In this document: piece by piece, positions 1 through 64,000 of the stretch
Layout: each line of letters begins with the position of its first letter
How positions within the stretch are numbered: the first letter of the stretch is position 1
DNA from: an uncultured Porphyromonadaceae bacterium
GTDB taxonomy: Bacteria; Bacteroidota; Bacteroidia; Bacteroidales; UBA12481
Assembly: GCA_964512915.1 (NCBI GenBank)
Contig: CAZEKJ010000004.1
Span: 41,347 to 105,346, forward strand
Length of the DNA: 64,000 nucleotides
Reading direction: 5' to 3'
The notes under the pieces: generated by a model
The model's database searches: none
What the model saw: the letters and a program-made list of their open reading frames with translations, nothing else
Told to the model about the DNA's origin: nothing
Translations under genes and position numbers: made by a program

Positions 1-1080
1 AAATAAATACAATTCCGGCTTGAATTTCTGCTCCGGTCCCTGACGGATCTCCAGTCGGGCCAGACTCCCCTTCATCACGGAAAAATGAGTGTCGCCGGCC
101 CCTTCAGGAGCCTGGTAGTTCCAGATGACCGAAACTTTTACATTAACCCCTTTAAGCTCATAATTAATTTCCCCGTTGCAGGCAACCTGCAGGATCGAAT
201 CGGCATCCACATAAGGAACCAGAAAAGCGGGATAGGCCCCGGAGCCGGTAACCTCGGTAAACTGTCGTGGTTGAATCGCGGTGTTCCATTTCCGGCTGCT
301 GGATATTCTGATATCTTTTTGATAATCAATGATTTGCTCAGGAAAACAGGCCCACTGGACAAGATCGACCAGATGGGTGGTTACATCCACGATGCCCTCC
401 CCTTCCTGCTTCACGTCGAAAAACCAGGCGGGCCTTACCAGTCGTGAGCCGGAAACATATTTGAAAAAATGGTGAACGCTCTCTTTGGTTACGGCGGGAT
501 CATCGGGTGAGCCTTTCAGAAGCTCCCCGAAAACCTCCGTAATGTGCGAGATTTCCTTCTGCAGGATCGAACTGATCTCAAAGCGCTCGGTCATGATATC
601 ATAAAGCAACAATCCTTTTTCTTCGGCGGTTTTGAATGCCTGTTGCAGGATGGCAAAATCTTCTGAATTGATTGCCATCGGCTTATCGGAAAAAATATTC
701 AGGCCGCTCTCAATGGCTCTCCCTATGTATTCCGTTTTTCGTTCATTATTTCCTGCGAGAACCAGTACATTTCCCGGTTTCTCCTTCAGCATCCGGTTAA
801 AAAAATCAGGGCCGGTTACGCTTTTCAGGTTCCATTTAGCCGGATCGGCCTCCCGGGTCCGGTACCCTTCCACCCGTTTTTTAAAATCAGAGAGTTCCGG
901 CCCATCCGGTGCATATACGTAAACACTTGAATCCACCCCGGGATACATCGATTTCAGCACCAGCGCCGCATGAAAATGGCCCGGCTCCGCAACCATTAAG
1001 GTTACGGTTTGATCCGGCTTTTTTCCTTCGCAAGAAATCATCAATAATGATATAGAAAACAGGTACAGTATTTTTTTCAT
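1..1080 (-). CDS. Lipoprotein, possibly related to Gfo/Idh/MocA-type oxidoreductases; 3' end cut by window edge
   Basis: Absent from the ORF track because there is no stop inside the window. Manual minus-strand translation from ATG at 1080-1078 stays open in frame to base 1: MKKILYLFSISLLMISCEGKKPDQTVTLMVAEPGHFHAALV... Lipobox LMISC. Family assignment rests on general resemblance only. Confidence 0.5.
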   Translation of the reverse strand, partial: MKKILYLFSISLLMISCEGKKPDQTVTLMVAEPGHFHAALVLKSMYPGVDSSVYVYAPDGPELSDFKKRVEGYRTREADPAKWNLKSVTGPDFFNRMLKEKPGNVLVLAGNNERKTEYIGRAIESGLNIFSDKPMAINSEDFAILQQAFKTAEEKGLLLYDIMTERFEISSILQKEISHITEVFGELLKGSPDDPAVTKESVHHFFKYVSGSRLVRPAWFFDVKQEGEGIVDVTTHLVDLVQWACFPEQIIDYQKDIRISSSRKWNTAIQPRQFTEVTGSGAYPAFLVPYVDADSILQVACNGEINYELKGVNVKVSVIWNYQAPEGAGDTHFSVMKGSLARLEIRQGPEQKFKPELYLF

Positions 1081-1112
1081 GAATGCCCGAATTAATACAA
1101 CCCAAAACGCCA

Positions 1113-1146
1113 GAACCACGGGTCTACGGGAGGACCACGGGTCTTC
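1113..1146. repeat. Direct repeat of a GACC-ACG-GGTC mini-hairpin motif
   Basis: gaaccacgggtct (1113-1125) and ggaccacgggtct (1132-1144). The same GGACC-NNN-GGTCC core recurs at 5814-5832 and 16744-16762. Confidence 0.8.
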
Positions 1147-1183
1147 CCCTACCACGCACCACACCCACACTCACACTCCCCCA

Positions 1184-1214
1184 TGCCCTTGTGCCCTTGT
1201 GCCCTTGTGCCCTA
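1184..1214. repeat. 8-mer tandem array (GCCCTTGT) x3.5
   Basis: tgcccttgtgcccttgtgcccttgtgccct runs into the stop codon (1212-1214) of the oxidoreductase gene. Confidence 0.9.
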
Positions 1215-2627
1215 TAGCCCCAGGCTATCCGTCCCCCACGGCTTCCTCTGTTCCCTCCTCAGCAGCGCATTTGCCGCGTCGCTGTTGGTAAACCTTTCGT
1301 GTACCGGATCCCACTGCAGTTTCTTCGGAATCTTCATGGCGATATGACTCAGCAGGCAGGCCGAGCAGGAGCGGTGGGCGACCTCAACCGGCGCGATGGG
1401 CTGCTGGCGGGTTCGCATGGAGTCGATCCAGTTGCCGTAATGATTTGTGCTTTTAACCAGATGCATTTCATCGGGTCCGATCACGCTGGTTAGTAACTTC
1501 GGATCGCGGGCATCCAGTGACTTTTTGTTGGCATCGAAAGTTACCGGGTCGCTTTTTGTAGCCTGATAATTGCCCCTTGTAACAAAGATCCAGCCCTCGC
1601 TCCCTTCGAACTTCACCCCGTTCGGGCGGTCGCCGCTGACGAACATGGTTACTCCGTTAGCGTATTTGGCCTTAACCTCAAAGTCACCGTGCACATTCCA
1701 CAGTCCGCTTTTGGGGAAACTTGCTTTTGCCTCGATCTCAACGGGGCCCGTATATTCGGTTCCCATTCCCCAGTGGGCTATATCCAGATGGTGAGCACCC
1801 CAGCCGGTGATCATCCCGGCGCCGAACTGCTCGCAGCGGAGCCAGCCGGGACGGCTGTAGTCGGCCTGCGGGTGCACACGTTTTTCGGTATAAAACACTT
1901 TCTCGGTCGACCCCAGCCACATATCATAATTCAGGTTTTTCGGCACAGGCATCTCCGGTTCAACCTCACCGCCCGGATCGCCCGGCAAGCCGATCTGGAT
2001 GGTGTGCAGCTTTCCGATCCGCCCGTTACGAACCAGTTCACAGGCATATCGGAACTGTTCCGATGAACGCTGCTGGCTGCCGATCTGGAAAATAACCCCG
2101 GACCGGTGAACCGCATCGCTCAACTGCCGGCCTTCGGCAATGGTTAAGGAGGTTGGTTTTTGCAGATAGATATCCTTTCCGGCAAGGGCCGCCTCAATGG
2201 CCGGCTGGGAATGCCAGTGATCGGGAGTACTGATGATCACGGCATCAATATCAGCCTTCATGATCATCTCCCGATAATCCTCGAATAGCTTTACGTCCAC
2301 CTCTTTACGTCCATATTTCTTCATATAGAACGCCTCTATGAACTGCTTTCCCTCGCCCACCCGTTTGGAGTCGAGGTCACAGGCCGCCACAAAGCGGACG
2401 GCATCAAACGGCAGGGCGCCTGGCATATCGGCCTCTCGGGCGATCCTGCCGCAGCCGATCTGGCCGATCCGGATCAGGTTGCTCGGGGCACTTTTACCAA
2501 AAACAGTTGATGGAACGATGGTCGGAATGATAATGGTTCCCGCGGCGGCCAGGCCACTAAGGCGCAAAAACTTCCGGCGATCAAGGCGTTGATGTTTCAT
2601 ATAGTAAGGGTTATAGTATGAACGCAT
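1212..2627 (-). CDS. Gfo/Idh/MocA family oxidoreductase with Tat signal
   Basis: 471-aa ORF. Twin-arginine motif DRRKFLRLSGLAAAG. Rossmann motif GQIGCGRIA and the typical Gfo/Idh/MocA C-terminal half. The start may instead be the ATG at 2600 (MKHQRLDRRKF). Confidence 0.85.
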   Translation of the reverse strand: MRSYYNPYYMKHQRLDRRKFLRLSGLAAAGTIIIPTIVPSTVFGKSAPSNLIRIGQIGCGRIAREADMPGALPFDAVRFVAACDLDSKRVGEGKQFIEAFYMKKYGRKEVDVKLFEDYREMIMKADIDAVIISTPDHWHSQPAIEAALAGKDIYLQKPTSLTIAEGRQLSDAVHRSGVIFQIGSQQRSSEQFRYACELVRNGRIGKLHTIQIGLPGDPGGEVEPEMPVPKNLNYDMWLGSTEKVFYTEKRVHPQADYSRPGWLRCEQFGAGMITGWGAHHLDIAHWGMGTEYTGPVEIEAKASFPKSGLWNVHGDFEVKAKYANGVTMFVSGDRPNGVKFEGSEGWIFVTRGNYQATKSDPVTFDANKKSLDARDPKLLTSVIGPDEMHLVKSTNHYGNWIDSMRTRQQPIAPVEVAHRSCSACLLSHIAMKIPKKLQWDPVHERFTNSDAANALLRREQRKPWGTDSLGL

Positions 2628-2670
2628 TTATGCGTTCCCACGAAGATACAAACTAAACCGAATCCACTAT

Positions 2671-2743
2671 GTCATCCCGACGAAAGTCGGGATCCCCAGC
2701 CTCGGAGCAAATGTCAGGAGATCCCGATTTCCATCGGGATGAC
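2671..2743. repeat. Twin tetraloop hairpins (GAAA-loop family), inverted pair
   Basis: H1 gtc-atcccgac-gaaa-gtcgggat (2671-2693). H2 atcccgat-ttcc-atcgggat-gac (2721-2743). Outer gtcat/atgac ends are complementary. The same architecture occurs at 35129-35184 and 62428-62499. Confidence 0.9.
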
Positions 2744-2755
2744 AACCCTCAGGCC

Positions 2756-2785
2756 TAACCAGTAACCAGCAACCAGCAACCAGTC
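2756..2785. repeat. RGYAACY heptamer array
   Basis: taacc agtaacc agcaacc agcaacc ag, ending at the stop codon of ORF 2786. Confidence 0.9.
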
Positions 2786-3478
2786 TCACTCCTGCCGCCA
2801 CTTCCGCCTCACATGTTTCACGGTCTGGGTGCCGGTAAAGACGGTGTACCCGAAGGTGCCTCCGCCGGCCCGGATCACCTCACGCACGAAGCGGGTGCAA
2901 TACATATGGGTAGGTGCGCCGTAAAAAAGGAATTGCTGATCCTCAACCTCGGTGGCCTTCGCTACCATCCGCTTTAGATCAAGATTGTATACAATGGCGG
3001 TATGGATGGCCCCGTAAGATCTGAAAAACTTCTTGGCTCCCAGGTGTACCAGGACAGTATCCAGGTTGGAGATCCATCCGTTTTCAAGCCGCGCCTTAAT
3101 TTTCAGTTTCAATTCCGGCACGTGCCGGGCCGACCGCACCGTTCCGTAAAACTCCGGCCGCGGGCCCATCTGGTCGCGGCGATCGTCATACCGGCCAAAG
3201 TCATAATAACTAAGGTCACCGGTGGTGCCGTCTACCAGGATCACACCGGTATGGCCAACATTCGCATAATTATCTTTGTTGAAGTCAAACACATGTGCCC
3301 AAAAATTCCAGAAACTCCGGTATTGCGGGATCAGGATAGGCTTTTCGGGAAAATTCACCACAATGGCCATATCGCGGTTATCACGGCGGCCGGGAGGTTC
3401 CCGTAACGGATTCTCAGCCGGCAGCAAGCCAGGCAGGCATAAAAAAACAAGCAGTATGGAAAGCCGCAAAAGTTTCAT
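2786..3478 (-). CDS. Secreted hypothetical protein
   Basis: ORF 2786-3493; I prefer the ATG at 3478 (MKLLRLSILLVFLCLPGLLPAENP signal peptide). No family recognised with confidence. Confidence 0.5.
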   Translation of the reverse strand: MKLLRLSILLVFLCLPGLLPAENPLREPPGRRDNRDMAIVVNFPEKPILIPQYRSFWNFWAHVFDFNKDNYANVGHTGVILVDGTTGDLSYYDFGRYDDRRDQMGPRPEFYGTVRSARHVPELKLKIKARLENGWISNLDTVLVHLGAKKFFRSYGAIHTAIVYNLDLKRMVAKATEVEDQQFLFYGAPTHMYCTRFVREVIRAGGGTFGYTVFTGTQTVKHVRRKWRQE

Positions 3479-3504
3479 AAAAATCTGCGGCAAATATAAT
3501 AAGG

Positions 3505-5685
3505 TCAGCCGATAGTCAGGTACCGGAGCTGGTCAAGCATGATCGGGATATCATCGGCATCCACCCCGTGGCGAACCAGCTGCTCCCGGTCAGCATCAAA
3601 AAGACTGATGAATTCATCCATATCAATAACACCGCTTATCATGCTCTGCCTGTATCTTTCGAGTGCGGCTTCCCGATTCCCCTGGCACCATTCAAGGTGA
3701 CCGAGGTTTATGAAATCGAAATGACTGGGCTCTTTCTCCAGCAGTTTCTCATAATATTTTCTCGCCTGATCGAATTTTCCGAGCACAAACGAGCACCATG
3801 CAATCGGTCGCCAAACCTTTGTGTTCTCGGGCGACAGATACTCCACCTTGAAATAGGAACGGAGCGCTTCCTCGAAATTCTGAAGGTCCAGCAGGCAGTG
3901 GCCAATGGAAACCTGGGTACTGAGATCCTCTGAATCAAACAGTTCAGCCTGGCGGTAGTATTGAAGGGCATTATCGGGCTGCTTCAGGTACCGGTAACAA
4001 AGTCCTATTTTCTTGAGGTTCCAGATATTCTCAGGGAGCATCAGATCGGCCTTCAGATAATAATCCAATGCTTTCTGGAAATTACCGGTCTTCTGCCAGG
4101 CAAAACCTGATTTTTGCAGTACCTCGGCACTCATATCGCCTGCCTGCTCAAGCACTCCGAAAGCCTCTGCGGCCTCCCGGTAGTTCTTTTTCTGAAGGTA
4201 GAATCCCGCGATGGCATATAATGATTTGGAATCTCCCCGGAAAAGATCCCGGTAGAAATCCTTACGGTAAAAATCAAGTTTCCATCCGAAGAAATCATCA
4301 AAACCCTGCCGGTCGGGATAGAGTCTGAAAAACCGGTACAAATCCTGGGTGTACTGCCGGATCACTCTCCGCGACTGCTGCTGCGGGTCAATGAGCTTAT
4401 CGTCGTCGAGCATCTCCTTCAACTGGTCTGCTTCCGCTTTTAACCCGTCCGAGAGGAACTTCTGCATATCGGCCGGCATGCTGCGGATGCCGAAACAGAT
4501 ACTATATTTATCGGAATTGCATAAATAAAAACTTCGCTCAACCGATTCCAGGAATCCCTTCATCCAGGCAAACTCGCCCGAATTTTCCAGGGAGCCTATT
4601 TCGGGATGGTCGAGCGTGAACGGGAAAAACCAGTTGATCAGGTGCCGGAAGAAGGGGAAGCCTTTCAGGTTCTGGAAGGTGCCGATGAAAACGTCATCCC
4701 CTTCCATCTGCATCTCCGTGAGCTCCTGCATTTTATCCTTCAACCCGGGGGTGTCTTCAAATATCTCCTGCCATTCCGGGTTCTGATCATCCTTGAGGCT
4801 GTCTCCAAGAAGTTTATCGAGGTCCAGCTTGTTCCGGATCTGCGGGGTGAGCCGGATCATTTCGGGAAGAATCTCCTCCTGCATGCGGCGGCTGAGATTA
4901 TCGGTATCCCGGCTGCGGATCAGCTGCATGATCACCTCCTTGACCAGGAGCTTGAACTCCGGGTTTTCATCCATTACAAGGAGCCTCCCCCGTATTGCCG
5001 GATACCAGGCCAACCGGGCATCATATCGTGAAAAGGCCAGAAGCAGCCCGATCAAAGCACGCTGGCGTATCTCCTCATTCTCCTGCTCGAAGAAGCTGAA
5101 CAGCAGATTAAACTTGCGCTTGTCAAAATATCGGAATAAACTGAAATTCAAAGCAGTAACCATTAAGGCTTTTTCAGGAACCGACAGGGCTTTTGAATCC
5201 CGTGTCAACTCCACCAGGCGAACCTCCCGCTCACGGTATTCATCCGTCAGCCAGACCAGGTGGAAAAGGCGGGAGAGGTCCCGCATATATTCAGGCTGAT
5301 CCGGATTCAGCAGATCGGGGTCATCGAGATAATTCTGGATGAAAGTTTCCAGACCGGGATCATCGCGGAAAATTCGTTTCCTCACATACACATATTCCGT
5401 GGATACGCGGGTCAGCAGGCTTGAAGCCGCCCGGTCGTTGATTTCATATAAGTCCGATACAATTTTCCGGTAAATTTTCTGCCGCTCAGGGTCTTTGATT
5501 CCCTGCACGGTGTAGTTCAGCATGTACCGGTAGGTGGTGTCGATTTGTCCGAGCTCCTCCAGGGAAGCCTGCGCGCCGGTTTCCGCCAGCATAGGCCGGA
5601 GTTCGGCCATGGCCTCTTTCAGCCGCTTCACTGACAAAAGGTCATGAATCCGGCGCGCGGTGCTGAGAATTTCTTTTTCGTTCAT
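3505..5685 (-). CDS. TPR repeat-containing protein
   Basis: ORF 3505-5715 opens with TTG; the first ATG is at 5685 (MNEKEILSTARR). The C-terminal third has repeated TPR-like A/Y/L heptads (ALDYYLKA, ALQYYRQA, ALRSYFKV, ARKYYEKLL). Confidence 0.7.
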   Translation of the reverse strand: MNEKEILSTARRIHDLLSVKRLKEAMAELRPMLAETGAQASLEELGQIDTTYRYMLNYTVQGIKDPERQKIYRKIVSDLYEINDRAASSLLTRVSTEYVYVRKRIFRDDPGLETFIQNYLDDPDLLNPDQPEYMRDLSRLFHLVWLTDEYREREVRLVELTRDSKALSVPEKALMVTALNFSLFRYFDKRKFNLLFSFFEQENEEIRQRALIGLLLAFSRYDARLAWYPAIRGRLLVMDENPEFKLLVKEVIMQLIRSRDTDNLSRRMQEEILPEMIRLTPQIRNKLDLDKLLGDSLKDDQNPEWQEIFEDTPGLKDKMQELTEMQMEGDDVFIGTFQNLKGFPFFRHLINWFFPFTLDHPEIGSLENSGEFAWMKGFLESVERSFYLCNSDKYSICFGIRSMPADMQKFLSDGLKAEADQLKEMLDDDKLIDPQQQSRRVIRQYTQDLYRFFRLYPDRQGFDDFFGWKLDFYRKDFYRDLFRGDSKSLYAIAGFYLQKKNYREAAEAFGVLEQAGDMSAEVLQKSGFAWQKTGNFQKALDYYLKADLMLPENIWNLKKIGLCYRYLKQPDNALQYYRQAELFDSEDLSTQVSIGHCLLDLQNFEEALRSYFKVEYLSPENTKVWRPIAWCSFVLGKFDQARKYYEKLLEKEPSHFDFINLGHLEWCQGNREAALERYRQSMISGVIDMDEFISLFDADREQLVRHGVDADDIPIMLDQLRYLTIG

Positions 5686-5720
5686 ATCAGGATGGAACTG
5701 CAAAAACTGAACCAACGATA

Positions 5721-5752
5721 AGAGGGCAGAAGGCAGAAGGCAGAGGGCAAAA
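5721..5752. repeat. GGCAGRR heptamer array (solo arm)
   Basis: agagggcagaaggcagaaggcagagggcaaaaatcag is nearly identical to the left arm at 59378-59412. No complementary arm in this spacer. Confidence 0.85.
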
Positions 5753-5799
5753 ATCAGTAATAGGGAACAAGGAAGAGGAAAAAAGGAGGCATTTGCGGA

Positions 5800-5840
5800 A
5801 AGGCACGTGTAGCGGAGGACCCGTGGTCCTCCAGTGCCTT
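5800..5840 (-). terminator. GC-rich hairpin directly after the stop of the PKD/FISUMP gene
   Basis: aaggcac...ggaggacc-cgt-ggtcctcc...gtgcctt (inner stem 5814-5832, outer 5800-5806/5834-5840). A T-run follows on the minus strand only after about 25 nt, so terminator function is uncertain. Confidence 0.35.
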
Positions 5841-5841
5841 A

Positions 5842-7662
5842 TCAGTTTTCCTTCACGCACCGCACCGGCATGTAAATATTTGTTGGGCCGTGGCCTACCC
5901 AAAGGCCCTGGGTTGCCCGGTCGGTATTCCACATCCATATATCCGTCCTCAAATTATTGATATCATAAGGCTCCGTGGTTGAGAAGAACCAGGCTTTCTC
6001 ATAGGTTTCCTTGAAATTATAGACAGTATCGTATGGAGAGAATCCGCTGTACAGAACTGTGAACGTTGCGTAGCCCAGGTCCAGTCCGTTGAAATCATAC
6101 TTACCCCCGATCCGCAGCTCCCGGGCGCCCGACTCTCCGCCGACTGTGGTGATCAATGTCTCCCAGTCGTCCTTGGTGGGCAGTCGCCAGCCGGTCGGAC
6201 AAATAGTTACAAATTCATCATCGGCGCGGTTTACCACCACGGCACCGATCCGGTAGAGCTTGCCCACCTGGTCGCACCACCGGCTCTGTTCCATCAGGCA
6301 AATCCACTGGAGAAATCCTCCCGTAAGCTTCTGGGGTACGATAAAGTTCAGGTTTTGCGACATCCACCATTGGTCGCCGATTTTAACCGTACCGTAATGA
6401 TTCCCGTCGCGGGGATCCCTGAAAAAGCTGGTCGGGTTGGTGTTGGACGAAACGATCACACGCTTGCGGTCGGTTGAGGTAAGCCTTTCCTCATCCCGTA
6501 CCTGCAGCCCGATGTAGTATTCTCCCGGGGAGTCAAACTGATGGTAGGTCACCATCTCCCGGGTAAAAGGAGTATCCCAGGCGCCGTCACCATTGAAGTC
6601 CCAGCGCACCTCCAGTTCGCTCGGAGCCTGATAGTCATCCGAAGAGGACCAGGAACTCAGGTAAAACTGCGTGAGAATGTTCCCATAGTTTGACCCTACC
6701 TCGATTTTTGCTTTAGGGGGAAGGTTTTCATCGGCCACAAAAAACTCCTTAGAGATCTCGCTGAACAGGCGTGTTTCACGGTCATAGACCTTTAGCCTGA
6801 TGATCGCCGGGCCCTTTTGCCGGAATATCACGATCTGCTGTTTTTCAGGAACAGGAAGGGTCCACTCTACCCGGTCGGGCAAAAACCATGCGAACAGCAG
6901 TTCCCGGTTCGGGTATTTGAGATGCTTTGAACCCGATGCATCGAAAAGTATTGTGTCGCCCACACGGATGATCGAATCGGAGATAGAAAAATCCGCAACA
7001 ATCAGCGAATCCTCCATGGTTACAATCAGTTCCCGGCTGTAGGTTGCTGTTTTTCCTGCCGGGTCCTTCACTTCCAGTTTCGGCGTATATAAACCGGCAG
7101 CGTAATACTGGTAGCTGGTCACCGGATTTTTAGAGTAGTCCACGGTCCAGTGCCCGTCGCCCCGAAAATCCCATCGGAATTGGAGCTGGTTCAGTGAATC
7201 CTCGTCATCCAGGGTGAGGCTGGCATCAAACACGAATGAGGTCAGGATATTCCCTCTACCGGGAGTAACGGAAAATTCGGGTTTCGGAGCCGAATATCCC
7301 TGCTCCACCTGGACCATGACCTCCCCGGTGGTCAGTTGTTTCTTTCCATCGGCATATTCAAACTTGACCATGGCGTTCCCCGGTTTCAAAAACCGGTGGG
7401 TAACATTTGATGAAGTGCTGAACGGGGTATCCCAGGTTCCGTCGTTGTCCCAGTCCCAGCGGTAAAAGAGGGTCAACCCTTCCTTTTCACCGGTTACCGG
7501 TTCAACCGCTATCGTGAAATTATCCGTAGTCAGGCCTTTAGCCGGCTTAACGCTGATCGTGAGCTCAGGCAATGCCTCCGGATTCTGATCCTTCCTGCAG
7601 CCGGCCGCAATCAGCACAAGCAGAAGGAAAGCACTAAATCCGGAGAGGTACCCTGATCGCAT
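5842..7662 (-). CDS. Lipoprotein with repeated PKD-like domains and a C-terminal FISUMP (Fibrobacter succinogenes major paralogous) domain
   Basis: Lipobox LIAAGC. Four repeats of the W/RWDF-DG-W pattern (YRWDWDNDGTWD, FRWDFRGDGHW, VRWDFNGDGAWD). C-terminus GNHYGTVKIGDQWWMSQNL...GWRLPTKDDWETL is typical of TIGR02145-type domains. Confidence 0.75.
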   Translation of the reverse strand: MRSGYLSGFSAFLLLVLIAAGCRKDQNPEALPELTISVKPAKGLTTDNFTIAVEPVTGEKEGLTLFYRWDWDNDGTWDTPFSTSSNVTHRFLKPGNAMVKFEYADGKKQLTTGEVMVQVEQGYSAPKPEFSVTPGRGNILTSFVFDASLTLDDEDSLNQLQFRWDFRGDGHWTVDYSKNPVTSYQYYAAGLYTPKLEVKDPAGKTATYSRELIVTMEDSLIVADFSISDSIIRVGDTILFDASGSKHLKYPNRELLFAWFLPDRVEWTLPVPEKQQIVIFRQKGPAIIRLKVYDRETRLFSEISKEFFVADENLPPKAKIEVGSNYGNILTQFYLSSWSSSDDYQAPSELEVRWDFNGDGAWDTPFTREMVTYHQFDSPGEYYIGLQVRDEERLTSTDRKRVIVSSNTNPTSFFRDPRDGNHYGTVKIGDQWWMSQNLNFIVPQKLTGGFLQWICLMEQSRWCDQVGKLYRIGAVVVNRADDEFVTICPTGWRLPTKDDWETLITTVGGESGARELRIGGKYDFNGLDLGYATFTVLYSGFSPYDTVYNFKETYEKAWFFSTTEPYDINNLRTDIWMWNTDRATQGLWVGHGPTNIYMPVRCVKEN

Positions 7663-7665
7663 GGC

Positions 7666-8112
7666 TCACTGATTGAAGGTGATTATTTCTTTTATCCGCT
7701 CCCCCTTAACAATGGTGAGTCGGTCCATCGTCCATTTAGTCCCGAACCGGCCTCCGGGAAACCCATCCCAGAGACAGGTATCTCCAAGGCATGAGCAGGT
7801 GATCCCCGCCTGAAAATAGTAATCCCCGGGAGCGAGCCTGAAGGTATAGGTCCGCTCTCGGTCGGAAACGTTCGCACTGATCAGGAAATCCCCGCGGTAC
7901 AGGTTGTAGGCGTTCATGGCCAGGCTCAGGTCGATCCGGTGCACCCCACCGGGAGGAGCATTGCGTTCGGGCAGTGGAAAATCAAACTCCACGGTTCCCA
8001 GGGTGGGATCCGAAGTGGTGCCACCCGGATCCACCGGATCATCCGGATCGCAGGCCGCCAAAAGGATCAAACACACAACCAACCCTCTAATCCACTTATT
8101 TACTCTACTCAT
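7666..8112 (-). CDS. Small lipoprotein, hypothetical
   Basis: 148-aa ORF with lipobox LLAAC. Only 3 nt from the downstream PKD/FISUMP gene, so likely co-transcribed. Confidence 0.5.
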   Translation of the reverse strand: MSRVNKWIRGLVVCLILLAACDPDDPVDPGGTTSDPTLGTVEFDFPLPERNAPPGGVHRIDLSLAMNAYNLYRGDFLISANVSDRERTYTFRLAPGDYYFQAGITCSCLGDTCLWDGFPGGRFGTKWTMDRLTIVKGERIKEIITFNQ

Positions 8113-8133
8113 TACTTAACACTTAATCATTTT

Positions 8134-8180
8134 AATCATCGAATCAACGAATCATCAAATCATCAAATCAACGAATCAAC
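8134..8180. repeat. 8-mer tandem array (AATCAWCR) x6
   Basis: aatcatcg aatcaacg aatcatca aatcatca aatcaacg aatcaac. Covers the stop and last three codons of ORF 8168-9196. Confidence 0.9.
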
Positions 8181-9196
8181 TGCATCTCTCCTCCGTGAAC
8201 ATCCCTGAATCCCAGCTGTTGTGTTAATTCACTATGTGCCAATTCATTGACTGTTGTATTGGACAATTGAAGGTTATTTACGCTGGTTATCTGGATGGAG
8301 CTGAAAACCCCGGCCGCATTCACCAGATTGGTATACTGGTTGAGCGTATTGGAAATGGTGGTCTCCTGCAGGTCGGGAGAGACCAGCAAAGCCAGTTCCT
8401 CGCCGCCTTTGAAGAGACGATACTGCACATTGATCATATCCCTTACTACTGCCTGCTTAACCGGTACCTGCCTCACCATCTCCTCCAGAAAACGGTTCCC
8501 GCTGAACAGGTCGGTAATCTCTATTTCCTGTCCCAGTGACAGGATCGGACTCATCCGGATGACTACCTGATTCTGTGTGACTTCTCCTGATATTGAATCC
8601 TGATAATTAATGACGAATTCGCCCTGAAACACCCCATTCCCCTCACCGGGCGCCCATCGGGAGGTAAACTGGACACCGGTCTGAAGATTGATTTTCCTTC
8701 CCGGGATCTCCATCGGGTCATAAACCACCGGCCGCTGAGGCGGGATGGTTGTGCCCGTAACGATCCGGTCATCATCGGGAAAATGGACATACAGGCGGTA
8801 TTCCGTTCCCCTTTTCGGTATGAAACCGCATTTGAACAACCTGATATTGTCGGCCGGAAAGTATCCGGAATCCTTTGGCGGGGCCGCTGCCGGCTCAAAG
8901 CGAAAGATACGGGCCGGCATCCCGTTCGCCCACTCCTCCACATATACCACAACATCCAGGTTCCAGACGGTTGAGTCAGTAACCGGAGCTGCACCCGGAT
9001 CAGCCGGATCGGGCAGGTAGCTCCGCCCCAGCCTCACAAACTGTTCATCCACATCGGGATTCAGCAAACACCAGACCACCGGAACCGGATCGGATTCGAT
9101 ATTCAGATCGATCTCATTGGAGCAAGAGGAATGCAATAAGAGCAGGGAAACCGCCCCAAGGAAATAACCAACCGGATTTCTTAAAAATCGAAACAT
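8168..9196 (-). CDS. DUF4249-like lipoprotein
   Basis: ORF 8168-9238; ATG at 9196 gives MFRFLRNPVGYFLGAVSLLLLHSSC (lipobox). The N-terminal pattern (C..IDL......PVVWCLL.P....FVRL) resembles DUF4249. The last codons and the stop lie in an 8-mer array. Confidence 0.5.
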   Translation of the reverse strand: MFRFLRNPVGYFLGAVSLLLLHSSCSNEIDLNIESDPVPVVWCLLNPDVDEQFVRLGRSYLPDPADPGAAPVTDSTVWNLDVVVYVEEWANGMPARIFRFEPAAAPPKDSGYFPADNIRLFKCGFIPKRGTEYRLYVHFPDDDRIVTGTTIPPQRPVVYDPMEIPGRKINLQTGVQFTSRWAPGEGNGVFQGEFVINYQDSISGEVTQNQVVIRMSPILSLGQEIEITDLFSGNRFLEEMVRQVPVKQAVVRDMINVQYRLFKGGEELALLVSPDLQETTISNTLNQYTNLVNAAGVFSSIQITSVNNLQLSNTTVNELAHSELTQQLGFRDVHGGEMQLIR

Positions 9197-9259
9197 TCGA
9201 GTCGGATAAATAACCGAAAGTCTGTGGGGGCTGATCAAAGGTAGTGAATATTCTTATAT

Positions 9260-9540
9260 CCACCTCAACCCCGGTCCCCATAGCCGTCAACCTAAGGGAT
9301 TTCCATCTAGATAAACAAGGGCAAGAGGGCAAAAAGGCAGGAGTGCAAAAAGTAAAGGTTTAATAAGAAAAGACTTAAGTTGTAAGTGTGACCATCGGCA
9401 AGTGTGTGGTTTACTTTTTATTTTGCATGACTTAAAACTTTACTTCTTGTCTTTTTGCCCTCTTGCCCTTTTGCCCTAAGCCGGTTAGGCAGCCGAAATA
9501 TCCCTTAGGTTGACGGCTATGGGGTCGGGCGTTGAGGTGG
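9260..9540. repeat. 281-bp nested inverted-repeat element (outer 40-bp arms; inner GGGCAAR arms; AT-rich core)
   Basis: Outer arms 9260-9299 and 9501-9540 (ccacctcaac...catagccgtcaacctaaggga and its complement, about 4 mismatches). Inner arms 9315-9358 and 9438-9476 (gggcaagagggcaaaaag... / ctttttgccctcttgccc). The core contains agtaaagg and cttaag motifs shared with other copies. Confidence 0.9.
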
Positions 9541-9586
9541 ATCAGCACGAAAACAAGTACCTTCGCTACCCAAAAGACCAGCACGC

Positions 9587-11983
9587 ATGACCCGCTTATT
9601 CTGTATAAAAACCATGACCCGGATTTTCCTGTCGATTGCCCTCATAATAGCAGGACTTAGCACCTACGCCCAGTCCCCCTTCCGTGGCACCATTTCCGAA
9701 CCTTCCGCCCTGCTCGGCGGGATGCCGGCCGTGGCGCACTGGATCTGGCAGCCGGGCGAGGAGAATCCGAAGAACACCTACCTGCTGGTCCGGAAGTCGA
9801 TTGACTTTAAAAACAGGCCCGATAGTGTATTCGCCTATATATCTGCCTATTCCGTGGCTGATGTGTATGTCAACGGGGAGATGGTCGACCGCTGTCCGAT
9901 GAATTGCGACCCGGAATATCAGGTTTACGAGAAATTCAATTTAAGCCGCTATTTCCACGCCGGAACGAATACAATCACGGCCGTGGTGTACAATTTCGGA
10001 ATCGGGATGCACCACCGGATCAATGCCCGGGGCGGGTTCTTTTTCCAGGGCGAGGCTTTCCTGCCGGATAAAAAGACCAGCGGCATCAACACCGACGGCA
10101 GCTGGCGGGTTTCCGCCCTTAGCGGCTGGGCCACGGATACCGAATTGCGCACCGGGTCAGCAGAGGGTGCACCGAACCTCATCGGGTTTATTGAGCATTT
10201 CGATGCCCGCAAGATGCCACAAAACTGGCATTCGGCAATTTTCGATGACAGCGGATGGCAGGCGGCCAGCGTCATCGGTATTCCGCCCGTGGGTCCGTGG
10301 AAAAGTATCGTAACCGTAACCCGGCCGGTTCTCTTTCGCGAAACCATCTATCCGGTGAACCAGTGGACCGTGAACGGCTGGGTGATATATGACTTTGGCC
10401 GGGAGGTGACGGGAACGCCGGTGATCCGCCTGAAGGCCGGCAAGGAGGGCGCCGATATCACGCTGGGAACTGCCGAGCGCCTGCTGCCCGACGGCACCCC
10501 CGACTTTCAGCGGCGGGTTCGGTATGAGGACCATTACATCACCCGCAGCGGGGAGCAGCAGTGGAGCCCCTTCACCTGGCGCGGCTTCAGGTATCTCACG
10601 ATGCCGGTTAATTCCGATATTACCCTCATCGAACTCTCCGCCGTTGACCGCCATTTCAACCTGAGGGACGAAGGCGAGTTTGAATGCTCCGACCCCCTCC
10701 TCACCCGGATCTGGGAAACCGGCCGCTTCACGCTGAAATTATGCAGTCAGGATACCTACATGGACACCCCGTGGCGCGAGCAAACCCAGTACATCGCCGG
10801 GGATTCGCGCTACCTGCTGAAATATGCGTTCTATGCTTCCGGCCTCAGTTCGGAATTTTTAACCCGATATAATATCCTGTCGGGGGCCTGGTCGCAGCGC
10901 TGGGCCACCGACGGCTCCATCCGGTCGCGTTACCCCACCGACTGGCTCATCGGAGAGGGCACATCGGGATATCTGATTGATTATGAACTTGAATGGGTGA
11001 TTATGCTGGGCGAATACCTGGATTATTTCGGGAATTCCGATCTGATCCGACAGGTGTATCCCAACCTGGTTAAGCTGATGGCCCATTTCGAGACCCTCAT
11101 CGGGAAAGAACACGGGGTGCTTTCCGATATACCCGGCTGGATCGTGCTGGACCATCCGGATACCTACCCCATGGACCAGACGAAGGAGATAACGGGGTTG
11201 AATTGCCTGTACTACGCAGCGCTCAATACCGCGTCAAGACTGGCTGCGGAGGTCATGGCAGATCCGGTGCAGGGTGAAAAGTGGAAAAGTGAAAGAGTGA
11301 TACTCGGGGCCAATATCCGGAAATGGATGTGGTCGCCGGAGAAGAAAGTGTATGCCGACAGTTATGGCAGCAGCCAGTTCAGCCAGCAGACCCAGGTGTA
11401 TGCAATACTGTACGGGCTTGTCAATCAGGAAGATATTCCAGATGTAACCCGATATATCACGGAGCAGGGGCGAAAAAGCGAGATGTCGTTTGCCTATTAC
11501 GTGGTGGGGTCGGTTTTCGACCGCGAGCCGCAATGGGCGCTGGATTATATCCGCAAGAACTGGGGGGATCAGATGAAGCTCGCGTCGTTCAATGGCGGAT
11601 GGCAGGAGGGGTGGAATGTGGAAGAGTGGACGGGTGATATCGGTTCCACGTCGCATGCGTGGTGCTCGGGACCCACTGCACTGCTCCCGCAAAAGGTATT
11701 GGGGGTTGAGCCCATCAAGCCCGGCTGGAAAGAGTTCCGGGTTGCTCCGCATCCCGGCGACCTCACCTGGGCGCGGGGCGTGGTGCCCACACCTGCGGGC
11801 AGTATCATGATCAACTGGTCGCGGGACAATACTAAAATGAGTCTGTCGGTCGAGGTTCCCCGCGGCACCCGGGCATTGATCGATCTTCCCGCAGCGGCGA
11901 TCACCGTCGATGGCAAGTCCGTTAAGGGACCCGTTTGGGTGGCGGCGGGGGAGCATCAGGTGGAATGGATTTTGTTCCCGTAG
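9587..11983 (+). CDS. GH78-like (alpha-L-rhamnosidase-related) six-hairpin glycosidase
   Basis: 798-aa ORF. The signal peptide is best read from the second Met (9614, MTRIFLSIALIIAGLSTYAQ). Size and DTPWREQTQYIGD-type motif resemble the rhamnosidase catalytic-domain family. Its stop TAG is part of a conserved hairpin element. Confidence 0.6.
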   Translation: MTRLFCIKTMTRIFLSIALIIAGLSTYAQSPFRGTISEPSALLGGMPAVAHWIWQPGEENPKNTYLLVRKSIDFKNRPDSVFAYISAYSVADVYVNGEMVDRCPMNCDPEYQVYEKFNLSRYFHAGTNTITAVVYNFGIGMHHRINARGGFFFQGEAFLPDKKTSGINTDGSWRVSALSGWATDTELRTGSAEGAPNLIGFIEHFDARKMPQNWHSAIFDDSGWQAASVIGIPPVGPWKSIVTVTRPVLFRETIYPVNQWTVNGWVIYDFGREVTGTPVIRLKAGKEGADITLGTAERLLPDGTPDFQRRVRYEDHYITRSGEQQWSPFTWRGFRYLTMPVNSDITLIELSAVDRHFNLRDEGEFECSDPLLTRIWETGRFTLKLCSQDTYMDTPWREQTQYIAGDSRYLLKYAFYASGLSSEFLTRYNILSGAWSQRWATDGSIRSRYPTDWLIGEGTSGYLIDYELEWVIMLGEYLDYFGNSDLIRQVYPNLVKLMAHFETLIGKEHGVLSDIPGWIVLDHPDTYPMDQTKEITGLNCLYYAALNTASRLAAEVMADPVQGEKWKSERVILGANIRKWMWSPEKKVYADSYGSSQFSQQTQVYAILYGLVNQEDIPDVTRYITEQGRKSEMSFAYYVVGSVFDREPQWALDYIRKNWGDQMKLASFNGGWQEGWNVEEWTGDIGSTSHAWCSGPTALLPQKVLGVEPIKPGWKEFRVAPHPGDLTWARGVVPTPAGSIMINWSRDNTKMSLSVEVPRGTRALIDLPAAAITVDGKSVKGPVWVAAGEHQVEWILFP

Positions 11984-12006
11984 GGGCGTCCTGCGGACGC
12001 CCGTTT
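11984..12006 (+). terminator. Conserved GC hairpin (GTAGGGGCG-NN-C TGC G-NN-CGCCC RTTT family)
   Basis: gggcgtcc-tgc-ggacgccc-gttt immediately after the GH78-like stop. The TAG stop is part of the conserved gttcccgtagggg flank. Confidence 0.5.
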
Positions 12007-12020
12007 ACCCCCATTTCATG

Positions 12021-12070
12021 AATCGTGACGCGTGATGCGTGATGCGTGAAGCGAAAAAAAATCGTGACAG
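12021..12070. repeat. CGTGANS heptamer array plus A-tract
   Basis: cgtgacg cgtgatg cgtgatg cgtgaag cg aaaaaaaa tcgtgacagg. Confidence 0.9.
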
Positions 12071-12078
12071 GTTTGGTT

Positions 12079-12642
12079 TCAGAACTTACCGCTCACCCCC
12101 AGCCTCAGACTCCAGCTCGGTACCGTAGGAATGCCATAGCTATATTCTCCAAATATCCCGATATGCTTCGTTAGATAAAAAGCAAGACCGGCTCCATGAT
12201 GATATTGAAACTGAAAGCCACGCTGGGGAACATAACCTTCAGGCGAGGAAAAATAGATACCGCCATATCGGGCGAGCAAATATAAATCAAACCTGAAATC
12301 AGGCTTTTTAATCAGAAAAGATAGAGGATGAAAATTCAGTCCTACACCGAAAAATGGTGCATCATGATTTTCGCTGATAATATCCCCTGTTTGCGGCACG
12401 AAAGCGGTGAACCGGCTGTAGCCCAGATATCCGCCAACCTCAAGAAATTCAAGTAGTCCATAGTTCGCTTCAATCCGGTAATTCGGAAAAGTCGGTTTCA
12501 TTTTGGTCTTTGTCAACCATAAACCATCGTATCTTGCATATCCAGCCTTTAGGTTCCACCGGTCTTTGATGTAAGAATCCTGGGCATCAAGGGCCGGAAA
12601 CGAAGTGATTAATGCGAATAGGATCAGTATTTGTTTTTTCAT
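12079..12642 (-). CDS. Small outer-membrane beta-barrel-like protein (paralog 1)
   Basis: 187 aa. Signal peptide ending ALDAQ, alternating aromatic/glycine strands, and a C-terminal ...LRLGVSGKF ending in Phe. Confidence 0.45.
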   Translation of the reverse strand: MKKQILILFALITSFPALDAQDSYIKDRWNLKAGYARYDGLWLTKTKMKPTFPNYRIEANYGLLEFLEVGGYLGYSRFTAFVPQTGDIISENHDAPFFGVGLNFHPLSFLIKKPDFRFDLYLLARYGGIYFSSPEGYVPQRGFQFQYHHGAGLAFYLTKHIGIFGEYSYGIPTVPSWSLRLGVSGKF

Positions 12643-12700
12643 TGGGCTATTAATTTTCCCTGATAAACCTTGTCATAATCTTGTCTTAAGAACCAAAATC

Positions 12701-13267
12701 TCAATGGAATTTCAAACTCAACCCACACCTCAAACTCCCCGCAGGCTTCGCAAGCACACCATAACTGTATTCTCCGAAAACTCCGATATGCTTCGTAAGA
12801 TAAAAGGCAAGACCAGCTCCATGGTTATACTGAAAGTAAAATCCCCGTGCAGGCAGATACTCCGCCGGTGCAACCAGGTAATAGCCCCCGTATCGGGCCA
12901 GAAGATAAAGGTCAAAACGAAAATCGGGCTTTCTAATCAGGAAGGTTAACGGATGGAAGTTGAGGTTCAATCCGAGGAGTGGAGTGCCCACGTTCTTAGA
13001 ATCCCATTTCGACCACACCTGTTCAATTGTCCCAATCCATGTATATCCAAGGTAAACTCCCGCTTCCAGGAATTCCATGAAACCGTAGTTTGCCTCAACC
13101 CTGTAATCTGCATAGATAAATTTGGTGCTCCATTCGGGCGGATAAAAGCTGTCATTCTCGGCATATCCGGCCTTAATGTTCCACCGGTTTTTTATAAAGG
13201 AACCCTGTGCATTTCCAGAGAAAACACTGGTAATGAATACGATCATAAAGAGCATGCGCTTTTTCAT
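12701..13267 (-). CDS. Small outer-membrane beta-barrel-like protein (paralog 2)
   Basis: ORF 12701-13297; ATG at 13267 gives MKKRMLFMIVFITSVFSGNAQ. Clearly paralogous to 12079-12642 (shared blocks NLNFHPL.FLI.KPDFRFDLYLLARYGG, HGAGLAFYLTKHIG.FGEYSYG). Confidence 0.45.
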   Translation of the reverse strand: MKKRMLFMIVFITSVFSGNAQGSFIKNRWNIKAGYAENDSFYPPEWSTKFIYADYRVEANYGFMEFLEAGVYLGYTWIGTIEQVWSKWDSKNVGTPLLGLNLNFHPLTFLIRKPDFRFDLYLLARYGGYYLVAPAEYLPARGFYFQYNHGAGLAFYLTKHIGVFGEYSYGVLAKPAGSLRCGLSLKFH

Positions 13268-13275
13268 GAGTTTCG

Positions 13276-15723
13276 CTATTTTTCCTGATACAACCACTTC
13301 TTAAACTTTTCACCCGTGAATCTCTTGGGAACTTTCGTGGCTGTTCCATCAAAATACAATTTATAGGATACCGATGGGATGATCGGGAAGAAACTCATCT
13401 GGTACATATTGGTGGCCTTAAAATCGGTGAGGTTTTCCGGTCGCTCGATATAGTTATCGGTCCTGGTGTTGAAATAGTAGAAATAAGGGTTATGCCGGTT
13501 GTAAACGTTGTACACTGAGAATGTCCAGGTGGCCTTCCGGTTGCGTTTTGTAATCGTATTTAAGGTGGCTCCCACATCCAGCCGGTGGTAGTCTTTCATC
13601 CGGCCGCTGTTTCGATCCCCATACATCAGCACTTCATAATACCCAAGATTCCCGTTTTCATCGGGCTCGGTATCCAGAGTCAGTTGCCGGCCCAGAACCG
13701 GTGTATACGGCAAACCGGTCTGATAAACCCAGGTGAGGCTGGCCGACCATTTCTCATTGAACTTATGATTGATATTCAGCGATGCAGTATGCGGCCGGTC
13801 GAAATCAAAGGCAAATTCCTGTCCCTTATTGATTTGAGGGAATTGCCGCGTAGTCCGGGAGTAGGCATAGCTGGCAAAACCGGTCCAGTCGCCATATTGC
13901 TTTTTTACCAGGAATTCCACCCCGGCCGATCGCCCCGTTCCCCCGGTTACCACCTTGCTGCGCCAGTCGAGATCGCCCATCAGGCTTGAATACCCTTCCC
14001 GGTAAGTGGCCAGATTCGAAAGCGTTTTATAATATCCGGTTATTTCAGCGGCGTATTGGCCGTTATGGAAGCTGCTGTTCCATCCGAGTGTATACTGGTC
14101 GGACCGGGCCGGATCGATTCCGGCACCAGCCGGTACCCACACCTCATTATTCATCACGCTCCCGGCGGTAAAAAGAAGTTGTTCATTCTGGGTAACCCGC
14201 TGATAACTTGCAGAAAGCTGCTGATCAGGAGCCAGGGTCAAATTGATTCGGGCCCTCGGTTCAAGAGACATGGAACTGAATCCTTTGGTAAGATAACCAA
14301 CCCACCGTAATCCCAGATTGGCTTCAATCCTGCTGCCCAGAGAGAATTTATTATCCAGATAGAGTGCCGGTTCAAATGCTCTGAGCCGTTCAACTACCGG
14401 CTGTTGTTCCAATGTGGATTGATAATAGGAGTTCGGGATATGATCCAGGTATGAGGCCTGCAGTCCTGCATCGAGTGACCACCAGTTCAGAACCTGTACC
14501 TTGAGATTAGATCGTATCGACAGATCCGCCACCGATGAGAGATAATTGCGGTCGAATATCGGATGCTTGATGGAGTCGGTTATTGTATAATTCTGGAACA
14601 GGTTCAAACGATACCGCGTGTAAGAGAGGGTGTTGGTCATAAAAATCCGGGGGGATATTACGTGATTCCAACGGGCAGAAGCCAGCCAGTTACCCCATGC
14701 ATTCTTCAAATGACTCTTTTGAGTCTCCTTTACACCTCCTTTTTCATTTTTCTGCACCGACCAGTAGTTCAGATAATCATCCCCCTGGTAAAGATTCAGG
14801 TGAAAGCTGTTTCGTTCATCCGGTTTCCAGGTAAACTTCCCGTTCAGATCATGGAACCCATAAGCAACAACCAAACCATTCATATCGATGATCCTGGTAA
14901 CAGTCGCCATCAATGGATCGATCAGGGTTTTACGACCGGTGAGGATAAAGCTCGAATTCTTGAGTTTGGTTGGTCCCTCCACGGTAAATGACAGGTCCGT
15001 TACCCCCAGGCTTAATGATCCCTTCAAACTCGTCCGGTCCCCTTCACGCTGGGTAATATCCACCACCGAAGAAACCCGACCTCCAAACCGTGCCGGGAAA
15101 CCGCCCTTATAAAGATCAATCGAATTAATAATATCAGGATTAAACACCGACATGAACCCACCCAGATGGTTAACATAAATAACCGGAACATTATCAAACA
15201 GATACAGGTTTTGCCCCGGGTCCCCGCCTCTGACAAGAAGCAGGCTTGAACCCTCATTCTGGGCCTGGATACCAGGCAATAGCTGCATGCTTTTCAGCAC
15301 ATCGGGCTTGCCCCCCAGTGAGGGTAGCTGCCTGAGCTCACTGATTCGCAGGGTCGACACATTATTGACCGGTGTCCGTAATCCTTTAACTACCACTTCT
15401 CCCAGCTCCTCTCCCGGCACCAGCGCTACATCAATCAGGGTATCCTTTGGCACTGAAAAAGCCACCTCTGCAGGTTTATATCCGACATAGGATATCTTTA
15501 CCGTGCCTGGAATCCTGACCACGAAAGAAAAGTAACCGTTATTATCCGAAGAGGTTCCGCCTTTATCATGGGTCGAACGGATGTTAGCTCCGATTAACAG
15601 TTCACCGGAGTGTTGATCCCGCACGAACCCTGAAATCCGGGTCTGGCCCTGACCATGCATAGCCGGAAAGATAAAAAGCAATGACGCCAAGATCAGGAAT
15701 CTAAATACTATTTTGAATTTCAT
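13276..15723 (-). CDS. TonB-dependent receptor with N-terminal CarboxypepD_reg-like domain
   Basis: 815 aa. Signal peptide, ISGFVRDQHSGELLIGANI (carboxypeptidase-regulatory-like fold), a plug region (LLPGIQAQNEGSSLLLVRGG) and a long beta-barrel. Overlaps the upstream DUF4249 gene by 4 nt. Confidence 0.8.
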   Translation of the reverse strand: MKFKIVFRFLILASLLFIFPAMHGQGQTRISGFVRDQHSGELLIGANIRSTHDKGGTSSDNNGYFSFVVRIPGTVKISYVGYKPAEVAFSVPKDTLIDVALVPGEELGEVVVKGLRTPVNNVSTLRISELRQLPSLGGKPDVLKSMQLLPGIQAQNEGSSLLLVRGGDPGQNLYLFDNVPVIYVNHLGGFMSVFNPDIINSIDLYKGGFPARFGGRVSSVVDITQREGDRTSLKGSLSLGVTDLSFTVEGPTKLKNSSFILTGRKTLIDPLMATVTRIIDMNGLVVAYGFHDLNGKFTWKPDERNSFHLNLYQGDDYLNYWSVQKNEKGGVKETQKSHLKNAWGNWLASARWNHVISPRIFMTNTLSYTRYRLNLFQNYTITDSIKHPIFDRNYLSSVADLSIRSNLKVQVLNWWSLDAGLQASYLDHIPNSYYQSTLEQQPVVERLRAFEPALYLDNKFSLGSRIEANLGLRWVGYLTKGFSSMSLEPRARINLTLAPDQQLSASYQRVTQNEQLLFTAGSVMNNEVWVPAGAGIDPARSDQYTLGWNSSFHNGQYAAEITGYYKTLSNLATYREGYSSLMGDLDWRSKVVTGGTGRSAGVEFLVKKQYGDWTGFASYAYSRTTRQFPQINKGQEFAFDFDRPHTASLNINHKFNEKWSASLTWVYQTGLPYTPVLGRQLTLDTEPDENGNLGYYEVLMYGDRNSGRMKDYHRLDVGATLNTITKRNRKATWTFSVYNVYNRHNPYFYYFNTRTDNYIERPENLTDFKATNMYQMSFFPIIPSVSYKLYFDGTATKVPKRFTGEKFKKWLYQEK

Positions 15724-16643
15724 CGTTTCCTGGGTTCAGGGTAAATAACTTCAGACCGATACACGGAGAAACCGGCCACAATCCCCATGGCGTTCCTGAC
15801 ATTCGAATAGAGCGGGAACGCATGGTAAGGACCGAATTGAAAATCGGGAAAGCGTCCGGTATTATACAGGTGTAACTGCTTTAAATACTGGTAGTAGTGC
15901 CAGGAAATCGATATAAAATCTACAGTAATCGGATAATACGATTCCAACATGACATAGTCCGGGGGTGGTCCATTATAGCCGTATGAGGAAGCATTGTAAT
16001 AATCAACCTGAAGAGTATAGGTGCTGTCCATAATATTCCCGGTGCTGAACACGGCAACCGGCAATCCTTCCGTAAGAAGGAGAGGATCTTTAAATTCACA
16101 CAGGGGTTTAAGCCTCCAGGAGGAAAACAGTGTGCTGTCGCGAATCATAACCTGAAAGTATTGAGTCTTTTTCCGGTCGACCGGGAAAGTAATCCGCACT
16201 CCTGGGTAAGAGTACCCCTCCTCATTAATTTCTGCAAAATTGATGTGTTCAACTGCCAATAGTTTTACTGGTGCGGGAATCGTGTCTGTTGCCGTAATCT
16301 CAGGGAATCCGGGAACCATAACCTGAATCCGGTAGATATTACCTGCCTTTGCTTTGGCATTGCTGTGATAATACCCGTTACCTGCATGAGGCAGGTTACC
16401 CAGGAGTGTATCATTCACAAAACAGCTCACAGTGGCATGATCCACCAGCGTAAGCGGAACGGTATCCAGCTTTCCCGACAGAGAAACATGGACCTTAATC
16501 AGGCTGTCAGCGGCCAGATAGCTGTTAACGGCCGGAACCGGGGTGAAATCGGGGAATTCATCCTGCACCAGCTCCCGGCAGCCGGTCAGCAACAAAAAGG
16601 CAAGTAATCCCGATAACGGAAGTAAACGACCAATTCGCACCAT
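15720..16643 (-). CDS. DUF4249 family lipoprotein
   Basis: 307 aa with lipobox LLLTGC. Its position directly upstream of, and overlapping, the TonB-dependent receptor is the usual DUF4249 context. Confidence 0.6.
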   Translation of the reverse strand: MVRIGRLLPLSGLLAFLLLTGCRELVQDEFPDFTPVPAVNSYLAADSLIKVHVSLSGKLDTVPLTLVDHATVSCFVNDTLLGNLPHAGNGYYHSNAKAKAGNIYRIQVMVPGFPEITATDTIPAPVKLLAVEHINFAEINEEGYSYPGVRITFPVDRKKTQYFQVMIRDSTLFSSWRLKPLCEFKDPLLLTEGLPVAVFSTGNIMDSTYTLQVDYYNASSYGYNGPPPDYVMLESYYPITVDFISISWHYYQYLKQLHLYNTGRFPDFQFGPYHAFPLYSNVRNAMGIVAGFSVYRSEVIYPEPRKR

Positions 16644-16710
16644 GGGTCAAATTTTTCAGTAAGTGAAGATCCTGAAGAACAAGGGGGATGATCAAAGGTA
16701 CGAAAAAAAT

Positions 16711-16737
16711 CGTGACGCGTGATGCGTGACCCGTGAT
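16711..16737. repeat. CGTGANS heptamer array
   Basis: Preceded by cgaaaaaaat: cgtgacg cgtgatg cgtgacc cgtgat. Confidence 0.9.
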
Positions 16738-16743
16738 TTGTGT

Positions 16744-16762
16744 GGCGGACCCGTGGTCCGCC
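16744..16762. repeat. GGACC-CGT-GGTCC-type mini-hairpin
   Basis: ggcggacc-cgt-ggtccgcc, a perfect 8-bp stem. Confidence 0.85.
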
Positions 16763-16775
16763 CGGTATTGGGGCT

Positions 16776-17018
16776 GGGACAAAATGATAGTCACCCTCGG
16801 AGTCTGCTACAAATTGCCACTAGCTTTAGCTAGTGGTTTATGTTGATTCACAGTATTTTATGGGCTTAAGCCCAATTTTTATCTCCTGAATTTACCCAAT
16901 CAATCATCAGGAACAGAGTTGGCCTAAAGGCCTCAATGTTCTATTTATCAACGCATTCCACTAGCTAAAGCTAGTGGCAACTGGTAGTGGGCTCCAAGGG
17001 TCACTATCATTTTGTCCC
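16776..17018. other. 243-nt multi-stem structured element (candidate MITE or structured RNA)
   Basis: Terminal 21-nt inverted repeat gggacaaaatgatagtcaccc / gggtcactatcattttgtccc (1 mismatch). Internal mirrored hairpins ccactagc-ttta-gctagtgg (16817-16836) and ccactagc-taaa-gctagtgg (16968-16987). Central palindromes gggcttaagccc (16862-16873) and ggcc-taaa-ggcc (16921-16932). Confidence 0.8.
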
Positions 17019-17071
17019 ATCCATGTTTTGTCCCCCTCCAACATATAGAAGCTCCTCCCAACCCTCAATAT

Positions 17072-17119
17072 CACATTGGCAAATTGGTAAATTGGCACAT
17101 TACCACATTGGCACATTAC
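17072..17119. repeat. 8-mer tandem array (CACATTGG-type) x6
   Basis: cacattgg caaattgg taaattgg cacattac cacattgg cacattac. Overlaps the GH92 stop (17116-17118). Confidence 0.9.
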
Positions 17120-19356
17120 TTCATTGAAATTCTCAGCTCCCCGCCAGCCGTGATTTCCTGATGTGTGATGTACATCCGATCGAGTGGTTTGTCATTCAAG
17201 GTGATACTTTTAATATAGAAATTCTGCGGTGTAAGGTTTTCGGCCGTTACCGTGAATTTCTTGTCGCCCGGCAGGTTGATGCTCACTTTGCTGAACGACG
17301 GGGTGCCGATCTGGTAAATTCCGTTGGCGGGGTTCATCGGGTAAAAGCCCATGGCGCTGAACACGTACCAGGCCGACATGGCGCCGCAGTCTTCATTGCC
17401 GCACAGGCCATCGGGCTGGTCGGTATAAAGGGTGGTGCAGATCCGATGGACGATCTCCTGGGTTTTTTCCGGTGCACCGGCGAGGTTATACAGATATGCC
17501 ACATGGTGGCTGGGCTCATTGCCCTGTGCATACTGGCCCACCATGCCGGAAATATCGGGAGAGGCATTGGCGCCTTCTACCTTGGCGGTGGTATTGAACA
17601 ACGAATCGAGCCGGGCCACGAACCGGTCCCGTCCCCCCATCAGGCTGATCAGGTCATCGGGATCCTGGGGAACAAACCAGGTGTACTGCCAGGAGTTGCC
17701 TTCGGTAAAATCGTGCACATCGTGACTGCTGTAAAGCGGATTAAAATTCTGCCGCCAGCTGCCATCAGACATACGGCCGCGCATAAACCGGGTTTCCGGA
17801 TCGAATACATTCCGATAGTTCTTCGACCGGGTCATGAAGTACTGGTAATCTTCTTCCTTTCCGAGTTTCTTTGCCATCTGCGCGATACACCAGTCGTCAT
17901 AGGCATATTCCAGAGTCTGGGATACCGACTGGTTCTCCAGGTCGGCGGGAAGGTACCCGAAAGCCTTGTAGTTTTTAAGTCCGCGCCCGTCATCCAAGGC
18001 ACTCTTCTTCATATCGGAATAAGCCTTCTCATAATCAAAAGGAAATCCCTTGAGAGCTGCATCCACGATAACCGGAATGGCGTGATAACCAATCATGCAA
18101 TTTGTTTCGCATCCCTCCAGGGTCCAGACCGGCAGGAGTCCGCTTTCATCGGCATGGGCCAGCATGGCCTTTATCAGGTCCGGAATACGCTCGGGCTGAA
18201 CCAGGGTAAACAGCGGGTGTGCCGAACGGAAAGTATCCCACAGGGAGTAGACGGTATAGTTATTCCAGCCATCGGCCTGTTTAACCGTCCGTGCGCTGTC
18301 GCTGCCCCGGTACCTGCCGTCAGTATCAGAAAAAAGTGACGGGGCAATCATTGAGTGATAAAGCGCTGTATAAAAGACAGTCTTGAGCCTATTATCCGAT
18401 GTACTGGCTTCGATTTTACCTAATTCCTGATTCCACTTTTCCCGTGCAGCCTTCTTTACTTTATCGAATTTCCACTCGGAATTCTCAGTTCTCAAATTCG
18501 CCAAAGCTCCCTGCTCATCCACCGGAGAGATTCCCACTTTCATCAGCAGTTCGCCTCCTTTGCCAAAGGAGAGGATTGCCTCAGTATATTTTCCGCTCAC
18601 GTTCCTCATTCCGGGGTTCTCGAGTCCGGTTTTATATAGCATAAAAGATGAAATCGGCCGGTTGAAGACGGCTGCAAACCAAACCTGCTGATTGTTGGCC
18701 CACCCTTTGGATTTGCGGTATCCGGTTATCAGGGTATCGTTTTCAACCCTGATAAAGGTGGCAGCAGGGGCATCCCAGTTAATGGCAAAACCCAGGTCGA
18801 GCATGAGGTTGGCCGCCTCTCCCTCGGGATACCGGTACCGGTGCATGGCTGTCCGCTCCGTGGCGGTAAGTTCAACTTTAATGGGATTCTGACGGGTTTC
18901 GGCATCCCGCAGGGTGACCCTGTAATAACCGGGCGAAGCCGATTCATCATCATGGGAGAACACTGCCTTGAACCGCTGGTGAAACTCTTTTCCGCCATGG
19001 TATTCTGAAGCCGGGAGGTTCCGGGTGGTGGGCTGGAACAATATATCAGCCAGGTCTCCGATACCCGTACCGCTAAGATGCTTATGGGAGAAGCCCACGA
19101 TTATCGAATCGGAATAGTTATACCCCGAACACCAGTCCCATCCGTTTGTTCCATTATCAGGGCTCACCTGAACCATGCCAAAGGGGAGTACAGCGCCCGG
19201 AAAGGTATGGCCGTGGGCGGCGGTTCCGATGAAGGGGTTTACGTATTTTGAATAATCTTCCTGGACGGTATCGGAACAAGATGTGAGGAGGAAGGCGAAA
19301 GGAAAAAGGCGAAAGGCGAAAGAAAGACTTAAGACAAAAGACTTTAAAGAGTTCAT
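17116..19356 (-). CDS. GH92 alpha-mannosidase
   Basis: 746 aa. Canonical GH92 N-terminus VNPFIGTAAHGHTFPGAVLPFGMVQVSPDN, with full-length similarity to alpha-1,2-mannosidases. Residues 11-22 of the signal peptide are encoded by a heptamer repeat arm. Confidence 0.9.
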   Translation of the reverse strand: MNSLKSFVLSLSFAFRLFPFAFLLTSCSDTVQEDYSKYVNPFIGTAAHGHTFPGAVLPFGMVQVSPDNGTNGWDWCSGYNYSDSIIVGFSHKHLSGTGIGDLADILFQPTTRNLPASEYHGGKEFHQRFKAVFSHDDESASPGYYRVTLRDAETRQNPIKVELTATERTAMHRYRYPEGEAANLMLDLGFAINWDAPAATFIRVENDTLITGYRKSKGWANNQQVWFAAVFNRPISSFMLYKTGLENPGMRNVSGKYTEAILSFGKGGELLMKVGISPVDEQGALANLRTENSEWKFDKVKKAAREKWNQELGKIEASTSDNRLKTVFYTALYHSMIAPSLFSDTDGRYRGSDSARTVKQADGWNNYTVYSLWDTFRSAHPLFTLVQPERIPDLIKAMLAHADESGLLPVWTLEGCETNCMIGYHAIPVIVDAALKGFPFDYEKAYSDMKKSALDDGRGLKNYKAFGYLPADLENQSVSQTLEYAYDDWCIAQMAKKLGKEEDYQYFMTRSKNYRNVFDPETRFMRGRMSDGSWRQNFNPLYSSHDVHDFTEGNSWQYTWFVPQDPDDLISLMGGRDRFVARLDSLFNTTAKVEGANASPDISGMVGQYAQGNEPSHHVAYLYNLAGAPEKTQEIVHRICTTLYTDQPDGLCGNEDCGAMSAWYVFSAMGFYPMNPANGIYQIGTPSFSKVSINLPGDKKFTVTAENLTPQNFYIKSITLNDKPLDRMYITHQEITAGGELRISMK

Positions 19357-19460
19357 GGGTGATGGGTTTTATCAATGATTACAAATATACACCCAAAGCC
19401 CTCTTTATAACTTAAGATCTTAACTCTTTCTTTCGCCTTTCGCCTTTCGCCTTTCGCCTT
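19292..19460. repeat. Hairpin element with AAGGCGA heptamer arms enclosing the GH92 start codon
   Basis: Left arm 19292-19326 (aaggcgaaaggaaaaaggcgaaaggcgaaagaaag). Right arm 19427-19460 (ctttctttcgcctttcgcctttcgcctttcgcct). About 100-nt core with cttaag motifs and the GH92 ATG (19356-19354). Confidence 0.9.
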
Positions 19461-20434
19461 TATTTCTTCCCTTTTGCAAACAGATCCCACGCCAGCGAGC
19501 TGGCCCCGAGCACCGCGGAATTCTTGCTATTGAGCCCTGAGGGCAGGAGTTTGACTTTACCCTTATAGATAAACAGCAGGTTATCTTCAAATGCGCGGAG
19601 TGTTGGTTCCATAAGGAGTCCCTTTGCCAGGGTGAGCCCGCCGAAAAGAAAAATAGCTTCGGGGTTGGTATGGGCGACTACATCGGCCAGCTTCAGTCCG
19701 AGCATTTCACCTGTGTGCTCAAAAGCGCGGATAGCCAGAATGTCACCACGCTCAGCTGCTTCTGCAATATTCAGGGAGGTCATCTGATTGAAGCTAAGGT
19801 CCCTCAGTTCCGAGGGTTCAAGGGAGTCCGACATGATTTTGAAAAGGGTGCGCTTAAGACCGGTCGCTGACACGTATGTTTCGAGGCAGCCCATTCGTCC
19901 GCATCCGCACTCACGGTTGGTACGGCCCGGCCGTACAATGGTGTGCCCCACTTCGCCGGCGAAACCGTCCTGACCATAGACCAGTTTTCCGTCAATCACA
20001 ATGCCGGATCCGACCCCGGTACCGAGTGTAATGACCACGAAATTCTTCATCCCCTGTGCCGCTCCGTAAACCATTTCGCCCACTGCCGCAGCATTGGCGT
20101 CGTTGGTTACCAGCACCGGCCAGTCGGTATGCTCATGAATAAGATCTGCCAGCGGGGTTATTCCCTTCCACGCCAGGTCGGCCGGATGTTCAATGGTTCC
20201 CTTGTTGATGTTCCCCATCGGTGCCCCGATGCCTATGCCAATGACCTCAAGCGGTTCCGCTACTTTCTTTTGAAGCATTTTTACTTTCTCCCACATGGCT
20301 GCAACAAAAACTTCCGGTTCCGCAAAATTCACGGTAGAAATCCTGTCTTCTGCCAAAAAATGTCCATGGGAATCCACAAAAGCAAAGTCGGTGTTAGTGC
20401 CGCCGATATCAATGCCGAGCGCAACTTTTTTCAT
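19460..20434 (-). CDS. ROK family sugar kinase (glucokinase-like)
   Basis: 324 aa. DIGGTNTDFA ATP-binding N-terminus and the ROK zinc motif CGCGRMGCLETYVS. Confidence 0.85.
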   Translation of the reverse strand: MKKVALGIDIGGTNTDFAFVDSHGHFLAEDRISTVNFAEPEVFVAAMWEKVKMLQKKVAEPLEVIGIGIGAPMGNINKGTIEHPADLAWKGITPLADLIHEHTDWPVLVTNDANAAAVGEMVYGAAQGMKNFVVITLGTGVGSGIVIDGKLVYGQDGFAGEVGHTIVRPGRTNRECGCGRMGCLETYVSATGLKRTLFKIMSDSLEPSELRDLSFNQMTSLNIAEAAERGDILAIRAFEHTGEMLGLKLADVVAHTNPEAIFLFGGLTLAKGLLMEPTLRAFEDNLLFIYKGKVKLLPSGLNSKNSAVLGASSLAWDLFAKGKK

Positions 20435-20624
20435 AATGAACTACGAATGAAGTGTTGGGTATAAGGTATTGGGGGCAATTTAAAAAAACCGCGCAAAGAT
20501 TCAAACAGCCCATCTGAAAACATGATAAAAATCAGTTTTATTTAGATTGATTCCGGATAACGGCCTGACTATGGGCAGATTCGATTTTTTCCCTACTTTT
20601 CAGGCCAAATCATAGGGAGGAATC

Positions 20625-20942
20625 ATGAGGATAACTGTTTTATTAGCCTTTCTGGTTGTCATGACCGGTGCCTGCAAACAGAAAACCAGTACAAATCAAT
20701 CCCTTGCCGATGCAAAACCGGTAACGGTTGAGATGGGTGTGACTGGAATGACCTGCATGGGGTGTGTGGAAACGGTTCGATCTAGCATTGCACAGCTCGA
20801 AGGTATTGATACAGTGATGGTATCGCTGGACAGTGCGAGGGCTACCGTGACGTATCGTCCCGGCAAGGTTGATACCTTAAAGATCCGCGATGCAGTAGAG
20901 CTTAACGGGTATAAAATATCGGGCATAAAAACCGTACAATAA
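20625..20942 (+). CDS. Heavy-metal-associated (HMA) domain lipoprotein, copper-chaperone-like
   Basis: 105 aa with lipobox MTGAC and the metal-binding motif GMTCMGCVETV. First gene of the respiratory cluster. Confidence 0.8.
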   Translation: MRITVLLAFLVVMTGACKQKTSTNQSLADAKPVTVEMGVTGMTCMGCVETVRSSIAQLEGIDTVMVSLDSARATVTYRPGKVDTLKIRDAVELNGYKISGIKTVQ

Positions 20943-20948
20943 GCATTT

Positions 20949-21923
20949 ATGGAAGAAGACATCAAGAAAACGGGCGACGAGGAAGAGGGGAAAATCAACG
21001 AGACTTCGCGCCGGGATTTCATGAAGAAATTCGGATTGTACGGAGCGGCAACGGTTGCCGGTTCCGCTGCATTATACACCGGGTACCGGTTCGAGAAGGA
21101 CAAGCCTAACCAGGACATGGTCAGGGTGCTCACTGAAGATAACCGTTTGGTACTGGTGCCCAAGGCCGAGATCGAGGCTATCAATCCGAGTCTGAAAACA
21201 CTTCAGACGAAGGGACGTGAAGGTATTGAAGGCCGGAGATGGGTAATGGTTATCGATCTTGCGAAATGCAGAAATGCGCGCAAGTGCGTTGATTCATGTC
21301 AGAGCGCCCACCACCTCCGTCCGTACGAATACCATATCAATACGCTGGCCATGCAGGAGTCGAAGAACACGGCGCCCTATTTCATGCCCAAGCCCTGCCA
21401 GCACTGCGACAATCCGCCGTGTGTTTCTGTTTGCCCGGTGGATGCAACCTACAAGCGCCAGGACGGAATCGTTCTGATCGACAATGAACGCTGCATCGGC
21501 TGCCGCTTCTGCATGGCCGCCTGCCCTTACTCGGCCAGGATGTTTCACTGGCAGGAGCCTCAAAACAGCGAGGAAGACAAAGGGAAAACCTACAACGTTG
21601 AGCTTAATGTTCCGCAGAAGAAAGGTACCATCTCCAAGTGCCTGTTCAGTGCCGACCGTCTGCGGGAGGGAAAGCTCCCCTATTGCGTTTCGGCGTGCCC
21701 GAACGGGGTCTTTTATTTCGGTGATGAGAACGAGGACTCAGTTACCAACGGAACCACCAAGGAGACTGTCCGCTTCAGCGAACTGATCCGGAACAACAGT
21801 GGCTACCGGCTGATGCCTGAACTGGGGACCGATCCGAGGGTTTACTACCTGCCGCCAAAGAACCGGCTGTTTGAGTTCCCCGAAGAGAGCCTTCTTGATG
21901 ACGAACATGATGATCACGTTTAA
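20949..21923 (+). CDS. Tat-exported 4Fe-4S ferredoxin-type subunit (NrfC/PsrB/ActB2-like)
   Basis: 324 aa. Tat motif SRRDFMKKFG. Cysteine clusters CRNARKCVDSC, CQHCDNPPCVSVCP, CIGCRFCMAACP and CLFSADR...CVSACP. Confidence 0.8.
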   Translation: MEEDIKKTGDEEEGKINETSRRDFMKKFGLYGAATVAGSAALYTGYRFEKDKPNQDMVRVLTEDNRLVLVPKAEIEAINPSLKTLQTKGREGIEGRRWVMVIDLAKCRNARKCVDSCQSAHHLRPYEYHINTLAMQESKNTAPYFMPKPCQHCDNPPCVSVCPVDATYKRQDGIVLIDNERCIGCRFCMAACPYSARMFHWQEPQNSEEDKGKTYNVELNVPQKKGTISKCLFSADRLREGKLPYCVSACPNGVFYFGDENEDSVTNGTTKETVRFSELIRNNSGYRLMPELGTDPRVYYLPPKNRLFEFPEESLLDDEHDDHV

Positions 21924-21935
21924 TCCCGCCAGACC

Positions 21936-24251
21936 ATGGAAATGACCAATCCTTACCAGTCAGCTGAACCCGGCCGTTTGGATCGGGTAGCTTCTGACAT
22001 CCTCCGCAACGTCAGGCTCAACAAGGGATTCATGATCTGGATGGGTTTCCTGTCCGTTGGACTTCTTGCCTGCCTTTTCGCCTACACCATACAGCTCCGC
22101 GAGGGCCTCGGGGTTACCGGTCTCCGCGACCATACCAGCTGGGGCATGTATATTGCCAACTTCGTTTTCTTTGTAGCCTCCTCCCTGATCGGCATGCTGA
22201 TCAGCTCCGTTCTCGGGCTGATCGGATTCAAGTGGGTTATCCCGATTGCACGAATTGCTGAAATAATAGCGGTGGCTTTCGCGGCAGTGGCAGGCCTCGT
22301 GATTATCAGCGACATGGGCCGCCCCGACCGGCTTCCCTATGTGTTCCTGCATGGAAGGCTGCAGTCTCCCATTCTTTGGGATGTGACTGTGGTCACCACC
22401 TATTTTCTTGTCAGCTTCCTGCTCTACTTCCTGCCGATGCTGCCCGACCTGGCAGTAGCGAAAGGCAGGATTACACATCTGCCAAAGTGGCTCCAATGGC
22501 TTTATAATATTGCCTCTTTCAACTGGATCCACAAATCGGAACAATATAAGATTCTGTTCCGGATGACGCGAACTCTGCTGATATTAATTGTACCCCTGGC
22601 CTTCGCCATTCATACGGTCACCTCCTGGCTTTTTGCAGTAACTGTAAGGCCCGGGTGGGACAGTACGATCTTTGGCCCCTATTTTATCTCAGGCGCCTTT
22701 GTTTCGGGCTCAGCCGCGGTGATCATCGCTATGTTTTTCTTCAGGAACAGCTTCAGGCTGCATAACTATTTAACGCCCTATCATTTTGATAAAATGGCCA
22801 AACTTCTTGGTTTGGTGGCCATTGTCTATTTTTATTTTAATCTGAACGAATTTCTGGTTCCGGTCTATAAACTCAAGAAATTTGAAGCGCTTCACCTTCA
22901 GGAGCTGTTTACTGGAAGTCACGCACTCCTCTTCTGGGGCACTCAGTTACTCGGACTTATTATCCCGATATTTCTCCTGTTCCTTAAGCCGATGCGGAAA
23001 CCGCTTCCGCTCACCATCATTGCACTTTTTGTCTTTGCCGGCTCCTGGCTCAAGCGGTTCATTATTGTGGTTCCGGTTCAGGAACATCCTTTCCTGCCCA
23101 AACAGAACGTTCCCGTGGAGTGGATGGTCTACACCCCCACCCTCATCGAAGTAGCTGTCACGGTTGCTTCCATGATCATGGTCCTGATGATTATCACGAT
23201 CCTGGCGAAGACCTTTCCGGTATTGCCGATCGTGGAGATTGCCGCGGAAGAGGGACCGCAGAACGCAGACAGAGGACTGCAGGAAGACAGTCAAAACGAA
23301 GTAACTGGTAACAGAGGTTCTCGGAAGAACTCAGGCGGTCTGCCGTCTGCGGTCTGCGGTCTTTTTCTGCTGATGCTGGTACCTGCTGTCTCGCAGGCAC
23401 AAACCTGGGAAACACCAGCAGAAAAAAAGACCAAGCTCGCCGATTTCAAGTTCGACGAGACGACCGTTAAGGCCGGCGCCGTGATTTACCAGGTAAACTG
23501 CAAATCGTGCCATGGCGATCCGGGCAAGAATAATGTTACCCAGCTGGTACCTCTTCCCCCTGATATCGTTTCAGAGCAGTTGCAAAGAAATACCGACGGA
23601 GAGCTATATTATAAACTGCAAACGGGGAAAGGCCAGATGCCAGCCTTTGGTATGGCGCTGACCTCGCCTGAACTGTGGCAGGTGATTGCTTACATGAGGA
23701 GTTTTAACCCAAATTACACCCAGGAGGTCGCCACAAAGGGGGGCCTTGACACACGCTACAGTGATGTGAAAATTACCTTGGCGGCGATGAATGATACGAT
23801 CCTGAAGGCCACCATATCGGGCCTGGAAAACAATATCCGCATTCCCATCCCCGCGGTTGAAGCCAGGGTTTTTGCGCACCGGTATTTTGGTCACCTTCCC
23901 CTGGATGAACCGAAATCCTCCGATCCTGCCGGCATCATTCTTTTCAACATTCCTTCCGATCTACCCGCCGATACGGCCGGAAGGGTCAAACTGATGGTCA
24001 CGCTGACGAATGAAGACCAGTTTGGTGCCGTTGAAACTGACAGCATCCTTGAATTCGGGAAGGAAACACATCCGGTAAGCCTCCGCGCTAAGAGGGCCAT
24101 GTGGAACACGGGTAACAGAGCCCCGATCTGGCTGACTATCGCCTACCCGCTCGGCCTCCTCATTGTGCTCGCAGTCATCGGTTCCATCCTCCTTCAACTG
24201 CGGGAAATATTCTATATCGGTAAAAGGAGCAAGAACGAAAATAAATTGTAA
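21936..24251 (+). CDS. NrfD/PsrC/ActC-like quinol-interacting membrane subunit fused to a monoheme cytochrome c domain and a C-terminal anchored domain
   Basis: 771 aa in one uninterrupted frame. About 440 aa of polytopic NrfD-like sequence (GVTGLRDHTSWGMYIANFVFFVASS...), then a charged linker, a TM segment (SAVCGLFLLMLVPAV), heme site CKSCHG with distal GQMPAF, about 150 aa of unknown fold, and a final TM followed by KRSKNENKL. Confidence 0.75.
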   Translation: MEMTNPYQSAEPGRLDRVASDILRNVRLNKGFMIWMGFLSVGLLACLFAYTIQLREGLGVTGLRDHTSWGMYIANFVFFVASSLIGMLISSVLGLIGFKWVIPIARIAEIIAVAFAAVAGLVIISDMGRPDRLPYVFLHGRLQSPILWDVTVVTTYFLVSFLLYFLPMLPDLAVAKGRITHLPKWLQWLYNIASFNWIHKSEQYKILFRMTRTLLILIVPLAFAIHTVTSWLFAVTVRPGWDSTIFGPYFISGAFVSGSAAVIIAMFFFRNSFRLHNYLTPYHFDKMAKLLGLVAIVYFYFNLNEFLVPVYKLKKFEALHLQELFTGSHALLFWGTQLLGLIIPIFLLFLKPMRKPLPLTIIALFVFAGSWLKRFIIVVPVQEHPFLPKQNVPVEWMVYTPTLIEVAVTVASMIMVLMIITILAKTFPVLPIVEIAAEEGPQNADRGLQEDSQNEVTGNRGSRKNSGGLPSAVCGLFLLMLVPAVSQAQTWETPAEKKTKLADFKFDETTVKAGAVIYQVNCKSCHGDPGKNNVTQLVPLPPDIVSEQLQRNTDGELYYKLQTGKGQMPAFGMALTSPELWQVIAYMRSFNPNYTQEVATKGGLDTRYSDVKITLAAMNDTILKATISGLENNIRIPIPAVEARVFAHRYFGHLPLDEPKSSDPAGIILFNIPSDLPADTAGRVKLMVTLTNEDQFGAVETDSILEFGKETHPVSLRAKRAMWNTGNRAPIWLTIAYPLGLLIVLAVIGSILLQLREIFYIGKRSKNENKL

Positions 24252-24260
24252 GATTCAATT

Positions 24261-24318
24261 AACCGGTAACCGGCAACGGGTAACCGGCAACCAGTTTTAA
24301 CCTGTAACCAGTAACAAG
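24261..24318. repeat. RGYAACY heptamer array
   Basis: aaccggtaaccggcaacgggtaaccggcaaccag...aacctgtaaccagtaacaag, between the NrfD-cyt c stop and the DoxX start. Confidence 0.9.
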
Positions 24319-24321
24319 AAT

Positions 24322-24687
24322 ATGACCGCACTAACCACCATCGGCCGCATACTATATGCATTGCCTTTTGCAGTTTTCGGGATCAACCATTTCATTATGA
24401 AAGATTTCTACCTGGGTGAGCTTACTTCATTCATTCCATTCGGAGGATACATGATCCTGCTGACCGGGGTAGTATTGTTACTCACCAGCATTTCGATCAT
24501 GACCAAAAAGTATGTGAAGGTCAGCACGCTCACGTTAGCCGCACTGCTATTTCTGTTCATTGCCACCATTCATATTCCGCAGCTGTTCGATGCGGATAAG
24601 CATATGATTGCCATGATTGCATTGCTGAAGGATGTTTCGTTGCTGGGTGGCAGCCTGATGATTGCCGGAATGACCAAAAACACGTGA
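24322..24687 (+). CDS. DoxX family membrane protein
   Basis: 121 aa, four predicted TM segments, N-terminus IGRILYALPFAVFGINHF typical of DoxX. Confidence 0.6.
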   Translation: MTALTTIGRILYALPFAVFGINHFIMKDFYLGELTSFIPFGGYMILLTGVVLLLTSISIMTKKYVKVSTLTLAALLFLFIATIHIPQLFDADKHMIAMIALLKDVSLLGGSLMIAGMTKNT

Positions 24688-24712
24688 CGCATACATGCGT
24701 CCGTTCCCGTAG

Positions 24713-24736
24713 GGGCGAGCTGCGCTCGCCCGTTTT
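24713..24736 (+). terminator. Conserved GC hairpin plus T-run after DoxX
   Basis: gttcccgtag-gggcgagc-tgc-gctcgccc-gtttt. Same flanks as 11984 with a covarying stem interior. Confidence 0.55.
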
Positions 24737-24757
24737 GCCATCGAGTAGATAAAGCAC

Positions 24758-24790
24758 AGTTAAGGTATAGTTAAGGTATAGTTAAGGGAA
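24758..24790. repeat. 11-mer tandem repeat x3 abutting the SCO1 start codon
   Basis: agttaaggtat agttaaggtat agttaagggaa, then t-ATG (24792). Confidence 0.9.
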
Positions 24791-24791
24791 T

Positions 24792-25568
24792 ATGAGACAA
24801 ATAATAGTAGTTATTTTATTAATGTCCGGTCTTTCAGGTTTCGCACAGACTGATCTGCCGGCGCTGCCGAAAATAGAGATCGGCATTGAGGAAAAACTCG
24901 GTGAAACGATTCCTCTCGGACTAAAATTCCTGAATGAATCCGGAGATACGGTAACATTGGGGCAGCTGATCGACAAGCCCACTGTTCTCTCTTTTGTATA
25001 TTTTGATTGTCCCAGCATCTGCGGACCGTTCCAGTCGGGGATTTCAGAAGTGATACCCAAGGTGGGCATGGAACTGGGCAAGGACTATCAGATTATCACC
25101 ATCAGCTTTAATCCCCAGGATACCCCGGAAAGGGCAGTTCTCAAAAAGGTTAACTATATCCAGCAAATACCTGAGGATCTGAGTAAATCATGGATATATC
25201 TCACCGGCTGGCAGGAAAATATTACCAAAATAACCGATGCAGTGGGATATCATTACAAACCTACCGGGCTTGATTTCGCACATCCATCGGCACTAATCAT
25301 TCTGAGTCCCCAGGGCAAGATCACGCGCTATCTGTTTGGAATCAGTTTTCTACCCTTCGACCTGAAAATGGCGCTGATAGAAGCCCAGAAAGGACTTGCC
25401 CGGCCAGCCATAAACAAGGTTCTGGAGCTTTGCTTTGGCTATGATAATAAAAGCCGCGGATACACCCTTCAGGTTACGAGGATCGTTGGGAGCATTACGA
25501 TTCTGGCTGCGTTGATTGTCCTGGCGGTACTGATCTTCAAGAAACGAAAAAAAACAGTTAAATCCTGA
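24792..25568 (+). CDS. SCO1/SenC family copper chaperone for cytochrome oxidase assembly
   Basis: 258 aa. Thioredoxin-like CxxxC motif FVYFDCPSICGP, a downstream conserved His (FAHPS), and a C-terminal TM segment. Confidence 0.8.
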   Translation: MRQIIVVILLMSGLSGFAQTDLPALPKIEIGIEEKLGETIPLGLKFLNESGDTVTLGQLIDKPTVLSFVYFDCPSICGPFQSGISEVIPKVGMELGKDYQIITISFNPQDTPERAVLKKVNYIQQIPEDLSKSWIYLTGWQENITKITDAVGYHYKPTGLDFAHPSALIILSPQGKITRYLFGISFLPFDLKMALIEAQKGLARPAINKVLELCFGYDNKSRGYTLQVTRIVGSITILAALIVLAVLIFKKRKKTVKS

Positions 25569-25572
25569 TATA

Positions 25573-27186
25573 ATGAGCACCAGCGAAACGCACGGTCAAG
25601 TAAGTTATCTCGAGCATCAAGGGAAGTACAAAGGGTTACTGGGTTGGCTAACATCAACCGACCACAAGAAGATTGCACTTCTGTACATGTACAGCATGCT
25701 TGTATTTTTCTCAGTGGCTGCCATACTTGGGCTACTAATGACTATAGAGAAGGCGGCACCCGGGCAGGACATCATGTCGGCGCAGCAGTATAACGGATTC
25801 TTTACCATTCATGGGGTGATCATGATCTTCATCATCGTGATTCCCGGTCTGGCTGCGGTCTTTGGCAACTTCGCCCTACCGATTATGATCGGTGCGCGGG
25901 ATGTAGCCTTTCCGAAGCTGAACCTGTTTTCCTGGTATCTGTATATCATCGGTGGCATCCTGGGCGTTCTTTCCCAGTTTGCAGGTGACGGACCTCCGGA
26001 TACCGGCTGGACCTTCTATGTCCCCTACAGTGCAGAATCCTCCACGAACGTAATATTCGCCCTTACGGCGGCTTTTATTCTCGGATTCTCAAGCATCCTA
26101 ACAGGCCTGAACTTTATTGTTACCATTCACCGCATGCGTGCTCCGGGGATGACCTTTTTCAAGATGCCTCTGTTCCCCTGGTCGCTCTATGCCACCGCAT
26201 GGATACAGTTGCTGGCAACGCCGATCGTCGGGATCACCCTGCTGATGGTCATTGCCGAGCGGGTGCTCCATATCGGGTTCTTTGATCCTGCCCTTGGAGG
26301 AGACCCGGTGCTCTTTCAGCACCTCTTCTGGATCTATTCCCATCCTGCGGTTTATATCATGATACTGCCCGCGATGGGTGTCGTCACTGAAATATTCCCG
26401 ACATTCAGCCAGAAACCGGTTTTCGGATATGGCGCCATCGCAATTTCATCCCTTGCAATCGCATTTGTCGGGTATTTCGTCTGGGGTCACCACATGTTCA
26501 CCTCCGGAATCAGCTACTGGTCGAGATGGTTTTTCTCCTTCCTCACCTTTATCGTTGCCGTTCCGAGTGCCATCAAGGTATTCAACTGGGTGAGCACGAT
26601 GTATGGCGGGTCCATCGATATGAAGCCGCCTCTTCTCTATGCAATTTCCTTTATCTTTCTATTCATGATCGGCGGCTTTACCGGACTCACCCTTGGCTCC
26701 CTGGCTACCAACATCCATTTGCATGACACCGCCTTTATCGTAGCTCATTTCCACTATATCATTTTTGGAGGGATGGGATTTGCCTTCTTCGCGGGTATCC
26801 ACTACTGGTACCCCAAAATTTACGGCAGAATGTACAGCAACCGATGGGCCTACATTGGCTGGGGATTTCTTTTTACCGGGTTTAACCTGCTCTATTTTCC
26901 CCAGTTCATTATCGGAATACAGGGCATGCCAAGAAGGTATTTTGATTATCTGCCCGAGTTTCAATGGGGCCACTTCCTCTCCCTGATCGGTGCCATTATT
27001 TTATTATCGGGCTTCATTATCATGGTATCCAACCTCATCTATCACAGGAAGAAAGGTGCCATTGCCCCGGCCAATCCGTGGAAAGGCGTAACGCTCGAAT
27101 GGCAGATACCGTCACCGCCGCCGTTAGAGAATTTCGATGAAATTCCAACCATAACAAGGAAACCGTATTTCTTTGGAAAAGATTAA
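25573..27186 (+). CDS. ctaD: Cytochrome c oxidase subunit I
   Basis: 537 aa with hallmark heme-copper oxidase blocks: FFTIHGVIMIF, GWTFYVPY, LFWIYSHPAVYIMILP, HHMF, VAHFHYIIFGG. Confidence 0.95.
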   Translation: MSTSETHGQVSYLEHQGKYKGLLGWLTSTDHKKIALLYMYSMLVFFSVAAILGLLMTIEKAAPGQDIMSAQQYNGFFTIHGVIMIFIIVIPGLAAVFGNFALPIMIGARDVAFPKLNLFSWYLYIIGGILGVLSQFAGDGPPDTGWTFYVPYSAESSTNVIFALTAAFILGFSSILTGLNFIVTIHRMRAPGMTFFKMPLFPWSLYATAWIQLLATPIVGITLLMVIAERVLHIGFFDPALGGDPVLFQHLFWIYSHPAVYIMILPAMGVVTEIFPTFSQKPVFGYGAIAISSLAIAFVGYFVWGHHMFTSGISYWSRWFFSFLTFIVAVPSAIKVFNWVSTMYGGSIDMKPPLLYAISFIFLFMIGGFTGLTLGSLATNIHLHDTAFIVAHFHYIIFGGMGFAFFAGIHYWYPKIYGRMYSNRWAYIGWGFLFTGFNLLYFPQFIIGIQGMPRRYFDYLPEFQWGHFLSLIGAIILLSGFIIMVSNLIYHRKKGAIAPANPWKGVTLEWQIPSPPPLENFDEIPTITRKPYFFGKD

Positions 27187-27195
27187 GTTAACAAT

Positions 27196-27807
27196 ATGAC
27201 GAACCCAATGCACGACGAACATCACGATCACCTGGGATCCAAGATGGGGATGTGGCTGTTCATTTTCACCGAACTGTTCCTTTTTGGAGGATTGTTCCTG
27301 GTATATGCCGTTTTCAGAGCCAAATATGGCGAAGATTTCCACCATGCAGCTGAAGAGTTGAACGTCTTTATCGGAACGCTCAATACGGTGGTGCTGCTGA
27401 TCAGCAGTATGACCGTTGCCATGTCGATCTCAGCCATCCAGAAAGGTGACTCAGGAAGAGCGATCAGGCTGCTGCTCCTCACGATAGTTCTGGCTCTGGT
27501 TTTCATGGTTAACAAATACTTCGAATGGGGACATAAATTCGAGTTCAAACTCTATCCCGGATCACCGGTCCTTGGAAACCTGCCAAAAGGTGAGCTTCTT
27601 TTCTTCGGGCTCTATTTTATGATGACGGGACTGCATGCCCTCCACGTGATAATTGGTTGTGTCCTGCTGGGAATCACCATCCCGAAGATTGCCAAAAAGC
27701 AGGTCACCAGTGAACGCTTCACCTTTCTGGAAAACGCAGGGCTATACTGGCACCTGGTGGATTTTATATGGATATTCCTGTTTCCGATGATGTATCTTAT
27801 TACATGA
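27196..27807 (+). CDS. ctaE: Cytochrome c oxidase subunit III
   Basis: 203 aa. MGMWLFIFTELFLFGGLF and the C-terminal YWHLVDFIWIFLFP are typical of subunit III. Confidence 0.85.
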   Translation: MTNPMHDEHHDHLGSKMGMWLFIFTELFLFGGLFLVYAVFRAKYGEDFHHAAEELNVFIGTLNTVVLLISSMTVAMSISAIQKGDSGRAIRLLLLTIVLALVFMVNKYFEWGHKFEFKLYPGSPVLGNLPKGELLFFGLYFMMTGLHALHVIIGCVLLGITIPKIAKKQVTSERFTFLENAGLYWHLVDFIWIFLFPMMYLIT

Positions 27808-27925
27808 TGGGTTTCGGGTATCAGGTATCGGGTTTGGGGTTTGGGGTTTGAGGTTTGGGGTTTGAGGTTTGAGGTTTGGGGTTTATTTGAGATTTGTTTT
27901 TTGAGGTTTGAGATTTGAAAATACA
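27808..27925. repeat. G/T-rich GGTTTGR/GGGGTTT array between coxIII and coxIV
   Basis: gggtttggggtttggggtttgaggtttggggtttgaggtttgaggtttggggttt... Four GGGG runs lie within 27830-27884 on the coding (+) strand. Confidence 0.9.
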
Positions 27926-27928
27926 GTT

Positions 27929-28207
27929 ATGGAGAAGAATCATATTTCAAGTTATACGTCGCACGGGATTGTGCTGACGGCTTTGCTGGCACTTACGGCA
28001 GTATCAGTTTTGGTTGCAGAGCTGCACCTTGGAGCTATTTCGGTTGCCGTGGCGCTCCTGGTGGCGTCAATTAAAGGGACAACCGTGCTTACCTACTTTA
28101 TGCACCTGAAATACGAGAGCACCTTTTTCAAAGTGATGGTGGTGGGTGTTTTTGTGATGTATGCACTCATAATCATATTTACTTTTTCCGATTATTTATT
28201 TCGCTAA
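27929..28207 (+). CDS. Cytochrome c oxidase subunit IV family small membrane protein
   Basis: ORF 27908-28207 opens with TTG inside the repeat array; the ATG at 27929 gives MEKNHISSYTSHGIV... Three TM segments in the prokaryotic CoxIV position. Confidence 0.6.
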   Translation: MEKNHISSYTSHGIVLTALLALTAVSVLVAELHLGAISVAVALLVASIKGTTVLTYFMHLKYESTFFKVMVVGVFVMYALIIIFTFSDYLFR

Positions 28208-28222
28208 TAAAAAACAAGCACC

Positions 28223-29143
28223 ATGTTTGAAGGAGCATCTAACCTGGCTGACGGCGTTGACCGGGCGTTTGTTTTCATCTTTTCGATATCGGCCTTTTTC
28301 ATTATCGGCATCACCGCATTCATGATCTGGATCGTGATCCGGTATAACCGGAAAAAGGGAAAGCCCGCCATGCAATTTACCGGCAATAACACCCTTGAAG
28401 CAATCTGGATCGTGATTCCGCTGATTATTGTATTGGCCATGTTCTATTATGGATGGATCGGTTTTGCCCCGATGAGGAAAGTGCCGGCCGATGCCATGAA
28501 AGTGACTGCCATCGGAAGGATGTGGGAATGGTCCTTCGATTATGGCAACGGGAAGATTTCCAAAATCATGGTGGTCCCGGCCGATAAGCCGATAAGAGTG
28601 GACCTGCTTTCGGTTGATGTCAATCACAGTTTTTTTGTACCGGCATTCCGGGTCAAGGAGGATGTGGTGCCCGGATACGATAATTACCTGTGGTTCTCCG
28701 CCTTCAGGGTTGGCGAATATGATATTTTATGCACGGAGTATTGTGGGTTGATGCACTCAGCCATGGTCTCAACCGTAAAGGTGGTTCCGGAAGCTGAATT
28801 CATCGCCTGGCTCGACTCCCTTCCTGCAACCGGAGATATTCCTGAGCCGGAAGGTCTGACCCTGCTGAAGAATACAGGGTGCATCGCCTGCCATTCCCTC
28901 GATGGAGTCCGCCTGGTAGGTCCCAGTTTTAAAGGTTTCTATGGCAAGACCCACACCGTGGTTGAAGAGGGTGCGGAGAAGGAGGTTGAGGTTAATGATG
29001 AGTATATCAGGAGTTCTATTCTTGAACCCAACAAACAGGTAGTCAAGGGTTTTAGTAAAGGATTAATGCAGGCGTACGGCAATGTGGTGAATGAAGATCA
29101 GATCAAGCTGATGATTGAATATCTCAGGACCCTGAAAGAATAA
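28223..29143 (+). CDS. ctaC: Cytochrome c oxidase subunit II with C-terminal cytochrome c domain (caa3-type)
   Basis: 306 aa. CuA site HSFFVPAF...CTEYCGLMHSAM and C-terminal heme site GCIACHS. Confidence 0.9.
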   Translation: MFEGASNLADGVDRAFVFIFSISAFFIIGITAFMIWIVIRYNRKKGKPAMQFTGNNTLEAIWIVIPLIIVLAMFYYGWIGFAPMRKVPADAMKVTAIGRMWEWSFDYGNGKISKIMVVPADKPIRVDLLSVDVNHSFFVPAFRVKEDVVPGYDNYLWFSAFRVGEYDILCTEYCGLMHSAMVSTVKVVPEAEFIAWLDSLPATGDIPEPEGLTLLKNTGCIACHSLDGVRLVGPSFKGFYGKTHTVVEEGAEKEVEVNDEYIRSSILEPNKQVVKGFSKGLMQAYGNVVNEDQIKLMIEYLRTLKE

Positions 29144-29158
29144 TACCCTATATTCCCC

Positions 29159-30007
29159 TTGCTGGCTGCCATTCTCAAACTGATCAAGTATAAGCTGTCT
29201 CTGGCGGTAACCTTGTCGGCCACCATGGGATTTTTCCTGTTCCGTAAGGGCCCCGACCCGGCCCTGCCAGTGCTTATTGCCGGCGTGTTCATGCTGGCAG
29301 GCGGATCCGCCGCACTGAATGAATATCAGGAAAGAAAATTGGATGCCATGATGGGCCGCACCCGCAACCGGCCAATACCGTCCGGAATCATCAATCCCCT
29401 CTCAGCACTCGCTATTTCAGCCGGCTTAATCCTGACGGGCCTTCTCCTGCTCTCCCGCTTCGGCATCACCCCAGTTTTTCTTGGGGCGTTCAACCTATTG
29501 CTTTATAATGGTTTATACACCCCGATGAAGGTACGCAACTCATTTGCGGTGATTCCGGGAGGACTTGTGGGAGCGATCCCTCCTGTTATAGGCTGGAGCG
29601 CTGCAGGCGGGCCTCTGTTTCATCCCAATATCCTGTTTATTGCAACCCTGATGTTCCTGTGGCAATTGCCCCACTTCTGGCTGTTGATTATACGGTATGG
29701 GAAGGAATATGAAGCGGCAGGATTCTCTACCCTTAAAAGGTATCTCGACGACAATCAGATTAAACGGCTGATCTTCTTTTGGATGGCCGTTTCCTCGGTT
29801 TTCCTCCTGACGGCACCGCTGTTTGGCATCCTGATTGATCTGTGGGTTTTCCTTCTCCTGGCACTCCTGAACGTGCTCTTTATCGGATTCTTCTATTACG
29901 TGCTGTTCCTGAATCCATCGGAGAAACGGATCCGGCTCATCTTCATCCTCACCAACGTATTTCTGACGGTGGTGCTGGGGATGCTGATATTGAATTCCCT
30001 TGCGTAA
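29159..30007 (+). CDS. ctaB: Protoheme IX farnesyltransferase (heme O synthase)
   Basis: 282 aa, polytopic UbiA-family protein. Motif NEYQERKLDAMMGRTRNRPIPSG. Starts at TTG 29159, 16 nt after the ctaC stop. Confidence 0.75.
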   Translation: MLAAILKLIKYKLSLAVTLSATMGFFLFRKGPDPALPVLIAGVFMLAGGSAALNEYQERKLDAMMGRTRNRPIPSGIINPLSALAISAGLILTGLLLLSRFGITPVFLGAFNLLLYNGLYTPMKVRNSFAVIPGGLVGAIPPVIGWSAAGGPLFHPNILFIATLMFLWQLPHFWLLIIRYGKEYEAAGFSTLKRYLDDNQIKRLIFFWMAVSSVFLLTAPLFGILIDLWVFLLLALLNVLFIGFFYYVLFLNPSEKRIRLIFILTNVFLTVVLGMLILNSLA

Positions 30008-30021
30008 CTTACTGCCTGTAA

Positions 30022-30068
30022 GGGCGACCTGCGGTCGCCCATTTAAACCGGGCGACCGCAGGTCGCCC
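30022..30068. terminator. Two copies of the GGGCGACC-TGC-GGTCGCCC hairpin in opposite orientation between convergent genes
   Basis: 30022-30040 (+ sense, after ctaB, followed by attta). 30050-30068 (minus sense, after the SIS gene, followed by ggttt on the minus strand). Confidence 0.45.
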
Positions 30069-30079
30069 CTACTGGGACG

Positions 30080-31093
30080 CTAGACGAAAAATTCGTTGCC
30101 GATTTTGCGGGCGCGGGTGGGCTTGTCGAGATCGATGCCCAGAGCCAGTCCGATCTCTACCAACAGGTTCCAGCCGGCAGCCAGCTCCACATAAGGAGCC
30201 ATTTTCCCCCCGTCAGGAATAATAAAAGTGGGGAAAGAAGTCTGCCTGGATGATATCGCAATCACCTTCATGCCGACACCCTTGACGAGGCACTCCATGA
30301 ACTTTTCCTCTTCACTATGGAAGGGCTCAACAATGATCACCACCTCATTCTTGTCCATCACTTCCTCGATACCGTGCACTGCGTAAGTACCTTCCAGGAA
30401 ATCAGATTTCTTGCGGGTGATTTCGTTGGTTTTGAGGGTCAGCTCTTCAACTACTCCATTGTTCCTGCCGGCGAAATAGATCTTGTCGGCATTCTTTGCC
30501 GCCAGGATTATTTCAGGATCAATCACGGAGGTCAGGGCGGTATCAATCTGGTCGGGCAGCTCATCAAACCCGCACATGCACTTGCCGAGCATCTGGCGGA
30601 TCATGGCATCGTAAAAAAGGCCCTGTTCGATCACCGACTTGGTTGCTGCCACCGCATCTTCCTTGCCGCAGTTCAGTACATGGGTCTCATGTGCAAGCTC
30701 GGCCAGCTTGGTATTTTCATTGGCAGTCAGTCCGAAAAGCGCATCATGCCCCTCCTCGCGGAGTTTCATGAAAAGTCTTACCACCTCCTTGGTTTTCCCG
30801 GAGTTGGAGGCGCCGAAAACAGCAAGGTCCTTAAGCGCATACTCCATCGCCTGGGTAGATCCATCGGTATAAACCGGAATTTTCGCGCCCCATTTCAGGA
30901 TGTCATACATCGCCCGTTTGGCAGGAAAAATCCGGCTGCTGCCCTCACCGGTGAGAAAGAGGCCCTTTTTCGCCATGGCCTTTTCGGCATACGAGGCGGC
31001 CACCATCGGGTCAAATTTCCTGACTACCTCAGTTGTTTCCATCATTTCACGCACGAGTGCGAAGGTTGCGTACTTGCTGTCTTGTAGGTTCAT
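30080..31093 (-). CDS. SIS domain sugar-phosphate isomerase/deaminase-like protein (AgaS/GlmS-C-like)
   Basis: 337 aa with two SIS-like halves and the phosphosugar-binding block FGASNSGKTKEVV. Confidence 0.65.
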   Translation of the reverse strand: MNLQDSKYATFALVREMMETTEVVRKFDPMVAASYAEKAMAKKGLFLTGEGSSRIFPAKRAMYDILKWGAKIPVYTDGSTQAMEYALKDLAVFGASNSGKTKEVVRLFMKLREEGHDALFGLTANENTKLAELAHETHVLNCGKEDAVAATKSVIEQGLFYDAMIRQMLGKCMCGFDELPDQIDTALTSVIDPEIILAAKNADKIYFAGRNNGVVEELTLKTNEITRKKSDFLEGTYAVHGIEEVMDKNEVVIIVEPFHSEEEKFMECLVKGVGMKVIAISSRQTSFPTFIIPDGGKMAPYVELAAGWNLLVEIGLALGIDLDKPTRARKIGNEFFV

Positions 31094-31109
31094 AGTGTAG
31101 AATTTAAAT

Positions 31110-31266
31110 GGCCTCCCTGCGGTCGGCTAACAGGCCCTTCGGGCTAAAAGGGGCTTCGCCCTAACAGGCATTTGGCAATTTCTCTATTAGCGCGAAGCGC
31201 CTGTTAGGAGCGCAGCGACCTCTTAGGAGCGAAGCGACCTATTAGCGAGCGCAGCGAGCCTATTAT
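31110..31266. repeat. Modular linker-plus-mini-hairpin element, copy 1
   Basis: Left half: cctccctgcggtcggc-taacagg-cccttcgggc-taaaagg-ggcttcgccc-taacagg. Right half: tattag-cgcgaagcgc-ctgttagg-agcgcagcga-cctcttagg-agcgaagcga-cctattag-cgagcgcagcgag-cctatta. Confidence 0.9.
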
Positions 31267-31267
31267 A

Positions 31268-32032
31268 TTATTTATACTTCACAAACTCCCTAAGTTCCTC
31301 CTGCACCACCGGATCTTTCTGAAACCCACCTCCGAGGTGTTGCCAGAATACCTCTGCATATTCAACGCCAACCATGGCGCCGTAATCTTTGTTACCCTGA
31401 TAAACCACTCCGAAGAAATCATCCATCTTGTGCATCACCTTCATGAGTTCTTTCTGCGATTCATGATACTGCAGCATTTCCTGCTTGGTGTCCATTACGG
31501 AAGTCACATCCACGAAGAAATGCGGGGTGACGATCGGGGCACCGATCGGGTCCGTCAGGGTCAGGGGTGCAGTGTGGTAGAGCAGCGGGGTGATCTCAAG
31601 CGGCTTTTCCGTAACCGGTACATTCGGCAGGGTAGCCACCATGGTGGCAGCTTCCACAATGTTGCAGGTTGCACGGTGGTCGGCATGATAATCCATCGGA
31701 AGATGGGTCATAACAATGCCCGCCTTATATTCCCTGATAATCCGGATCACATCAAGCCTGAAATCCTCATTATCAAACAGATACCCGTCGCGTCCTCCGA
31801 GGCAGATATATTCGGCGTCCAGAACGGCAGCAGCCTTACGGGCTTCTTCTCTCCGGATGGCTATGGTTTTGTCTTCCGTTGAACCGATCCCGCCCATTCC
31901 GCCGGCAGTAAGGGTGACAATAACGATTTTGTATCCTTTGTCTTTCAGATGCTTAAGTGTACCGGCATTCCATGCTTCCGTATCATCCGGATGAGCATGG
32001 ACAGAGACGACGACGTTGTTAAATTTTCGCAT
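31268..32032 (-). CDS. PIG-L/LmbE family N-acetylglucosaminyl deacetylase
   Basis: 254 aa with the signature VVSVHAHPDDTE. Overlaps the upstream PFK gene by 14 nt. Confidence 0.8.
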   Translation of the reverse strand: MRKFNNVVVSVHAHPDDTEAWNAGTLKHLKDKGYKIVIVTLTAGGMGGIGSTEDKTIAIRREEARKAAAVLDAEYICLGGRDGYLFDNEDFRLDVIRIIREYKAGIVMTHLPMDYHADHRATCNIVEAATMVATLPNVPVTEKPLEITPLLYHTAPLTLTDPIGAPIVTPHFFVDVTSVMDTKQEMLQYHESQKELMKVMHKMDDFFGVVYQGNKDYGAMVGVEYAEVFWQHLGGGFQKDPVVQEELREFVKYK

Positions 32033-33212
32033 GTAATCTGGTGAATTCAGGTAGCTTTCCTATAAGAGGGCGAATATAATCCAAAAAGGCATTGCTGACA
32101 AAATTTCCCTCCGCATTGAAATACTCTTTCGGCATCGGTTTCGCATGGACCGCCACATCTTTCAGGAGGGCCTTCCCAAACCGGCATTCATAGGGATCGT
32201 TATGAACTCTTTCGAGCGTAACCATGAAGCCCGATTCGCCGTTTTCAGCCAGCCGAACCGCTTCTTTGCCGGCGTGATAAGCCTCGTCAAGGTCCAGTTC
32301 CACGGCATTAACAAAATCTGACATGATGAGCGACTCCGTGATCTGAAATTCGCCGCGGAAACCAAATTCCTGACTGATCATTTTGTGCAGGTTCAATCCG
32401 ACGCTGGCTCCGCCCATGGCGCCAAACTCAGTATTGTTAAACTTATCTTTCGTGAGAGAGGCGCTCACGGCCGTGCCATCCGCATATTTCAACCCTTCGC
32501 CGCAAACAACCGACACCCAGCCGTACTTTTTATATACCCCATCCACATCCCTGAGAAATTTTTCCCGGTCAAAGGCAAATTCAGGACAATAGATCAGGTG
32601 GGGAGCATCCTCTTCATTATGCTTAGCGATGGCAGTGGCAGCACCCAGCCAGCCTGCATCCCTTCCAATTGTCTGATATACTACGAATTGATCGACTTTC
32701 TTCATATCCCTGGCCAATACCCCCCCCTGCATGACATTGAGGATATTGCTTTTGGCAGCCGAAGGAAAGCCGGGTGTATGATCCGTTCCAAACAGGTCAT
32801 TATCAACCGTTTTCGGAACCCCTACCCCGATCAGTTCATACCCCTGGGTTTTGCAGTACGCCTCCACCCGGTTGATTGTATCCATGGTGTCATTTCCCCC
32901 GATCAGGAAGAAATAGTGAATATCATGCTTTTTCAGCACCTCAAGAATTCTCGGAAAATCCTCATCCTTGAGCTTATGCCGGGAGGATCCGAGGGCCGAG
33001 CCCGGGGTTTTCCTCAGGCCCTTAATCACCTCTTTCGGCTGCTTGCCGAAATCGATCAGCCACTCATTCATGAACCCTTCGATTCCATAGTTCATGCCGT
33101 ATACTTCACCTATCTTTTCCGATTTCATGGCGGCCTTCACCACCCCGGCCAGACTCGAATTGATCACTGAGGTGGGTCCGCCTGACTGGCCGATGATGCA
33201 GTTTGATTTCAT
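32019..33212 (-). CDS. Phosphofructokinase family protein, PPi-dependent type likely
   Basis: 397 aa. IGQSGGPTSVINSSLAG, FFLIGGNDTMDT and PKTVDNDL blocks are typical of the PFK/PFP family. Confidence 0.85.
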   Translation of the reverse strand: MKSNCIIGQSGGPTSVINSSLAGVVKAAMKSEKIGEVYGMNYGIEGFMNEWLIDFGKQPKEVIKGLRKTPGSALGSSRHKLKDEDFPRILEVLKKHDIHYFFLIGGNDTMDTINRVEAYCKTQGYELIGVGVPKTVDNDLFGTDHTPGFPSAAKSNILNVMQGGVLARDMKKVDQFVVYQTIGRDAGWLGAATAIAKHNEEDAPHLIYCPEFAFDREKFLRDVDGVYKKYGWVSVVCGEGLKYADGTAVSASLTKDKFNNTEFGAMGGASVGLNLHKMISQEFGFRGEFQITESLIMSDFVNAVELDLDEAYHAGKEAVRLAENGESGFMVTLERVHNDPYECRFGKALLKDVAVHAKPMPKEYFNAEGNFVSNAFLDYIRPLIGKLPEFTRLHAKI

Positions 33213-33234
33213 GCTAAATTGTTAATTAATATTT

Positions 33235-33404
33235 CTAAAAGGCTCGGCTTTAGCCTCGCTAAAAGGTCGCTGCGCTCCTAAAAGGGGCTGAAGCCCTAAC
33301 TCGCACGACGGTTGCCTCTCTATTAGCGCGAAGCGCCTGTTAGCGACCGCAGGGAGCCTTTTAGCGAGGCGTTAGCCGAGCCTCTTAGGAGTGAAGCGAC
33401 CTGT
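33235..33404. repeat. Modular linker-plus-mini-hairpin element, copy 2
   Basis: ctaaaagg-ctcggctttagcctcgc-taaaagg-tcgctgcgctc-ctaaaagg-ggctgaagccc-taac ... tattag-cgcgaagcgc-ctgttag-cgaccgcagggag-ccttttag-cgaggcgttagccgag-cctcttagg-agtgaagcga-cctgtt. Confidence 0.9.
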
Positions 33405-34085
33405 TCATTCTTTTCGTTCAAACACCAACTCCCCAAAATACTCCGGCCGGTGATAATCGGGCTTCTCTGTGCCCACCGGATTCCAGGTCAGATAGTGGGG
33501 CTGCGTGAGTTTATCCCCGCATTTATAAAAGTTTGCCTTGAAAGTTTTTCCCCCGAGGCTCCCGATCTCTTTGCCGGCAAAGGCTTCAACCGGGATGGCA
33601 ATGGTCAGTTCCCAGGATTGTTCTCCTCTCTTTTCGCTGAAGGGTTTGGTTCCCATGGTTCCCATCCTGCGTATCTTGCTGATATAGGACGGATCAACCT
33701 TTTTGCTGTCGGCCCGGCCCGTCCCCTTGCCCAGGAGACAGGTTCCTATCGGGTTAAACTCAAAATTGTAATAGATCCCGTCGGAGTCGGGGGATACAAA
33801 GAATTCTACGCATGAATCTTCGCAAACACTTTCGTTGGAACTATCTTTTTCGGCCAGTACGAAGTTCTCCGTAACATAATACTTCAGGTAAATTTCAGAA
33901 TCTCCGTATCCGATATTGAATCGCACGGCCGGTTTATTGACATATCCATCCCAATTAACCGTACTGATTTCATGGCCTTTACCGAGGGCATCGAGGGCTT
34001 TTGAAACCTCATTCAGATCCGGCTGAGGAGCAGAAAACCCCAGCCAGGGAACCATAATAGTCTTCATTAGTAATTCTAGTAGCAT
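33405..34085 (-). CDS. Carbohydrate-binding family 9-like (DOMON-like) protein
   Basis: 226 aa. VEFFVSPDSDGIYYNFEFNPIGT and the FYKCGDKL...YLTWNP pattern resemble CBM9-like domains. Weak call. Confidence 0.45.
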   Translation of the reverse strand: MLLELLMKTIMVPWLGFSAPQPDLNEVSKALDALGKGHEISTVNWDGYVNKPAVRFNIGYGDSEIYLKYYVTENFVLAEKDSSNESVCEDSCVEFFVSPDSDGIYYNFEFNPIGTCLLGKGTGRADSKKVDPSYISKIRRMGTMGTKPFSEKRGEQSWELTIAIPVEAFAGKEIGSLGGKTFKANFYKCGDKLTQPHYLTWNPVGTEKPDYHRPEYFGELVFERKE

Positions 34086-34090
34086 TTTTT

Positions 34091-34154
34091 CGTGATACGT
34101 AAAGCGTAACGCGTGAATAACAATCTCTTAACTCTCTTAACTTCCTTAACTCCC
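34091..34154. repeat. Degenerate CGTGA-type array followed by a 9-mer array (TCTCTTAAC x3)
   Basis: cgtgatacgtaaagcgtaacgcgtgaataac, then tctcttaac tctcttaac ttccttaac tccc. The 9-mer array covers the ROK stop (34146-34148). Confidence 0.85.
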
Positions 34155-35099
34155 GACCTCCTTCCAGGCAAGCCCGGATGCCCCTAAAATCGCGGCATCG
34201 GCCTCTTTGAGGCTCGATGGAATGATTTTCAGGGATTTTCGGTAATAGCCCATGATATTTTCATCCACGAACCGGCTGAGCGGGTCGAGCAGCAGGTCGC
34301 CCGACTGAGCCAGTCCGCCGAAGAGGAAGATCGCTTCCGGGCTGCAGAAGGCAGCCGCATTATTGATCGCGGTAGCGAGCATTTCGGCGGTCTGTTCAAA
34401 GGCGGCCAGTGCTATCTGGTCTCCGTTGTTTGCCGCTTCCGCAATGGCTTTTGAGGTCAATTCATCTGCGGGAATTTTCCGGAGCGGACTTGGATCGCGG
34501 CGTTCGGCGAACAGTTCCAGCACCGTTTTTACAATACCCGTGGCTGAGACATAGGCTTCCAGGCATCCCTGCCGTCCGCAGCCGCATTCCCTTCCGAAAG
34601 GTTCCATTGTGAGGTGTCCCATCTCCCCGGCAAATCCGGTATGGCCGTATACCAGCTCGCCGTTAATGACGATCCCGCTGCCCAGCCCGGTTCCGAGGGT
34701 GAGAATGATGAAATTCTTCATCCCCTTGGCGCCACCGTAGATCATTTCCCCCAAGGCGGCAGCATTGGCATCGTTGGTGAGAACAACCGGCACCGGGTAA
34801 TATTTTCCGAACAGTTTCGCCAGCGGGACAATTCCTTTCCAGTTGAGGTTAGGCGCATGCTCGATGGTCCCCTTGTAATAGTTGCCGTTGGGTGCCCCGA
34901 TGCCGATGGCCTTAAGCTCCACGTCACCGGAATCTCTCAGTAAACTCTGGATTTCCCGGTGCACGGCTTCCACGAAATCTTCGGCTTTCTTATACGTTGC
35001 CGTCAATACCTTTCCCTGTGCCAGTATCCGGGCGTCGCGGTCAACCACCCCGATCTTGGTGTTCGTTCCCCCGATGTCGATTCCGATTGTAACTTCCAT
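34146..35099 (-). CDS. ROK family sugar kinase (second copy)
   Basis: 317 aa. GIDIGGTNTKIG and the ROK zinc motif CGCGRQGCLEAYVS. Paralog of 19460-20434. Confidence 0.8.
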   Translation of the reverse strand: MEVTIGIDIGGTNTKIGVVDRDARILAQGKVLTATYKKAEDFVEAVHREIQSLLRDSGDVELKAIGIGAPNGNYYKGTIEHAPNLNWKGIVPLAKLFGKYYPVPVVLTNDANAAALGEMIYGGAKGMKNFIILTLGTGLGSGIVINGELVYGHTGFAGEMGHLTMEPFGRECGCGRQGCLEAYVSATGIVKTVLELFAERRDPSPLRKIPADELTSKAIAEAANNGDQIALAAFEQTAEMLATAINNAAAFCSPEAIFLFGGLAQSGDLLLDPLSRFVDENIMGYYRKSLKIIPSSLKEADAAILGASGLAWKEVGS

Positions 35100-35128
35100 T
35101 ATTGTAGTGTGTTAGTCTAATCCTGTCT

Positions 35129-35184
35129 GTCATCCTGGCGAAAGCCAGGATCTCCCAGGGGATCCCGACTTTCGTCGGGATGAC
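35129..35184. repeat. Twin tetraloop hairpins (GAAA-loop family)
   Basis: gtc-atcctggc-gaaa-gccaggat (35129-35151) and atcccgac-tttc-gtcgggat-gac (35162-35184). Confidence 0.9.
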
Positions 35185-35189
35185 AACCC

Positions 35190-36623
35190 CTAACCGGCTC
35201 CCAGCACCTCCGGCCTCTCCCTGTGCACCTTCATCACCATTTCCCCGAACAGGGTGTTCGCCCAGGCGAACCATTTCCGCGTAAAGTTAGCAGGATCATC
35301 CTTATGGAAAGATTCGTGCATAAATCCGGTTCCGGCATGTGTGGCCTTCAGGCTTGCCAGGCAGAAGCGGATCTCTTCGTCATCCTGCGAGGTAAGCGCC
35401 CGCATGGTGAGGCCCAGCGGCCAGATCATGTCCATTCCGGTATGCGGACCGCCGATTCCCTGAGCAGCTGTTCCTTTGAAATAATAGGGGTTCGAATCAC
35501 TGAGGACAAACTTCCGGGTGTTCCGGTACATGTCATCACCGAGGCTCAGACCCGTCAGGTATGGAATGGACAGCAAGCTTGGCACATTTGCGTCATCCAT
35601 ATAGAGCCGGTTGCCGAATCCGTCAGCCTCAAACGCAAAAATGCGCCCGAATTTCTCATGCTCGCGAAGCCCGTATGAATAAACCGCTGCCTCAACCTCA
35701 TCAGCAAACGCCCGGCACTCGCTGGCCAGGGAATGGTTATTCTTTACCCCGATTTGTATCTCTGCCAATTGCCTCAGACTGGCAACGGCAAAAAGGTTTG
35801 ACGGGATCAGGAAAGGATAGATCGTGGCATCATCAGATGGCCGGAATATGGAGCAAATCATTCCTACCGGCTTTATCGGGTTTCCCCATCCTCCGCCGGC
35901 AACGGTATCGGTTTGCCAACCGGTTACCCGCTGGAATTTATAGGGCCCTCTGTTATTTTTCCGCTGCTGCTCCCTGAAAGTCTTGATCACGAGGCCCATG
36001 GCCCGGTCCCAGTCGGCATCAAAGACCGAAGTGTCTCCCGTTGCTTTCCAGTAACCGTGAGCCAGCCGGATTGGGTAACAGAGCGAATCCACCTCCCATT
36101 TTCTTTCGTGAAGCTCGGGTTTCATATCGGTCAGGTCATCCTTCCAGGGACTGCCGGTGGGGCCGTCGTTGAATGCGTTTGCATAGGGATCGATAAGGAT
36201 GCACTGAACCTGACGGTTGATAACCCCCGCCAAAAGTTTTTTCAGTTTCGGGTCCTTTGCAGCCAGCGGCAGATAGGGCCATACCTGGGCTGTTGAATCC
36301 CGCAGCCACATGGCATGGATATCCCCGGTAATCACAAAGGTATCAGGCTTGCCATTCTTTTCAGAATACGTTACGGTAGTATCCAGGGTATTCGGGAAAC
36401 AGTTCCCGAAAAGCCAGGACAGCTCAGGATCCCTGATGGCAGACTGGATCTCGCGAATCGTCTCCTCCACCGCTTCCGATGTGAAATTCCGGTCCTTTAA
36501 CGGCGGCCTTTTCGACTCATACCCAAACTCTTCCATCGCCCTCCCCATCACGCCGGTCCCCCCGGCCAACAAGGCACCCCCTGCAAAGCCCGCTGCTTTA
36601 AGAAATTTCCTCCTGTCAGTCAT
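35190..36623 (-). CDS. GH125 exo-alpha-1,6-mannosidase with Tat signal
   Basis: ORF 35190-36755. The first 44 codons are a read-through of heptamer arrays. The ATG at 36623 gives MTDRRKFLKAAGFAGGALLAG. GH125 hallmark FVITGDIHAMWLRDS. Confidence 0.85.
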   Translation of the reverse strand: MTDRRKFLKAAGFAGGALLAGGTGVMGRAMEEFGYESKRPPLKDRNFTSEAVEETIREIQSAIRDPELSWLFGNCFPNTLDTTVTYSEKNGKPDTFVITGDIHAMWLRDSTAQVWPYLPLAAKDPKLKKLLAGVINRQVQCILIDPYANAFNDGPTGSPWKDDLTDMKPELHERKWEVDSLCYPIRLAHGYWKATGDTSVFDADWDRAMGLVIKTFREQQRKNNRGPYKFQRVTGWQTDTVAGGGWGNPIKPVGMICSIFRPSDDATIYPFLIPSNLFAVASLRQLAEIQIGVKNNHSLASECRAFADEVEAAVYSYGLREHEKFGRIFAFEADGFGNRLYMDDANVPSLLSIPYLTGLSLGDDMYRNTRKFVLSDSNPYYFKGTAAQGIGGPHTGMDMIWPLGLTMRALTSQDDEEIRFCLASLKATHAGTGFMHESFHKDDPANFTRKWFAWANTLFGEMVMKVHRERPEVLGAG

Positions 36624-36658
36624 TCGGCATGTATTAATAATTTTGTACCTTTTTATAT

Positions 36659-36705
36659 CGTGAACCGTGAAGCGTGAAGCGTGAAGCGTGAACCGTGAAC
36701 CGAGA
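36659..36705. repeat. CGTGANS heptamer array x6
   Basis: cgtgaac cgtgaag cgtgaag cgtgaag cgtgaac cgtgaac cgaga. Confidence 0.95.
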
Positions 36706-36708
36706 ATC

Positions 36709-36757
36709 AGCAACTGGTAACCGGTAACTGGTAACCGGTAACTGGTAACCGGCACCC
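36709..36757. repeat. RGYAACY heptamer array x7
   Basis: agcaact ggtaacc ggtaact ggtaacc ggtaact ggtaacc ggcaccc, ending at the flippase stop. Confidence 0.95.
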
Positions 36758-38199
36758 TACCCCCTCACCACCATCCTCACCATCCCCATCACATTGATCA
36801 GGTTGAGGACAAAGGCGAGAAGCATTGCTGCTGCCATCAGTCCGAGGAACCCGATCCACCACACTATTTCCAGATGAACGGCTCCGTAACCCATAAGGAT
36901 TACACCCCCGATATAGATGATCAGCTTAATTATCAGTTTATTGTTAAACCCGAATTTGAAAACGCGGGCGGATATCAGGTATTGCGAGAGTCCCGCGAAT
37001 CCCTGCGTTGCCAGGCAGGCAATGGCGGCTCCGAGCGCATGGTAGCGGGGAATTAATAACAAGTTCAATATCAGGTTAATGCCAACTGCAATTGCGGGTG
37101 ACAGGTTAAGTTCCCTGAGGTTTCCGGGTGCGGTGAGCAGGGTGCCGAAAATAATAGTTCCGCACATGCCCAGGAAAGAAACCATCAGGATGCCAAAGAA
37201 GCCGGCCGATTCATGAATATTCTCATCATAGAGAATGCCCATGATCTCGGTCCGGTAAAAATGCGAGCCGATTGCCAGCGCAATCATCGGAATAAAAAGT
37301 ATCAGGGAGGAAAGAAGGGTTAATTCATGCGGATTCTGCCGGTCCTTGATCATTTTGCTGAACATTGGCAGCAACAGCACTGCGAAAAGAAGCGCAAACT
37401 GGTATGCGGCATCGAAAATCCTGAATCCATTCTGATATATTCCTGCCTGCATCTTGCCATCAGCGCCCAACATTTCCTTGAGCAGTACTATATCAATACG
37501 GGTATAGGCAGTCATCAGCAAAACAAGGAGCGCATAAGGTGCTGATTGCTTAATGATTACAAGTATAAACTTCCGGTCATACTTATATTTGGGAAATTTG
37601 GATTTAGCAGCCACAATTAAAAAACAAACAATCGCCGTTATGGCATAGGCTGCAGTCTGCGCGTAGATAAACCATTCAATGGTGACCGGTGTACTGAGAA
37701 CATTGCCCCACAGCAATATGGCACAAAAAACAATCATTAGCGTGCGGTCGAGGACCGAAATCACCGAATTAACCGTGTGCATTTGCATCCCTGCAATGTT
37801 CGACCTGAGATACAGGGCAAAGGAAATCAGAACCTGATTAAAAGCAAGCAGCATCAGGATGCGGATCTCCCGGACCGTATGCTCCAACAACAGTGCAACA
37901 AGCAGAACAACAATACAATATAAAAATGCCAGAATAAACTTAATGACCACCAGGTTAGAAAAATGTTTCTGGAGCAGCTGATGGTTTTGGGATATATTCC
38001 GGTTATTGTAGTTCGTAATTCCGAGATCCAGTAAAATATTGATCAGGAGTGAAATGTTGAATAAGGCCGAATAGAGCCCGAATTCGTCAGCCCCAACCAG
38101 ATTCTGCATATTCCGGTCGATCCCAAAAATCCATAACGGCTTGATCAGAAGATTCAGCAGGATGATCAGAACCAGGTTTGTGACGAATTTCCTTTTCAA
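36757..38199 (-). CDS. Polysaccharide/oligosaccharide flippase (Wzx/MOP superfamily)
   Basis: 480 aa with about 12-14 TM segments and typical flippase composition. Confidence 0.65.
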   Translation of the reverse strand: MKRKFVTNLVLIILLNLLIKPLWIFGIDRNMQNLVGADEFGLYSALFNISLLINILLDLGITNYNNRNISQNHQLLQKHFSNLVVIKFILAFLYCIVVLLVALLLEHTVREIRILMLLAFNQVLISFALYLRSNIAGMQMHTVNSVISVLDRTLMIVFCAILLWGNVLSTPVTIEWFIYAQTAAYAITAIVCFLIVAAKSKFPKYKYDRKFILVIIKQSAPYALLVLLMTAYTRIDIVLLKEMLGADGKMQAGIYQNGFRIFDAAYQFALLFAVLLLPMFSKMIKDRQNPHELTLLSSLILFIPMIALAIGSHFYRTEIMGILYDENIHESAGFFGILMVSFLGMCGTIIFGTLLTAPGNLRELNLSPAIAVGINLILNLLLIPRYHALGAAIACLATQGFAGLSQYLISARVFKFGFNNKLIIKLIIYIGGVILMGYGAVHLEIVWWIGFLGLMAAAMLLAFVLNLINVMGMVRMVVRG

Positions 38200-38325
38200 A
38201 AGTTTTTTGATTTATCCGATTAATCCATTTACCAGGCGAATCGACCGAAATCATTGGCCAAATGTAGTAATTTTAACTATTGGAAATCGCTGACTTTTAC
38301 CAGCTTTAGCCTTAATCCATTTACC

Positions 38326-39873
38326 ATGAAATACTTACCCATCGTCCTCCTCACGCTTTTTTTGGGTGCCGCCTGCGCCAACCAGGAAAAAACCGGGAAC
38401 CGAGTTCCTGAGCGCACGATTCTAACGAAAACCGTCATGCTCGACAAGATCAAAGGGGGCTGGGCCGGACAGGTTATCGGATGCACCTTTGGCGGTCCCA
38501 CAGAGTTTGGCTACAAAGGAACCATGATCCAGGATTACCAGCCGATACCCTGGGATAGCGATCGCATTGCCTGGTATTTCGAAAATGCGCCGGGTTTGTA
38601 TGACGATGTATACATGGACCTCACTTTTGTCGACGTAATGAACAAGGAGGGCATTGATGCGCCGGCATCGAGTCACGCCAAGGCGTTTGCGCATGCGGTC
38701 TATCCGCTCTGGCATGCCAATCAGGCAGCCCGGCATAACATCCTCCACGGCATTATGCCTCCCGAATCGGGCCATTGGCTCAACAATCCCCATTCCGATG
38801 ATATCGATTTTCAAATCGAGGCTGACTTTGCCGGACTAATGTCGCCCGGAATGCCGAACGCCTCCTCCGGGATCTGCGACCGGATAGGCCATATCATGAA
38901 CTATGGTGACGGATGGTATGGTGGCGTGTACCTTGCTGCCATGTACAGTCTGGCCTTTGTGAGCCATGATATCGAATTTATTGTGGAGGAAGGGCTGAAG
39001 ACCATCCCGGCTGAATCCAGCTTCTATCGGTGTATTCAGGATGTCATTGGCGCATACAAGAAGGATCCCTCCGACTGGAAAGCAGCATGGTTTGCAGTTG
39101 AACGAAATTGGGCGGCCGAAGTGGGCTGTCCCGATGGAGTTTTCAGGCCTTTTAATATCGATGCAAAGGTGAATTCGGCCTATGTAGTGATCGGACTTTT
39201 ATACGGCAGAGGGGATTTTGCCAGGACCCTGCAGATAGCTGCGCGATGCGGGCAGGATTCCGACTGTAACCCTGCCAGTGCCGGGGGGATACTGGGTACG
39301 GTGCTGGGCTATGACAAGATTCCGGGATTCTGGCTTGAGGCTCTCATACCAATTGAAAACGAGCCGTTCTCCTTCACAAACCTATCACTGTCTGATGTTT
39401 ATGAATCCAGTTTCAAGCATGCACTTGAGATGGTAACAAAAAATGGCGGAGCCATTGATGGCGAAAATGTGACCATTGCTTCACAGATACCCCAGCCGGT
39501 GAAACTGGAGCAGGGCTTTACCGGTTATTATCCGGTTGAGCGGCGCAGAATCGGGACCGATATTGAGACCACGGCAGAGATCCGGTTTGAGGGAACGGGT
39601 TTTGTGCTCACCGGTGAGGTGGACCGTGATTCATTCCGAAAAAAAATTCCAGGGGTTATAGATGTTGAAATGGTAGTGGATGATTTGGCTCCGGTTGCTT
39701 TTGCCATGCCCCTGAATGATCTGAGGCGGAGGCTGGAGGTGGCCTGGATGTTCGGCCTTACCGACGGACCCCACGTGATCCGGCTGAAAATCCTCAATCC
39801 ATGGGAAGCCGGCCGCATCCGGACCGGCGACCTCATCATTTACCGGTCGCAGCCATTCAATCCGGGGATCTGA
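38326..39873 (+). CDS. ADP-ribosylglycohydrolase family lipoprotein
   Basis: ORF 38254-39873; ATG at 38326 gives MKYLPIVLLTLFLGAAC (lipobox). Family motifs KIKGGWAGQVIGCTFGGPTEF and GQDSDCNPASAGGILG. Confidence 0.75.
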   Translation: MKYLPIVLLTLFLGAACANQEKTGNRVPERTILTKTVMLDKIKGGWAGQVIGCTFGGPTEFGYKGTMIQDYQPIPWDSDRIAWYFENAPGLYDDVYMDLTFVDVMNKEGIDAPASSHAKAFAHAVYPLWHANQAARHNILHGIMPPESGHWLNNPHSDDIDFQIEADFAGLMSPGMPNASSGICDRIGHIMNYGDGWYGGVYLAAMYSLAFVSHDIEFIVEEGLKTIPAESSFYRCIQDVIGAYKKDPSDWKAAWFAVERNWAAEVGCPDGVFRPFNIDAKVNSAYVVIGLLYGRGDFARTLQIAARCGQDSDCNPASAGGILGTVLGYDKIPGFWLEALIPIENEPFSFTNLSLSDVYESSFKHALEMVTKNGGAIDGENVTIASQIPQPVKLEQGFTGYYPVERRRIGTDIETTAEIRFEGTGFVLTGEVDRDSFRKKIPGVIDVEMVVDDLAPVAFAMPLNDLRRRLEVAWMFGLTDGPHVIRLKILNPWEAGRIRTGDLIIYRSQPFNPGI

Positions 39874-39903
39874 TATTTTCCTTACTCTGATTATCTTTGC
39901 CCG

Positions 39904-41079
39904 ATGGTCATTGCTGTCAACTGCCGCTTACTTCAGAAGAACAGGCTCGAGGGCATCGGGTGGTTCACCTATGAAACGCTCAGGCGCATCACACGTGATC
40001 ATCCTGAGCATCAGTTCATCTTCATTTTCGACCGCCCCTATTCATCGGAGTTTATTTTTTCTGATAATATAACCCCGGTGGTGGCCGGATTTCCTACACG
40101 CCACCCCATTTTGTGGCTGCTTTGGTTTGAGGTGGTGATCCCCCGGGTGCTAAGAAAATACAAGGCTGATATTTTCTTTTCCCCGGATGGATTTCTCTCC
40201 CTGCGCACCCGGGTGAAATCGATCCCCGTGATCCATGACATCAGTTTTGTGCACCGGCCCGGTGACCTGCCCTTCTGGCCGCGTGTCTATTACAACTATT
40301 TCTTTCCCCGGTTTGCCCGGAAAGCCTACCGGATCTGCACTGTATCACAGCACAGCCAGAAAGACATGAACCGCACCTGGGATACTGCCCGGGCCATTGT
40401 ACGGGTGGTTCACAACGGCGCCAATGCCGCCTACCAGCCCCTCACCCCTGAAGAGATCCGTGCCACACGGGAAAAATATACCGGGGGTCAGCCTTATTTT
40501 CTGTATGTGGGTTCACTCCACCCCCGGAAAAATGTCGGCAACCTGCTGGATGCCTATGACCGGTTTTCCAGCGAAAACGGGCCGGACGTGAGGATGGTTG
40601 TGGTTGGGGAGAGGATGTGGAAGAAGAACGTGACGCGTGACACGAAAAACGTGATGCGAAACACGGATTCTTTCGGATCACGCATCACGCGTCACGATCC
40701 TCCCGTTTTGTTCACCGGCCGTCTCGAGCCCGATGAACTTCGCCTGGTGATGGGCGCTGCACTGGCCCTGACCTTTGTTCCCTGGTATGAAGGTTTTGGC
40801 ATACCGGTGGTGGAGGCGATGGCAGCAGGTGTGCCGGTACTGACCTCCCATGTGACCTCCCTGCCTGAAGTGGGCGGCGAGGCGGTTCTCTATGCCGATC
40901 CCGCCTCAGTGGAAAGCATTGCGGAGGGCATGACGCGATTAGCCGCTGATGAAAAATTGCGACATGACCTCATCGAAAAAGGGCTCGAACGGTCAAGGAG
41001 CTTCAGCTGGGACAAGACCGCGCGGAAGGTTTGGCTGACGATAGATACGGTGATCAGGGCGATACGAACGTACAAGTAA
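39904..41079 (+). CDS. Glycosyltransferase family 4 (GT-B, group 1)
   Basis: 391 aa with the C-terminal motif EGFGIPVVEAMAAGVPVLTS. Carries an in-frame palindromic repeat element at 40629-40696. Confidence 0.8.
   Translation: MVIAVNCRLLQKNRLEGIGWFTYETLRRITRDHPEHQFIFIFDRPYSSEFIFSDNITPVVAGFPTRHPILWLLWFEVVIPRVLRKYKADIFFSPDGFLSLRTRVKSIPVIHDISFVHRPGDLPFWPRVYYNYFFPRFARKAYRICTVSQHSQKDMNRTWDTARAIVRVVHNGANAAYQPLTPEEIRATREKYTGGQPYFLYVGSLHPRKNVGNLLDAYDRFSSENGPDVRMVVVGERMWKKNVTRDTKNVMRNTDSFGSRITRHDPPVLFTGRLEPDELRLVMGAALALTFVPWYEGFGIPVVEAMAAGVPVLTSHVTSLPEVGGEAVLYADPASVESIAEGMTRLAADEKLRHDLIEKGLERSRSFSWDKTARKVWLTIDTVIRAIRTYK
40629..40696. repeat. Palindromic CGTGAYG-type element inserted in frame inside the GT4 gene
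   Basis: cgtgacgcgtga (40629-40640) pairs with tcacgcgtcacg (40685-40696). cgtgatgcg (40650-40658) pairs with cgcatcacg (40681-40689). Translated as NVTRDTKNVMRNTDSFGSRITRHD. Confidence 0.85.
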
Positions 41080-41260
41080 CAGGTCGCTGCGCTCGCTAAA
41101 AGGCCTCCCTGCGGTCGGCTAATAGGCCCTTCGGGCTAATAGGGGCTTCGCCCTAACAGGCAATTGTGTTCATGCTCTATTAGCCCGAAGGGCCTATTAG
41201 CCGACCGCAGGGAGGCCTCTTAGCGAGGCGCCAGCCGATCCTCTTAGGAGCGCAGCGACC
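41077..41260. repeat. Modular linker-plus-mini-hairpin element, copy 3 (best long hairpin)
   Basis: taacagg-tcgctgcgctc-gctaaaagg-cctccctgcggtcggc-taatagg-cccttcgggc-taatagg-ggcttcgccc-taacagg ... tattag-cccgaagggc-ctattag-ccgaccgcagggagg-cctcttag-cgaggcgccagccgatc-ctcttagg-agcgcagcga. Three module pairs are exactly complementary. The first TAA is the GT4 stop. Confidence 0.9.
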
Positions 41261-41277
41261 CATTTATTTTAATTACC

Positions 41278-41907
41278 ATGCCAAAAGATCGTACCCACCC
41301 CACCCTCCTGCCTTCCCCCAGCCTCGCTACTGCCGGCTGCGATGAGGCGGGCCGCGGCTGCCTGGCCGGGCCGGTGTTCGCCGCCGCGGTGATCCTGCCG
41401 GCTGGGTTTACGCATCCCGATCTCAACGATTCCAAGCAGATGAGCATGAAGAACCGCAACCGGCTGCGTTTGGTGATCGAGGATTCGGCGCTGGCCTGGG
41501 CCGTAGCCCGGGTCGAGGCAGAAGAGATTGATGAGATCAACATTCTCAATGCCAGCATTCTGTCCATGCATCGGGCCCTATCGGAATTAAAAATAAAACC
41601 GGAATTGCTCCTGATCGACGGTCATCGGTTCAAACCCTGGTCCGATGTTCCACACCGTTGTGAAATAAAGGGTGATGGGCGATTCCTTTGCATCGCCGCC
41701 GCCTCCGTACTGGCCAAAACCCACAGGGATGAATACATGCTGGGAATCCATCAGGAGTTTCCTCATTATCACTGGGATCACAACATGGGCTACCCCACAC
41801 GGGAACATCGGGATGCGATACGCCGTGAAGGGATCACTCCGCATCACCGGAAGAGTTTCAGGCTGCTCGACGGGCAGATGGAGATCCCGTTTATGATTGA
41901 CGATTGA
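41278..41907 (+). CDS. rnhB: Ribonuclease HII
   Basis: 209 aa with canonical [25 protein letters not shown] and ASVLAK blocks. The last codons and the stop lie in a GATTGAC array. Confidence 0.9.
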
Positions 41908-41930
41908 CGATTGACAATTGACGATTTGAT
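41895..41930. repeat. GATTGAC heptamer array x5
   Basis: gattgac gattgac gattgac aattgac gatttga. Encodes the last residues (IDD) and the stop of RNase HII. Confidence 0.9.
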
Positions 41931-41972
41931 GCCATATATTGCTACTTTTCTCCCTCTAAAACATTCTACCCA

Positions 41973-43640
41973 ATGAAACATCTTTTCCCCATAATCGGAA
42001 TGCTGCTGCTGGCCTCCTGCCAGCCCAAGGAAGTGCCACTAACCCGTGAACAGGTTGACAAGGCCTGGAAGGAGGGGACGACCTTAGACCTGACAGGTTT
42101 TGAAAACCTAGACCTGACAGGTTTCCAAAACCTGTCAGGTCTGTTCGCCCGCCAACCGGTTAAGGACGACAAGGGCTTCAACGTCCTCGTCGACCTGGCG
42201 CATGAGTGTTCTTTTTACCTGATGTGGACGTTGCCGGAGCAGCTGAACAAGCTGGGATACCGGTCGCTGGGCAGTCACGCCACGATCAACTCCGCCATGG
42301 ATCCGAACGGAGAAAGCCGGGTGCGGATTCTCTGGGATACGGTCAATAAGATCTATCCGTTTGTTTGGTGGCCGAACCCCAAATACCATGTGGCGATCAC
42401 CGGACAGTTCAATCCGAAAGCCCAGGATTATACCGATGCGGAGATTACCTCCCTGGTAAATTTCGTTAAGAAGGGCGGCGGACTGATCATCCAGACGGAT
42501 AACCGCAAGCTTAAAGGCGGCCCCGGCAAGCCGGGCGTTGCCGATAGTTCCTGGTCGGTGCGGAAGCTGGTAAAAGCTTTCAATGCTGAAGTTATGGATG
42601 AGCCGGTTAAACTGACTTTTGGTAAGGGACGTGTTCTGATTACCGGTAATACAAAAGACCTGAAATATCCCAGGAATGCCACGGATGTTCAGAAAGACTC
42701 GGTTGACCTTGTGGTTGGCGGGTACCTGGCCTGGCTGACGGAAAAGCAGAAACGGCTGAAGGATGAGCCCATCATGCCACAGACCATGGAAGGCGGCGGC
42801 CCCATTTATCCCGAGCTTGAAGAGAATTTCAGCAACATCGTGTTTTATTACGCGGCCAATCAGAAAACTGAGCTGCTGAGCGTAGTCAAGAATGATGTAC
42901 CCAAGGCCCAAACTTTTATCCAGGAGAGGCTCCCCTCAACACCGACAGCCGAACCGATGTACCTGATCCTTTGCGCCGGCGGTGGCGGCGGATGGGCCGT
43001 GAATATCTACAAGCCAAAGGAAAATGGAATCATCAGTCTGGATGGTCACGGAATCCTTTCGATCTTCGGTCACGAGCTCGCGCATACCATGTATGGCCCA
43101 GCCAATGATGAGGGGAATGTTGCCGGCATCACGCCGATCCCGAACCGCGGCGAGGCCCATGCCGGTTGGTTCCAGGGAAAGGTAAACGCCCTTTTCGATT
43201 CAACGTTGCGCGATAAGGCTAACCGCGACTGTAACCTGATGTTTGCCTTTGACCCGAAGGGTAACGCCATGGATCTGGCCACCTGCTACGAGAATGAGGC
43301 CATGAACAAGCAGTGGGGGTATGGTAAAGACTGGCACAAGACCTGGTATATCTGGCAAAAGCTGGACGACCGGTATGGTCCCGGCTGGTATCCGAAATGG
43401 AGATATGTGCAGCACACAAGATGGAAAAATGATCCTGAGCACCGTCTAAGCTGGGACGAGATGATTGAGGACATGAGCATTGCCGTAGGCGAGGACCTCT
43501 TTCCTTTCTTCATCAAACTGGGAACCACACTGGATAAAAAGCGCCTCGAGCAGATCGATTATAATGGAGCGACCATTAAATTACCGGTAGCGCCGATAGA
43601 GGTGACGATGGCGGGGGCGGTTCGCATCGAAGCAATATAA
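41973..43640 (+). CDS. Lipoprotein with HExxH zinc-metalloprotease-like motif
   Basis: 555 aa with lipobox LLLASC and HELAHTMYG at about aa 370. N-terminal linker residues about 37-57 are encoded by a palindromic repeat cluster. Confidence 0.5.
   Translation: MKHLFPIIGMLLLASCQPKEVPLTREQVDKAWKEGTTLDLTGFENLDLTGFQNLSGLFARQPVKDDKGFNVLVDLAHECSFYLMWTLPEQLNKLGYRSLGSHATINSAMDPNGESRVRILWDTVNKIYPFVWWPNPKYHVAITGQFNPKAQDYTDAEITSLVNFVKKGGGLIIQTDNRKLKGGPGKPGVADSSWSVRKLVKAFNAEVMDEPVKLTFGKGRVLITGNTKDLKYPRNATDVQKDSVDLVVGGYLAWLTEKQKRLKDEPIMPQTMEGGGPIYPELEENFSNIVFYYAANQKTELLSVVKNDVPKAQTFIQERLPSTPTAEPMYLILCAGGGGGWAVNIYKPKENGIISLDGHGILSIFGHELAHTMYGPANDEGNVAGITPIPNRGEAHAGWFQGKVNALFDSTLRDKANRDCNLMFAFDPKGNAMDLATCYENEAMNKQWGYGKDWHKTWYIWQKLDDRYGPGWYPKWRYVQHTRWKNDPEHRLSWDEMIEDMSIAVGEDLFPFFIKLGTTLDKKRLEQIDYNGATIKLPVAPIEVTMAGAVRIEAI
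42084..42142. repeat. Palindromic AGACCTGWCAGGTYT cluster inside a CDS
   Basis: Copies of agacctgacaggttt at 42086-42100 and 42110-42124, the complement aacctgtcaggtct at 42129-42142, and ggtttt-g-aaaacc at 42095-42107. Translated as TLDLTGFENLDLTGFQNLSGL. Confidence 0.85.
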
Positions 43641-43826
43641 AAACAGGTCGCTGCGCTCCTAAAAGGCCTCCCTGCGGTCGGCTAAAAGGCTCCCTTCGGT
43701 CGCTAACAGGCGCTTCGCGCTAATAACGCTTTATAGCTATTGATTGTTAGGGCGAAACCCCTTTTAGCCGACCGCAGGGAGGCCTTTTAGGAGCGCAGCG
43801 ACCTGTTACCGAGCGAAGCGAGGACA
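43638..43826. repeat. Modular linker-plus-mini-hairpin element, copy 4
   Basis: aaacagg-tcgctgcgctc-ctaaaagg-cctccctgcggtcggc-taaaagg-ctcccttcggtcgc-taacagg-cgcttcgcgc ... ttag-ggcgaaacccc-ttttag-ccgaccgcagggagg-ccttttagg-agcgcagcga-cctgtta-ccgagcgaagcgagg. Fills the whole convergent spacer. Confidence 0.9.
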
Positions 43827-44759
43827 TTACATCCACTTATTCTTCCGCATCAGCACCACCCCAACAACAGCAAGTGCTGCAGCGGCCAGAGCGATGCCGA
43901 TAAAGGCTATGCTGCTGTCCTCCATGAAGTTTCTGATGTTCATGCCGAAGAAGCTGGCAACCATGGTCGGAATTGCCAGTGCAATTGTGATGATGGTGAG
44001 TTTCCTCATCACAATGTTCAGGTTGTTGGAGATAACCGAAGCAAAGGCATCCATCATCCCGCTTAAAATGTCGCTGTATACGTGGGTCATCTCAATGGCC
44101 TGCTTGATCTCGATGATCACATCCTCAACCAGCTCCTCATCCACTTCATTTTTCTTGAAATAGCGGGAATTGCGCAGCTTGGTGATCAGGATTTCGTTGG
44201 ACCGCAGTGAGGTATTAAAATAAACCAGGCACTTTTCCATCAGGAGCAATTTATGCAGCTCCTCATTTTTGGTCGATTTCTCAAGTGCCTGTTCAATCTT
44301 GTAGGTTTCGGTATTGATTTGCTTCAGGAACTTCAGATAGGTGATGGTGGAGTAATCGATGATATGAAACAGAAACTCGATCTTGTTCTCGTAATCCACC
44401 TGCTTCTTGATATTCTTGGAAAAAACCTCTGCGAGAACATCGTTGTGCTGATAGCCCAGAACGATAAGGGCATCATCGGAAAGCAATACGCCTAGCGGCA
44501 TGGTGGCAAAAGGAAGGCCATTATCGCGGTTGTAATACGGCACCCGGTAAATCATGTATAACTTCCCTTCATCCACCTCCATACGAGATCGTTCGTCGAC
44601 GTCCATGATGTCATTCAGGAAATCTTCATCGATCTTAAAGGTGGTCTTCAAAATATTGAGCTCCTCAATGGTAGGGGAGACCGCATTGATGACAGCACCT
44701 TTGATGTACGTTTGAAGTGGGAGCAGGCCGTTTTTAACGATTTGCCAGTACGTAATCAT
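43827..44759 (-). CDS. corA: CorA family magnesium/cobalt transporter
   Basis: 310 aa with two C-terminal TM segments and the signature FFGMN. Confidence 0.85.
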   Translation of the reverse strand: MITYWQIVKNGLLPLQTYIKGAVINAVSPTIEELNILKTTFKIDEDFLNDIMDVDERSRMEVDEGKLYMIYRVPYYNRDNGLPFATMPLGVLLSDDALIVLGYQHNDVLAEVFSKNIKKQVDYENKIEFLFHIIDYSTITYLKFLKQINTETYKIEQALEKSTKNEELHKLLLMEKCLVYFNTSLRSNEILITKLRNSRYFKKNEVDEELVEDVIIEIKQAIEMTHVYSDILSGMMDAFASVISNNLNIVMRKLTIITIALAIPTMVASFFGMNIRNFMEDSSIAFIGIALAAAALAVVGVVLMRKNKWM

Positions 44760-44830
44760 AAGTAACCTCCGTTTTTAAGTCCGCCAGAAGTACTTATGTG
44801 ACCTCTGGAGGACTAGTTACACCTGTAGTT
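44760..44830 (-). promoter_or_regulatory. Possible structured corA leader with sequestered Shine-Dalgarno
   Basis: Minus-strand RNA ...gtaactagtcctccagaggtcacataagtacttctggcggacttaaaaacGGAGGttactt-ATG. cctcc and gtaa can pair with GGAGGttac. A nested hairpin ccagagg/cttctgg is also possible. Confidence 0.25.
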
Positions 44831-44921
44831 ATCCGCGTGATAGTCGTCCATATGCAGTTTTAATGCGGTGCAAAAGTAACACTTTTTTCTTTCGTATAAA
44901 GCTAGATTGGGTGGATTTTTT

Positions 44922-45080
44922 GTTACTGGTTAAGATCGGTTGCCGGTTGCCGGTTGCCAGTTGCCGGTTGGGCCAGAACTAGTTTCCAATAATAATGAAT
45001 AACCTGAAATTTCGGTCCTGGCTCAAAAAACTGGTAACCGGCAACCGGCAACCGGTAACTGCTAATAACCAACCAGTAAC
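44922..45080. repeat. 159-bp hairpin element with GGTTGCC / GGCAACC heptamer arms in the corA-typA divergent spacer
   Basis: Outer gttactggtt (44922-44931) pairs with aaccagtaac (45071-45080). ggttgccggttgccggttgccagttgccggttgggccag faces ctggc...ctggtaaccggcaaccggcaaccggtaac. About 40-nt AT-rich loop. Confidence 0.9.
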
Positions 45081-45088
45081 TTTTTTCG

Positions 45089-45096
45089 TACCTTTG
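45089..45096 (+). promoter_or_regulatory. Candidate Bacteroidota -7 promoter box (TAnnTTTG) upstream of typA
   Basis: tacctttg, 26 nt upstream of the typA ATG. No clear -33 TTTG seen. Confidence 0.3.
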
Positions 45097-45121
45097 CGCC
45101 CTCAAATTACGAAAGGGAAAC

Positions 45122-46903
45122 ATGTACGAAATCAGAAATATAGCGATCATTGCCCACGTCGATCATGGTAAGACGACCCTGGTTGATCGCATTCTGCACC
45201 AGGTTAAATTGTTCCGCGACAATCAGGAGATGGGCGAGCTGATACTCGACAGCAATGATCTGGAGCGTGAACGCGGGATCACCATCCTGGCCAAAAACGT
45301 ATCGGTGCGCTACAAAGGCGTTAAAATCAACATTATTGACACCCCCGGTCACGCCGATTTTGGCGGAGAGGTTGAACGCGTGCTCAACATGGCCGACGGG
45401 GTCCTGCTTCTGGTGGATGCTTTTGAAGGTCCGATGCCGCAAACCCGGTTTGTTCTCCAGAAGGCCCTGCATCTGAACCTGAAACCCATTGTGGTGATCA
45501 ACAAGGTTGATAAACCGAACTGTAAGCCCGATGAGGTTCACGAGCAGGTTTTCGAGCTGATGATGCACCTCGATGCCAACAATGAGCAGTTGGATTTTCC
45601 GGTTGTTTATGGTTCATCGAAAGAGGGCTGGATGGGACCCGACTGGAAAACCCCGACCGAGGACGTTACCTATCTTCTTGACACTATTCTCGAGCACATC
45701 CCTGAGGCACCGTTTAACGAGGGTACCCCTCAGATGATGATCACCTCCCTGGATTATTCATCCTATGTTGGCCGTATTGCAGTGGGTCGCCTCCTGCGCG
45801 GAACCATGCAGACCGGCATGTGGGTCTCATTGGTCAAGCAGCATGGGCTGGTCCAGAAGGAGCAGATCAAGGAATTATACCTGTTTGAAGGCCTCGGAAA
45901 AGAAAAAATAAAGACACCTGTAAGATCCGGTGAAATAATTGCCCTTATGGGACTGGAAGGATTTGAAATCGGTGACACGGTTGCCGATGCGGAGAATCCG
46001 GAAGCCCTGGTTCCGATCAAGGTTGATGAACCCACGATGAGCATGCTCTTCACCATCAACAACTCACCCTTTTACGGACAGGACGGGAAATTTGTCACCT
46101 CAAGACATCTGCGGGAGCGGCTTTTCCGGGAGACTGAGAAGAACCTCGCCATGCGGGTTGAGGAAACCGATTCACCGGAAATGCTGAACGTATACGGCAG
46201 GGGAATCCTTCACCTTTCCATCCTGGTGGAGACCATGCGCCGTGAAGGATATGAATTCCAGATGGGCCAGCCAAAGGTACTGCTGAAGGAGATCGACGGA
46301 GTGACACATGAACCGGTTGAAAACCTGGTGATTAATGTACCCGAAATGTTTCAGGGTAAAGTCATTGAAGCCGTAACCGCCCGTCGGGGTGAACTTCTGA
46401 ATATCGAGCACAAGGGCGACCAGAACAGTCTTACCTTCCGCATTCCGTCGCGGGGACTGATGGGCCTCTCAAACCAGGTGCTCACCCTGACTACCGGTCA
46501 GGCCATTATCGCACACCGTTTTGAATCCTACATGCCCTACCGTGGGGATATCAATACCAAGCGCAACGGCGCACTCATCGCACTCGAAACAGGCCAGGCC
46601 ATCGCCTATGCCATCGATAAGCTCCAGGATCGCGGCGTTTTCTTTGTTCCGGCCGGCGAACCTGTTTATAAGGGCCAGGTAATTGGCGAGCACATCCGCC
46701 CCACCGACCTGGTAATCAATTTGAGTAAAACCAAAAAGCTCACCAACATGCGGGCTTCGGGTTCCGATGAAAAGACTTCAATCCCGCCGCCACGCCTCTT
46801 CTCCCTCGAACAGTATATGGAGTATATCGGGGATGACGAATACCTCGAGGTGACTCCGAAAAATCTGAGACTGAGGAAGATTAATCTGAATGTGAAAACC
46901 TGA
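45122..46903 (+). CDS. typA: Translational GTPase TypA/BipA
   Basis: 593 aa. G-domain motifs [17 protein letters not shown] and NKVD, with full-length TypA-like sequence. Confidence 0.95.
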
Positions 46904-46906
46904 TAA

Positions 46907-47036
46907 GGGGCAGGAGGGCATTCCTTAGGGCAGGAGGGCAAAAGGGCAGGAGGGCAGGAAGTAAAGGTCAAATCTTAAAACTTAAAGTCTTAAGCCTTTA
47001 CTTTCTGCCCTCCTGCCCTTTCTGCCCTTCTGCCCT
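46907..47036. repeat. Hairpin element with GGGCAGGA/GGCAGAA arms
   Basis: ...tagggcaggagggcaaaagggcaggagggcaggaagtaaagg (to 46967) faces cctttactttctgccctcctgccctttctgcccttctgcccta (46994-47036). The core contains cttaaaacttaaagtcttaag. The right arm includes the stop of ORF 47035. Confidence 0.9.
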
Positions 47037-48951
47037 AATAAATCACCATCTGCCTGGTCTGGTTGAGCGAACCGGCTTTAAGGGTGTAATAATAAACGCC
47101 AGATTCGAGGCCTGAGGCATCCAGATTAAGAATATGTTTTCCTGCAGGCCTGAATCCTTCACGTAAAACCTTCACCTTGCGTCCGGTGAGGTCCATAATC
47201 TCAAAGTTTACGTCCGTTCCGTTTACCAGTTCATAGGCAATATCCGTTGATCCGTTGAAAGGGTTCGGAAAGTTCTGCCCAAGTGAGGCGTTTGAAATCA
47301 GGGGATCAATACCGTCGATCAGGTTACTGTGGTCGTTCAGGTTCAGCCGGCACATCAGGTTTCGTCTTCCTGAGAAAGCACCCATGCCTTCCTCAGTATT
47401 TCCGTCATAAATACCAATGGTTGTTGGAGCAATCATTTTCAGCGTGCGGTCGGTTCCGATTTTCAACCCTTTGGCCCTTCTGGTCAGATAATCCGTATGC
47501 ATGTCCCATTGCGAAATACCTGCATAGACCAGATCACCGGCCTTGAGGAACTCAGTTTCGCCGTCCTTGCTGAAAGGCATGGTGATCCAGGTATTGAACA
47601 TAGAGGAATCCAGGGTCATCATATCCGTAACCAGTACTTTAACCGGGAATAGATCATCCCCCTCCTGTGGTTTCAGCCAGAGCTGGAACTGAAATTCAAT
47701 CAGGCCGTCGGCCAGGCCGCCCATGATGTAGGTTGATATGGAGCTGACCTCGCAATCCTTGTAAATCGGCAGGATCGATCCGGTAAAATAATCTTCGCAG
47801 GAGAGCTTGTCAATCGGGCCATACCGTTCAAAAAGGTAGGACCAGGCAAGGTCGGGTGAATCATCTGAAGTGGAATAGATACTGTCGTTCACATGAAAGA
47901 TGAATTCCGATTTATTATTCTCCGGGGTCTGTTCGTTCATGCCGGTCTTGAAATCATAGGTCACTTTATAATGACCAAACTCCTCGGGAATAAACTTGTC
48001 GGTGATCTTGAGCGTATCCAGATATCCGGTGGCCAGATCAATGGTTTCAGTAGTTTTGTGCCAGATCTGCTGGTTGTTTTTGGTGATTGTGACATCCATG
48101 TAAACATCTTCCTGATCATATTCCCCGAAATTAAGCACACTGGATTCCCAGTTGAAGAGGCCGAGAGTTCCGTTAAGCTGGCTTTTCGGAATCATGTTAA
48201 AAGGGGTCATCGGGGTTTCCTGATCGCCGTTGTCCCATCCTGCTGTAAAATGCTTCAGCCGCAGGTCATAATCCCAGGCTTCTGCCAGCTGAAAATCATC
48301 CAACACCCAGAAGTACCATTGGGTATTTCCATAATGCAGCTGGATAATAACATCCGGCTGACCGGCAGCGATCTCGGAGATGTTGGCTTCAAAAACAACT
48401 GGCTTACCAGGGGCAGCATCATTCGGGCGGTCCTTGTGCTGAACGCCGAAACCGACGTTATAAATCGCCCAGCGGGTGCCGCCGTCGACCGATACCTTCA
48501 ACTCCTGCAATCCGGGGCCCCCGTTCATGAAATGTGTCTCATAACGGACCACAACGGTACCGTGTGCACTGCAGTTGAAATGGGGAAATTCGATGGTGTT
48601 GTTGACCACCGTTGCAGGATCCTTGAATTCGTTGTAAACTGCCAGAGGGATCCCGAGATAACCGTTCCGGCCGGAGGTTGATTCAAATGGCGGTTCCTGG
48701 GCAAACTGTGCCCTGATACTGTCATAGGGCATCCACTTAAAATTATAACCAATGTCGTCCGGATCGATCAGTTTATATCCATCCGGCATTTTCCAGCCCT
48801 TCGGATCTGTGGGATCGCCCCAGTCAAAATCTTCATAGAAAAAAACCTGCCCGTTGCCTTTCAGGGAAGGGGGGACAGTTTTAGTCTGGGCATTCATTGT
48901 CATCAGCCCGGCCAGGGCGAGAAACATCAGAATAAGGGTAAATTTTCTCAT
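47035..48951 (-). CDS. Secreted hypothetical protein with T9SS type A C-terminal sorting domain
   Basis: 638 aa. Signal peptide, and a C-terminal LGQNFPNPFNGSTDIAYEL...GVYYYTLKAG pattern typical of Por/T9SS CTDs. Confidence 0.65.
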   Translation of the reverse strand: MRKFTLILMFLALAGLMTMNAQTKTVPPSLKGNGQVFFYEDFDWGDPTDPKGWKMPDGYKLIDPDDIGYNFKWMPYDSIRAQFAQEPPFESTSGRNGYLGIPLAVYNEFKDPATVVNNTIEFPHFNCSAHGTVVVRYETHFMNGGPGLQELKVSVDGGTRWAIYNVGFGVQHKDRPNDAAPGKPVVFEANISEIAAGQPDVIIQLHYGNTQWYFWVLDDFQLAEAWDYDLRLKHFTAGWDNGDQETPMTPFNMIPKSQLNGTLGLFNWESSVLNFGEYDQEDVYMDVTITKNNQQIWHKTTETIDLATGYLDTLKITDKFIPEEFGHYKVTYDFKTGMNEQTPENNKSEFIFHVNDSIYSTSDDSPDLAWSYLFERYGPIDKLSCEDYFTGSILPIYKDCEVSSISTYIMGGLADGLIEFQFQLWLKPQEGDDLFPVKVLVTDMMTLDSSMFNTWITMPFSKDGETEFLKAGDLVYAGISQWDMHTDYLTRRAKGLKIGTDRTLKMIAPTTIGIYDGNTEEGMGAFSGRRNLMCRLNLNDHSNLIDGIDPLISNASLGQNFPNPFNGSTDIAYELVNGTDVNFEIMDLTGRKVKVLREGFRPAGKHILNLDASGLESGVYYYTLKAGSLNQTRQMVIY

Positions 48952-49002
48952 AGGAAGGGGTGTTGGTTAATAGGGAGGAAAGATAAAAGATTTTTCTATT
49001 CA

Positions 49003-49200
49003 TTGCAGGCGCAGGGGGTGGAACAAAAGAGGGCAGAAGGGCAGGAGGGCAGAAGGGCAAAAAGTAAAGGATAAAAATAATAGGTAACAAAATACTAGTA
49101 TGTTTATAATGTGCGCCTTAAACTACTTATCACTTTTCACTTTCCTTTCTGCCCTTCTGCCCTCCTGCCCTTCTGCCCTCTTTTGTCCCACCCCCTGCAA
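49003..49200. repeat. Hairpin element with 49-bp near-perfect GGGCAGAA/GGGCAGGA arms
   Basis: 49011-49059 (gcagggggtggaacaaaagagggcagaagggcaggagggcagaagggca) is the reverse complement of 49150-49198 with one mismatch. 90-nt AT-rich spacer. Sits in a divergent promoter region. Confidence 0.95.
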
Positions 49201-49256
49201 CCATTGCACGTTACGTTAAAATTCCGTAACATCAGGTTATAAAATCTTTCCAACCT

Positions 49257-51659
49257 ATGAAACCCAACCTTCTATTTATCAGCCTGATAATCGTTACCCT
49301 GGGGTACGGATGCGATCAGGGTAAAAACGAAAAATCACTGAAATTATGGTACGATAAACCGGCCGATGCTTCCATTCCGGATGACAGGAACGGATGGAAA
49401 AACGATGCGGAGTGGCTGAAAGCGCTGCCTATCGGGAACGGGAGTGTAGGGGGAATGGTTTACGGGGATGTGAACGCCGAACGTATTCAGCTGAATGAAA
49501 AATCGTTATGGTCAGGATCCCCCACCGACAATGACAATCCCCTATCGTATGGGGCCATCGATTCGATCCGGAATTTACTCTATGCAGGTAAATACAGGGA
49601 GGCCCATCAGATGGCTGAAAGGACTCAGATTTGCAAGGGGGCGGGATCGGGCCATGGGAACGGGGCCAACGTGCCGTTCGGCTGTTACCAGACGCTGGGC
49701 GACCTGCGGCTGGATTTCGGCAAGAGCGATCCGTATCAGAGTTATTACAGAGAGCTCGATTTGAGTACCGGCGTAGTAACGGTTCGGTATGAACAGAATG
49801 GAATTCGTTTCACAAGGGAGGTTTTCGTCAGTTATCCCGATCAGGTACTGGTTATCAGGCTGAAATCCGATAAAAAGGGCAGTCTCAGCTTTTCGGCCAC
49901 GATGGACCGGCCCGAGCGGTTTGTCACATCGGTTAGGGATGGACAGCTGATCATGACCGGCCGCATGGATAACGGTCAGGGCGGCGACGGGATGAGTTAC
50001 CTGGCTCGGGTGAAAGCGGTGAATTCGGGCGGTACCGTGGAGTTGTCGGGCGATAAAATGATCGTTACGGATGCCGATGCGGTCACCCTGCTTCTGGCTG
50101 CCGGAACGGATTATCAGTTAAAGACTCCGGATTACACGGGGGCAGAGTTTGTGCAGGCTACTGCCGACCGGATTGCCCAAGCGGAAAAACGCTCCTTCTC
50201 ATCCTTGCTGCAGCGTCATCGGGATGATTTCTCGGCCCTGATGGACCGGGTGGAGTTTTCCCTGGAGAGTCCGGTTTCCGCCGATACCCTACCCACCGAC
50301 CAGCGCCTGGTTAATTTTAAGGAAAGCAAGAATGACCCGGGACTTACCGAACTCTATTTCCAGTACGGGCGCTACCTTCTGGTGGCCTCCTCGCGGCCCG
50401 GCAGTCTGCCGGCCAACCTGCAGGGAATCTGGGCCAACAAGATCCAGACGCCCTGGAACTGTGATTATCACACCGATATTAATATCCAGATGAACTACTG
50501 GCCGGTGGAGGTAACGAACCTCTCCGAGCTGCAGATGCCCCTCACCGAACTGGTTGAATCTCTGGTTGTTCCCGGAAGCAAAACGGCTCAGGTTCACTAC
50601 CGGGCAGGCGGCTGGTGCGTGCATCCGATCACCAATGTGTTCGGATTTACTGCACCGGGCGAATGGCCGAGCTGGGGTCTTCACCTCGGAGCCGGCGCCT
50701 GGATGGTGCAGCATCTGTGGGAACATTTCGCCTTTACGGGTGACAAGGAATACCTCAAAAGGGTATACCCCGTGATGACAGGATCGGCTCAGTTTTACCT
50801 CGACTGGCTGGTAAAGGATCCGGTTTCGGGCAAACTGGTATCCGGACCGGCCTCATCACCAGAGAACTCATTCAAGGCGCCTGACGGGAGCATCGGTTAC
50901 CTGACCATGGGTCCGTCGCATGACCAGCAGGTGATCTGGGATCTCTTTACCAACCTGATTGAAGCCGCTGATATACTGGGAATTAAAGATGACTTCATCG
51001 GTCGGGTTTCAGAAGCCCGGAACAATCTCCTCCTTCCGAAAATCGGGTCCGATGGCCGTCTGATGGAGTGGCCGGTTGAATTTGTGGAACCCGAACCGGG
51101 CCACCGGCACATGTCGCACCTGTTTGCCCTGCATCCCGGTCGGCAGATCACCTCCCAAACTCCTGAAATGCAGGCTGCCGCAAGAAAGTCGCTAGAATTC
51201 AGGCTGTCCAACGGGGGCGGTCACACCGGCTGGAGCGCCGCGTGGCTGGTCAACCTCTGGTCGAGGCTGGGCGACGGGGATGCCGCTCAAAAAGCCATCG
51301 ACGTGCTGCTCACCAAATGCACCAGTCCGAATTTCTTCGACCTGCATCCGCCGTTCCAGATCGACGGCAACTTCGGCGCCACCGCCGGCATCGCCGAGAT
51401 GCTGCTCCAGAGCCACACCGGCGAAATCGTGCTGCTCCCTGCCCTTCCCGCCGCCTGGCCAAACGGGGAAATTGAAGGATTGGTTGCCCGCGGAGGCTTT
51501 GTGGTGGAAATGGAGTGGAAAGAGGGTAAGCTGGTGAAGGCAACAATCCTTTCTAAGAACGGGGGTAAGTGTCCCGTAAGTTATCAGGGGAAGAAAAAGG
51601 AATTTGAGACAAAGGCGGGGGAGCAGGTGAACCTTAGACCTGTCAGCTTCGAGCCATAA
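49257..51659 (+). CDS. GH95 family glycoside hydrolase (alpha-L-fucosidase-like)
   Basis: 800 aa. N-terminal LWYDKPA...[18 protein letters not shown] and NLQGIWA...[18 protein letters not shown] blocks are typical of GH95. Confidence 0.85.
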
Positions 51660-51761
51660 CTACTTGATTTATTCATGATTATTAGCTTATTTAGATTTGT
51701 TTTTAATAATAACCCGTTGAGGATTAGTATGTTAAAAATCAGATTTTCACCTGTCAGGTTT
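51631..51761. repeat. Possible AT-rich insertion bounded by ACCTGTCAGG palindromes at the GH95/GH29 junction
   Basis: accttagacctgtcag (51631-51646; the first 12 nt are identical to 42081-42092) and cacctgtcaggttt (48-61). The interior is markedly AT-rich and contains the GH95 stop and the GH29 ATG. Confidence 0.35.
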
Positions 51762-53606
51762 ATCCTTGTACTAACCATCCTGGTGACCGATTTCTTTCTC
51801 GGCCCACAGGCTCTTGCGCAAAGCTCGCCCAAGCCCTACGGTCCGGTCCCAAGTTCAGCCCAGCTGAAATGGCACCAGACCGAACTGTACGGACTGATTC
51901 ATTTCTCCACCACCACGTATGCCAATCTGGAGTGGGGCTACGGCAATGAACCGGCCAAAAACTTCAATCCGAAGGAATTCGATGCCGACCAGATTGCGGC
52001 GGCTGCCAAGGCTGGCGGACTGCGCGGACTCATCCTGGTAACCAAGCACCACTGCGGGTTCTGCCTCTGGCCCTCGAAATACAACGACACCTATTCGGTG
52101 AAAAACTCGCCGTGGAAAGACGGTCAGGGCGACATGGTAAAAGACTACGCAGATGCCTGCAAAAAGTACGGGCTGAAGTTCGGCGTCTACCTTTCGCCGT
52201 GGGACCGCAACCACAAAGACTACGGCAAGGCGGAGTACATCACCTACTATATGAACCAGTTACGCGAATTGCTCACCAACTATGGCCCGATATATGAGGT
52301 TTGGCTCGACGGCGCCAACGGGGGCGATGGCTGGTATGGCGGGGCGAAAGAGAAGCGCACCATCGATAAAAACAACTACTATCCGTTTGAAAAGATCTTT
52401 GAACTGGTGTACGAGCTCCAGCCGAATGCTATCGTGTTCAGCGATATCGGTCCCGGTGCCCGCTGGGTGGGCAATGAATCGGGCTGGGCCAACGATCCCT
52501 GCTGGGCCACCTTCACGCCCAAAAACCGGGATGGCGAAAACCTGAAGCCGGTGCCGGGGAACACGAAATATGAAGAGGGCCTGAGCGGTCATCGGGATGG
52601 AAAATTCTGGATCCCGGCCGAGAGTGATTTCCCGCTGCGACAGGGCTGGTTCTATCATCCCGATCAGAAGCCGAGAACGCCGGAAAATCTCTGGAAAACC
52701 TACCTCGAATCGGTGGGCCGGGGCACGGCCATGAATATCGGGCTGGCGCCGGATACCCGCGGCCTCCTCTGCGATGCTGACGTGAAATCGCTGGAAGGGT
52801 TTGGCCGGATACTGGAGGGTACCTTTAAAACCAACCTGGCAAAGCAGGCCAAAATCACCGCGGGAAATATCAGGAATAACAGCATAACCTATAATGTTGA
52901 CCGGCTGGTGGATGACAGCAACGACACCTATTGGGCCACCGACGATATCGTGACCAACTGCGGCGTGGTGTTTGATTTTGACGAAGCGGTTACCTTCAAC
53001 GTGGTGCGGTTTCGCGAATATCTGCCTTTGGGACAGCGGGTTGATGGCTGGTCGGTGGACACCTGGACCGGCACCGGCTGGAAAGAGCTGGCCTCCGGAC
53101 AATCCATCGGGGCCTGCCGGATTGTGGAGACCGATCCGGTAAAAACCACAAAAATCAGGTTCCGGATCACCCATTCACCGGTTTGTCCGGCCATTTCCGA
53201 TTTTGGACTGTATCTTAAATCATCAGGCCTAAATCCCGATGATGAGGCCAAAGCAGAGATCCTGAAATCCATGCAGCAGTCGCAGGACTACTGGAACTCC
53301 GGCAATCTCGACGGGTTCATGCACAACTACTGGCACTCCGATTCCCTCAAGTTCGTGGGCAAAACCGGCATCACTTACGGCTGGGATGCAACGCTGAAAC
53401 GCTACAAGGCCAGCTATCCCGATAAATCCAGGCAGGGTACATTAAAATTCGACTACCTCCATCTCGATAAAATAAGTGACGATGGATGGTATCAGGTTGG
53501 CAAATACACACTTACCCGCGACAAAGACACCTCATCAGGCCATTTCATGCTAATTTGGAGGAAAATCGACGGGCAGTGGCGGATTGTGGCGGATCATTCG
53601 TCGTGA
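51729..53606 (+). CDS. GH29 alpha-L-fucosidase with F5/8 type C-like and C-terminal DUF4440/SnoaL-like domains
   Basis: ORF 51675-53606; ATG at 51729 gives the signal peptide MLKIRFSPVRFILVLTILV. Catalytic region SSAQLKWHQTELYGLIHF...TKHHCGFCLWPS. C-terminal YWNSGNLDGFM...WRKIDGQWRIVADH. Confidence 0.8.
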   Translation: MLKIRFSPVRFILVLTILVTDFFLGPQALAQSSPKPYGPVPSSAQLKWHQTELYGLIHFSTTTYANLEWGYGNEPAKNFNPKEFDADQIAAAAKAGGLRGLILVTKHHCGFCLWPSKYNDTYSVKNSPWKDGQGDMVKDYADACKKYGLKFGVYLSPWDRNHKDYGKAEYITYYMNQLRELLTNYGPIYEVWLDGANGGDGWYGGAKEKRTIDKNNYYPFEKIFELVYELQPNAIVFSDIGPGARWVGNESGWANDPCWATFTPKNRDGENLKPVPGNTKYEEGLSGHRDGKFWIPAESDFPLRQGWFYHPDQKPRTPENLWKTYLESVGRGTAMNIGLAPDTRGLLCDADVKSLEGFGRILEGTFKTNLAKQAKITAGNIRNNSITYNVDRLVDDSNDTYWATDDIVTNCGVVFDFDEAVTFNVVRFREYLPLGQRVDGWSVDTWTGTGWKELASGQSIGACRIVETDPVKTTKIRFRITHSPVCPAISDFGLYLKSSGLNPDDEAKAEILKSMQQSQDYWNSGNLDGFMHNYWHSDSLKFVGKTGITYGWDATLKRYKASYPDKSRQGTLKFDYLHLDKISDDGWYQVGKYTLTRDKDTSSGHFMLIWRKIDGQWRIVADHSS

Positions 53607-53738
53607 CGACGCAAGCGTGCGCCCGCGTAACGCACCTGTAGGGGCGAACCCGCGGTTCACCCGGGATGGTTCGTGGGGAGTGACCAGTGACCAGTGACCA
53701 GTGACCAGTGACCAGTTCGTGATGCGTGACGCGTGAAG
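53602..53738. repeat. Composite spacer: CGTGA-like tract, GC hairpin, (GTGACCA)x5, CGTGAYG x3
   Basis: 53602-53635 cgtgacgacgcaagcgtgcgcccgcgtaacgcac. 53636-53666 ctgtaggggcgaacccgcggttcacccggg. 53680-53714 five perfect gtgacca. 53718-53738 cgtgatg cgtgacg cgtgaag. Confidence 0.95.
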
Positions 53739-53764
53739 GGAGCACGTTACGGGAAGTGTGAATT

Positions 53765-54790
53765 TTAATCAGGATCCCTTAGCCATCGGTCAATACTTCG
53801 GGCAACCATCTCTGGATTGGGTAAGAGTGTTTTATAATATTCCGGCAGCTCCGGGGTTGTGCTGTAAGTAGCAACCCCAATGGGAAGCATCGAGCTTTTC
53901 AAGGAATATTCAACGACCAGCCGCTTTTTGTTTTTACAAATTATGATCCCGATTGAGTCATTTTCATTTGGGAGTTTAACCTGATCATTCAGCACAGCCA
54001 AATAAAACTCCATTTTCCCTTTGTATTCCGGTTTAAAAGCACCGGTCTTCAGTTCAATGGCGACCAAACTTTGAAGCCTTCTGTGGTATAAAAGTAGGTC
54101 GATATAATATTCTTCATCCTCTACCCCCAAACGATATTGATTACCGATAAAGCTAAAGTCATCGCCGAGCTCAATCAAAAACCCACGAATGTTTTTCAGC
54201 AGCGCAAGTTCAAGTTCATGTTCGCTGTGATTATCAGACAATTCCAGGAAATCAAAAGTATAATGATCTTTAACAGCCAGTTTTCTTTGGGCCTGATATT
54301 TCTCTGGAACCGTCTGGTCAAAATTGGTTTGATTGAGCGTATATTTTTCATAAGTCCGGTTATCAATCTGATGGTCAAGGACCCTTGATGTCCAACCAAA
54401 CCTTTTTGCCGCAAGGAGATAAAACAGACGTTCGGATCTAGTCTTGCATTTTGAAAAAATTATGACGTTATGAGAAAAGCTAATTTCTCCAGTCAATGAC
54501 TGGAGAATTGTATCACCTTGATATTCCGTGTAATACTGGACCATGTTCCATAAATTAGTTGTGGAATACCCCCGCTGTCCGGGAAACTCCTTTTGAAGGT
54601 CGGCAGCCAGGGTTTCAACGACTGACTTACCCCAACCCTCCACTTTTTGCTTCTCCGCGATCATCTTACCCCGATCCCAGTAGAGGGCAACCAGTTCTTT
54701 ATTAACCGATCTCAAAGCCTCATACTGTGCTGACCGGATGCGGTCTTTAACTTCAACAAAGAAATCGCGATACTCTTTCGGTGATTCCAT
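53765..54790 (-). CDS. YhcG-like PDDEXK nuclease (DUF1016 family)
   Basis: 341 aa. N-terminal IRSAQYEALRSVNKELVALYWDRGKMI and the C-terminal D...ELK core (DLLLYHRRLQSLVAIELK). Visibly AT-richer than its flanks. Confidence 0.75.
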   Translation of the reverse strand: MESPKEYRDFFVEVKDRIRSAQYEALRSVNKELVALYWDRGKMIAEKQKVEGWGKSVVETLAADLQKEFPGQRGYSTTNLWNMVQYYTEYQGDTILQSLTGEISFSHNVIIFSKCKTRSERLFYLLAAKRFGWTSRVLDHQIDNRTYEKYTLNQTNFDQTVPEKYQAQRKLAVKDHYTFDFLELSDNHSEHELELALLKNIRGFLIELGDDFSFIGNQYRLGVEDEEYYIDLLLYHRRLQSLVAIELKTGAFKPEYKGKMEFYLAVLNDQVKLPNENDSIGIIICKNKKRLVVEYSLKSSMLPIGVATYSTTPELPEYYKTLLPNPEMVARSIDRWLRDPD

Positions 54791-54883
54791 GATAGGGTAT
54801 TTCCCTATTTAGATGCTGCCGAGAGCATAGAATGGAGAAAACACCTGGAAAACTTTTGTGCTTTATTAAACCTCCCGACAAAA

Positions 54884-54969
54884 CGTGAGGCGTGACGCGT
54901 GATGCGAAAAACCGGTAACTGGTAACCGGCAACCAGCAACCAGCAACCAGCAACTAGTAACCAGCAACC
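54884..54969. repeat. CGTGANS x3 followed by RGYAACY x8
   Basis: cgtgagg cgtgacg cgtgatg cg aaaaacc, then ggtaact ggtaacc ggcaacc agcaacc agcaacc agcaact agtaacc agcaacc. The last units encode AGY-stop of GH29 (54954). Confidence 0.95.
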
Positions 54970-56378
54970 TTCACCACCACTGCCTCCTGTTTCGCCAACT
55001 CCTCCCGCATCGCCTTTGGGATTACCACTAACAGTCCATCCGGCGTCATCTTGCTTTTCAGGGTTTTATTGCCAGCAACCAGGGTAGCGGTGAGTTTGCC
55101 TTTTAATTGGGTTTTGATGATCAGGTTCTCGGGCAATGCCACCTCATCGTTATCGGGCATATAAATGGCGTAAATCGTTTTGTCACCTTTTGCCGTGTAG
55201 GCGATCTTGCCTTGCTGGAAGGGCTCCACCGGGGTGGTTCCATAGATGGCTTCTCCATTGACCGACAGCCATTTGCCCATGCCTTCCAGACGCTGATACA
55301 CGGCCGGCTCAAATTCGCCGGTGCCTTTGGGACCCACACCCAGCAGAAGGTTGCCGCCTTTGGCCACGATCTTCACCAGCAGCTGAACCAGTTCCTTTAC
55401 GGATTTATAATTATCACCGGGCACCCAGCCCCAGGCGCCGCCCATCGTGATGCAGCTTTCCCACGGCACGGCGAGGGCTTTCTCGGGGGTCTTCTGTTCG
55501 GGAGTCAGGTAATCCTCATATTCGCTCTTCACCCAGCGGTCGACCACCAGCATTCCGGGATTCGCCTTACGGGCGCGGGCCGCGATGGTTTTCATGTCGA
55601 TATCCATATCGTGCGGATACTTGCAGAATTCGGCAACCTTGGGCGTGATGGAGGATTTCGGCATCACCCAGCAGCCATCGAGCCAGAGAATATCCACTTT
55701 CCCGTACTCGGTTGTGATCTCATTAATCTGATTCTGTGTGTATTCCACGAACTTCTTCCATCGCTCCGGATGCTGGGTGATGTCGTAGGTGGGATTCCGG
55801 TCCTTCGGCGGATAATAGGGCCACCAGAAATAGGGGGTGGTCCAGTCGGGCTTCGAGAAATAGGCGCCCACGGCCATCCCCTCGGCACGACAGGCATTCA
55901 TGATCTCCTTGTATACGTTAGATTTCGGATTGGTCGAGAATGGGGTTCCCTTGTCGGTCACCTTAAAATCGGTGTATTTGGTATCATACAGACAGAACCC
56001 GTCATGATGTTTCGTGCTGTAAATCATATACTTTGCCCCCGATCCCTTGAATGCTTTCGCCCATTTCTGCGGATCGAACTGAACCGGATTGAATTTCGAT
56101 TTGTTATTCCGATAATCGGTTGCGTACTTATAGTAGTCGTCATACCCGGGCCGGGTGATCCAGTCCTCCGGGCAAAGTCCCCAGGATTCAATCACGCCAT
56201 CCACCGAGTACAAGCCCATGTGAATGAGCAATCCAAACTTGTACCCCTGCCAGGTATTCAGATTTTCGAGCACCTTCGGATCCTTGGGCCAGACGTAGGT
56301 ATCGGGCTCAGATTGGGCGGAGAGGTTGAAAGAAGCCAGGATCAGAAAAAGGCTGAGTAGGGTTGCTAAGCGTTTCAT
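54954..56378 (-). CDS. GH29 alpha-L-fucosidase
   Basis: 474 aa. Signal peptide and the YKFGLLIHMGLYS...STKHHDGFCLYDT blocks. The last three codons and the stop lie in a heptamer array. Confidence 0.85.
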   Translation of the reverse strand: MKRLATLLSLFLILASFNLSAQSEPDTYVWPKDPKVLENLNTWQGYKFGLLIHMGLYSVDGVIESWGLCPEDWITRPGYDDYYKYATDYRNNKSKFNPVQFDPQKWAKAFKGSGAKYMIYSTKHHDGFCLYDTKYTDFKVTDKGTPFSTNPKSNVYKEIMNACRAEGMAVGAYFSKPDWTTPYFWWPYYPPKDRNPTYDITQHPERWKKFVEYTQNQINEITTEYGKVDILWLDGCWVMPKSSITPKVAEFCKYPHDMDIDMKTIAARARKANPGMLVVDRWVKSEYEDYLTPEQKTPEKALAVPWESCITMGGAWGWVPGDNYKSVKELVQLLVKIVAKGGNLLLGVGPKGTGEFEPAVYQRLEGMGKWLSVNGEAIYGTTPVEPFQQGKIAYTAKGDKTIYAIYMPDNDEVALPENLIIKTQLKGKLTATLVAGNKTLKSKMTPDGLLVVIPKAMREELAKQEAVVVKVAGY

Positions 56379-56414
56379 GGGGATAGTTGGTTTTTCGGGA
56401 TAAAAATAAGAAAA

Positions 56415-56453
56415 GTTGCTGGTTGCCAGTTGCCGGTTGCCGGTTGCCGGTTT
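56415..56453. repeat. GGTTGCC heptamer array (reverse orientation of the RGYAACY family)
   Basis: gttgct ggttgcc agttgcc ggttgcc ggttgcc ggttt. Inverted relative to 54914-54969 across the GH29 gene. Confidence 0.95.
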
Positions 56454-56505
56454 ATCGGAAAATTGGCATCTTTATAATTCTGATAAACCTATAAAACTGT
56501 TTCCG

Positions 56506-59364
56506 ATGATTCGCCTCTTTGTATGTGCATCAATGTTCTGTATGTTCCTGGCCGGCTCCGGCCAAAACATCGGCACTTTCGATTATTTCGCAAACAACTG
56601 GAATGTGGCCGGATTGAAGGACTACCCGCGGGGAGCACGGATCAGTCCGGAAAACCTTGTGTATCTGGATGAATCAAACGGGGTAGTTGAAATCCGATAT
56701 GGAACAAATCTTACACCGCTGAGCCGGAAAGAGGGCAAGCTGGCCTGGGAGGGCTGGATGCCGATCATGCAGGTTCAGTCGGCTGAGGGCGGTATCCGCT
56801 ATGATTTTACCATCTGGGCGACCCCGATGCCGGATGTTAAAGAGTGGCAAAAGGCTTTCGACTGGCCGACGGAAGGGGAGAATTTCGCGGTCTGGATCCG
56901 GTATACGGCGACCAATACGTCCTCAAACCCGGCCCGGGCGCGGTTACATATCGGAATAAAACCAATAAAAAACTACGGTAATCATCTGATTGATAAAATA
57001 CTGGCTCCCGGTGAAACATTGGAGCAGGCAGCCCGGTATCCATTCTTTTCCATCAAAAATCCTGATGCGCTTACGGCTGCCGATTATAAGACCTGGTTTG
57101 ACCGGACAGTCGGATATTGGCATGAAATAAAGAGTTCCATCGCCCTGATCGAGGTTCCGGAGAAAAAGGCAACGGATGCCTTGAAGGCTGCGCATGTTTG
57201 CCAGATGATCGCCAATGATCTCGGGGAGGTTCGCGGCGGCGAAGGGTTTTATGATGAGTTCTACATCCGCGACGGGGCGTATCAGGTTATGGAACTGGAG
57301 GAGGCCGGCATGTGGGAGGCTGCGCGAAAATCCATCGAATTATATCTGCCCAGGCAGCGGGAGGACGGCCGTTTTGAATCGCACACCGGGCAATTTGACG
57401 CAAACGGTCAGGCTCCCTGGGTGTTGTGGCAGTATTACAAGATGACCGCCGACCGGGCTTTTCTGGAGCGGGTGTATCCGAAGATGCGGAAGTCGGCCGA
57501 CTGGACTATCGGAACTCTTAAGGAAACACAGAATGACCCGGAATACCCCGGGCTGCTCCCGAAGGCTTTGGCAGACGGGGAATATCTGTGGGCGGGTCAG
57601 AACCATATCGTCGGGTATGATTTCTGGAACCTGCGGGGTTTGCTCGTGACGGCGGATGCTGCGCGAATCCTTGGAAAGATGGATGAGGCATCGGAATTGA
57701 ACAGGATTGCTGAACAATACCGCTCGGCGATTAATGCGGCCATGAAGAAAAACGGATTGGCACATTTTCCCCCGAGCTGGGAGCTTATCGGGACTCATTG
57801 GGGCAATACCGAAACCCTCTGGCCCACTCCGATCTTTCCGAAAACCGATTCACGGGTGACTTCCCTGGTGGATTTTCTCAGAAACGATTTTGTGGGTGGA
57901 TATGCGGAAGGAACGATCCGATGGAACGGGTACCCGGATGTGATCCATCCCTATATGGGGGCGTACACGACCATGGCCGACCTCAGTTTGGGCAACGACG
58001 AGCGCGTGGTGGAGGATTTTTATTGGTATCTCCTCCATTCGACCGCAGCGCATGCGTTTCCGGAAGGAATATTCTATAAAACGCAGACCGCCTGGGGCAA
58101 TACGATACCACATGTTACCGGGGCCTGCAACTATGCGATCATGCTGCGGCACATGCTGGTTCATGAAGAGGGCGATGAGCTGCACCTGCTAAAGGCCGTG
58201 CCAGACGGGTGGCTGGCCGACGGGAAAGAGATCCGGATTGAGCGGCTGCCCACCTGGTTTGGGAATGTGACGATGGTCATTAAGGGGACAAAAGAAGGCG
58301 TTGAGGTAAAATTTGAAGGTCCCAACCGGGAGAAACCAGCCAGGATTTTTCTTCACCTGCCGGATAACCGCAAGCTGGTGAGTCCGTTGCCGGGTGTTGT
58401 GGTTGAGCTCCGCAAACCGCAGTCTGTACAGTGGAATTTTGAGAAGGTGGTAAAACAGTACCAGGCAATGCAGGAGAAGCCGGTGACTAGCATTCGTTTT
58501 GGCATGATGACCGATGTGCACAAGGATATCATGCATGATGCGGACCAGCGGTTAACCTCCTTTGTGAAAGAGATGACCGCCATTCAGCCGGACTTCACCA
58601 TTCATCTCGGCGATTTTTGTCAGCCTGCAGCCAAAAACCGGGAGTTTCTGGGGATCTGGAATTCCTTTCCCGGAGCCCGGTATCATGTATTGGGCAATCA
58701 CGATATGGACGGGGGATTCAGCCGTGACTCGACTGTTTCATTTTACGGGGCAAAGGGGAAATACTATTCCTATGACCGGGGTGATTTTCATTTTGTGGTG
58801 CTGGATGCTAACGAGGTGAATCCATCGCCATCCCGGCCGGCAGGCTATGCACATTATATCGGGAAAGAACAGCAGGATTGGCTTCGAAAGGACCTGGGCA
58901 AATCGAAACATCCGACGGTTGTTTTTTCCCATCAGCCCCTTCCCACCGGTATTGACAACTCCAAAGAGATCCTGGCCCTGCTGGCGGAAGCCGGAAAAGC
59001 AAATCCTGCCGGAAAGGTGATCGCCTGCTTCAACGGCCACGACCATGCCGATCAGGTTAAAAAAACCGGGGACATCTGGTTCATCCAGGTCAACTCTATG
59101 TCGTACGACTGGCTGGGTGATGCCTATGTGCATAAAAGTTACCCGGATTCGATACATAAAAACTACCCGGCTATTCAGTATACCGCACCTTACAAGGATC
59201 CGCTTTGGGCTGTTGTCACGCTAAGTTCAGACGGTACCATTAAAATTCAGGGAAGGAAAAGTGAGTGGGTAGGGTCTTCGCCGATGGAACTGAAGCATCC
59301 GGGGAAAGGGGGCGGAATGAAGTTTTCGGCGGGGATTATGGATACAGTACTTCTGTTGAAATAG
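56506..59364 (+). CDS. Large secreted protein: N-terminal (alpha/alpha)6-like domain fused to a C-terminal calcineurin-like metallophosphoesterase domain
   Basis: ORF 56416-59364; the first 30 codons read through a heptamer array. The ATG at 56506 gives MIRLFVCASMFCMFLAGSGQ. The C-terminal 280 aa carry phosphoesterase motifs (MTDVHKD, LGDF, GNHD, FSHQP, NGHDH). Confidence 0.55.
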   Translation: MIRLFVCASMFCMFLAGSGQNIGTFDYFANNWNVAGLKDYPRGARISPENLVYLDESNGVVEIRYGTNLTPLSRKEGKLAWEGWMPIMQVQSAEGGIRYDFTIWATPMPDVKEWQKAFDWPTEGENFAVWIRYTATNTSSNPARARLHIGIKPIKNYGNHLIDKILAPGETLEQAARYPFFSIKNPDALTAADYKTWFDRTVGYWHEIKSSIALIEVPEKKATDALKAAHVCQMIANDLGEVRGGEGFYDEFYIRDGAYQVMELEEAGMWEAARKSIELYLPRQREDGRFESHTGQFDANGQAPWVLWQYYKMTADRAFLERVYPKMRKSADWTIGTLKETQNDPEYPGLLPKALADGEYLWAGQNHIVGYDFWNLRGLLVTADAARILGKMDEASELNRIAEQYRSAINAAMKKNGLAHFPPSWELIGTHWGNTETLWPTPIFPKTDSRVTSLVDFLRNDFVGGYAEGTIRWNGYPDVIHPYMGAYTTMADLSLGNDERVVEDFYWYLLHSTAAHAFPEGIFYKTQTAWGNTIPHVTGACNYAIMLRHMLVHEEGDELHLLKAVPDGWLADGKEIRIERLPTWFGNVTMVIKGTKEGVEVKFEGPNREKPARIFLHLPDNRKLVSPLPGVVVELRKPQSVQWNFEKVVKQYQAMQEKPVTSIRFGMMTDVHKDIMHDADQRLTSFVKEMTAIQPDFTIHLGDFCQPAAKNREFLGIWNSFPGARYHVLGNHDMDGGFSRDSTVSFYGAKGKYYSYDRGDFHFVVLDANEVNPSPSRPAGYAHYIGKEQQDWLRKDLGKSKHPTVVFSHQPLPTGIDNSKEILALLAEAGKANPAGKVIACFNGHDHADQVKKTGDIWFIQVNSMSYDWLGDAYVHKSYPDSIHKNYPAIQYTAPYKDPLWAVVTLSSDGTIKIQGRKSEWVGSSPMELKHPGKGGGMKFSAGIMDTVLLLK

Positions 59365-59377
59365 CGAGATCAAACAT

Positions 59378-59531
59378 AAGGCAGAAGGCAGAGGGCAGAA
59401 GGCAAAAATTAGGACGAAGAAAAATGAAAAAAGAAGGAAACTGCTTCTAATCCAACTTGTTACTTAACTTGATTCTTAAGGATTAAGGACTTAAGACTAA
59501 TTTTTGCCTTCTGCCCTCTGCCCTCTGCCTT
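59378..59531. repeat. Hairpin element (GGCAGAR arms, 35-bp inverted repeat with 1 mismatch), copy A
   Basis: Left arm 59378-59412 aaggcagaaggcagagggcagaaggcaaaaattag. Right arm 59497-59531 is its complement apart from one base. 84-nt core. Confidence 0.95.
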
Positions 59532-59568
59532 GTTCTCCCACGACCACCTTTCCTAATACCAAAAATCC

Positions 59569-60696
59569 ATGACCCGCCACGAACGACTTCTTCGATCCCT
59601 CCGCGGCCTCCCGGTCGATCGCCCACCCGTCTGTTTCTACGAAATAAACGGCTACGACGAGCATCCGGAAGATCCTGATCCGTTCAATATTTTCTCCCAT
59701 CCCTCCTGGAAACCTCTAATCTACCTGGCCCGGGAGAAAACCGACCGGATCATCATGCGGGGCGTGGCTTTCAAGGAGATCGCCCCCGACCCGATCGGCC
59801 ACATTGCCGCCGATCAAACCACCCTAAAAAACGGCTCCCGGTACATCCGGCGAACCGTTCATGCGGGCAGGCGCATCCTGACCATGGAGACCCGTCAGGA
59901 TCCGGATATCAACACCATCTGGACCACCGAGCCGCTGCTCAAGGATCTGGATGATCTGGATGCGTTCCTTGAACTCCCCGTTTTCGGTGCCGGTGAAACC
60001 GTGAATGCCATTGAATTCCTTAAAGTTGAAGCCGATATCGGAGATACAGGTTTGGTCATGATCGACACGCCCGATCCGCTTTGCCTGGCTGCACTCCTCT
60101 TCGACATGAGCAATTACACCATGGTTGCCCTCACCGAACCCGAGCGCTTTCATAAATTACTGCAACGGTTCTCCGAGGTTCTCCTTGCCAAAACGGAGGA
60201 AGTTGCAAAACTCCTCCCCGGCCGCCTCTGGCGCATTTACGGTCCGGAGTTCGCCTCCCCGCCCTACCTGCCGCCTTATCTGTTCCGTGAATATGTATCC
60301 CGATATGTTGGCCCGATGATCGACCTGATCCACCAATCGGGCGGGTTTGCCCGGGTTCACTGTCATGGCAACATCCGCGACATCCTCGATGATATTGCAG
60401 CCATGGGTGCCGATGCCATTGACCCGATCGAGCCCCCGCCCCAGGGCGATGTAACGCTAAAATATGTAAGGGAACGCTACGGCGACCGCCTTGTCCTCTT
60501 CGGCAACCTCGAATGTGCCGATCTCGAAAACCTCCCGACTTCCGAATTTGAAAAGAAAATCCGCCAGGCCCTCGACGAAGGCACCGCCGGCTCCGGCCGC
60601 GGCTTCGTACTTATGCCCTCTGCTTCGCCATATGGGAGGGTGCTGGGGGAGCGTGCAATGAGGAACTATGAGGCGATGATCCGGGTAATACAATAA
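59569..60696 (+). CDS. Uroporphyrinogen decarboxylase (URO-D) family protein, MtaA/CmuA-like
   Basis: 375 aa. N-terminal MTRHERLLRSLRGLPVDRPPV and a C-terminal HCHGN...DPIEP pattern typical of the URO-D superfamily. Flanked by two inverted copies of one repeat element. Confidence 0.65.
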   Translation: MTRHERLLRSLRGLPVDRPPVCFYEINGYDEHPEDPDPFNIFSHPSWKPLIYLAREKTDRIIMRGVAFKEIAPDPIGHIAADQTTLKNGSRYIRRTVHAGRRILTMETRQDPDINTIWTTEPLLKDLDDLDAFLELPVFGAGETVNAIEFLKVEADIGDTGLVMIDTPDPLCLAALLFDMSNYTMVALTEPERFHKLLQRFSEVLLAKTEEVAKLLPGRLWRIYGPEFASPPYLPPYLFREYVSRYVGPMIDLIHQSGGFARVHCHGNIRDILDDIAAMGADAIDPIEPPPQGDVTLKYVRERYGDRLVLFGNLECADLENLPTSEFEKKIRQALDEGTAGSGRGFVLMPSASPYGRVLGERAMRNYEAMIRVIQ

Positions 60697-60841
60697 GGCA
60701 GAGGGTAGAAGGCAGAAGGCAGAAATTAGTCTTAAGTCCTTAATCCTTAAGAATCAAGTTAAGTAACAAGTTGGACTAGAAGCAGTTTATTTCTTTTCAC
60801 CTATTTCTTCTTACTAATTTCTGCCTTCTGCCCTCTGCCTT
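60695..60841. repeat. Hairpin element (GGCAGAR arms), copy B, inverted relative to copy A
   Basis: Arms 60695-60729 and 60814-60841. The 84-nt core (60730-60813) is the reverse complement of the copy A core (first 45 nt identical, about 85 percent overall by eye). Confidence 0.95.
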
Positions 60842-60886
60842 GTAAATATCTATATATGTTGTATTTTTACTTCAAATAGCCTTACT

Positions 60887-62386
60887 ATGAAACTGCCCGT
60901 CTCCGTCAATAACCGGCTTTCCATCACCGGCGCCATCGTGGCCAGCATCAGTCTGATGTTCATCATCTTCTTTTTTATCATCAGCCTGTTCTATACCGAA
61001 GGCGGTAACTACCTGGGCCTATTCACCTACATTATCCTTCCGGTATTCCTGATTCTCGGCCTGATCCTGATACCCATCGGGATGGTTGGGAAAATGAAGC
61101 GGATGAAACGAGGTATTGAAGAGGTAAAAGGTAAGCCCTGGATCATAGATTTTACCGATAAACGGCACCGGAATGCCACATTTGTTTTTGCCATGGGTAC
61201 GGTAGTTCTTCTCTTTCTATCGGGGATTGGAAGCTATGAGGCCTTTCATTACAGCGAATCCGTTCAGTTCTGCGGTACAACCTGCCACAAGGTTATGGAG
61301 CCGGAACACACTGCCTATCAGGGATCTGAACACGCCAACGTTGCCTGCGTAGAATGCCATGTTGGCGCCGGCGCCGACTGGTATATCAGATCGAAACTTT
61401 CCGGACTCCGACAGGTTTGGGCGGTTATCACCAATAGTTACCCTCGCCCGATACCTACCCCGATAGTGGATCTGCGGCCTGCGCGGGAAACCTGTGAACA
61501 CTGCCACTGGCCGGCGAAGTTCTATGCGCACAAACTGGTATCAGAGAAACACTATCTGGCCGATTCTGCCAATACCGAGTGGAATATAGACCTTCGGATG
61601 AAAATCGCCGCCTCACACAGCGCCCTGGGAAATACCGGCGGAATCCACTGGCATATCAATCCTGATATTAAAATCGAATACATTGATGCCCTGGGCGACC
61701 GTGAGATGCTTCCGTGGGTCCGTAGTATTAACCTGATCACCGGCGATACCACGATATACATGGATTCCGAGAACCCGGCCAGCGACTCAATCATGCATGC
61801 TGTTGAACCCCGTACCATGGACTGCATGGATTGCCACACACGCCCGTCGCACAAATACCGGACTCCACAAACATTTGTAGATGAAGCGATTGCAGCAGGC
61901 GAGATATCCGTTACCCTGCCGGAAATTAAAAAAATCAGCATGGAAGTCCTGCGCACAGAGTACTTCAACCGCCAGGGCGCCCAGGACACCATCCGCCAAA
62001 CCATCGATGCATTCTACAAGGATACCTATCCCGATATTTATGCCAACCGCAAATCCGACGTGGATCAGGCTATTGCAGGAGTTTTAGCTGGATATGCCAA
62101 AAACATATTCCCCGAAATGAAAGCCAGCTGGGATGCGTACCCTGATCACATCGGACATATTGAATACGGCGGCTGTTTCCGGTGCCACAACGATAAACAT
62201 CAGAGTAAATCGGGTAAAGTAATCTCACGAGACTGCAACCTCTGCCACAACATCATGACTCAGGGGACTCCGCAAAACCTGGAAGTGGCTCCGTTTAATG
62301 GTCAACTGGAATTCAAACACCCCGTTGACATTGAGGATGCATGGAAGGAGATGGCTTGTACGGAGTGCCACAGAAAGCTGTACTAG
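60887..62386 (+). CDS. Membrane-anchored multiheme cytochrome c (NapC/NirT-like N-terminus, seven heme sites)
   Basis: 499 aa with N-terminal TM segments. Six CxxCH sites (CVECH, CEHCH, CMDCH, CFRCH, CNLCH, CTECH) plus one CGTTCH (CX3CH) at the position of the NapC-type FCxxCH. Confidence 0.75.
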   Translation: MKLPVSVNNRLSITGAIVASISLMFIIFFFIISLFYTEGGNYLGLFTYIILPVFLILGLILIPIGMVGKMKRMKRGIEEVKGKPWIIDFTDKRHRNATFVFAMGTVVLLFLSGIGSYEAFHYSESVQFCGTTCHKVMEPEHTAYQGSEHANVACVECHVGAGADWYIRSKLSGLRQVWAVITNSYPRPIPTPIVDLRPARETCEHCHWPAKFYAHKLVSEKHYLADSANTEWNIDLRMKIAASHSALGNTGGIHWHINPDIKIEYIDALGDREMLPWVRSINLITGDTTIYMDSENPASDSIMHAVEPRTMDCMDCHTRPSHKYRTPQTFVDEAIAAGEISVTLPEIKKISMEVLRTEYFNRQGAQDTIRQTIDAFYKDTYPDIYANRKSDVDQAIAGVLAGYAKNIFPEMKASWDAYPDHIGHIEYGGCFRCHNDKHQSKSGKVISRDCNLCHNIMTQGTPQNLEVAPFNGQLEFKHPVDIEDAWKEMACTECHRKLY

Positions 62387-62427
62387 TTGCCAGTTGCCGG
62401 TTACCGGTTACCGGTTGGGCCAGAGCG
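62384..62427. repeat. GGTTRCC heptamer array ending in ccggttgggccaga
   Basis: tagttgccagttgccggttaccggttaccggttgggccagagc. Same terminal motif as 44957-44978. Its first tag is the cytochrome stop codon. Confidence 0.9.
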
Positions 62428-62499
62428 GTCATCCTGACGGAAGTCAGGATCCCCTTGCGGTGCATTGAGGGTTGGGATTCCTGCTTTCGCCGGAATGAC
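62428..62499. repeat. Twin tetraloop hairpins (GGAA / TTTC loops)
   Basis: gtc-atcctgac-ggaa-gtcaggat (62428-62450) and attcctgc-tttc-gccggaat-gac (62477-62499, one mismatch). Confidence 0.85.
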
Positions 62500-62512
62500 A
62501 TTAGTTGCTCCG

Positions 62513-62544
62513 ACTGGTCACTGGTTACTGGTCACTGGTCACTC
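62513..62544. repeat. ACTGGTC heptamer array (reverse of GTGACCA family)
   Basis: actggtc actggtt actggtc actggtc actc. Runs into the stop of the GRE activase gene. Confidence 0.9.
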
Positions 62545-63451
62545 ATCCTCCAACGCTCACCGGCAACCCATACTCTGTAAATACTCTAATAGCCATCTCT
62601 ATTTCCCCCCTCGTGGGTTCTGCCAGTCCGGCCTGGTCGTATTGCTGTCCCAGCTTGTTGTGCTTATTTATGGCGATATTATGGTAAGCCAGGAGGTTGA
62701 CCTGTTTTGGAGGACCATCCAGTGCGGCAATGAATGATGCGGTTTGCCTGAGGTTCTCAGGGTCACTGTTCACTCCGCTGATCAATGGAATCCTGATGTT
62801 GATCTCTGCCCCCGATTCAGCCAGTATCTGAAGATTTGAAAGGATTTTTTCATTGCCCACCCCAGTGAACCTCTTGTGCTTTTCGGAATCCATGTGCTTC
62901 AGGTCGTAAAGGAATAGGTCGGTCCGCTTTGCGACCTCCAGAAGAGTTTCTGTTTTTGCAAAGCCCGATGTATCCACCGCCCTGTGAATCCCCTCGCTGC
63001 CGCAGGCATCCAGCAGTTCAATCAGAAAATCAGGCTGTTGCAGCGGTTCACCACCCGATATGGTGATCCCGCCTGCAGACTGGTCCATCATCACGGTTTC
63101 GCGCCTCACCACCTTCATCACTTCCTCCACGGTAGCCGGATAACCCGACATTTCCATGGCCTTCGTTGGACATACATCGGCACAAATCCCACAAAGATCG
63201 CAGGCATCCACATCGGTAAAAATTCCATCCGGAGTGAGCTTCAGGGCATGCTGCGGACAATTCTCCACGCAGGTGCTGCAGCCGATACATTTCGCCTTCG
63301 AATACATTTTCTGCACATGCGGGGAAATGCTCTCCGGATTATGGCACCACAGGCAATTCAACGGGCAGCCCTTGAGGAAAACCGTAATCCTTATACCCGG
63401 ACCATCGTTGATCGAATAGGGTTTAATATCGAAGAGCAGTGCCTGAGCCAT
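62543..63451 (-). CDS. Glycyl-radical enzyme activating protein (radical SAM)
   Basis: 302 aa. GPGIRITVFLKGCPLNCLWCHNPE and two ferredoxin-type clusters (CIGCSTCVENCP, CDLCGICADVCP). Confidence 0.85.
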   Translation of the reverse strand: MAQALLFDIKPYSINDGPGIRITVFLKGCPLNCLWCHNPESISPHVQKMYSKAKCIGCSTCVENCPQHALKLTPDGIFTDVDACDLCGICADVCPTKAMEMSGYPATVEEVMKVVRRETVMMDQSAGGITISGGEPLQQPDFLIELLDACGSEGIHRAVDTSGFAKTETLLEVAKRTDLFLYDLKHMDSEKHKRFTGVGNEKILSNLQILAESGAEINIRIPLISGVNSDPENLRQTASFIAALDGPPKQVNLLAYHNIAINKHNKLGQQYDQAGLAEPTRGEIEMAIRVFTEYGLPVSVGG

Positions 63452-63541
63452 TTTATACTTTGAAGTATGAAGTTAGAATTGAGAGATTCGAATGCAGAAT
63501 TCCGAATTCCGAAATATCAGATTCAAGTACCTCCTTCTTCA

Positions 63542-63575
63542 ATTAGCACATTAGCACATTAGCATATTAGCACAT
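63542..63575. repeat. 8-mer tandem array (ATTAGCAC) x4
   Basis: attagcac attagcac attagcat attagcac attta. Abuts the GRE stop codon (63576-63578). Confidence 0.95.
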
Positions 63576-64000
63576 TTACAGAATTTCATTCTGCGTACGT
63601 TCGATAACCTCGATCTGAAGATCATCGTTCATGTCGTTGAAATAGTCGCTGTAGCCGGCCATCCGAACGAGGAGATCCTTATACTCATCGGGAGTCTGGC
63701 GGGCGGCCATGAGGGTGGCGGTGTCAACGATGTTGAACTGAACATGGTGCCCGCCGAGGGTGAAATAACTGCGGATCAGCTGACCCAGTTTTGCAATATC
63801 CTGATCGCGTTTCAGCAGGCTCGGCAGGAATCGCAGGTTCAGCAGGGTTCCGCCAGATTTGGTCTGGTCGAGCTTCGAAAGCGACCGTATTACAGCGGTG
63901 GGGCCATGGGTGTCGCAACCGTGCGACGGTGAGGTGCCGTCGGAGATCGATTTTCCGGCCAGCCTGCCGTTCGGCATGGCACCCAGCACCTTGCCGAAAT
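63576..64000 (-). CDS. Glycyl radical enzyme (PFL/glycerol dehydratase family), C-terminal part; 5' end beyond window
   Basis: Glycine-radical motif LLVRMAGYSDYF near the C-terminus. The frame stays open to the right window edge, and the Met at 63989 is internal. Confidence 0.85.
   Translation of the reverse strand, partial: FGKVLGAMPNGRLAGKSISDGTSPSHGCDTHGPTAVIRSLSKLDQTKSGGTLLNLRFLPSLLKRDQDIAKLGQLIRSYFTLGGHHVQFNIVDTATLMAARQTPDEYKDLLVRMAGYSDYFNDMNDDLQIEVIERTQNEIL

Follow-up and report, generated by a model that had tools for sequence, protein, structure and literature searches.

A heptamer array that is translated as part of one gene and pairs with a second array at the end of the preceding gene could act as a genetic switch, shape an RNA or simply serve as coding sequence, and the locus described here raises the question of which of these applies. 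The window, i.e., the whole 64,000-nt stretch of DNA that was analyzed, carries both genes on the minus strand. A ROK-family sugar kinase gene lies at 19460..20434 (ORF list, translation and Pfam PF00480 ROK, E = 2.8e-60), and the gene for a GH92 alpha-mannosidase of 746 residues at 17116..19356 (Pfam PF17678 and PF07971). An exact look-up of the two proteins returned no record. The coordinates and translation in an earlier note on this DNA, with a minus-strand ORF at 17116..19356 reading MNSLKSFVLSLSFAFRLFPFAFLLTSC..., were all correct. An inverted repeat links the two genes. Its upstream (5′) arm occupies 19401..19460 and its downstream (3′) arm 19292..19351, both on the minus strand; the arms are 60 nt long, 82% complementary and separated by a 49-nt loop (19352..19400, minus strand), within which the 5′ leader and the ATG are found along with a promoter-like box. 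The upstream arm opens with the final A of the ROK stop codon, TAA (19462-19460), and the downstream arm corresponds to GH92 codons 2-22.

The outer part of the upstream arm (19427-19460) is a perfect (AAGGCGA) x 4.6 array, and the inner part (19401-19426) is weaker and includes CTTAAG. On the coding side, the array at 19292-19326 reads TTTCGCC TTTCGCC TTTTTCC TTTCGCC and encodes LSFAFRLFPFAF. Tandem Repeats Finder reported 4.4 copies with 83% matches for the coding array (19292-19322, score 48) and 4.6 copies with 100% matches for the upstream one (19430-19461, score 64). Pair by pair, the 60-nt arms form 49 Watson-Crick and 4 G.U pairs with 7 mismatches, and the outer 36 positions of the stem 34 Watson-Crick pairs plus 1 G.U. 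The inverted repeat is thus longer than the stem of about 35 bp proposed earlier, with arms of 60 nt of which the outer 36 bp are nearly perfect; the proposal that the hairpin encloses the start codon is true at the DNA level, as the ATG lies within the 49-nt loop. The RNA of 19270-19480 (minus strand) was predicted to fold at -93.1 kcal/mol, against -45.9 +/- 4.3 for shuffled sequences (z = -10.9; 0 of 200 as good). When the upstream 120 nt were compared with the first 105 coding nt for 45 genes of the window, GH92 alone paired (z = -8.0; next, -2.9). For the sequence AAGGCGAAAGGCGA, 4 occurrences were counted in the window where 0.04 would be expected; 0 of 100 shuffles reached this count, and among 175 loci the sequence was found only in the window and in the orthologous locus L169.

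As an element, the repeat spans 169 nt with 60-nt terminal inverted repeats and no transposase. A BLAST search of the window with 19280-19475 found no second copy, returning only the element's own two arms and otherwise matches of 10-11 nt. No direct repeat or target-site duplication was seen at the flanks GAAATA/AAGGCGA... and ...TCGCCTT/CCTCCT, and no terminator-like site at the arms, the downstream arm being followed by CCUCCUCACAUC with no U-run. No Rfam family matched anywhere in the window at the gathering score. The sub-threshold matches, on both strands, were to plant miRNA precursors only, because of the generic shape of a long hairpin. A riboswitch or attenuator was set aside, there being no Rfam match and no leader peptide, and a CRISPR array because spacers of fixed length are absent.

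The translated arm forms part of an export signal. Lipoprotein signal peptides follow a rule (PROSITE PS51257) of an N-terminal K or R, a hydrophobic stretch and a lipobox [LVI][ASTVI][GAS]C with the Cys at position 15-35. By this sequence rule, the first 27 codons of GH92 (19276..19356, minus strand), which read MNSLKSFVLSLSFAFRLFPFAFLLTSC, encode a lipoprotein signal peptide with K5, R16, the hydrophobic LFPFAFLL and the lipobox LTSC with Cys27 (19278-19276). The repeat arm had been said to encode residues 11-22, and translation indeed maps LSFAFRLFPFAF to 19326-19291. The start codon at 19354..19356 (minus strand) is the first start of the ORF and the sole in-frame ATG, GTG or TTG ahead of Met61; a true start downstream of the array, which had been raised as a possibility, was looked for and not found in this stretch. 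Only from ATG 19356, therefore, can translation place a signal peptide ahead of the conserved lipobox Cys27. P0122, an orthologue, starts at the equivalent position, and a miscalled start codon was set aside, there being no alternative in-frame start 5′ of the lipobox.

Comparison of GH92 orthologues, suggested earlier as a check on the origin of the signal peptide, bore on the recruitment directly. From the Cys onward, 10 residues followed by (Y/W/F)V(N/D)PFIGT align without gaps in all orthologues, and Cys27 corresponds to their lipobox Cys; the N-terminal domain recognized by Pfam begins at residue 38. Upstream of the Cys, array-free orthologues have signal peptides of 17-20 residues, against 27-31 in array-bearing ones, and the window's signal peptide, with its array-encoded FAFRLFPFAF core, is about 8-10 residues longer than those of array-free orthologues. 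A sister species (the L161/L170 lineage) has a 39-nt in-frame insertion in its signal peptide, made of a different heptamer, at the same place. The view that the repeat was co-opted as coding sequence is thus supported, both by the translated arm and by these length differences in the signal peptide.

Relatives of the locus were found through a protein search and its 90% clusters, and they keep the ROK-to-GH92 gene order. The best GH92 matches among species representatives were 77-79% identical, and a metagenome scan with GH92 gave a closest match of 76%, with L081 lacking the array. A hairpin with four units per arm was present in two further lineages, with four-fold degenerate sites near saturation. 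In L169, these sites are 47% (ROK) and 61% (GH92) identical to those of the window, whereas the spacer (104 nt versus 103 nt) is 89% identical and the upstream arm 91%; the loop blocks GGGCTTTGGGTGTATATTTGT and ATTGATAAAACCCATCACCCATG are identical, and the unit number is 4 + 4 in both. The variant unit sits in opposite arms in the window and in L169. In L163-L165, GH92 is 77% identical at the amino acid level with 38-41% identity at four-fold sites, and the arms keep AAGGCGA-type units forming 32 Watson-Crick and 2 G.U pairs of 36. Overall, the noncoding upstream arm is 88-91% conserved, against 38-61% identity at four-fold sites.

The L161/L170 lineage carries a new unit, AAGGCAC/GTGCCTT, in its arms: (AAGGCAC/AAGGCGC) x 10 after the ROK stop codon and (CTTGTGC) x 4.5 in the signal peptide, which form 33 Watson-Crick and 2 G.U pairs of 35. 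A simple MITE insertion in L170 was rejected, since the remains of the old coding arm, now decayed, are enclosed by the new arms and do not lie outside them. In L162 the upstream arm has been replaced and the coding arm kept. The spacer-to-CDS duplex has z values of -8.3 in the window, -5.5 in L169, -7.9 in L170 and -8.5 in L163, against 0.2, 0.0 and -1.0 for array-free or arm-replaced orthologues. Across four aligned arm pairs, 94.4% of cells pair, and 9 of 36 pairs have changed on both sides, versus 3.7 +/- 1.3 in shuffled alignments (0 of 500 reached 9) and 0-2 in slid controls. The pooled mismatches, roughly 8 G.U versus 4 A.C, are few and carry no clear RNA-strand signature. The hairpin element at GH92 occurs in 3-4 related lineages and is missing from those more distant, which fits either one old insertion or growth in place. 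These alignments show the array pair to be old and conserved, with both arms replaced together by a different unit in one sister lineage.

Arrays of 7- and 8-nt units that abut stop codons form a class found throughout the window, to which this locus belongs. Arrays of this class occur in nearly every spacer of the window, irrespective of gene orientation, and 46 of the 67 lie in the 9% noncoding fraction. Twenty noncoding arrays begin between -20 and +15 nt from a stop codon, and arrays abut stop codons even where no gene lies downstream. Inside coding sequence, heptamer arrays of at least 4 copies were found in the window only at 19292-19322 and 23335-23362. The window has more than 15 different units; AAGGCGA lacks G-runs, and there is no dominant G-rich unit capable of forming G-quadruplexes. 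The architecture of a purine array leading to a CTTAAG segment is common to five other hairpins in the window, two of which are about 90% identical copies, and members of this hairpin family lie between divergent, convergent and tandem genes alike; one, at 59378-59531, is missing from the orthologous spacer in two relatives. At a given stop codon, arrays are swapped for unrelated ones between species, and arrays of differing kinds follow the ROK stop codon in the window and in L169, L170, L162, L163, L176, L002 and L004. The other end of GH92 also has an array of this class, an octamer array of TGTGCCAA type as read on the GH92 strand (17072..17119), which abuts the GH92 stop codon; L169 and L170 have orthologous arrays there with diverged units. 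A literature search found no description of such arrays in Bacteroidales, the closest being the Xanthomonas/Nostoc and TAACTGA papers considered below.

Which RNAs would contain both arms depends on where transcription starts. The loop holds TATATTTG (19382..19389, minus strand), 25 nt before the ATG, which matches exactly TAnnTTTG, reportedly the -7 promoter consensus of Bacteroidetes (Bayley et al. 2000). Of the 22 matches to this consensus in the window, 8 fall within the 9% noncoding fraction, an approximately 4-fold noncoding enrichment. The -7 box is conserved 21-25 nt before the ATG in L169 and L161/L170, though the arms of L170 differ; L166 has TACATTTG 19 nt before its ATG. The spacer of L163 is only 59 nt long with no exact -7 box, and ROK and GH92 are probably cotranscribed there. 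When the sequences of the window, L169 and L170 were read by eye, a -33 TTTG spaced 19-21 nt from the -7 box was absent from all three. In L170, a terminator-like hairpin lies between the upstream arm and the -7 box. A scan for sigma-70 promoters and terminators gave counts no higher than in shuffles, and its promoter model does not apply to Bacteroidetes. For an RNA of 126 nt starting after the box, the predicted folding energy is only -8.9 kcal/mol, compared with -93 when the upstream arm is included. The position of the box favors a transcription start downstream of the upstream arm, an outcome that the earlier note itself had named as telling against its hairpin. The mRNA specific to GH92 probably lacks the upstream arm, so that the duplex would form only in read-through RNA from ROK, and the presence of the ATG in a hairpin loop in mRNA is uncertain.

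The explanation that we favor, with a confidence a little short of even, combines these observations: an old, conserved inverted array pair whose pyrimidine arm was absorbed into the GH92 reading frame and whose hairpin would insulate GH92 from ROK transcription. Slippage may have built the array after the stop codon, and inverted duplication or template switching may then have written its complement downstream, where it would have been tolerated because a T/C-rich array in frame yields F, L, S, P and A residues. GH92 would be transcribed from its own promoter in the loop, and its normal mRNA would therefore lack the upstream arm and keep an open start region. Only read-through RNA would hold both arms, in a duplex of about 36 bp that would bury the first 22 codons and offer a substrate of the RNase III type, a potential predicted from the pairing of the outer 36 positions; cleavage by a double-strand RNase would insulate GH92 from transcription of ROK. 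Hairpins cut by RNase III have precedents in the hmw heptamer array and the Correia elements considered below, and the making and upkeep of hairpins by template switching has one in PMC8794818. Several observations speak against insulation. The promoter rests on one 8-nt motif, with no -33 TTTG at the usual spacing. In L163, where the genes are probably cotranscribed, a duplex that destroyed read-through RNA would silence GH92, and in L170 the terminator-like hairpin leaves little read-through RNA, yet a fresh arm pair evolved there. The mismatches show no clear RNA-strand signature. The variant unit in opposite arms of the window and L169 implies that homogenization within arrays sometimes breaks pairing, arguing against strict selection for a perfect stem, and concerted evolution within or between arrays could keep the unit without any function.

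These objections lead to an explanation without RNA or DNA function, which we consider a serious if less probable one. In a slippage-prone lineage, the array after the stop codon would have been copied into the 5′ coding region as a mutational by-product and survived as an acceptable signal-peptide core, its conservation reflecting coding constraint and concerted array evolution. The spread of arrays through almost every spacer in any orientation, the same-family hairpins between genes of all three arrangements, the exchange of unrelated arrays at a given stop codon and the mismatches created by homogenization of the variant unit all agree with such an origin. So does L162, where the upstream arm was replaced and the coding arm stayed, indicating that the gene works without the hairpin; moreover, template switching is known to create and maintain hairpins (PMC8794818). 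What a pure by-product does not readily account for is the conservation of the noncoding upstream arm far above that of four-fold sites, the independent rise of a second complementary pair in the same place in L170, and nucleotide conservation of the arms above that of the rest of the gene, though signal peptides usually drift freely. Translational control in a bicistronic ROK-GH92 mRNA would give the pairing a role, and we regard it as unlikely: the duplex would close the GH92 initiation region, and the ribosome terminating on ROK would melt the base of the stem, coupling translation of GH92 to that of ROK in place of the ATGA overlap of distant relatives. Translation initiation in Bacteroidetes depends on unstructured start regions and not on Shine-Dalgarno pairing, which speaks for this reading. 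In L003, ROK and GH92 overlap by ATGA, making coupling the likely ancestral state, and L163 keeps the hairpin with its short spacer and no exact promoter box. In all lineages with the stem, it starts precisely at the stop codon, but this contact is not specific to coupling, since arrays in the window abut stop codons even when no gene follows. Coupling is harder to reconcile with the conserved -7 box in the loop of three lineages and the terminator-like hairpin between the L170 arms, and a ribosome terminating on ROK would get no further into the 36-bp stem than its first one or two units.

The L170 arrangement speaks for pairing in trans, which we nevertheless judge very unlikely. The purine-rich 3′ UTR tail of the ROK mRNA would pair, in the manner of a 3′-UTR-derived antisense RNA, with codons 11-22 of a separate GH92 mRNA. 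The order in L170 is array, terminator-like hairpin with a T-run, -7 box, ATG and complementary array, which would place the arms on different RNAs, yet they are 94% complementary. There is, however, no evidence of a defined ROK 3′ end; no terminator could be recognized from the arm to the promoter in the window and L169, pairing so far into the coding region would be a poor means of blocking initiation, and arrays have no direct precedent in this role. A DNA-level alternative is that the arms are recombination sites and the loop, with promoter and ATG, flips orientation as an inverton. The inverted repeats do flank the promoter-like box TATATTTG in a Bacteroidetes genome, and the flipped loop would put an ATG in frame with GH92 (ATG ATT ACA AAT ATA CAC CCA AAG CC/C TCT...). 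We nevertheless give inversion hardly any credence: all orthologous assemblies examined (window, L169, L161, L170-L172 and L163-L165) have one loop orientation, the invertible segment would be only 49-97 bp, slippery arrays do not resemble known recombinase sites, and comparable pairs are found between convergent genes, which have no promoter there. The earlier note had proposed a contingency locus, which would mean that GH92 is switched off and on at high frequency as its coding arm gains or loses 7-nt units. The frame argument is sound, because the unit length is not a multiple of three and simulated loss or gain of one unit leads to a stop after 36 or 68 codons, respectively. The switch itself is highly improbable. 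The coding arm has only 4.4 imperfect copies, two of them perfect in succession; the unit number is the same in the window and L169 although synonymous divergence is near saturation; and the coding arm is identical in four independent assemblies of one sister species (L161, L170, L171 and L172) and three of another (L163, L164 and L165). No allele frameshifted by 7 nt in either direction was seen among the assemblies examined, and the 120 homologues listed are intact, except for those truncated at a contig end or by gene calling. The one sign of length variation is an apparent extra unit in the noncoding upstream arm of L171, an assembly with an NN gap in that arm. In addition, the arrays are ubiquitous, not restricted to particular genes, and mark no special gene class. 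As the pairing is old and stable across related bacteria, the repeat is better seen as recruited coding sequence than as an on/off switch.

The hmw adhesin genes of Haemophilus influenzae, invoked earlier as a parallel, make an apt comparison in form, but the long variable tract that defines hmw is absent here. There, too, a gene whose protein is exported or surface-located is preceded by a long hairpin, one arm of which is a heptamer array, (ATCTTTC)n in hmw1A and hmw2A; this hairpin is cleaved by RNase III and sets expression (PMC12721329). Natural hmw tracts have at least 11 units and vary (PMC12721329), against 4 units that are constant across species here, a difference that also weighs against a contingency locus. 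In hmw the array is confined to the 5′ UTR, its pairing partner being a G-rich nonrepeat region (PMC12721329), whereas here both arms are arrays, one abutting the upstream stop codon and the other translated, with transcription probably starting in the loop. Closer in distribution are the intergenic heptamers of Xanthomonas (GGGAATC) and Nostoc (GGGGA(T/C)T) (Rehm et al. 2015, PMC4692102), the cyanobacterial STRR, the TAACTGA repeats (MacGregor 2015, PMC4679880) and the long simple sequence repeats (Mrazek 2007, as cited in PMC4679880). Like the present arrays, these are abundant and prefer about 4 units; Xanthomonas/Nostoc-type arrays are strongly biased to less than 50 bp from a stop codon or overlap it, some are inverted, and their function is unknown (PMC4692102, PMC4679880). 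They have one dominant unit per genome and no arm reported as a signal-peptide core; the 64-kb window, in contrast, has many units of 7, 8 and 11 nt that are unrelated to one another, and the present arrays belong to a different phylum and commonly form complementary pairs.

Among mobile or palindromic elements, the Correia elements of Neisseria are likewise small intergenic inverted repeats that can carry promoters, and their transcripts form hairpins whose cleavage or protection by RNase III alters how neighboring genes are expressed (PMC2649163, PMC10969869). Their terminal repeats are fixed and conserved, they duplicate a TA target and they occur in hundreds of near-identical copies; the present element has arrays as arms, shows no target duplication and lacks a close copy in the window. 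Rickettsia palindromic elements are also translated in frame inside genes, but through many insertions in unrelated genes that form protein surface loops (PMC10969869); here a single gene in the window and only one coding arm are involved, in the hydrophobic segment of a signal peptide. BrickBuilt, a MITE from Porphyromonas gingivalis (PMC4596501), is another Bacteroidetes inverted-repeat element with tandem repeats and has promoter activity, but its repeats form an interior minisatellite of 22-23 bp and it is strictly intergenic, whereas here the arrays are the arms and one is coding. Template switching produces multinucleotide changes that match inverted arms and one-step inverted copies (PMC8604942, PMC8794818 and, for quasipalindromes, PMC7202029). 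Such one-step copies fit the joint replacement of the arms in L170 and the two-base differences between units; the known cases concern unique inverted repeats and not tandem arrays, and for the present locus the mechanism is inferred.

A broader extension of this mechanism, which we regard as doubtful, is that, in this Bacteroidales lineage, arrays anchored at stop codons make up a self-renewing system together with their inverted partners. Template switching would time and again copy the array that follows a stop codon, in inverted form, to a site a short distance downstream, and a copy landing in the 5′ end of the next gene could be recruited as signal-peptide coding sequence. The duplex, in cis within read-through RNA or in trans between a 3′ UTR and the 5′ coding region of the next mRNA, would then set the independence of neighboring genes.

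Several implications follow. The presence of a 7-nt repeat within a gene is not enough to make the gene phase variable. Heptamers near stop codons have been catalogued for decades in Xanthomonas, Nostoc, Beggiatoaceae and others without a known function, and an array pair that is conserved, and jointly replaced in one lineage, at saturated synonymous divergence is evidence of the type required to ask whether pairing is selected. Because the related genome GWF2_49_14 comes from a well-sampled groundwater site, tests at the level of transcripts and reads are feasible. For annotators, the locus is a caution that repeat-rich N termini in such genomes can be real. It is a clear case in which a noncoding repeat has provided coding sequence that works, as the hydrophobic core of an export signal, with a second independent in-frame birth in a sister species. 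If the self-renewing system proved true, it would represent a new route from intergenic repeats to N-terminal coding sequence and a previously undescribed wiring of adjacent genes.

The junction of interest lies on the minus strand, where a ROK-family kinase gene (19460..20434; PF00480) is followed by a GH92 gene (17116..19356; PF17678 and PF07971). The kinase gene ends in ...AAA GGG AAG AAA TAA, and the final A of its stop codon opens an array, (AAGGCGA) x 4.6, at 19460-19427. Along the minus strand, the ROK TAA is followed by this array, by AAGAAAGAGTTAAGATCTTAAGTTATAAAGAG, by a 49-nt loop and by GH92, which begins ATG AAC TCT TTA AAG TCT TTT GTC TTA AGT CTT TCT TTC GCC TTT CGC CTT TTT CCT TTC GCC TTC CTC CTC ACA TCT TGT. 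A repeat finder returned inverted arms of 60 nt (19292-19351 and 19401-19460), 82% complementary and 49 nt apart, and Tandem Repeats Finder detected an array in both of them. Counted position by position, the full 60-position stem comprises 49 Watson-Crick pairs, 4 G.U pairs and 7 mismatches, with 34 Watson-Crick pairs and 1 G.U pair in the outer 36 positions, i.e., the arrays. The RNA fold of the hairpin region reaches -93.1 kcal/mol (z = -10.9), and the two-unit 14-mer occurs 4 times in the window against 0.04 expected. An earlier note had described a hairpin enclosing the GH92 start codon; ORF analysis and translation bore out its coordinates, translation and residue numbering, and the stem exists but is longer than had been proposed, its 5' end being the ROK stop codon. 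Of 45 genes in the window, GH92 alone shows pairing between its 5' coding region and its own upstream region, and it alone carries an array arm in the N terminus.

ATG 19356 is the first start codon of the GH92 ORF, in which no in-frame ATG, GTG or TTG follows it before Met61. All GH92 orthologues compared have the lipobox cysteine, followed by 10 residues and (Y/W/F)V(N/D)PFIGT; this cysteine is Cys27, in LTSC, in the window protein, whose Pfam N-terminal domain begins at residue 38. The 746-residue orthologue P0122 starts where the window protein does, with MESLKSLVFVLSFAFRLSPFAFLLISC. Given this shared start, the single start codon available before Met61 and the conserved cysteine, the array arm is translated, and by these comparisons the predicted start codon and signal peptide are real. 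In the GH92 frame, a perfect (TTTCGCC)n encodes a 7-residue period, FAFRLSP; with the variant unit found in the window, TTTTTCC, F stands in place of S. Because the 3' arm of this family is always pyrimidine-rich, it yields F, L, S, P and A in frame. Signal peptides are 27 to 31 residues long in array-bearing orthologues versus 17 to 20 in array-free ones. Together with a second, independent in-frame array in the peptide of a sister species, this length difference supports the proposal that the array arm was co-opted as coding sequence.

The gene order ROK-GH92 is conserved among relatives. Of two distant ones, L003 has a four-base overlap of the genes, ATGA, and L081 a short spacer without an array. 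The same element is carried by GCA_964416825.1 (L169), whose GH92 protein is 92% identical to that of the window, with a 104-nt spacer and four units per arm; its loop blocks GGGCTTTGGGTGTATATTTGT and ATTGATAAAACCCATCACCCATG match those of the window exactly. Between these two, identity is 89% for the spacer and 91% for the upstream arm, against only 47% (ROK) and 61% (GH92) at four-fold degenerate sites. The loci L163-L165 (77% amino acid identity, 38-41% at four-fold sites) keep AAGGCGA-type arms, with 32 Watson-Crick and 2 G.U pairs of 36; the loop that these enclose is shorter and differs from that of the window. In L162 the coding arm is kept (FLSPLAFLLSPSC), the upstream arm is swapped for (TTAATAG/TGAATAG) x 7, and pairing is lost. 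The closest relative by four-fold sites (71-75% identical), Bacteroidetes bacterium GWF2_49_14 (L161 and L170-L172), has ten AAGGCAC/AAGGCGC units after the ROK stop and, in its signal peptide, a 39-nt in-frame block consisting of (CTTGTGC) x 4.5 plus TTGATTCTGAC that encodes CALCLVPCAL. These new arms form 33 Watson-Crick and 2 G.U pairs of 35, and the former TTTCGCC arm is reduced to a decayed TTTTGCCTTTTTCC located between them. The z score of the spacer-to-CDS duplex is -8.3 in the window, -5.5 in L169, -7.9 in L170 and -8.5 in L163; it is 0.2 in L162, 0.0 in L166 and -1.0 in L004. When the four arm pairs were aligned by hand, 94.4% of cells paired. Both sides had changed in 9 of 36 pairs, against 3.7 +/- 1.3 in shuffles and 0-2 with slid partners; with four sequences only and a register picked by the analyst, this co-variation is taken as support, not proof.

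Bacteroidetes promoters have the -7 consensus TAnnTTTG. A candidate box, TATATTTG (19389-19382, minus strand), matches it exactly and ends 25 nt before the GH92 ATG. The window contains 22 copies of the motif, 8 of which fall within the 9% non-coding fraction, and gene 45122 also has it at a distance of 25 nt. The block TATATTTGTGGT is common to the window, L169 and L170, although the arms of L170 are new, and in L166 TACATTTG precedes the ATG by 19 nt. Upstream of the GH92 -7 box no -33 box was seen, and the 59-nt L163 spacer contains no exact -7 box. RNA starting just past the -7 box is predicted to be nearly unstructured (-8.9 kcal/mol over 126 nt). Because the box sits in the loop, is conserved, and would give rise to such RNA, we think that GH92 is usually transcribed into mRNA without the upstream arm, and hence that the hairpin would be possible only in RNA reading through from ROK. 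In L170, a terminator-like hairpin (GCTGACAA-N10-TTGTCAGC, then TTTGTTATATTTG; ~5940-5985, equivalent to L161 1880-1925) separates the upstream array from the -7 box, so that the complementary arrays of that locus may be on separate transcripts. Inversion of the loop (19352-19400) would put an ATG in frame with GH92 (ATG ATT ACA AAT ATA CAC CCA AAG CC|C TCT TTA AAG...); this orientation was seen in no assembly examined.

Tandem Repeats Finder identified 67 arrays in the 64 kb, 46 of them in the 9% of the DNA that is non-coding, and 20 of these 46 start between -20 and +15 nt from a stop codon. Examples are found at 1184-1220, 2756-2784, 8134-8180, 24260-24292, 27810-27918, 41895-41926, 54910-54969 and 63542-63576. 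The units are diverse (AAGGCAG, AGGGCAGA, CGTGACG, AACCGGT, GTTGCCG, GATTGAC, GGTTTGA, ATTAGCAC, an 11-mer and others), and many arrays have a complementary partner 27-100 nt away. Six pairs (9317/9477, 19292/19461, 46927/47036, 49029/49180, 59378/59531 and 60697/60841) share a plan in which a purine array, (RRGGCRR)n, leads into a CTTAAG-containing segment, a loop and the mirror image; they occur between divergent, convergent and tandem genes alike. Units containing TAA, TGA or TAG provide the stop themselves, e.g., ATG ATT GAC GAT TGA at 41893-41907, and in three genes the last few codons come from an array (MIDD*, QLIR* and VAGY*). Besides the GH92 arm, the sole coding heptamer array of at least four copies in the window is GCGGTCT x 4.0 at 23335-23362, inside the NrfD-like gene 21936..24251. 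The longest array, (GGTTTGA/GGTTTGG) x ~13 at 27810-27918, begins 2 nt past the stop at 27807. On the strand of the gene it is rich in G and, like the Xanthomonas and Nostoc repeats, could fold into G-quadruplexes.

At orthologous stop codons, arrays persist with diverged units, for example after the GH92 stop, or give way to unrelated ones. The TAG stop of a cytochrome gene is followed by a GTTGCCG/GTTACCG array in the window (62386-62417) versus an AAGGCAG array in a relative (L175 6355-6466), and the ROK stop is followed by eight different situations across lineages, with arrays of AAGGCGA, AAGGCAC, TTAATAG/TGAATAG, CGTGACA, GTGACGA or GGAGAAT. In these comparisons, one array seems to take the place of another at a fixed position, immediately past the stop codon.

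Two hairpin elements of ~150 nt (59378-59531 and 60697-60841), ~90% identical, in opposite orientation and with AAGGCAG-array arms, flank a URO-D-family gene (59569..60696). The 59378-59531 copy is absent from the orthologous spacer in two relatives; this spacer is 39 nt long in GWF2_49_14 (L173/L174 3459-3503), and GCA_964416825.1 has an unrelated 247-nt element in its place (L175 3251-3503). Since this copy is missing or replaced, the hairpin family behaves as mobile, or is at least gained and lost. Downstream of the GH92 stop lies an inverted repeat (16772-16875 / 16919-17022) with 104-nt arms, 78% complementary, that is absent at this place in L170; its terminal motif GGGACAAAATGA also opens the unrelated insert, at a non-orthologous site, in L175 (3251-3503). 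It is probably another mobile element.

A second repeat family, in which CTAAAAGG/CTATTAGC-type motifs alternate with short G+C-rich hairpins, occupies 31094-31267, 33213-33404, 41080-41277 and 43641-43826; its long inverted repeats are nearly perfect (41092-41142/41177-41227, 98%; 43642-43689/43760-43807, 100%). A small hairpin repeat, GTCATCCCGACGAAAGTCGGGATC, occurs 4 times in the window (2671-2694, 2720-2743, 35161-35184 and 62428-62451) versus 0 expected. It also adjoins the ROK-GH92 spacer array of the relative L176 (~1378-1410), and two contigs of that genome (L177 and L178) begin inside it, which suggests that assemblies break there. The window genome and GCA_964416825.1 have diverged in a mosaic fashion: around ROK, GH92 and URO-D, identity at four-fold sites is 0.47-0.64, but it rises to 0.84-0.87 in the cytochrome and radical-SAM genes, whose spacer is 99% identical (window 63452-63575 versus L175 7373-7496). 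This pattern suggests recent recombination between the two lineages.

The earlier note had also proposed that gain or loss of one unit switches GH92 off or on, as in a contingency locus. A one-unit change in the coding arm would truncate the protein in simulation. The window and L169 have equal unit numbers. The coding arm does not differ among four assemblies of the GWF2_49_14 species, nor among three of the L163 species, and in the window it has just two perfect consecutive units; the sole irregularity among these assemblies occurs in L171, whose non-coding arm has an NN gap and apparently one unit more. Nothing in these sequences points to one-unit changes at useful frequency, and they do not support the contingency reading. 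A serious rival, if an unlikely one, is a purely mutational origin with no function. Hairpins can be created and maintained by template switching (PMC8794818).

The best account is an old, conserved complementary array pair belonging to a lineage-wide class of stop-codon-associated repeats, whose downstream arm was recruited as signal-peptide sequence and which would probably act only on read-through RNA. The initial observation is confirmed and extended. Among the long simple repeats of bacteria, those with heptamer units are the most frequent (Mrazek 2007, cited in PMC4679880). The closest match at the level of class is to the intergenic heptamers of Xanthomonas and Nostoc described by Rehm et al., with four units preferred, a strong bias to positions at most 50 bp from a stop codon or overlapping it, and an occasional inverted arrangement (PMC4692102). 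In mechanism, the ROK-GH92 hairpin comes closest to the hmw repeat of H. influenzae, which is transcribed and forms a long hairpin cut by RNase III (PMC12721329). Correia elements carry promoters as well as hairpins that RNase III cleaves (PMC2649163; PMC10969869), and Rickettsia palindromic elements are translated in frame (PMC10969869). In our literature search, no publication described such arrays in Bacteroidales, and none described a signal-peptide core formed by an array arm. The value of the finding lies in the comparative series, through which the role of such repeats, a question of long standing, becomes testable at one well-defined locus.

Follow-up and report, generated by a model that had tools for sequence, protein, structure and literature searches.

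Which enzyme delivers electrons from quinol to the haem-copper oxidase encoded at this locus? The usual quinol-to-oxidase route is through much larger 'complex III' enzymes. In many Bacteroidales, a compact module of an iron-sulfur (FeS) protein, a membrane subunit and a cytochrome c shares an operon with a cytochrome c oxidase, and this module probably substitutes for them. The representative studied here lies in a 64,000-nucleotide stretch of DNA (the window) from an uncultured Porphyromonadaceae bacterium, and no description of the module was found in the searchable literature. The original prediction regarded it as a stripped-down alternative complex III (ACIII). The reading favoured by our analysis, with somewhat better than even confidence, is a minimal menaquinol:cytochrome c oxidoreductase that serves haem-copper oxidases specifically.

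Ten open reading frames were found at the predicted coordinates, all on the forward strand and separated by 4-104 nt, and opposite-strand genes flank the unit on both sides (Table 1). The downstream hairpin pair (30022..30068) is located between convergent genes and likely serves as a bidirectional terminator closing the unit.

Table 1. Features of the oxidase-linked locus, in window positions.
Feature	Position	Strand	Evidence
HMA-domain protein	20625..20942	+	Pfam HMA 1.5e-12; NCBIfam CopZ-like matches below cut-offs
Tat-exported FeS subunit, 324 aa, four Cys groups	20949..21923	+	Fer4_11 2.7e-23
NrfD/ActC-like domain, aa 1-436 of fusion	21936..23243	+	Pfam NrfD, ActC chains, Foldseek
Linker: cytoplasmic amphipathic helix, variable charged linker, TM11	23244..23396	+	pLDDT, alignment
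Class I monohaem cytochrome c domain, periplasmic	23397..23735	+	Cytochrome_CBB3 5e-12; C522-x2-C525-H526, Met568
Beta-sandwich (~aa 609-705), short linker, TM12 (aa 731-770), basic cytoplasmic tail	23736..24251	+	Structure model
Small membrane protein, 121 aa, ~4 hydrophobic segments	24322..24687	+	No family match
SCO1/SenC copper-delivery protein, C-terminal TM anchor	24792..25568	+	Pfam SCO1-SenC 2.7e-10
Haem-copper oxidase subunit I	25573..27186	+	Pfam COX1 3.8e-145; TIGR02891 644.6 bits vs cut-off 670.75
Oxidase subunit III, short, 203 aa	27196..27807	+	Pfam COX3 2e-22
Oxidase subunit IV, caa3-type	27908..28207	+	TIGR02229 61.8 vs cut-off 37.25; Pfam COX4_pro
Oxidase subunit II + C-terminal cytochrome c	28223..29143	+	TIGR02866 158.3 vs 147.7; Pfam COX2, COX2_TM, Cytochrom_C
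Haem O synthase CtaB	29159..30007	+	Pfam UbiA 4.6e-40; TIGR01473 181 bits vs cut-off 210
Two 19-nt perfect hairpins	30022-30040 (GGGCGACC-TGC-GGTCGCCC); 30050-30068 (its complement)		Read from sequence

The first gene encodes an HMA-domain protein with an N-terminal signal, Cys17 and a GMTCxxC motif of the Cu(I) type; it is a probable lipoprotein and a candidate periplasmic copper chaperone for oxidase assembly. The gene heads every cox-type locus and is missing from the outgroup loci. The small membrane protein encoded downstream of the fusion has the same distribution, with orthologues of 47-95% identity in all cox-type loci and none in the outgroup loci. It had been labelled DoxX, and this label was dropped: no Pfam match, to DoxX or otherwise, was obtained even at E<=10, no NCBIfam match was obtained, and five orthologues likewise carry no precomputed Pfam match.

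The oxidase is of the A-type (caa3-like), as subunits I, II, III and IV are all encoded. Subunit I reads YSHPAVY at the position of GHPEVY in A1-type oxidases, which in the established classification is the A2-type signature. Subunit II combines a CuA site (C-x-E-x-C-x3-H-x2-M) with a fused cytochrome c whose haem motif, CIACH, is at residue 224 of the stop-to-stop frame. The start of subunit IV is probably the ATG at 27929, because its orthologues are 92-94 aa long. The proposed cytochrome c-fused subunit II was confirmed, but the name caa3 is an assumption, since haem A requires CtaA and ctaB occurs without ctaA at the locus. Among anaerobes, related A2 oxidases are of the cc(o/b)o3 type (PMC5492636).

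At the centre of the module is a 771-aa protein (21936-24251) in which Pfam recognises NrfD at residues 60-382 (2.9e-30) and Cytochrome_CBB3 at residues 511-587. Two genes joined by an assembly or sequencing error would give the same picture, and in most relatives there are indeed two genes, 0-17 nt apart or overlapping. Full-length fused proteins were, however, recovered as 26 clusters of 51-89% identity from NCBI, JGI, ENA and Logan assemblies, and one cluster lies on a complete chromosome of 5.38 Mb; the linker varies among them and the frame is kept, and fused clades A (197/200 bootstraps) and B (200/200) both come out as monophyletic. An artefact is thus refuted, its probability being practically nil, and the predicted NrfD-cytochrome c fusion is real. 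The fused state was found in 2 of 14 species genomes, the other relatives having mostly split genes. Fusion is a derived minority state of a typically split arrangement and arose at least twice.

The proposed topology also held. Ten transmembrane helices are followed by a stretch of low pLDDT (residues 457-469), a helix at residues 471-485 and then TM11, the periplasmic cytochrome and TM12. TM11 has a basic n-region (RGSRKNSGG), an h-region and a -3/-1 site (VSQA|Q); this signal-like segment is conserved in the 26 fused proteins, and unfused cytochromes begin with signal peptides homologous to it. TM11 is the retained signal peptide of a once-separate cytochrome, and it may still be cleaved.

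The NrfD domain exceeds the PF03916 cut-off (106 vs 25.8 bits), and its sole sequence matches in the PDB by phmmer were the four ActC chains, at 1e-44 to 1e-48 over ~400 residues. The structure model (pLDDT 82.9) has the ten-helix NrfD fold of ActC with cytoplasmic termini and a Foldseek TM-score of 0.81-0.84 against the same four chains, in agreement with the predicted ActC likeness; the quinol pocket is on the periplasmic face. The family invariantly keeps the hydrophobic pocket residues, D149 and about two-thirds of the ActC channel residues. Within the charged quinol-site triad (His139/Asp169/Asp253 in Rhodothermus marinus), the domain has Asp126, D149 and Leu232, so that only Asp169 is retained. 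The Asp126 and Leu232 substitutions are invariant in 35 family members, and all 12 ActC-clade sequences keep the full triad. In a neighbour-joining tree of 125 NrfD-like sequences, with no DsrP, QrcD or PsrC references among them, canonical ActC formed a separate, distant clade, and ~100 clusters (at 50% identity) were nearer to the query than ActC was. The sequences and the model indicate a domain whose nearest relative in sequence and fold is ActC and which nevertheless belongs to a separate lineage with an altered quinol site, and the description of the locus as a stripped-down ACIII was abandoned.

Curated family models raise the question of whether electrons run the other way, as in Qrc, entering from the periplasm through the cytochrome and reducing menaquinone. 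The NrfD domain scored 115-118 bits on the NCBIfam DsrP model, on which genuine ActC scored 58 bits, and it also matched QrcD (52-53 bits); both families serve anaerobic electron input, the hosts of the module being for the most part anaerobic or microaerophilic Bacteroidales. The cut-offs were missed widely in every case (350 for DsrP and 570 for QrcD). The potential of a class I His/Met cytochrome is usually much higher than that of menaquinone, and the operon link to two kinds of O2 reductase favours flow to oxygen. Reverse flow is considered highly improbable.

The FeS gene ends 12 nt before the fusion gene. Its product has a twin-arginine motif (SRRDFMKKF) and a Fer4_11 score of 82.5 bits (cut-off 26.2). 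The best NCBIfam model was DsrO (187.5 bits vs cut-off 200), QrcC being far below its cut-off (126 vs 400). The best PDB matches were PsrB (2e-31) and the C-terminus of ActB (7e-19), the alignment to ActB covering only residues ~770-960 of its chains, and Pfam matches were of the Fer4 type only. The Tat signal and the four cluster motifs of the predicted four-cluster ferredoxin were confirmed, but 14 rather than 16 canonical cluster cysteines are present. Groups II and III are complete, the latter reading CIGCRFCMAACP, and groups I (C-x2-A-x2-C-x3-C) and IV (C-x2-S-x12-C-x3-CP) are degenerate. This pattern is invariant in 17 sequences (16 orthologues and the cbb3-linked L022), in which the remaining cysteines are all kept. 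In ActB, group III is the degenerate one (CxxTxxC) and yields a quinol-proximal [3Fe-4S] cluster (PMC5928083). By sequence, the subunit resembles DsrO and PsrB more closely than ActB and differs from ActB in cluster pattern, and its two membrane-distal clusters, each without the second Cys, are probably higher-potential [3Fe-4S] centres.

The haem ligands of the cytochrome domain are invariant across the fused family. The domain matches ActE (6lod_E) at 1.3e-5 by sequence and 8e-6 by fold (Foldseek), and its matches to c552 and c6 are equally good or better; its anchor is a transmembrane helix and not a lipid. The unknown anchored domain of the original prediction is indeed anchored, by TM12, and is now confidently predicted to be a beta-sandwich (pLDDT 91.6). 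No Pfam match was obtained for the sandwich-TM part. With an HMM of this part, outgroup NrfD proteins matched in their C-terminal extensions, as did separate genes further downstream (1e-21 to 1e-50). L023, L025 and L026 carry the part as a gene of its own; in L021, P0251, P0259, P0260 and P0273 it is joined to NrfD, in most Bacteroidales to the cytochrome, and in this window to both. These interchangeable fusions point to a conserved ancestral fourth subunit, so that the complex has four parts and not three as first proposed.

The predicted linkage of the module to the oxidase genes was borne out, module and oxidase being syntenic in each related locus long enough to show both. The order of the ten-gene unit was identical in all sufficiently long loci, comprising the 14 species genomes, L001-L003, Marinilabilia rubra (L019) and L020; split-gene relatives, including the cultured M. 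rubra, share it. In the sister-clade locus L022, the FeS-NrfD-cytochrome/sandwich trio lies directly upstream of ccoS-ccoNO-ccoQ-ccoP-ccoG-ccoH-ccoI. Synteny is thereby established with both A-type and C-type oxidases, and the cbb3 link of the sister clade strengthens the reading of the module as a feeder of cytochrome c oxidases.

In four members of the wider family (L021, L023, L025 and L026), no oxidase adjoins the module. They suggest that the module is a menaquinol dehydrogenase of general use, with other cytochromes or reductases, for instance, as its periplasmic acceptors. It would then share a regulon with an oxidase fed mainly by a canonical ACIII, bc1 or NapC/NirT-type enzyme encoded elsewhere. 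A multihaem cytochrome occurs near the L023 module, and stand-alone NrfCD modules have been called multifunctional (PMC3534657). The present window encodes a NapC/NirT-like hexahaem protein (60887-62386), its only multihaem open reading frame, 31 kb from the locus, which could provide an alternative quinol-to-periplasm route. Against such a role stand the strict oxidase gene order in all Bacteroidales loci examined, the independent cbb3 link in the sister clade and the membrane anchoring of the cytochrome, which restricts it to nearby partners. We consider the general-purpose role rather unlikely.

The same neighbourhoods bear on whether the module, in place of carrying the main respiratory flux, supplies reductant while haem-copper oxidases or c-type cytochromes are being made, with factors that handle copper or haem as possible recipients. 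Assembly genes always adjoin it: HMA and SCO1 here, a Cu-ATPase and a CopZ-like gene in L021, ccoS and ccoI in L022, and ResB/CcsA and hemA in L023. Such genes are common in oxidase operons anyway, and a four-cluster wire with an ActE/c552-like class I cytochrome is typical of bulk electron transfer. The assembly reductant pathways described so far use thiol-disulfide proteins and not NrfCD-type complexes. A role in biogenesis is accordingly regarded as improbable.

The dedicated menaquinol:cytochrome c oxidoreductase is supported by the composition and homology of the module, the ActC-like fold and topology, the kept quinol-pocket residues, the Cys pattern that is invariant across caa3- and cbb3-linked clades, and the likeness of the cytochrome to ActE and to c552/c6 electron carriers. 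The fixed oxidase gene order, the cbb3 link in L022 and the Rosetta-stone pattern of fusions support it further. It is accepted that stand-alone NrfC/NrfD modules work as quinol dehydrogenases with periplasmic cytochromes as their acceptors (PMC6303296, PMC3534657). Counted against this reading were the NapC/NirT-like cytochrome, the oxidase-free family members, the conservation of one of the three charged ActC triad residues, and the absence of ActD and ActF. The triad and ActD/ActF are implicated in ACIII coupling.

In the proposed mechanism, the FeS protein, NrfD domain, cytochrome c domain and beta-sandwich/TM anchor would form a single membrane complex that takes electrons from menaquinol and passes them to the cytochrome c domain of oxidase subunit II. 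Electrons would enter the four-cluster wire at the membrane-proximal [4Fe-4S] cluster (Cys group III) and leave it through the distal, probable [3Fe-4S] centres, whose higher potential would make the path downhill. The next carrier would be the membrane-tethered monohaem cytochrome c, followed by the CoxII haem c, CuA and the binuclear centre, with the beta-sandwich and TM12 holding the cytochrome in position. In this window, the NrfD and cytochrome genes have fused in frame, and the signal peptide of the cytochrome is kept as TM11. Domain identities, topology, conservation, synteny with both oxidase types and the interchangeable fusions are observed; the direction of electron flow, the cluster types (from the motifs), the docking sites, a supercomplex and any proton pumping are inferred.

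Among known systems, ACIII of R. marinus and Flavobacterium johnsoniae forms a supercomplex with a caa3 oxidase. The module shares with it a ten-helix NrfD-type quinol subunit (its nearest solved relative), a periplasmic Tat-exported FeS wire, a monohaem cytochrome c with a likeness to ActE as well as to c552 and c6, an adjoining A2-type oxidase with a cytochrome c-fused subunit II, and a presumed menaquinol:cytochrome c function. It differs in having no ActA, ActB1, ActD, ActF or ActG. As had been predicted for ActA, ActB1 and ActF, none of these three was found in the locus or elsewhere in the 64-kb window, and the same held for ActD. The locus has only two CxxCH motifs, carried by the fusion and by CoxII, as opposed to a pentahaem ActA; the FeS protein has 324 aa and Fer4-type domains only, as opposed to a ~1000-aa ActB with a molybdopterin-like B1 domain; no locus protein matched PF11821 (ActD), which ActC-ActD fusions of the ActC clade match at 1e-41 to 1e-47; and a second NrfD paralogue (ActF) was not found in the window. 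The NrfD domain also lies outside the ActC clade, with Asp in place of His139, Leu in place of Asp253 and changes at several channel residues; the proximal FeS motif is complete and two distal ones degenerate, the opposite of ActB; and the cytochrome is held by a TM helix via the beta-sandwich and not by a lipid.

DsrJOP of DsrMKJOP (cytochrome c, FeS protein DsrO and NrfD-type DsrP) is a three-component periplasm-facing module of the same kinds of protein, and DsrO and DsrP were the top-scoring NCBIfam models. The module nevertheless falls below both equivalog cut-offs, no DsrM, DsrK or DsrJ gene was found in the locus, and its cytochrome is monohaem class I as opposed to trihaem, in the context of oxygen reductases and not of sulfite reduction. 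The stand-alone NrfCD-type 'dimeric redox modules' include E. coli NrfCD and Melioribacter roseus Mros1571-1572 (PMC6303296, PMC8076601). As in these, a Pfam NrfD subunit adjoins a Tat-exported NrfC/PsrB-type FeS protein, there is no molybdopterin catalytic subunit, and the pair would act as a quinol dehydrogenase for periplasmic cytochromes. The module differs in having its own membrane-anchored cytochrome and conserved beta-sandwich/TM subunit, ten and not eight TM helices, a distinctive Cys pattern and a fixed place in haem-copper oxidase operons.

The QrcABCD menaquinone reductase also has a ten-helix NrfD protein and a quinone site on the periplasmic side, and its FeS subunit contains one [3Fe-4S] cluster. 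The enzyme works in the opposite direction, with a hexahaem QrcA and a molybdopterin-like QrcB, neither of whose genes was found nearby, and the module lies far below the corresponding NCBIfam cut-offs. Parallels in design to the fusion come from the FbcH cytochrome b-c1 polyprotein of Bradyrhizobium and the actinobacterial bcc-aa3 supercomplex, whose protein families are unrelated to it (cytochrome b/Rieske vs NrfD/FeS). The parallels are co-translation of a quinol-oxidising membrane subunit with its cytochrome c, retention of an internal signal peptide, and a tethered cytochrome in place of a soluble carrier to the oxidase.

All ten ORFs of the original prediction were found at the expected coordinates, on the + strand throughout and with intergenic gaps of 4-104 nt. 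Genes were assigned by Pfam and NCBIfam. The flanking genes (19460-20434 and 30080-31093) lie on the opposite strand, and two perfect 19-nt hairpins (30022-30040 and 30050-30068) are located 3' of the ctaB stop codon. These hairpins, a palindromic GGGCGACCTGCGGTCGCCC and its complement 10 nt apart, separate the convergent ctaB and SIS-domain genes and resemble either a terminator acting in both directions or a small repeat element. The 121-aa protein had been labelled DoxX; it gave no Pfam or NCBIfam match even at E<=10, which leaves the label unsupported. The subunit IV ORF is listed with a TTG start; orthologue lengths of 92-94 aa and an NCBIfam match running from residue 10 onwards make initiation at the ATG at 27929 more likely.

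Genes of the oxidase-linked unit (window positions) and segments of the 771-aa protein (residues)
Feature	Position	Strand	Evidence
HMA protein	20625-20942	+	Pfam/NCBIfam
Tat-signal ferredoxin, 324 aa	20949-21923	+	Fer4_11, 2.7e-23
771-aa protein	21936-24251	+	NrfD residues 60-382, 2.9e-30; class I cytochrome c domain 511-587, 5e-12
121-aa protein	24322-24687	+
SCO1	24792-25568	+	Pfam/NCBIfam
COX1	25573-27186	+	3.8e-145
COX3	27196-27807	+	Pfam/NCBIfam
caa3-type subunit IV	27908-28207	+	Pfam/NCBIfam
COX2 with cytochrome c tail	28223-29143	+	Pfam/NCBIfam
CtaB	29159-30007	+	Pfam/NCBIfam
Ten TM helices	residues 30-426		AlphaFold2 model
Cytoplasmic helix	residues 432-456		AlphaFold2 model
Disordered linker	residues 457-469		AlphaFold2 model
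TM11	residues 471-485		AlphaFold2 model
Cytochrome c domain	between TM11 and beta-sandwich		AlphaFold2 model
Beta-sandwich	residues 609-705		AlphaFold2 model
TM12	residues 731-770		AlphaFold2 model

The surroundings of the unit are typical of polysaccharide-degrading Bacteroidales. Positions 1-20000 and 30000-60000 carry mainly glycan-degradation genes (GH92, GH95, two GH29 fucosidases, GH125 and a GH78 rhamnosidase), together with TonB-dependent receptors with DUF4249 partners and a T9SS-tailed protein; a TseH-like T6SS effector is encoded at 2786-3493. Neither a second NrfD or FeS paralogue nor ACIII (alternative complex III) or bc1 genes were found within the 64-kb window. A 499-aa protein encoded at 60887-62386 (+) combines a NapC/NirT-type N-terminus (Cytochrom_NNT, 2.2e-11) with c3/c7-like regions and carries six CxxCH motifs; its flanking genes are URO-D-like (59569-60696) and radical-SAM/Fer4 (62543-63451, -). 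This protein might give the organism another path from menaquinol to the periplasm.

The 771-aa protein was modelled by AlphaFold2 from a 98-sequence alignment. The predicted model had a pLDDT of 82.9, and the C-terminal 301 residues modelled alone reached 91.6. Both termini of ActC, the NrfD-type quinol subunit of ACIII, are cytoplasmic (PMC5928083); the cytochrome and the beta-sandwich are therefore predicted to be periplasmic and the basic tail cytoplasmic, in agreement with the topology of the original prediction. The fused clusters show no variation at the haem ligands C522, C525, H526 and M568.

The database search with the 771-aa protein recovered 26 full-length fused clusters (51-89% identity) from NCBI, JGI, ENA and Logan assemblies, one of them encoded on a 5.38-Mb chromosome (L001). 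Neighbour-joining (NJ) analysis of the NrfD domain with 200 bootstrap replicates showed two fused clades, each monophyletic (197/200 and 200/200). Taken together, the clusters, the chromosome and the monophyletic clades refute a sequencing-derived fusion or assembly artefact as the source of the ORF, and the predicted NrfD-cytochrome fusion is genuine. The two fused clades grouped together in 0/200 replicates, and in 200/200 the clade of the window joined unfused sequences, with the other fused clade left outside that group. Because the fused clades never join and the outgroup is unfused, two independent fusions are the most parsimonious reading of the tree.

The fusion is present in Bacteroidota but atypical, being found in 2 of the 14 species-representative genomes bearing the module, all of which are uncultured Bacteroidales MAGs. 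NrfD-only proteins (~448 aa, ~70% identical) are far more numerous than fused forms. At the split loci, a ~300-aa gene follows NrfD within 0-17 nt or overlaps it, and its product comprises the cytochrome and the C-terminal domain; this form is also present in the cultured Marinilabilia rubra (L019). The gene order in all loci long enough is HMA, FeS, NrfD, cytochrome, small TM protein, SCO1, coxI, III, IV, II and ctaB. The linker of the fused proteins is variable and charged. The segment past it shares homology with the signal peptides at the N-termini of the separate cytochromes and keeps all three of their elements, with the n-region basic, the core hydrophobic and the -3/-1 site, ahead of Q(D/E/T)W, small. 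This suggests that a retained signal peptide serves as TM11 and may still be cleaved. A ~780-aa ORF of a Prolixibacteraceae MAG (L018, 8366-10711) has, at about residues 546-616, a cytochrome c domain of weak similarity (80 residues compared, 32% identity) and is otherwise unrelated to the module.

An HMM built from the beta-sandwich and TM12 matched the C-terminal extensions of five outgroup NrfD proteins of 620-740 aa without CxxCH (P0244, P0251, P0259, P0260 and P0273; 1e-21 to 1e-28), separate proteins encoded just after NrfD in the related loci L023, L025 and L026 (1e-22 to 1e-31), and the 293-aa cytochrome of locus L022 (4.5e-50). The sandwich-TM part is joined to NrfD in L021 and L024 and to the cytochrome in most Bacteroidales and L022; the three membrane-side parts are separate genes in L023 and a single chain in the window. 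Because the fusion partners interchange (Rosetta-stone pattern), the genomic evidence argues strongly that the FeS, NrfD, cytochrome and sandwich-TM parts would form one complex. The "three-module" description is incomplete, since the HMM matches and interchangeable fusions identify the beta-sandwich/TM as a conserved fourth part. Its fold is a generic transthyretin/Ig-like one, and we suggest that it may act as a strut placing the cytochrome against the FeS subunit. Identity with ActD was ruled out by the all-beta fold and the lack of a PF11821 match; in genuine ActC proteins it is ActD (PF11821) that forms the C-terminal extension, whereas the module family is without ActD. In the representative library, the 765-aa P0268 has a wider-clade NrfD domain naturally fused to a C-terminal Fer4_11 FeS domain, a further Rosetta-stone link of the membrane subunit with the FeS subunit.

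The search of all PDB sequences with the NrfD domain returned end-to-end matches to four ActC chains only (1e-44 to 1e-48); ActF appeared at E=5.9 only and PsrC gave no match. Fold comparison gave TM scores of 0.81-0.84 for ActC and 0.64-0.69 for ActF. The top NCBIfam model was DsrP (118 bits vs a cut-off of 350), on which genuine ActC scored 58-59 bits as a control; the domain therefore falls between the ActC and DsrP families and in neither by curated thresholds. The curated cut-offs, with genuine ActC as a reciprocal control, excluded membership in DsrOP or Qrc. Among 1.84 billion representatives searched, ~100 clusters (50% identity) outscored the genuine ActC level, and canonical ActC formed a distant, separate clade in the NJ tree.

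The residues to which a function has been ascribed in R. marinus ActC (PMC5928083) were mapped onto the NrfD family of the module. The quinol-pocket residues W82, I86, F89 and D169 are kept and invariant, as are about two thirds of those proposed for the proton half-channel. Invariant changes in 35 family members are His139->Asp, Asp253->Leu, Pro136->Ile, Glu394->Lys and Tyr323->Asn; the ActC states are retained in 12/12 ActC-clade sequences, and the nearest outgroups carry the states of the module family. ActC is the closest solved relative by sequence and fold. Descent from within ActC, as implied by "stripped-down ACIII", is ruled out by the tree and the residue mapping. By these sequence comparisons the NrfD of the module is a distinct subfamily, probably with a periplasm-side quinol site that has different polar ligands.

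The FeS subunit bears a twin-arginine signal. Its NCBIfam ranking is DsrO first (187.5 bits vs a cut-off of 200), followed by TtrB, QrcC and NrfC; the nearest solved structure is PsrB (2e-31), and the FeS domain at the C-terminus of ActB can be aligned with the subunit as well. Cys groups II and III are complete, group I is C-x2-A-x2-C-x3-C and group IV is C-x2-S-x12-C-x3-CP, a pattern invariant in 16/16 FeS orthologues, so that the two distal clusters have three Cys ligands each. A motif of this kind without its second Cys is the classical mark of a [3Fe-4S] cluster, as in NarH, succinate dehydrogenase and DmsB C102 variants. The clusters are argued to be retained because the remaining cysteines are fully conserved. 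ActB has the reverse pattern, with a degenerate group III (CxxTxxC) corresponding to the [3Fe-4S] cluster beside the quinol site (PMC5928083). Since group III is complete in the module, unlike in ActB, its membrane-proximal cluster should be [4Fe-4S]. We infer an FeS wire in which two [4Fe-4S] clusters precede two [3Fe-4S] clusters of higher potential, an order that would suit downhill transfer from menaquinol to cytochrome c; a reverse, Qrc-like operation of the module is considered highly improbable. The same Cys pattern is found in L022 and is absent from the distant relatives, of which L021, L024, L025 and L026 keep every cysteine; in L023, group I contains a Glu. L026 contains two tandem FeS-NrfD-sandwich/TM units (7812-16380), in each of which the FeS gene is without its own signal and a twin-arginine signal is carried by a separate 79-82-aa protein encoded just upstream; a homologous segment is fused at the N-terminus of the window FeS protein. 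The L026 arrangement may represent split Tat-signal or hitch-hiker export.

Translation of the window oxidase showed an A2-type YSHPAVY motif in subunit I and a CuA site with a fused cytochrome c in subunit II. The only haem-synthesis gene at the locus is ctaB, and the haem could therefore be o/b rather than a. Related oxidases of anaerobes are of the haem o/b type (PMC5492636).

In L022, a locus of the nearest sister clade (NrfD 53% identical), the genes for FeS, NrfD and cytochrome/sandwich immediately precede ccoS, fused ccoNO, ccoQ, ccoP, ccoG, ccoH and ccoI, and the module is thereby syntenic with two oxidase types, A-type and cbb3-type. The L021 module adjoins a Cu-ATPase and a CopZ-like gene, the L023 module adjoins ResB/CcsA and hemA, and no oxidase was found within 9-10 kb of the module in L025 and L026. 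Lone FeS/NrfD modules are known to be able to serve as quinol dehydrogenases for periplasmic cytochromes (PMC6303296, PMC3534657). A general quinol dehydrogenase merely co-regulated with the oxidase is an unlikely account of the oxidase-linked module. Assembly genes are constantly alongside the module, which would fit a supply of reductant for oxidase or cytochrome biogenesis, but this role is considered improbable. In L020, a 7.2-Mb chromosome, cydAB and DUF4492 (cytochrome bd; 3784-6699) are directly upstream of, and divergent from, the module-oxidase unit, and both O2 reductases are clustered. L024 (56% GC) has a partial ORF upstream of the FeS gene (1-318) whose end, ...VECTVKCGAGHDDMKM, resembles a cupredoxin-type copper site, and a downstream cytochrome of 329 aa with two CxxCH motifs, which suggests a different electron acceptor set in this lineage.

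We favour, with moderate confidence, the reading that the module is a minimal menaquinol:cytochrome c oxidoreductase whose dedicated partners are haem-copper oxidases. Quinol would be oxidised at the NrfD pocket, and electrons would pass to the proximal [4Fe-4S] cluster, along the FeS wire, and through the tethered haem c to the CoxII haem c and CuA. The data show the domain identities, the topology, the conservation, the synteny with two oxidase types and the interchangeable fusions; we infer this direction of flow, and likewise the cluster types, docking, supercomplex formation and any proton translocation.

Many Bacteroidales and Marinilabiliales, deemed anaerobes or microaerophiles, possess cytochrome c oxidases, and the menaquinol electron route to these oxidases is not addressed in the searchable literature. 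The compact conserved module directly before A-type and cbb3-type oxidase genes offers a concrete, testable answer. If true, it would be a natural minimal ACIII/NrfD machinery, useful for probing which parts quinol oxidation requires and whether energy can be conserved with one NrfD subunit alone. Spectroscopy and structural work could make use of the altered FeS ligands and the interchangeable fusions, and Marinilabilia rubra is a cultured host of the split form. The four-part oxidase-coupled family and its Cys pattern are undescribed in the NrfD-family review (PMC8076601) and the searchable literature, subscription-only ACIII reviews aside.

ACIII has ActA, ActB1, ActD and ActF, all of which are lacking at the module locus with its single NrfD. 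ActD and ActF are implicated in ACIII coupling. We tentatively propose, as a possibility short of an even chance, a hitherto unrecognised fourth kind of quinol:cytochrome c oxidoreductase beside bc1/b6f, bcc and ACIII: a minimal complex of 3-4 subunits (ActC-related NrfD, an FeS wire of 2x[4Fe-4S] and 2x[3Fe-4S], beta-sandwich/TM and tethered monohaem cytochrome) that would form an obligate supercomplex with the oxidase and, throughout a large and for the most part "anaerobic" branch of Bacteroidota, be the only menaquinol link to the A-type or cbb3-type oxidases.

What the first reader, a model, noticed from the sequence alone, without database searches (positions are those of the whole stretch)
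40629..40696. Palindromic CGTGAYG-type repeat element sits in frame inside a GT4 glycosyltransferase
The intergenic CGTGANS motif reappears inside CDS 39904-41079 as an imperfect palindrome. cgtgacgcgtga (40629-40640) is complementary to tcacgcgtcacg (40685-40696), and cgtgatgcg (40650-40658) to cgcatcacg (40681-40689). The reading frame is preserved, and the segment is translated as the charged, low-complexity stretch NVTRDTKNVMRNTDSFGSRITRHD. It lies between the VVVGE strand and the VLFTG strand, a surface linker region in GT-B enzymes. This looks like a repeat element inserted into a gene that is still intact, adding about 24 residues.
Basis: partly seen in the sequence, partly recalled or inferred. 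Interest (0 to 1): 0.65.

Follow-up and report, generated by a model that had tools for sequence, protein, structure and literature searches.

The report
Heptamer-repeat hairpin translated inside a glycosyltransferase
A 68-base hairpin built from the genome's dispersed 7-base repeat CGTGAYG sits in frame in a surface linker of an intact glycosyltransferase gene, and relatives carry different repeat hairpins at exactly the same spot, so this linker acts as a long-lived tolerated site for repeat DNA.

Summary
Bases 40629-40696 form an imperfect palindrome made of 7-nt units, (CGTGAYG)n followed by (CRTCACG)n. It is in frame in GT4 gene 39904-41079 and belongs to the same heptamer family as six intergenic arrays in the window. 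The hairpin folds better than all 200 shuffles, and AlphaFold2 gives pLDDT below 50 only for residues 239-264.

The interpretation needs revision, because this is not a one-off recent insertion. Four orthologs at about 74% nucleotide identity (three with DNA in hand) carry the same element type, and it aligns without gaps over 78 nt. Much closer orthologs (92% and 89% nt identity) carry different heptamer hairpins at the same site: (GACGGAC)n and (GACCGCA)n. More distant relatives have forward-only heptamer arrays, a CCCCCTCC hairpin, or a 24-nt tandem array. Outgroups have a conserved 17-residue segment and no repeat.

A second in-frame heptamer hairpin lies in the window's NrfD-cytochrome c fusion linker.

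Best reading: dispersed repeat arrays, like cyanobacterial STRRs, colonise and turn over wherever selection tolerates them, including two coding linkers. The closest analogue is the Rickettsia palindromic elements. How the arrays move is unknown. This is a new variant of a known kind, of moderate interest.

The parts
39904..41079 (+). Intact GT4 (GT-B fold) glycosyltransferase gene, 391 aa. Synteny is conserved: Wzx-type flippase, ADP-ribosylglycohydrolase, GT4, RNase HII.
   Evidence: ORF; Pfam PF00534, PF13439, PF13692; AF2 mean pLDDT 86.5; Foldseek hits to MshA, PimB', BshA and WaaG; synteny.
40629..40696 (+). In-frame heptamer-repeat hairpin element (type A). It encodes residues 242-265 (NVTRDTKNVMRNTDSFGSRITRHD).
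   Evidence: pLDDT is below 50 for residues 239-264.
40629..40670 (+). Left arm: six 7-nt units, CGTGACG CGTGACA CGAAAAA CGTGATG CGAAACA CGGATTC. The two units where TGA would fall in frame (40645 and 40666) read AAA and GAT; three of the four out-of-frame units keep TGA.
   Evidence: Read directly with codon phase taken from 39904. 20 of 22 bases match intergenic 54891-54912, including the terminal CGAAAAAC.
40623..40664 (+). 21-nt (three-unit, 7-codon) direct duplication, 40623-40643 / 40644-40664, 81% identical.
   Evidence: D1; period 21.
40677..40698 (+). Right arm, (CRTCACG) x about 2.9 units, free of stop codons in every frame. Its reverse complement is 22/22 identical to intergenic 12022-12043 and 21/21 identical to 16709-16729.
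40662..40670 (+). Apical loop of the predicted hairpin. Stems: 40629-40640 with 40685-40696, 40650-40655 with 40677-40682, 40657-40661 with 40671-40675.
12024..12053 (+). Intergenic (CGTGAYG)x4.3 direct array between convergent genes, ending in CGAAAAAAAA.
16711..16736 (+). Intergenic (CGTGAYS)x3.7 direct array.
34091..34118 (+). Degenerate intergenic array: CGTGATA CGTAAAG CGTAACG CGTGAAT.
36659..36706 (+). (CGTGAAS)x6.9 array, followed directly by an (AACYGGT)n array.
53718..53736 (+). Intergenic (CGTGAYG)x2.7 array, directly after (AGTGACC)x5.4.
54884..54906 (+). Intergenic (CGTGASG)x3.3 array ending in CGAAAAAC, followed by (AACCGGT)n and (AACCAGC)n arrays.
23254..23362 (+). Second in-frame heptamer hairpin in the window: (GACCGCA GAACGCA GACAGAG GACTGCA) ... 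(GCGGTCT GCCGTCT GCGGTCT GCGGTCT). It lies in the linker of the NrfD-cytochrome c fusion ORF 21936-24251.
   Evidence: RNA folding energy -61.5 kcal/mol over 150 nt. Orthologs carry other heptamer hairpins at this site.

Best explanation
The segment belongs to a genome-wide population of dispersed short tandem repeat arrays (7- and 8-nt units), often arranged as inverted pairs that fold into hairpins. These arrays fill almost every stretch of the genome that selection leaves free.

In an ancestor of this Bacteroidales clade, the segment joining strands Cbeta2 and Cbeta3 of the GT4 C-terminal Rossmann domain lost its constraint. In outgroups it is a conserved 17-residue segment, probably a helix. 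Since then the site has been occupied by such arrays.

Shown here:
- The CGTGAYG-type hairpin is inherited from a common ancestor shared with about 74%-identical orthologs.
- It is translated as a disordered, charged loop.
- It stays in frame. Length changes between close relatives come in 21-nt (three-unit) steps, and TGA is absent exactly in the two units where it would be in frame.
- In two closely related lineages it has been replaced by other heptamer types.

Inferred, not shown:
- Arrays change by replication slippage.
- The two arms are kept complementary by intrastrand template switching (quasipalindrome correction).
- Unit types are exchanged by ectopic conversion or re-insertion from other arrays in the same genome.
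- The peptide has no function of its own and is simply tolerated.
For: 1. Same family as the intergenic arrays. The motif is enriched 13 versus 0.88, and the right arm is 22/22 and 21/21 identical to arrays at 12022 and 16709.

2. The site is hypervariable. The linker is 9-83 aa in the top 50 orthologs and carries 7-aa repeats: DRRPQTA, DRRPKTE, DQRRKTE, KGKSQMA.

3. Ortholog DNA shows many element types at the same site:
- L081/L082/L085: (GACGGAC)n/(GTCCGTC)n hairpin, identical in three independent assemblies.
- L083: (GACCGCA)n/(TGCGGTC)n hairpin, -59.9 kcal/mol.
- L168 and L169: related hairpins.
- L084, L086, L167: CGTGAYG hairpins.
- L087-L090: forward-only GACCGAA-type arrays.
- L166: (GCAARRG)x17.
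- L096, L004, L069: CCCCCTCCTT/AAGGAGGGGG hairpin.
- L165: 24-nt unit x7.

4. Outgroups (Prolixibacteraceae and relatives) have a conserved 17-aa KTxDIExTYEGMRYKxD segment with no repeat and weak folding.

5. Retention versus replacement. The window and L084/L086/L167 elements align ungapped over 78 nt at 60-70% identity, while third codon positions of the gene are only 46-48% identical. The window and L081 genes are 91.8% identical (third positions 82%), yet the elements are unrelated. A neighbour-joining tree built with the linker masked puts window, P0002 and P0003 together and places type A in the sister subclade as well.

6. Disorder: the only stretch with pLDDT below 50 is residues 239-264.

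7. Frame maintenance. None of the 166 fetched loci showed a stop or frameshift between the two motif anchors, where both were found. P0016 and its sisters P0008/P0009 differ by exactly 7 aa.

8. Generality. A second in-frame heptamer hairpin lies in the NrfD-cytochrome c linker, again with different unit types in orthologs. Arrays abut stop codons throughout the window. A 145-bp element whose ends are heptamer arrays occurs twice.
Against: The mechanism of spread and of type switching was not observed, and no transposase or target-site duplication was identified.

The CGAAAAA unit also ends two intergenic arrays. The missing in-frame TGA may therefore reflect how the array arrived rather than later purging.

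Types B, C and D all share GAC[CG]G, so part of the apparent replacement could be in-situ concerted evolution.

The tree is a simple NJ tree without support values.

Hairpins of unrelated sequence recur at one site, which could also mean the hairpin itself is under selection.

Only 64 kb of this genome and short flanks of relatives were examined.
Confidence: 0.68

Rival explanations
1. The hairpin itself is functional. An mRNA or DNA secondary structure at this position (for example a translational pause between Rossmann elements, an RNase site, or a protein-binding site) is maintained by selection, and the peptide is a by-product.
For: Strong hairpins of unrelated sequence occupy the same site in at least eight lineages, with z-scores from about -2.5 to -6. 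The two arms co-vary between the window and L084: the Y/R positions are swapped on both arms. Two of the 17 consensus pairs show compensatory changes. The type A element is more conserved than third codon positions.
Against: Several lineages have forward-only arrays or no structure at all: L087-L090, L166 and L092/L002 fold at only -3 to -8 kcal/mol or have z near 0. Minimal 9-aa linkers exist. There is no terminator-like feature at the element and no Rfam match. Arm complementarity can also be explained by template switching. Only four sequences were available for covariation.
Confidence: 0.12
2. This is a recent insertion of a discrete mobile palindromic element (MITE- or RPE-like) into this particular gene.
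For: The palindromic architecture fits, and the arms are identical to other loci in the genome. Elements with heptamer-array ends and conserved cores do occur as dispersed copies.
Against: A positionally homologous 78-nt element is present in orthologs at about 74% nt identity. No other full-length copy is present in the window, and the intergenic CGTGAYG copies are direct arrays. No target-site duplication is seen.
Confidence: 0.1
3. This is a contingency locus. Gain or loss of single 7-nt units shifts the frame and switches the surface-polysaccharide glycosyltransferase on and off (phase variation).
For: Heptanucleotide repeats lie inside a glycosyltransferase gene in a polysaccharide locus next to a flippase. 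Heptanucleotide phase variation of glycosyltransferases is known in Neisseria; this is recalled from memory and was not checked here.
Against: The units are degenerate, with at most two perfect copies in a row. None of the 166 fetched loci showed a frameshift or stop between the two motif anchors, where both were found. Length differences between close relatives are multiples of 21 nt. The element is mid-gene and palindromic.
Confidence: 0.04
4. The palindrome is a coincidence in an ordinary low-complexity linker, or it is an assembly artefact.
For: Two related metagenome contigs end inside the linker (L131, L132), which shows that repeats at this site disturb assembly.
Against: The enrichment and fold statistics argue against chance. 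An identical element was recovered from three independent assemblies of a relative (L081, L082, L085). The frame is intact and synteny is conserved.
Confidence: 0.02

Closest known systems
Rickettsia palindromic elements (RPE; Ogata et al. 2000, recalled from memory; RPEs are discussed in PMC1779305 and PMC2635572, found)
   Same: Both are palindromic repeat DNA sitting in frame inside intact protein-coding genes, translated as an extra surface segment that the fold tolerates. In both cases the same repeat family also occurs between genes.
   Different: RPEs are 100-150-bp elements with a defined family consensus, found in obligate intracellular alphaproteobacteria. This element is 68 bp, built from tandem 7-nt units, and has no full-length copy elsewhere in the window. 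The host is a free-living Bacteroidales lineage. Different unit types also replace each other at one site, which as far as I know has not been described for RPEs.
Dispersed heptamer direct repeats: cyanobacterial STRRs, and the TAACTGA repeats of Beggiatoaceae, Cyanobacteria and five Bacteroidetes (MacGregor 2015, PMC4679880)
   Same: Both are 7-nt units in short tandem arrays, dispersed and mostly intergenic. Arrays overlap or abut stop codons. Forward units that contain a stop triplet give stops in all three frames. Rare in-ORF cases occur at the periphery of proteins. Several heptamer types can sit in one intergenic region. Contigs break at the arrays.
   Different: The unit sequences differ (CGTGAYG, GACCGCA, AAGGCAG and others), and no TAACTGA arrays are present. 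Many arrays here are inverted pairs that form long hairpins. The element lies mid-domain in an enzyme. Unit-type turnover at orthologous sites is documented here.
REP / BIME / REPIN elements (Bertels and Rainey 2011, PMC3116915)
   Same: Both are short, palindromic, highly dispersed extragenic repeats that form hairpins.
   Different: REPINs are fixed-sequence inverted REP pairs mobilised by RAYT transposases and are essentially extragenic. No RAYT was looked for or found here, and the arms are tandem heptamers.
Heptanucleotide simple-sequence contingency loci in glycosyltransferase genes (for example Neisseria pglE; recalled, not checked)
   Same: Both are 7-nt repeats inside a glycosyltransferase ORF.
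   Different: Contingency loci have long perfect arrays with frameshifted off alleles. Here the units are degenerate, the arrangement is palindromic, and every allele seen is in frame.

Membership tests
GT4 glycosyltransferase (GT-B fold) | Pfam Glyco_transf_4 N-terminal domain plus Glycos_transf_1 C-terminal domain, both above the gathering score | tested here: met
   PF13439 at 41.7 bits (cut-off 28.5); PF00534 at 92.6 bits (cut-off 26.4), spanning residues 194-361 across the insert.
GT4 glycosyltransferase (GT-B fold) | Two Rossmann-like domains, with structural similarity to solved GT4 enzymes | tested here: met
   AF2 pTM 0.85. Foldseek against PDB: MshA 3c4q E = 2e-22, TM 0.78; also PimB', BshA and WaaG.
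GT4 glycosyltransferase (GT-B fold) | EX7E motif in the C-terminal domain | tested here: met
   E296-GFGIPVV-E304 in the translation. E296 and E304 are invariant in the 53-sequence alignment.
Dispersed heptamer tandem repeats (STRR-like) | Head-to-tail 7-nt units that occur at many loci, mostly intergenic | tested here: met
   About 35 period-7 arrays in 64 kb, with CGTGAYG at seven loci.
Dispersed heptamer tandem repeats (STRR-like) | Unit identical to a described family (STRR1-3 or TAACTGA) | tested here: not met
   No TAACTGA dimer on either strand. The units found by TRF differ from CCCCAGT, TTGGTCA and CAACAGT (STRR sequences recalled from memory).
RPE-like in-frame palindromic element | A palindromic repeat in frame in an intact ORF, absent from orthologs, mapping to a surface or disordered segment | tested here: met
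RPE-like in-frame palindromic element | Sequence membership in an RPE family, or dispersed full-length copies of the same palindrome | tested here: not met
   No second full-length copy in the window; only the arms match elsewhere. The genome-wide count could not be tested.
MITE | Terminal inverted repeats, a target-site duplication, and multiple full-length copies | tested here: inconclusive
   Inverted arms are present. No duplication is visible at the boundaries in the five-way alignment. There is no second copy in 64 kb. Other array-ended elements do occur twice.
Phase-variable simple-sequence contingency locus | A long perfect repeat tract, with alleles differing by single units that shift the frame | tested here: not met
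   At most two perfect units in a row. None of the 166 loci showed a frameshift between the anchors, where both were found. Length steps are 21 nt.
Known structured RNA (Rfam) | A match at gathering score | tested here: not met
   No matches in the whole window.

The most novel reading that the evidence does not exclude
The heptamer and octamer arrays of this Bacteroidales lineage may be an undescribed class of self-propagating repeat element.

Under this reading, inverted tandem arrays act as the ends of hairpin elements that actively re-insert or convert one another within a genome. That would explain three things: they fill nearly every intergenic space right up to the stop codon, they repeatedly colonise the same tolerant coding linkers in frame, and they swap unit type between species that are still about 90% identical.

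Coding linkers such as the GT4 site would then record this activity, and would be a source of new, rapidly evolving peptide sequence inside conserved enzymes.
Probability: 0.25. Interest if true: 0.75.

Novelty: new variant of a known kind. Interest (0 to 1): 0.55.

Why it matters
In-frame carriage of selfish or repeat DNA by intact genes is classically documented for Rickettsia palindromic elements. Heptamer repeat arrays are an old, unexplained feature of cyanobacterial and a few other genomes.

This locus joins the two. It shows heptamer arrays as hairpins inside an enzyme's Rossmann domain, in a free-living Bacteroidales clade.

Orthologs at graded divergence are available, so the site gives a natural time series. 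The same element is retained across about 26% nucleotide divergence, yet it is replaced by other unit types within about 8-11% divergence, always in frame.

That makes the dynamics of these arrays (slippage, arm homogenisation, ectopic replacement, decay into unique linker sequence) directly measurable. It also offers a concrete case of repeat DNA becoming protein sequence.

Practically, such sites break metagenome assemblies and inflate apparent protein length variation.

Tried and rejected
- Rfam gathering-score scan of the whole window: no hit.
- Promoter and terminator scan of 39800-41400: nothing at the element, so the internal-terminator idea was dropped.
- TAACTGA arrays: searched for and absent.
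- Frameshifted or stop-containing alleles across the linker: none in the 166 fetched loci, so phase variation was down-weighted.
- P0050's 8-aa repeat: it looked like an octamer nucleotide array, but the DNA shows a 24-nt unit.
- Third unit CGAAAAA: first read as a selective TGA-to-AAA purge. This was tempered after the same CGAAAAA was found ending intergenic arrays.
- Source assembly: attempts to identify it failed. The exact-protein contig look-up found no record and cluster listing gave no accession.
- Whether P0002 (GT4) and P0121 (NrfD-cytochrome c), both 89% identical to the window proteins, come from one genome could not be established. No claim is therefore made about a shared unit type within one genome.
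- Literature: searches found only MacGregor 2015 for heptamer repeats in Bacteroidetes. The Elhai 2008 paper on small dispersed repeats is not in the library.
Full report
**1. The observation**

40629-40640 (cgtgacgcgtga) is the exact reverse complement of 40685-40696, and 40650-40658 is the exact reverse complement of 40681-40689.

ORF 39904-41079 reads through the segment without interruption.

The motif is not a chance occurrence. CGTGAYGCG occurs 13 times in the window against 0.88 expected, and none of 100 shuffles reached that count.

The 96-nt stretch around the element folds at -36.3 kcal/mol as RNA (z = -3.5) and -23.5 kcal/mol as DNA (z = -3.8). No shuffle folded as well.

**2. Anatomy**

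Read in 7-nt steps, the segment is:

CGTGACG | CGTGACA | CGAAAAA | CGTGATG | CGAAACA | CGGATTC | TTTCGGA | TCACGCA | TCACGCG | TCACG

This is a forward array of a heptamer followed by a reverse array of the same heptamer. Units 1-3 and 4-6 form a 21-nt direct duplication, which equals three units or seven codons (D1).

A forward CGTGAYG array carries TGA in all three frames within three units. In this gene, the two units where TGA would be in frame (40645 and 40666) read AAA and GAT. Three of the four out-of-frame units keep TGA. This is read directly.

The reverse arm has no stop codon in any frame and is the better preserved arm.

One caution applies. CGAAAAA also terminates the intergenic arrays at 12024 and 54884. 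The stop-free third unit may therefore have arrived with the array rather than been purged afterwards.

The right arm is 22/22 and 21/21 identical (as reverse complement) to the intergenic arrays at 12022 and 16709. The left arm is 20/22 identical to 54891-54912.

The other CGTGAYG loci are direct arrays only. No second full-length palindrome exists in the 64 kb.

**3. The protein**

Pfam GT4/GT1 domains span the insert.

An AlphaFold2 model built on 53 orthologs has mean pLDDT 86.5 and pTM 0.85. Its only segment below pLDDT 50 is residues 239-264, between strands 230-234 and 268-272.

The model matches solved GT4 enzymes: MshA (E = 2e-22), PimB', BshA and WaaG. The EX7E motif (E296...E304) is intact and invariant.

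The gene is therefore an intact GT-B enzyme, and the element encodes a disordered, charged loop.

**4. Orthologs**

This is where the interpretation changes. Among the top 50 orthologs the linker between (M/L)VVVGExMW and V(I/L)(Y/F)TGRL ranges from 9 to 83 residues. It is full of 7-aa repeats: DRRPQTA, DRRPKTE, DQRRKTE, KGKSQMA.

More distant homologs (Prolixibacteraceae, Sunxiuqinia, Mangrovibacterium and others) have a conserved 17-residue KTxDIExTYEGMRYKxD segment. It shows no nucleotide periodicity and no notable fold. By analogy with other GT-B enzymes I infer that this is the Rossmann crossover helix.

Ortholog DNA shows the following at exactly this site:

| Loci (protein, aa identity to window) | Element at the site |
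|---|---|
| L081, L082, L085 (P0002, 89%; three independent assemblies, identical) | (GACGGAC)n ... (GTCCGTC)n hairpin |
| L083 (P0003, 87%) | (GACCGCA)n ... (TGCGGTC)n hairpin, -59.9 kcal/mol |
| L168, L169 | Related hairpins |
| L084, L086, L167 (P0005, P0004, P0006; 76-77%) | CGTGAYG-type hairpins like the window |
| L087-L090, L001 | Forward-only GACCGAA / GACCAGA arrays, no hairpin |
| L166 (54%) | (GCAARRG)x17 |
| L096, L004, L069 | CCCCCTCCTT-nnn-AAGGAGGGGG hairpin (peptide SPNPLLxKEGA) |
| L165 | 24-nt unit x7, between two CCGGGGnCTGAAGnCCCCGG hairpins (83-residue insert) |

Sister proteins P0016 and P0008/P0009 differ by exactly one 7-aa unit.

None of the 166 fetched loci showed a stop or frameshift between the two motif anchors, where both were found.

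**5. Retention and replacement**

The four type A elements (window, L084, L086, L167) align without a gap over 78 nt at 60-70% identity. They share a consensus hairpin with two compensatory pairs.

Outside the linker, the same genes are 73-74% identical overall and only 46-48% identical at third codon positions. Type A is therefore old, and it is better conserved than neutral sites.

In contrast, the window and L081 genes are 91.8% identical (third positions 82%), and the window and L083 genes are 88.7% identical. Yet the elements are unrelated from ATGTGGAAGAA on the left to the VLFTG codons on the right.

A neighbour-joining tree with the linker masked groups window, P0002 and P0003. It places type A in the sister subclade too, interleaved with type D.

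The simplest reading is that type A is ancestral, and that it was replaced at least twice on short branches by other heptamer types.

Types B, C and D share GAC[CG]G. Part of the diversity may therefore come from in-situ concerted evolution. The A-to-B and A-to-C changes are too large for the point-mutation budget of those branches.

**6. Generality within the window**

TRF finds about 35 period-7 and about 14 period-8 arrays in 64 kb.

Nearly all are intergenic. At least a dozen start or end within 0-3 nt of a stop codon, or supply the stop codon themselves. For example, GATTGAC units encode the last residues and the TGA of RNase HII at 41895-41926.

Many arrays form inverted pairs around AT-rich cores. 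One such 145-bp element occurs twice at 91% identity in opposite orientation, 59385-59529 and 60697-60841. Array-ended elements therefore do exist as dispersed copies.

A second in-frame case lies at 23254-23362, in the linker of the NrfD-cytochrome c fusion ORF 21936-24251. It is a (GACCGCA)n/(GCGGTCT)n hairpin.

- The fusion is conserved in about 28 relatives, down to 52% identity.
- Most other homologs are stand-alone NrfD proteins of about 448 aa.
- Orthologs L171 and L172 carry (GACGGAC)n- and (GTCGGTC)n-type hairpins at that site.

Two unrelated tolerant linkers therefore behave the same way.

**7. Mechanism (inferred)**

- The arrays are a genome-wide population that occupies any sequence space selection leaves free.
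- Slippage changes copy number. Inside ORFs, only three-unit (21-nt) changes survive.
- Intrastrand template switching at quasipalindromes would keep the arms complementary.
- Ectopic conversion or re-insertion from other arrays would swap unit types. Adjacent arrays of different types are common, for example at 53679-53736 and 54884-54969.
- The peptide is a tolerated passenger.

None of these steps was observed directly.

**8. Rival explanations**

- *A selected hairpin function.* This is the most serious rival, because hairpins of unrelated sequence recur at one site and the arms co-vary. However, several lineages lack any hairpin (L087-L090, L166, L092), minimal 9-aa linkers exist, and no terminator or Rfam signal is present.
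- *Phase variation.* This is unlikely given the degenerate units, the absence of frameshifted alleles, and the 21-nt length steps.
- *A recent MITE-like insertion.* This is contradicted by the homologous element in 74%-identical orthologs.
- *Chance or assembly artefact.* These are excluded by the statistics and by the independent assemblies.

**9. Comparison with known systems**

The closest functional analogue is the Rickettsia palindromic elements, which are in-frame palindromic repeats in intact genes.

The closest sequence-class analogue is the dispersed heptamer direct repeats of cyanobacteria (STRRs) and the TAACTGA repeats of Beggiatoaceae, cyanobacteria and five Bacteroidetes. For those repeats, MacGregor 2015 (PMC4679880) already noted:

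- overlap with stop codons;
- stops in all three frames for forward repeats;
- rare in-ORF cases at the periphery of proteins;
- contig breaks at the arrays.

This element fails sequence membership in either family. It differs in four ways: its hairpin architecture, its mid-domain position, the documented turnover of unit type at orthologous sites, and its host lineage (uncultured Bacteroidales near 'Bacteroidetes bacterium GWF2_49_14').

**10. Verdict**

This is a new variant of a known kind. Interest is moderate at 0.55, and would be higher if the arrays prove to be actively mobile.

Noticed in passing
window 1184-1213, 8134-8180, 17075-17117, 19430-19461, 34124-34152, 41895-41926, 47003-47036, 54924-54969, 60695-60724, 62386-62417, 62513-62543, 63542-63576: At least a dozen 7- or 8-nt tandem arrays begin or end within 0-3 nt of a stop codon, or supply the stop codon themselves. 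For example, GATTGAC units encode the last residues and the TGA of RNase HII. The arrays appear to fill intergenic space right up to the coding boundary.
   Followed up: partly
window 21936-24251, element at 23254-23362: A second in-frame heptamer hairpin, (GACCGCA)n/(GCGGTCT)n, lies in the linker of an NrfD-cytochrome c fusion protein. The fusion is conserved in about 28 relatives, while most homologs are stand-alone NrfD. Orthologs L171 and L172 carry other heptamer hairpins at the same site.
   Followed up: yes
window 59385-59529 and 60697-60841: Two copies (91% identical over 145 nt, opposite orientation) of an element whose ends are inverted heptamer arrays, (AAGGCAG)n/(CTGCCTT)n, around an AT-rich core with CTTAAG motifs. 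They flank ORF 59569-60696.
   Followed up: partly
window 9318-9477, 46927-47036, 49030-49179, 19292-19461, 5721-5749: A family of hairpin elements with octamer or heptamer arms: (AGGGCAGR)n-AGTAAAGG ... CCTTTACT-(YCTGCCCT)n, and (AAGGCGA)n/(TCGCCTT)n. They have AT-rich cores and lie in intergenic regions.
   Followed up: no
window 31094-31267, 33213-33404, 41080-41277, 43641-43826; also L081 4200-4322, L083 4200-4294: Composite palindromes of about 180 bp built from 17-22-nt units (GGCTAATAGGCCCTTCG, CTGCGGTCGCTAAAAGGCCTCC). One lies directly downstream of the GT4 gene, and similar elements sit at the same place in relatives.
   Followed up: partly
window 11984-12010, 24700-24740, 30020-30075, 53640-53665; and 2670-2745, 35130-35185, 62430-62500: Two further dispersed GC-rich hairpin families, GTAGGGGCGnnCTGCGnnCGCCC and GTCATCCCGACGAAAGTCGGGATC, mostly downstream of genes. 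They may be terminators or REP-like elements.
   Followed up: no
L131 and L132 (metagenome contigs of GT4 orthologs): Both contigs end inside the GT4 linker (query residues 239-240). This suggests that repeats at this site break short-read assemblies.
   Followed up: no
window 42081-42133 in ORF 41973-43640: A 24-nt tandem repeat (2.2 copies) encodes LDLTGFENLDLTGFQNLSG near the N-terminus of a 555-aa predicted protein that has a signal-peptide-like start. This may be another in-frame repeat.
   Followed up: no
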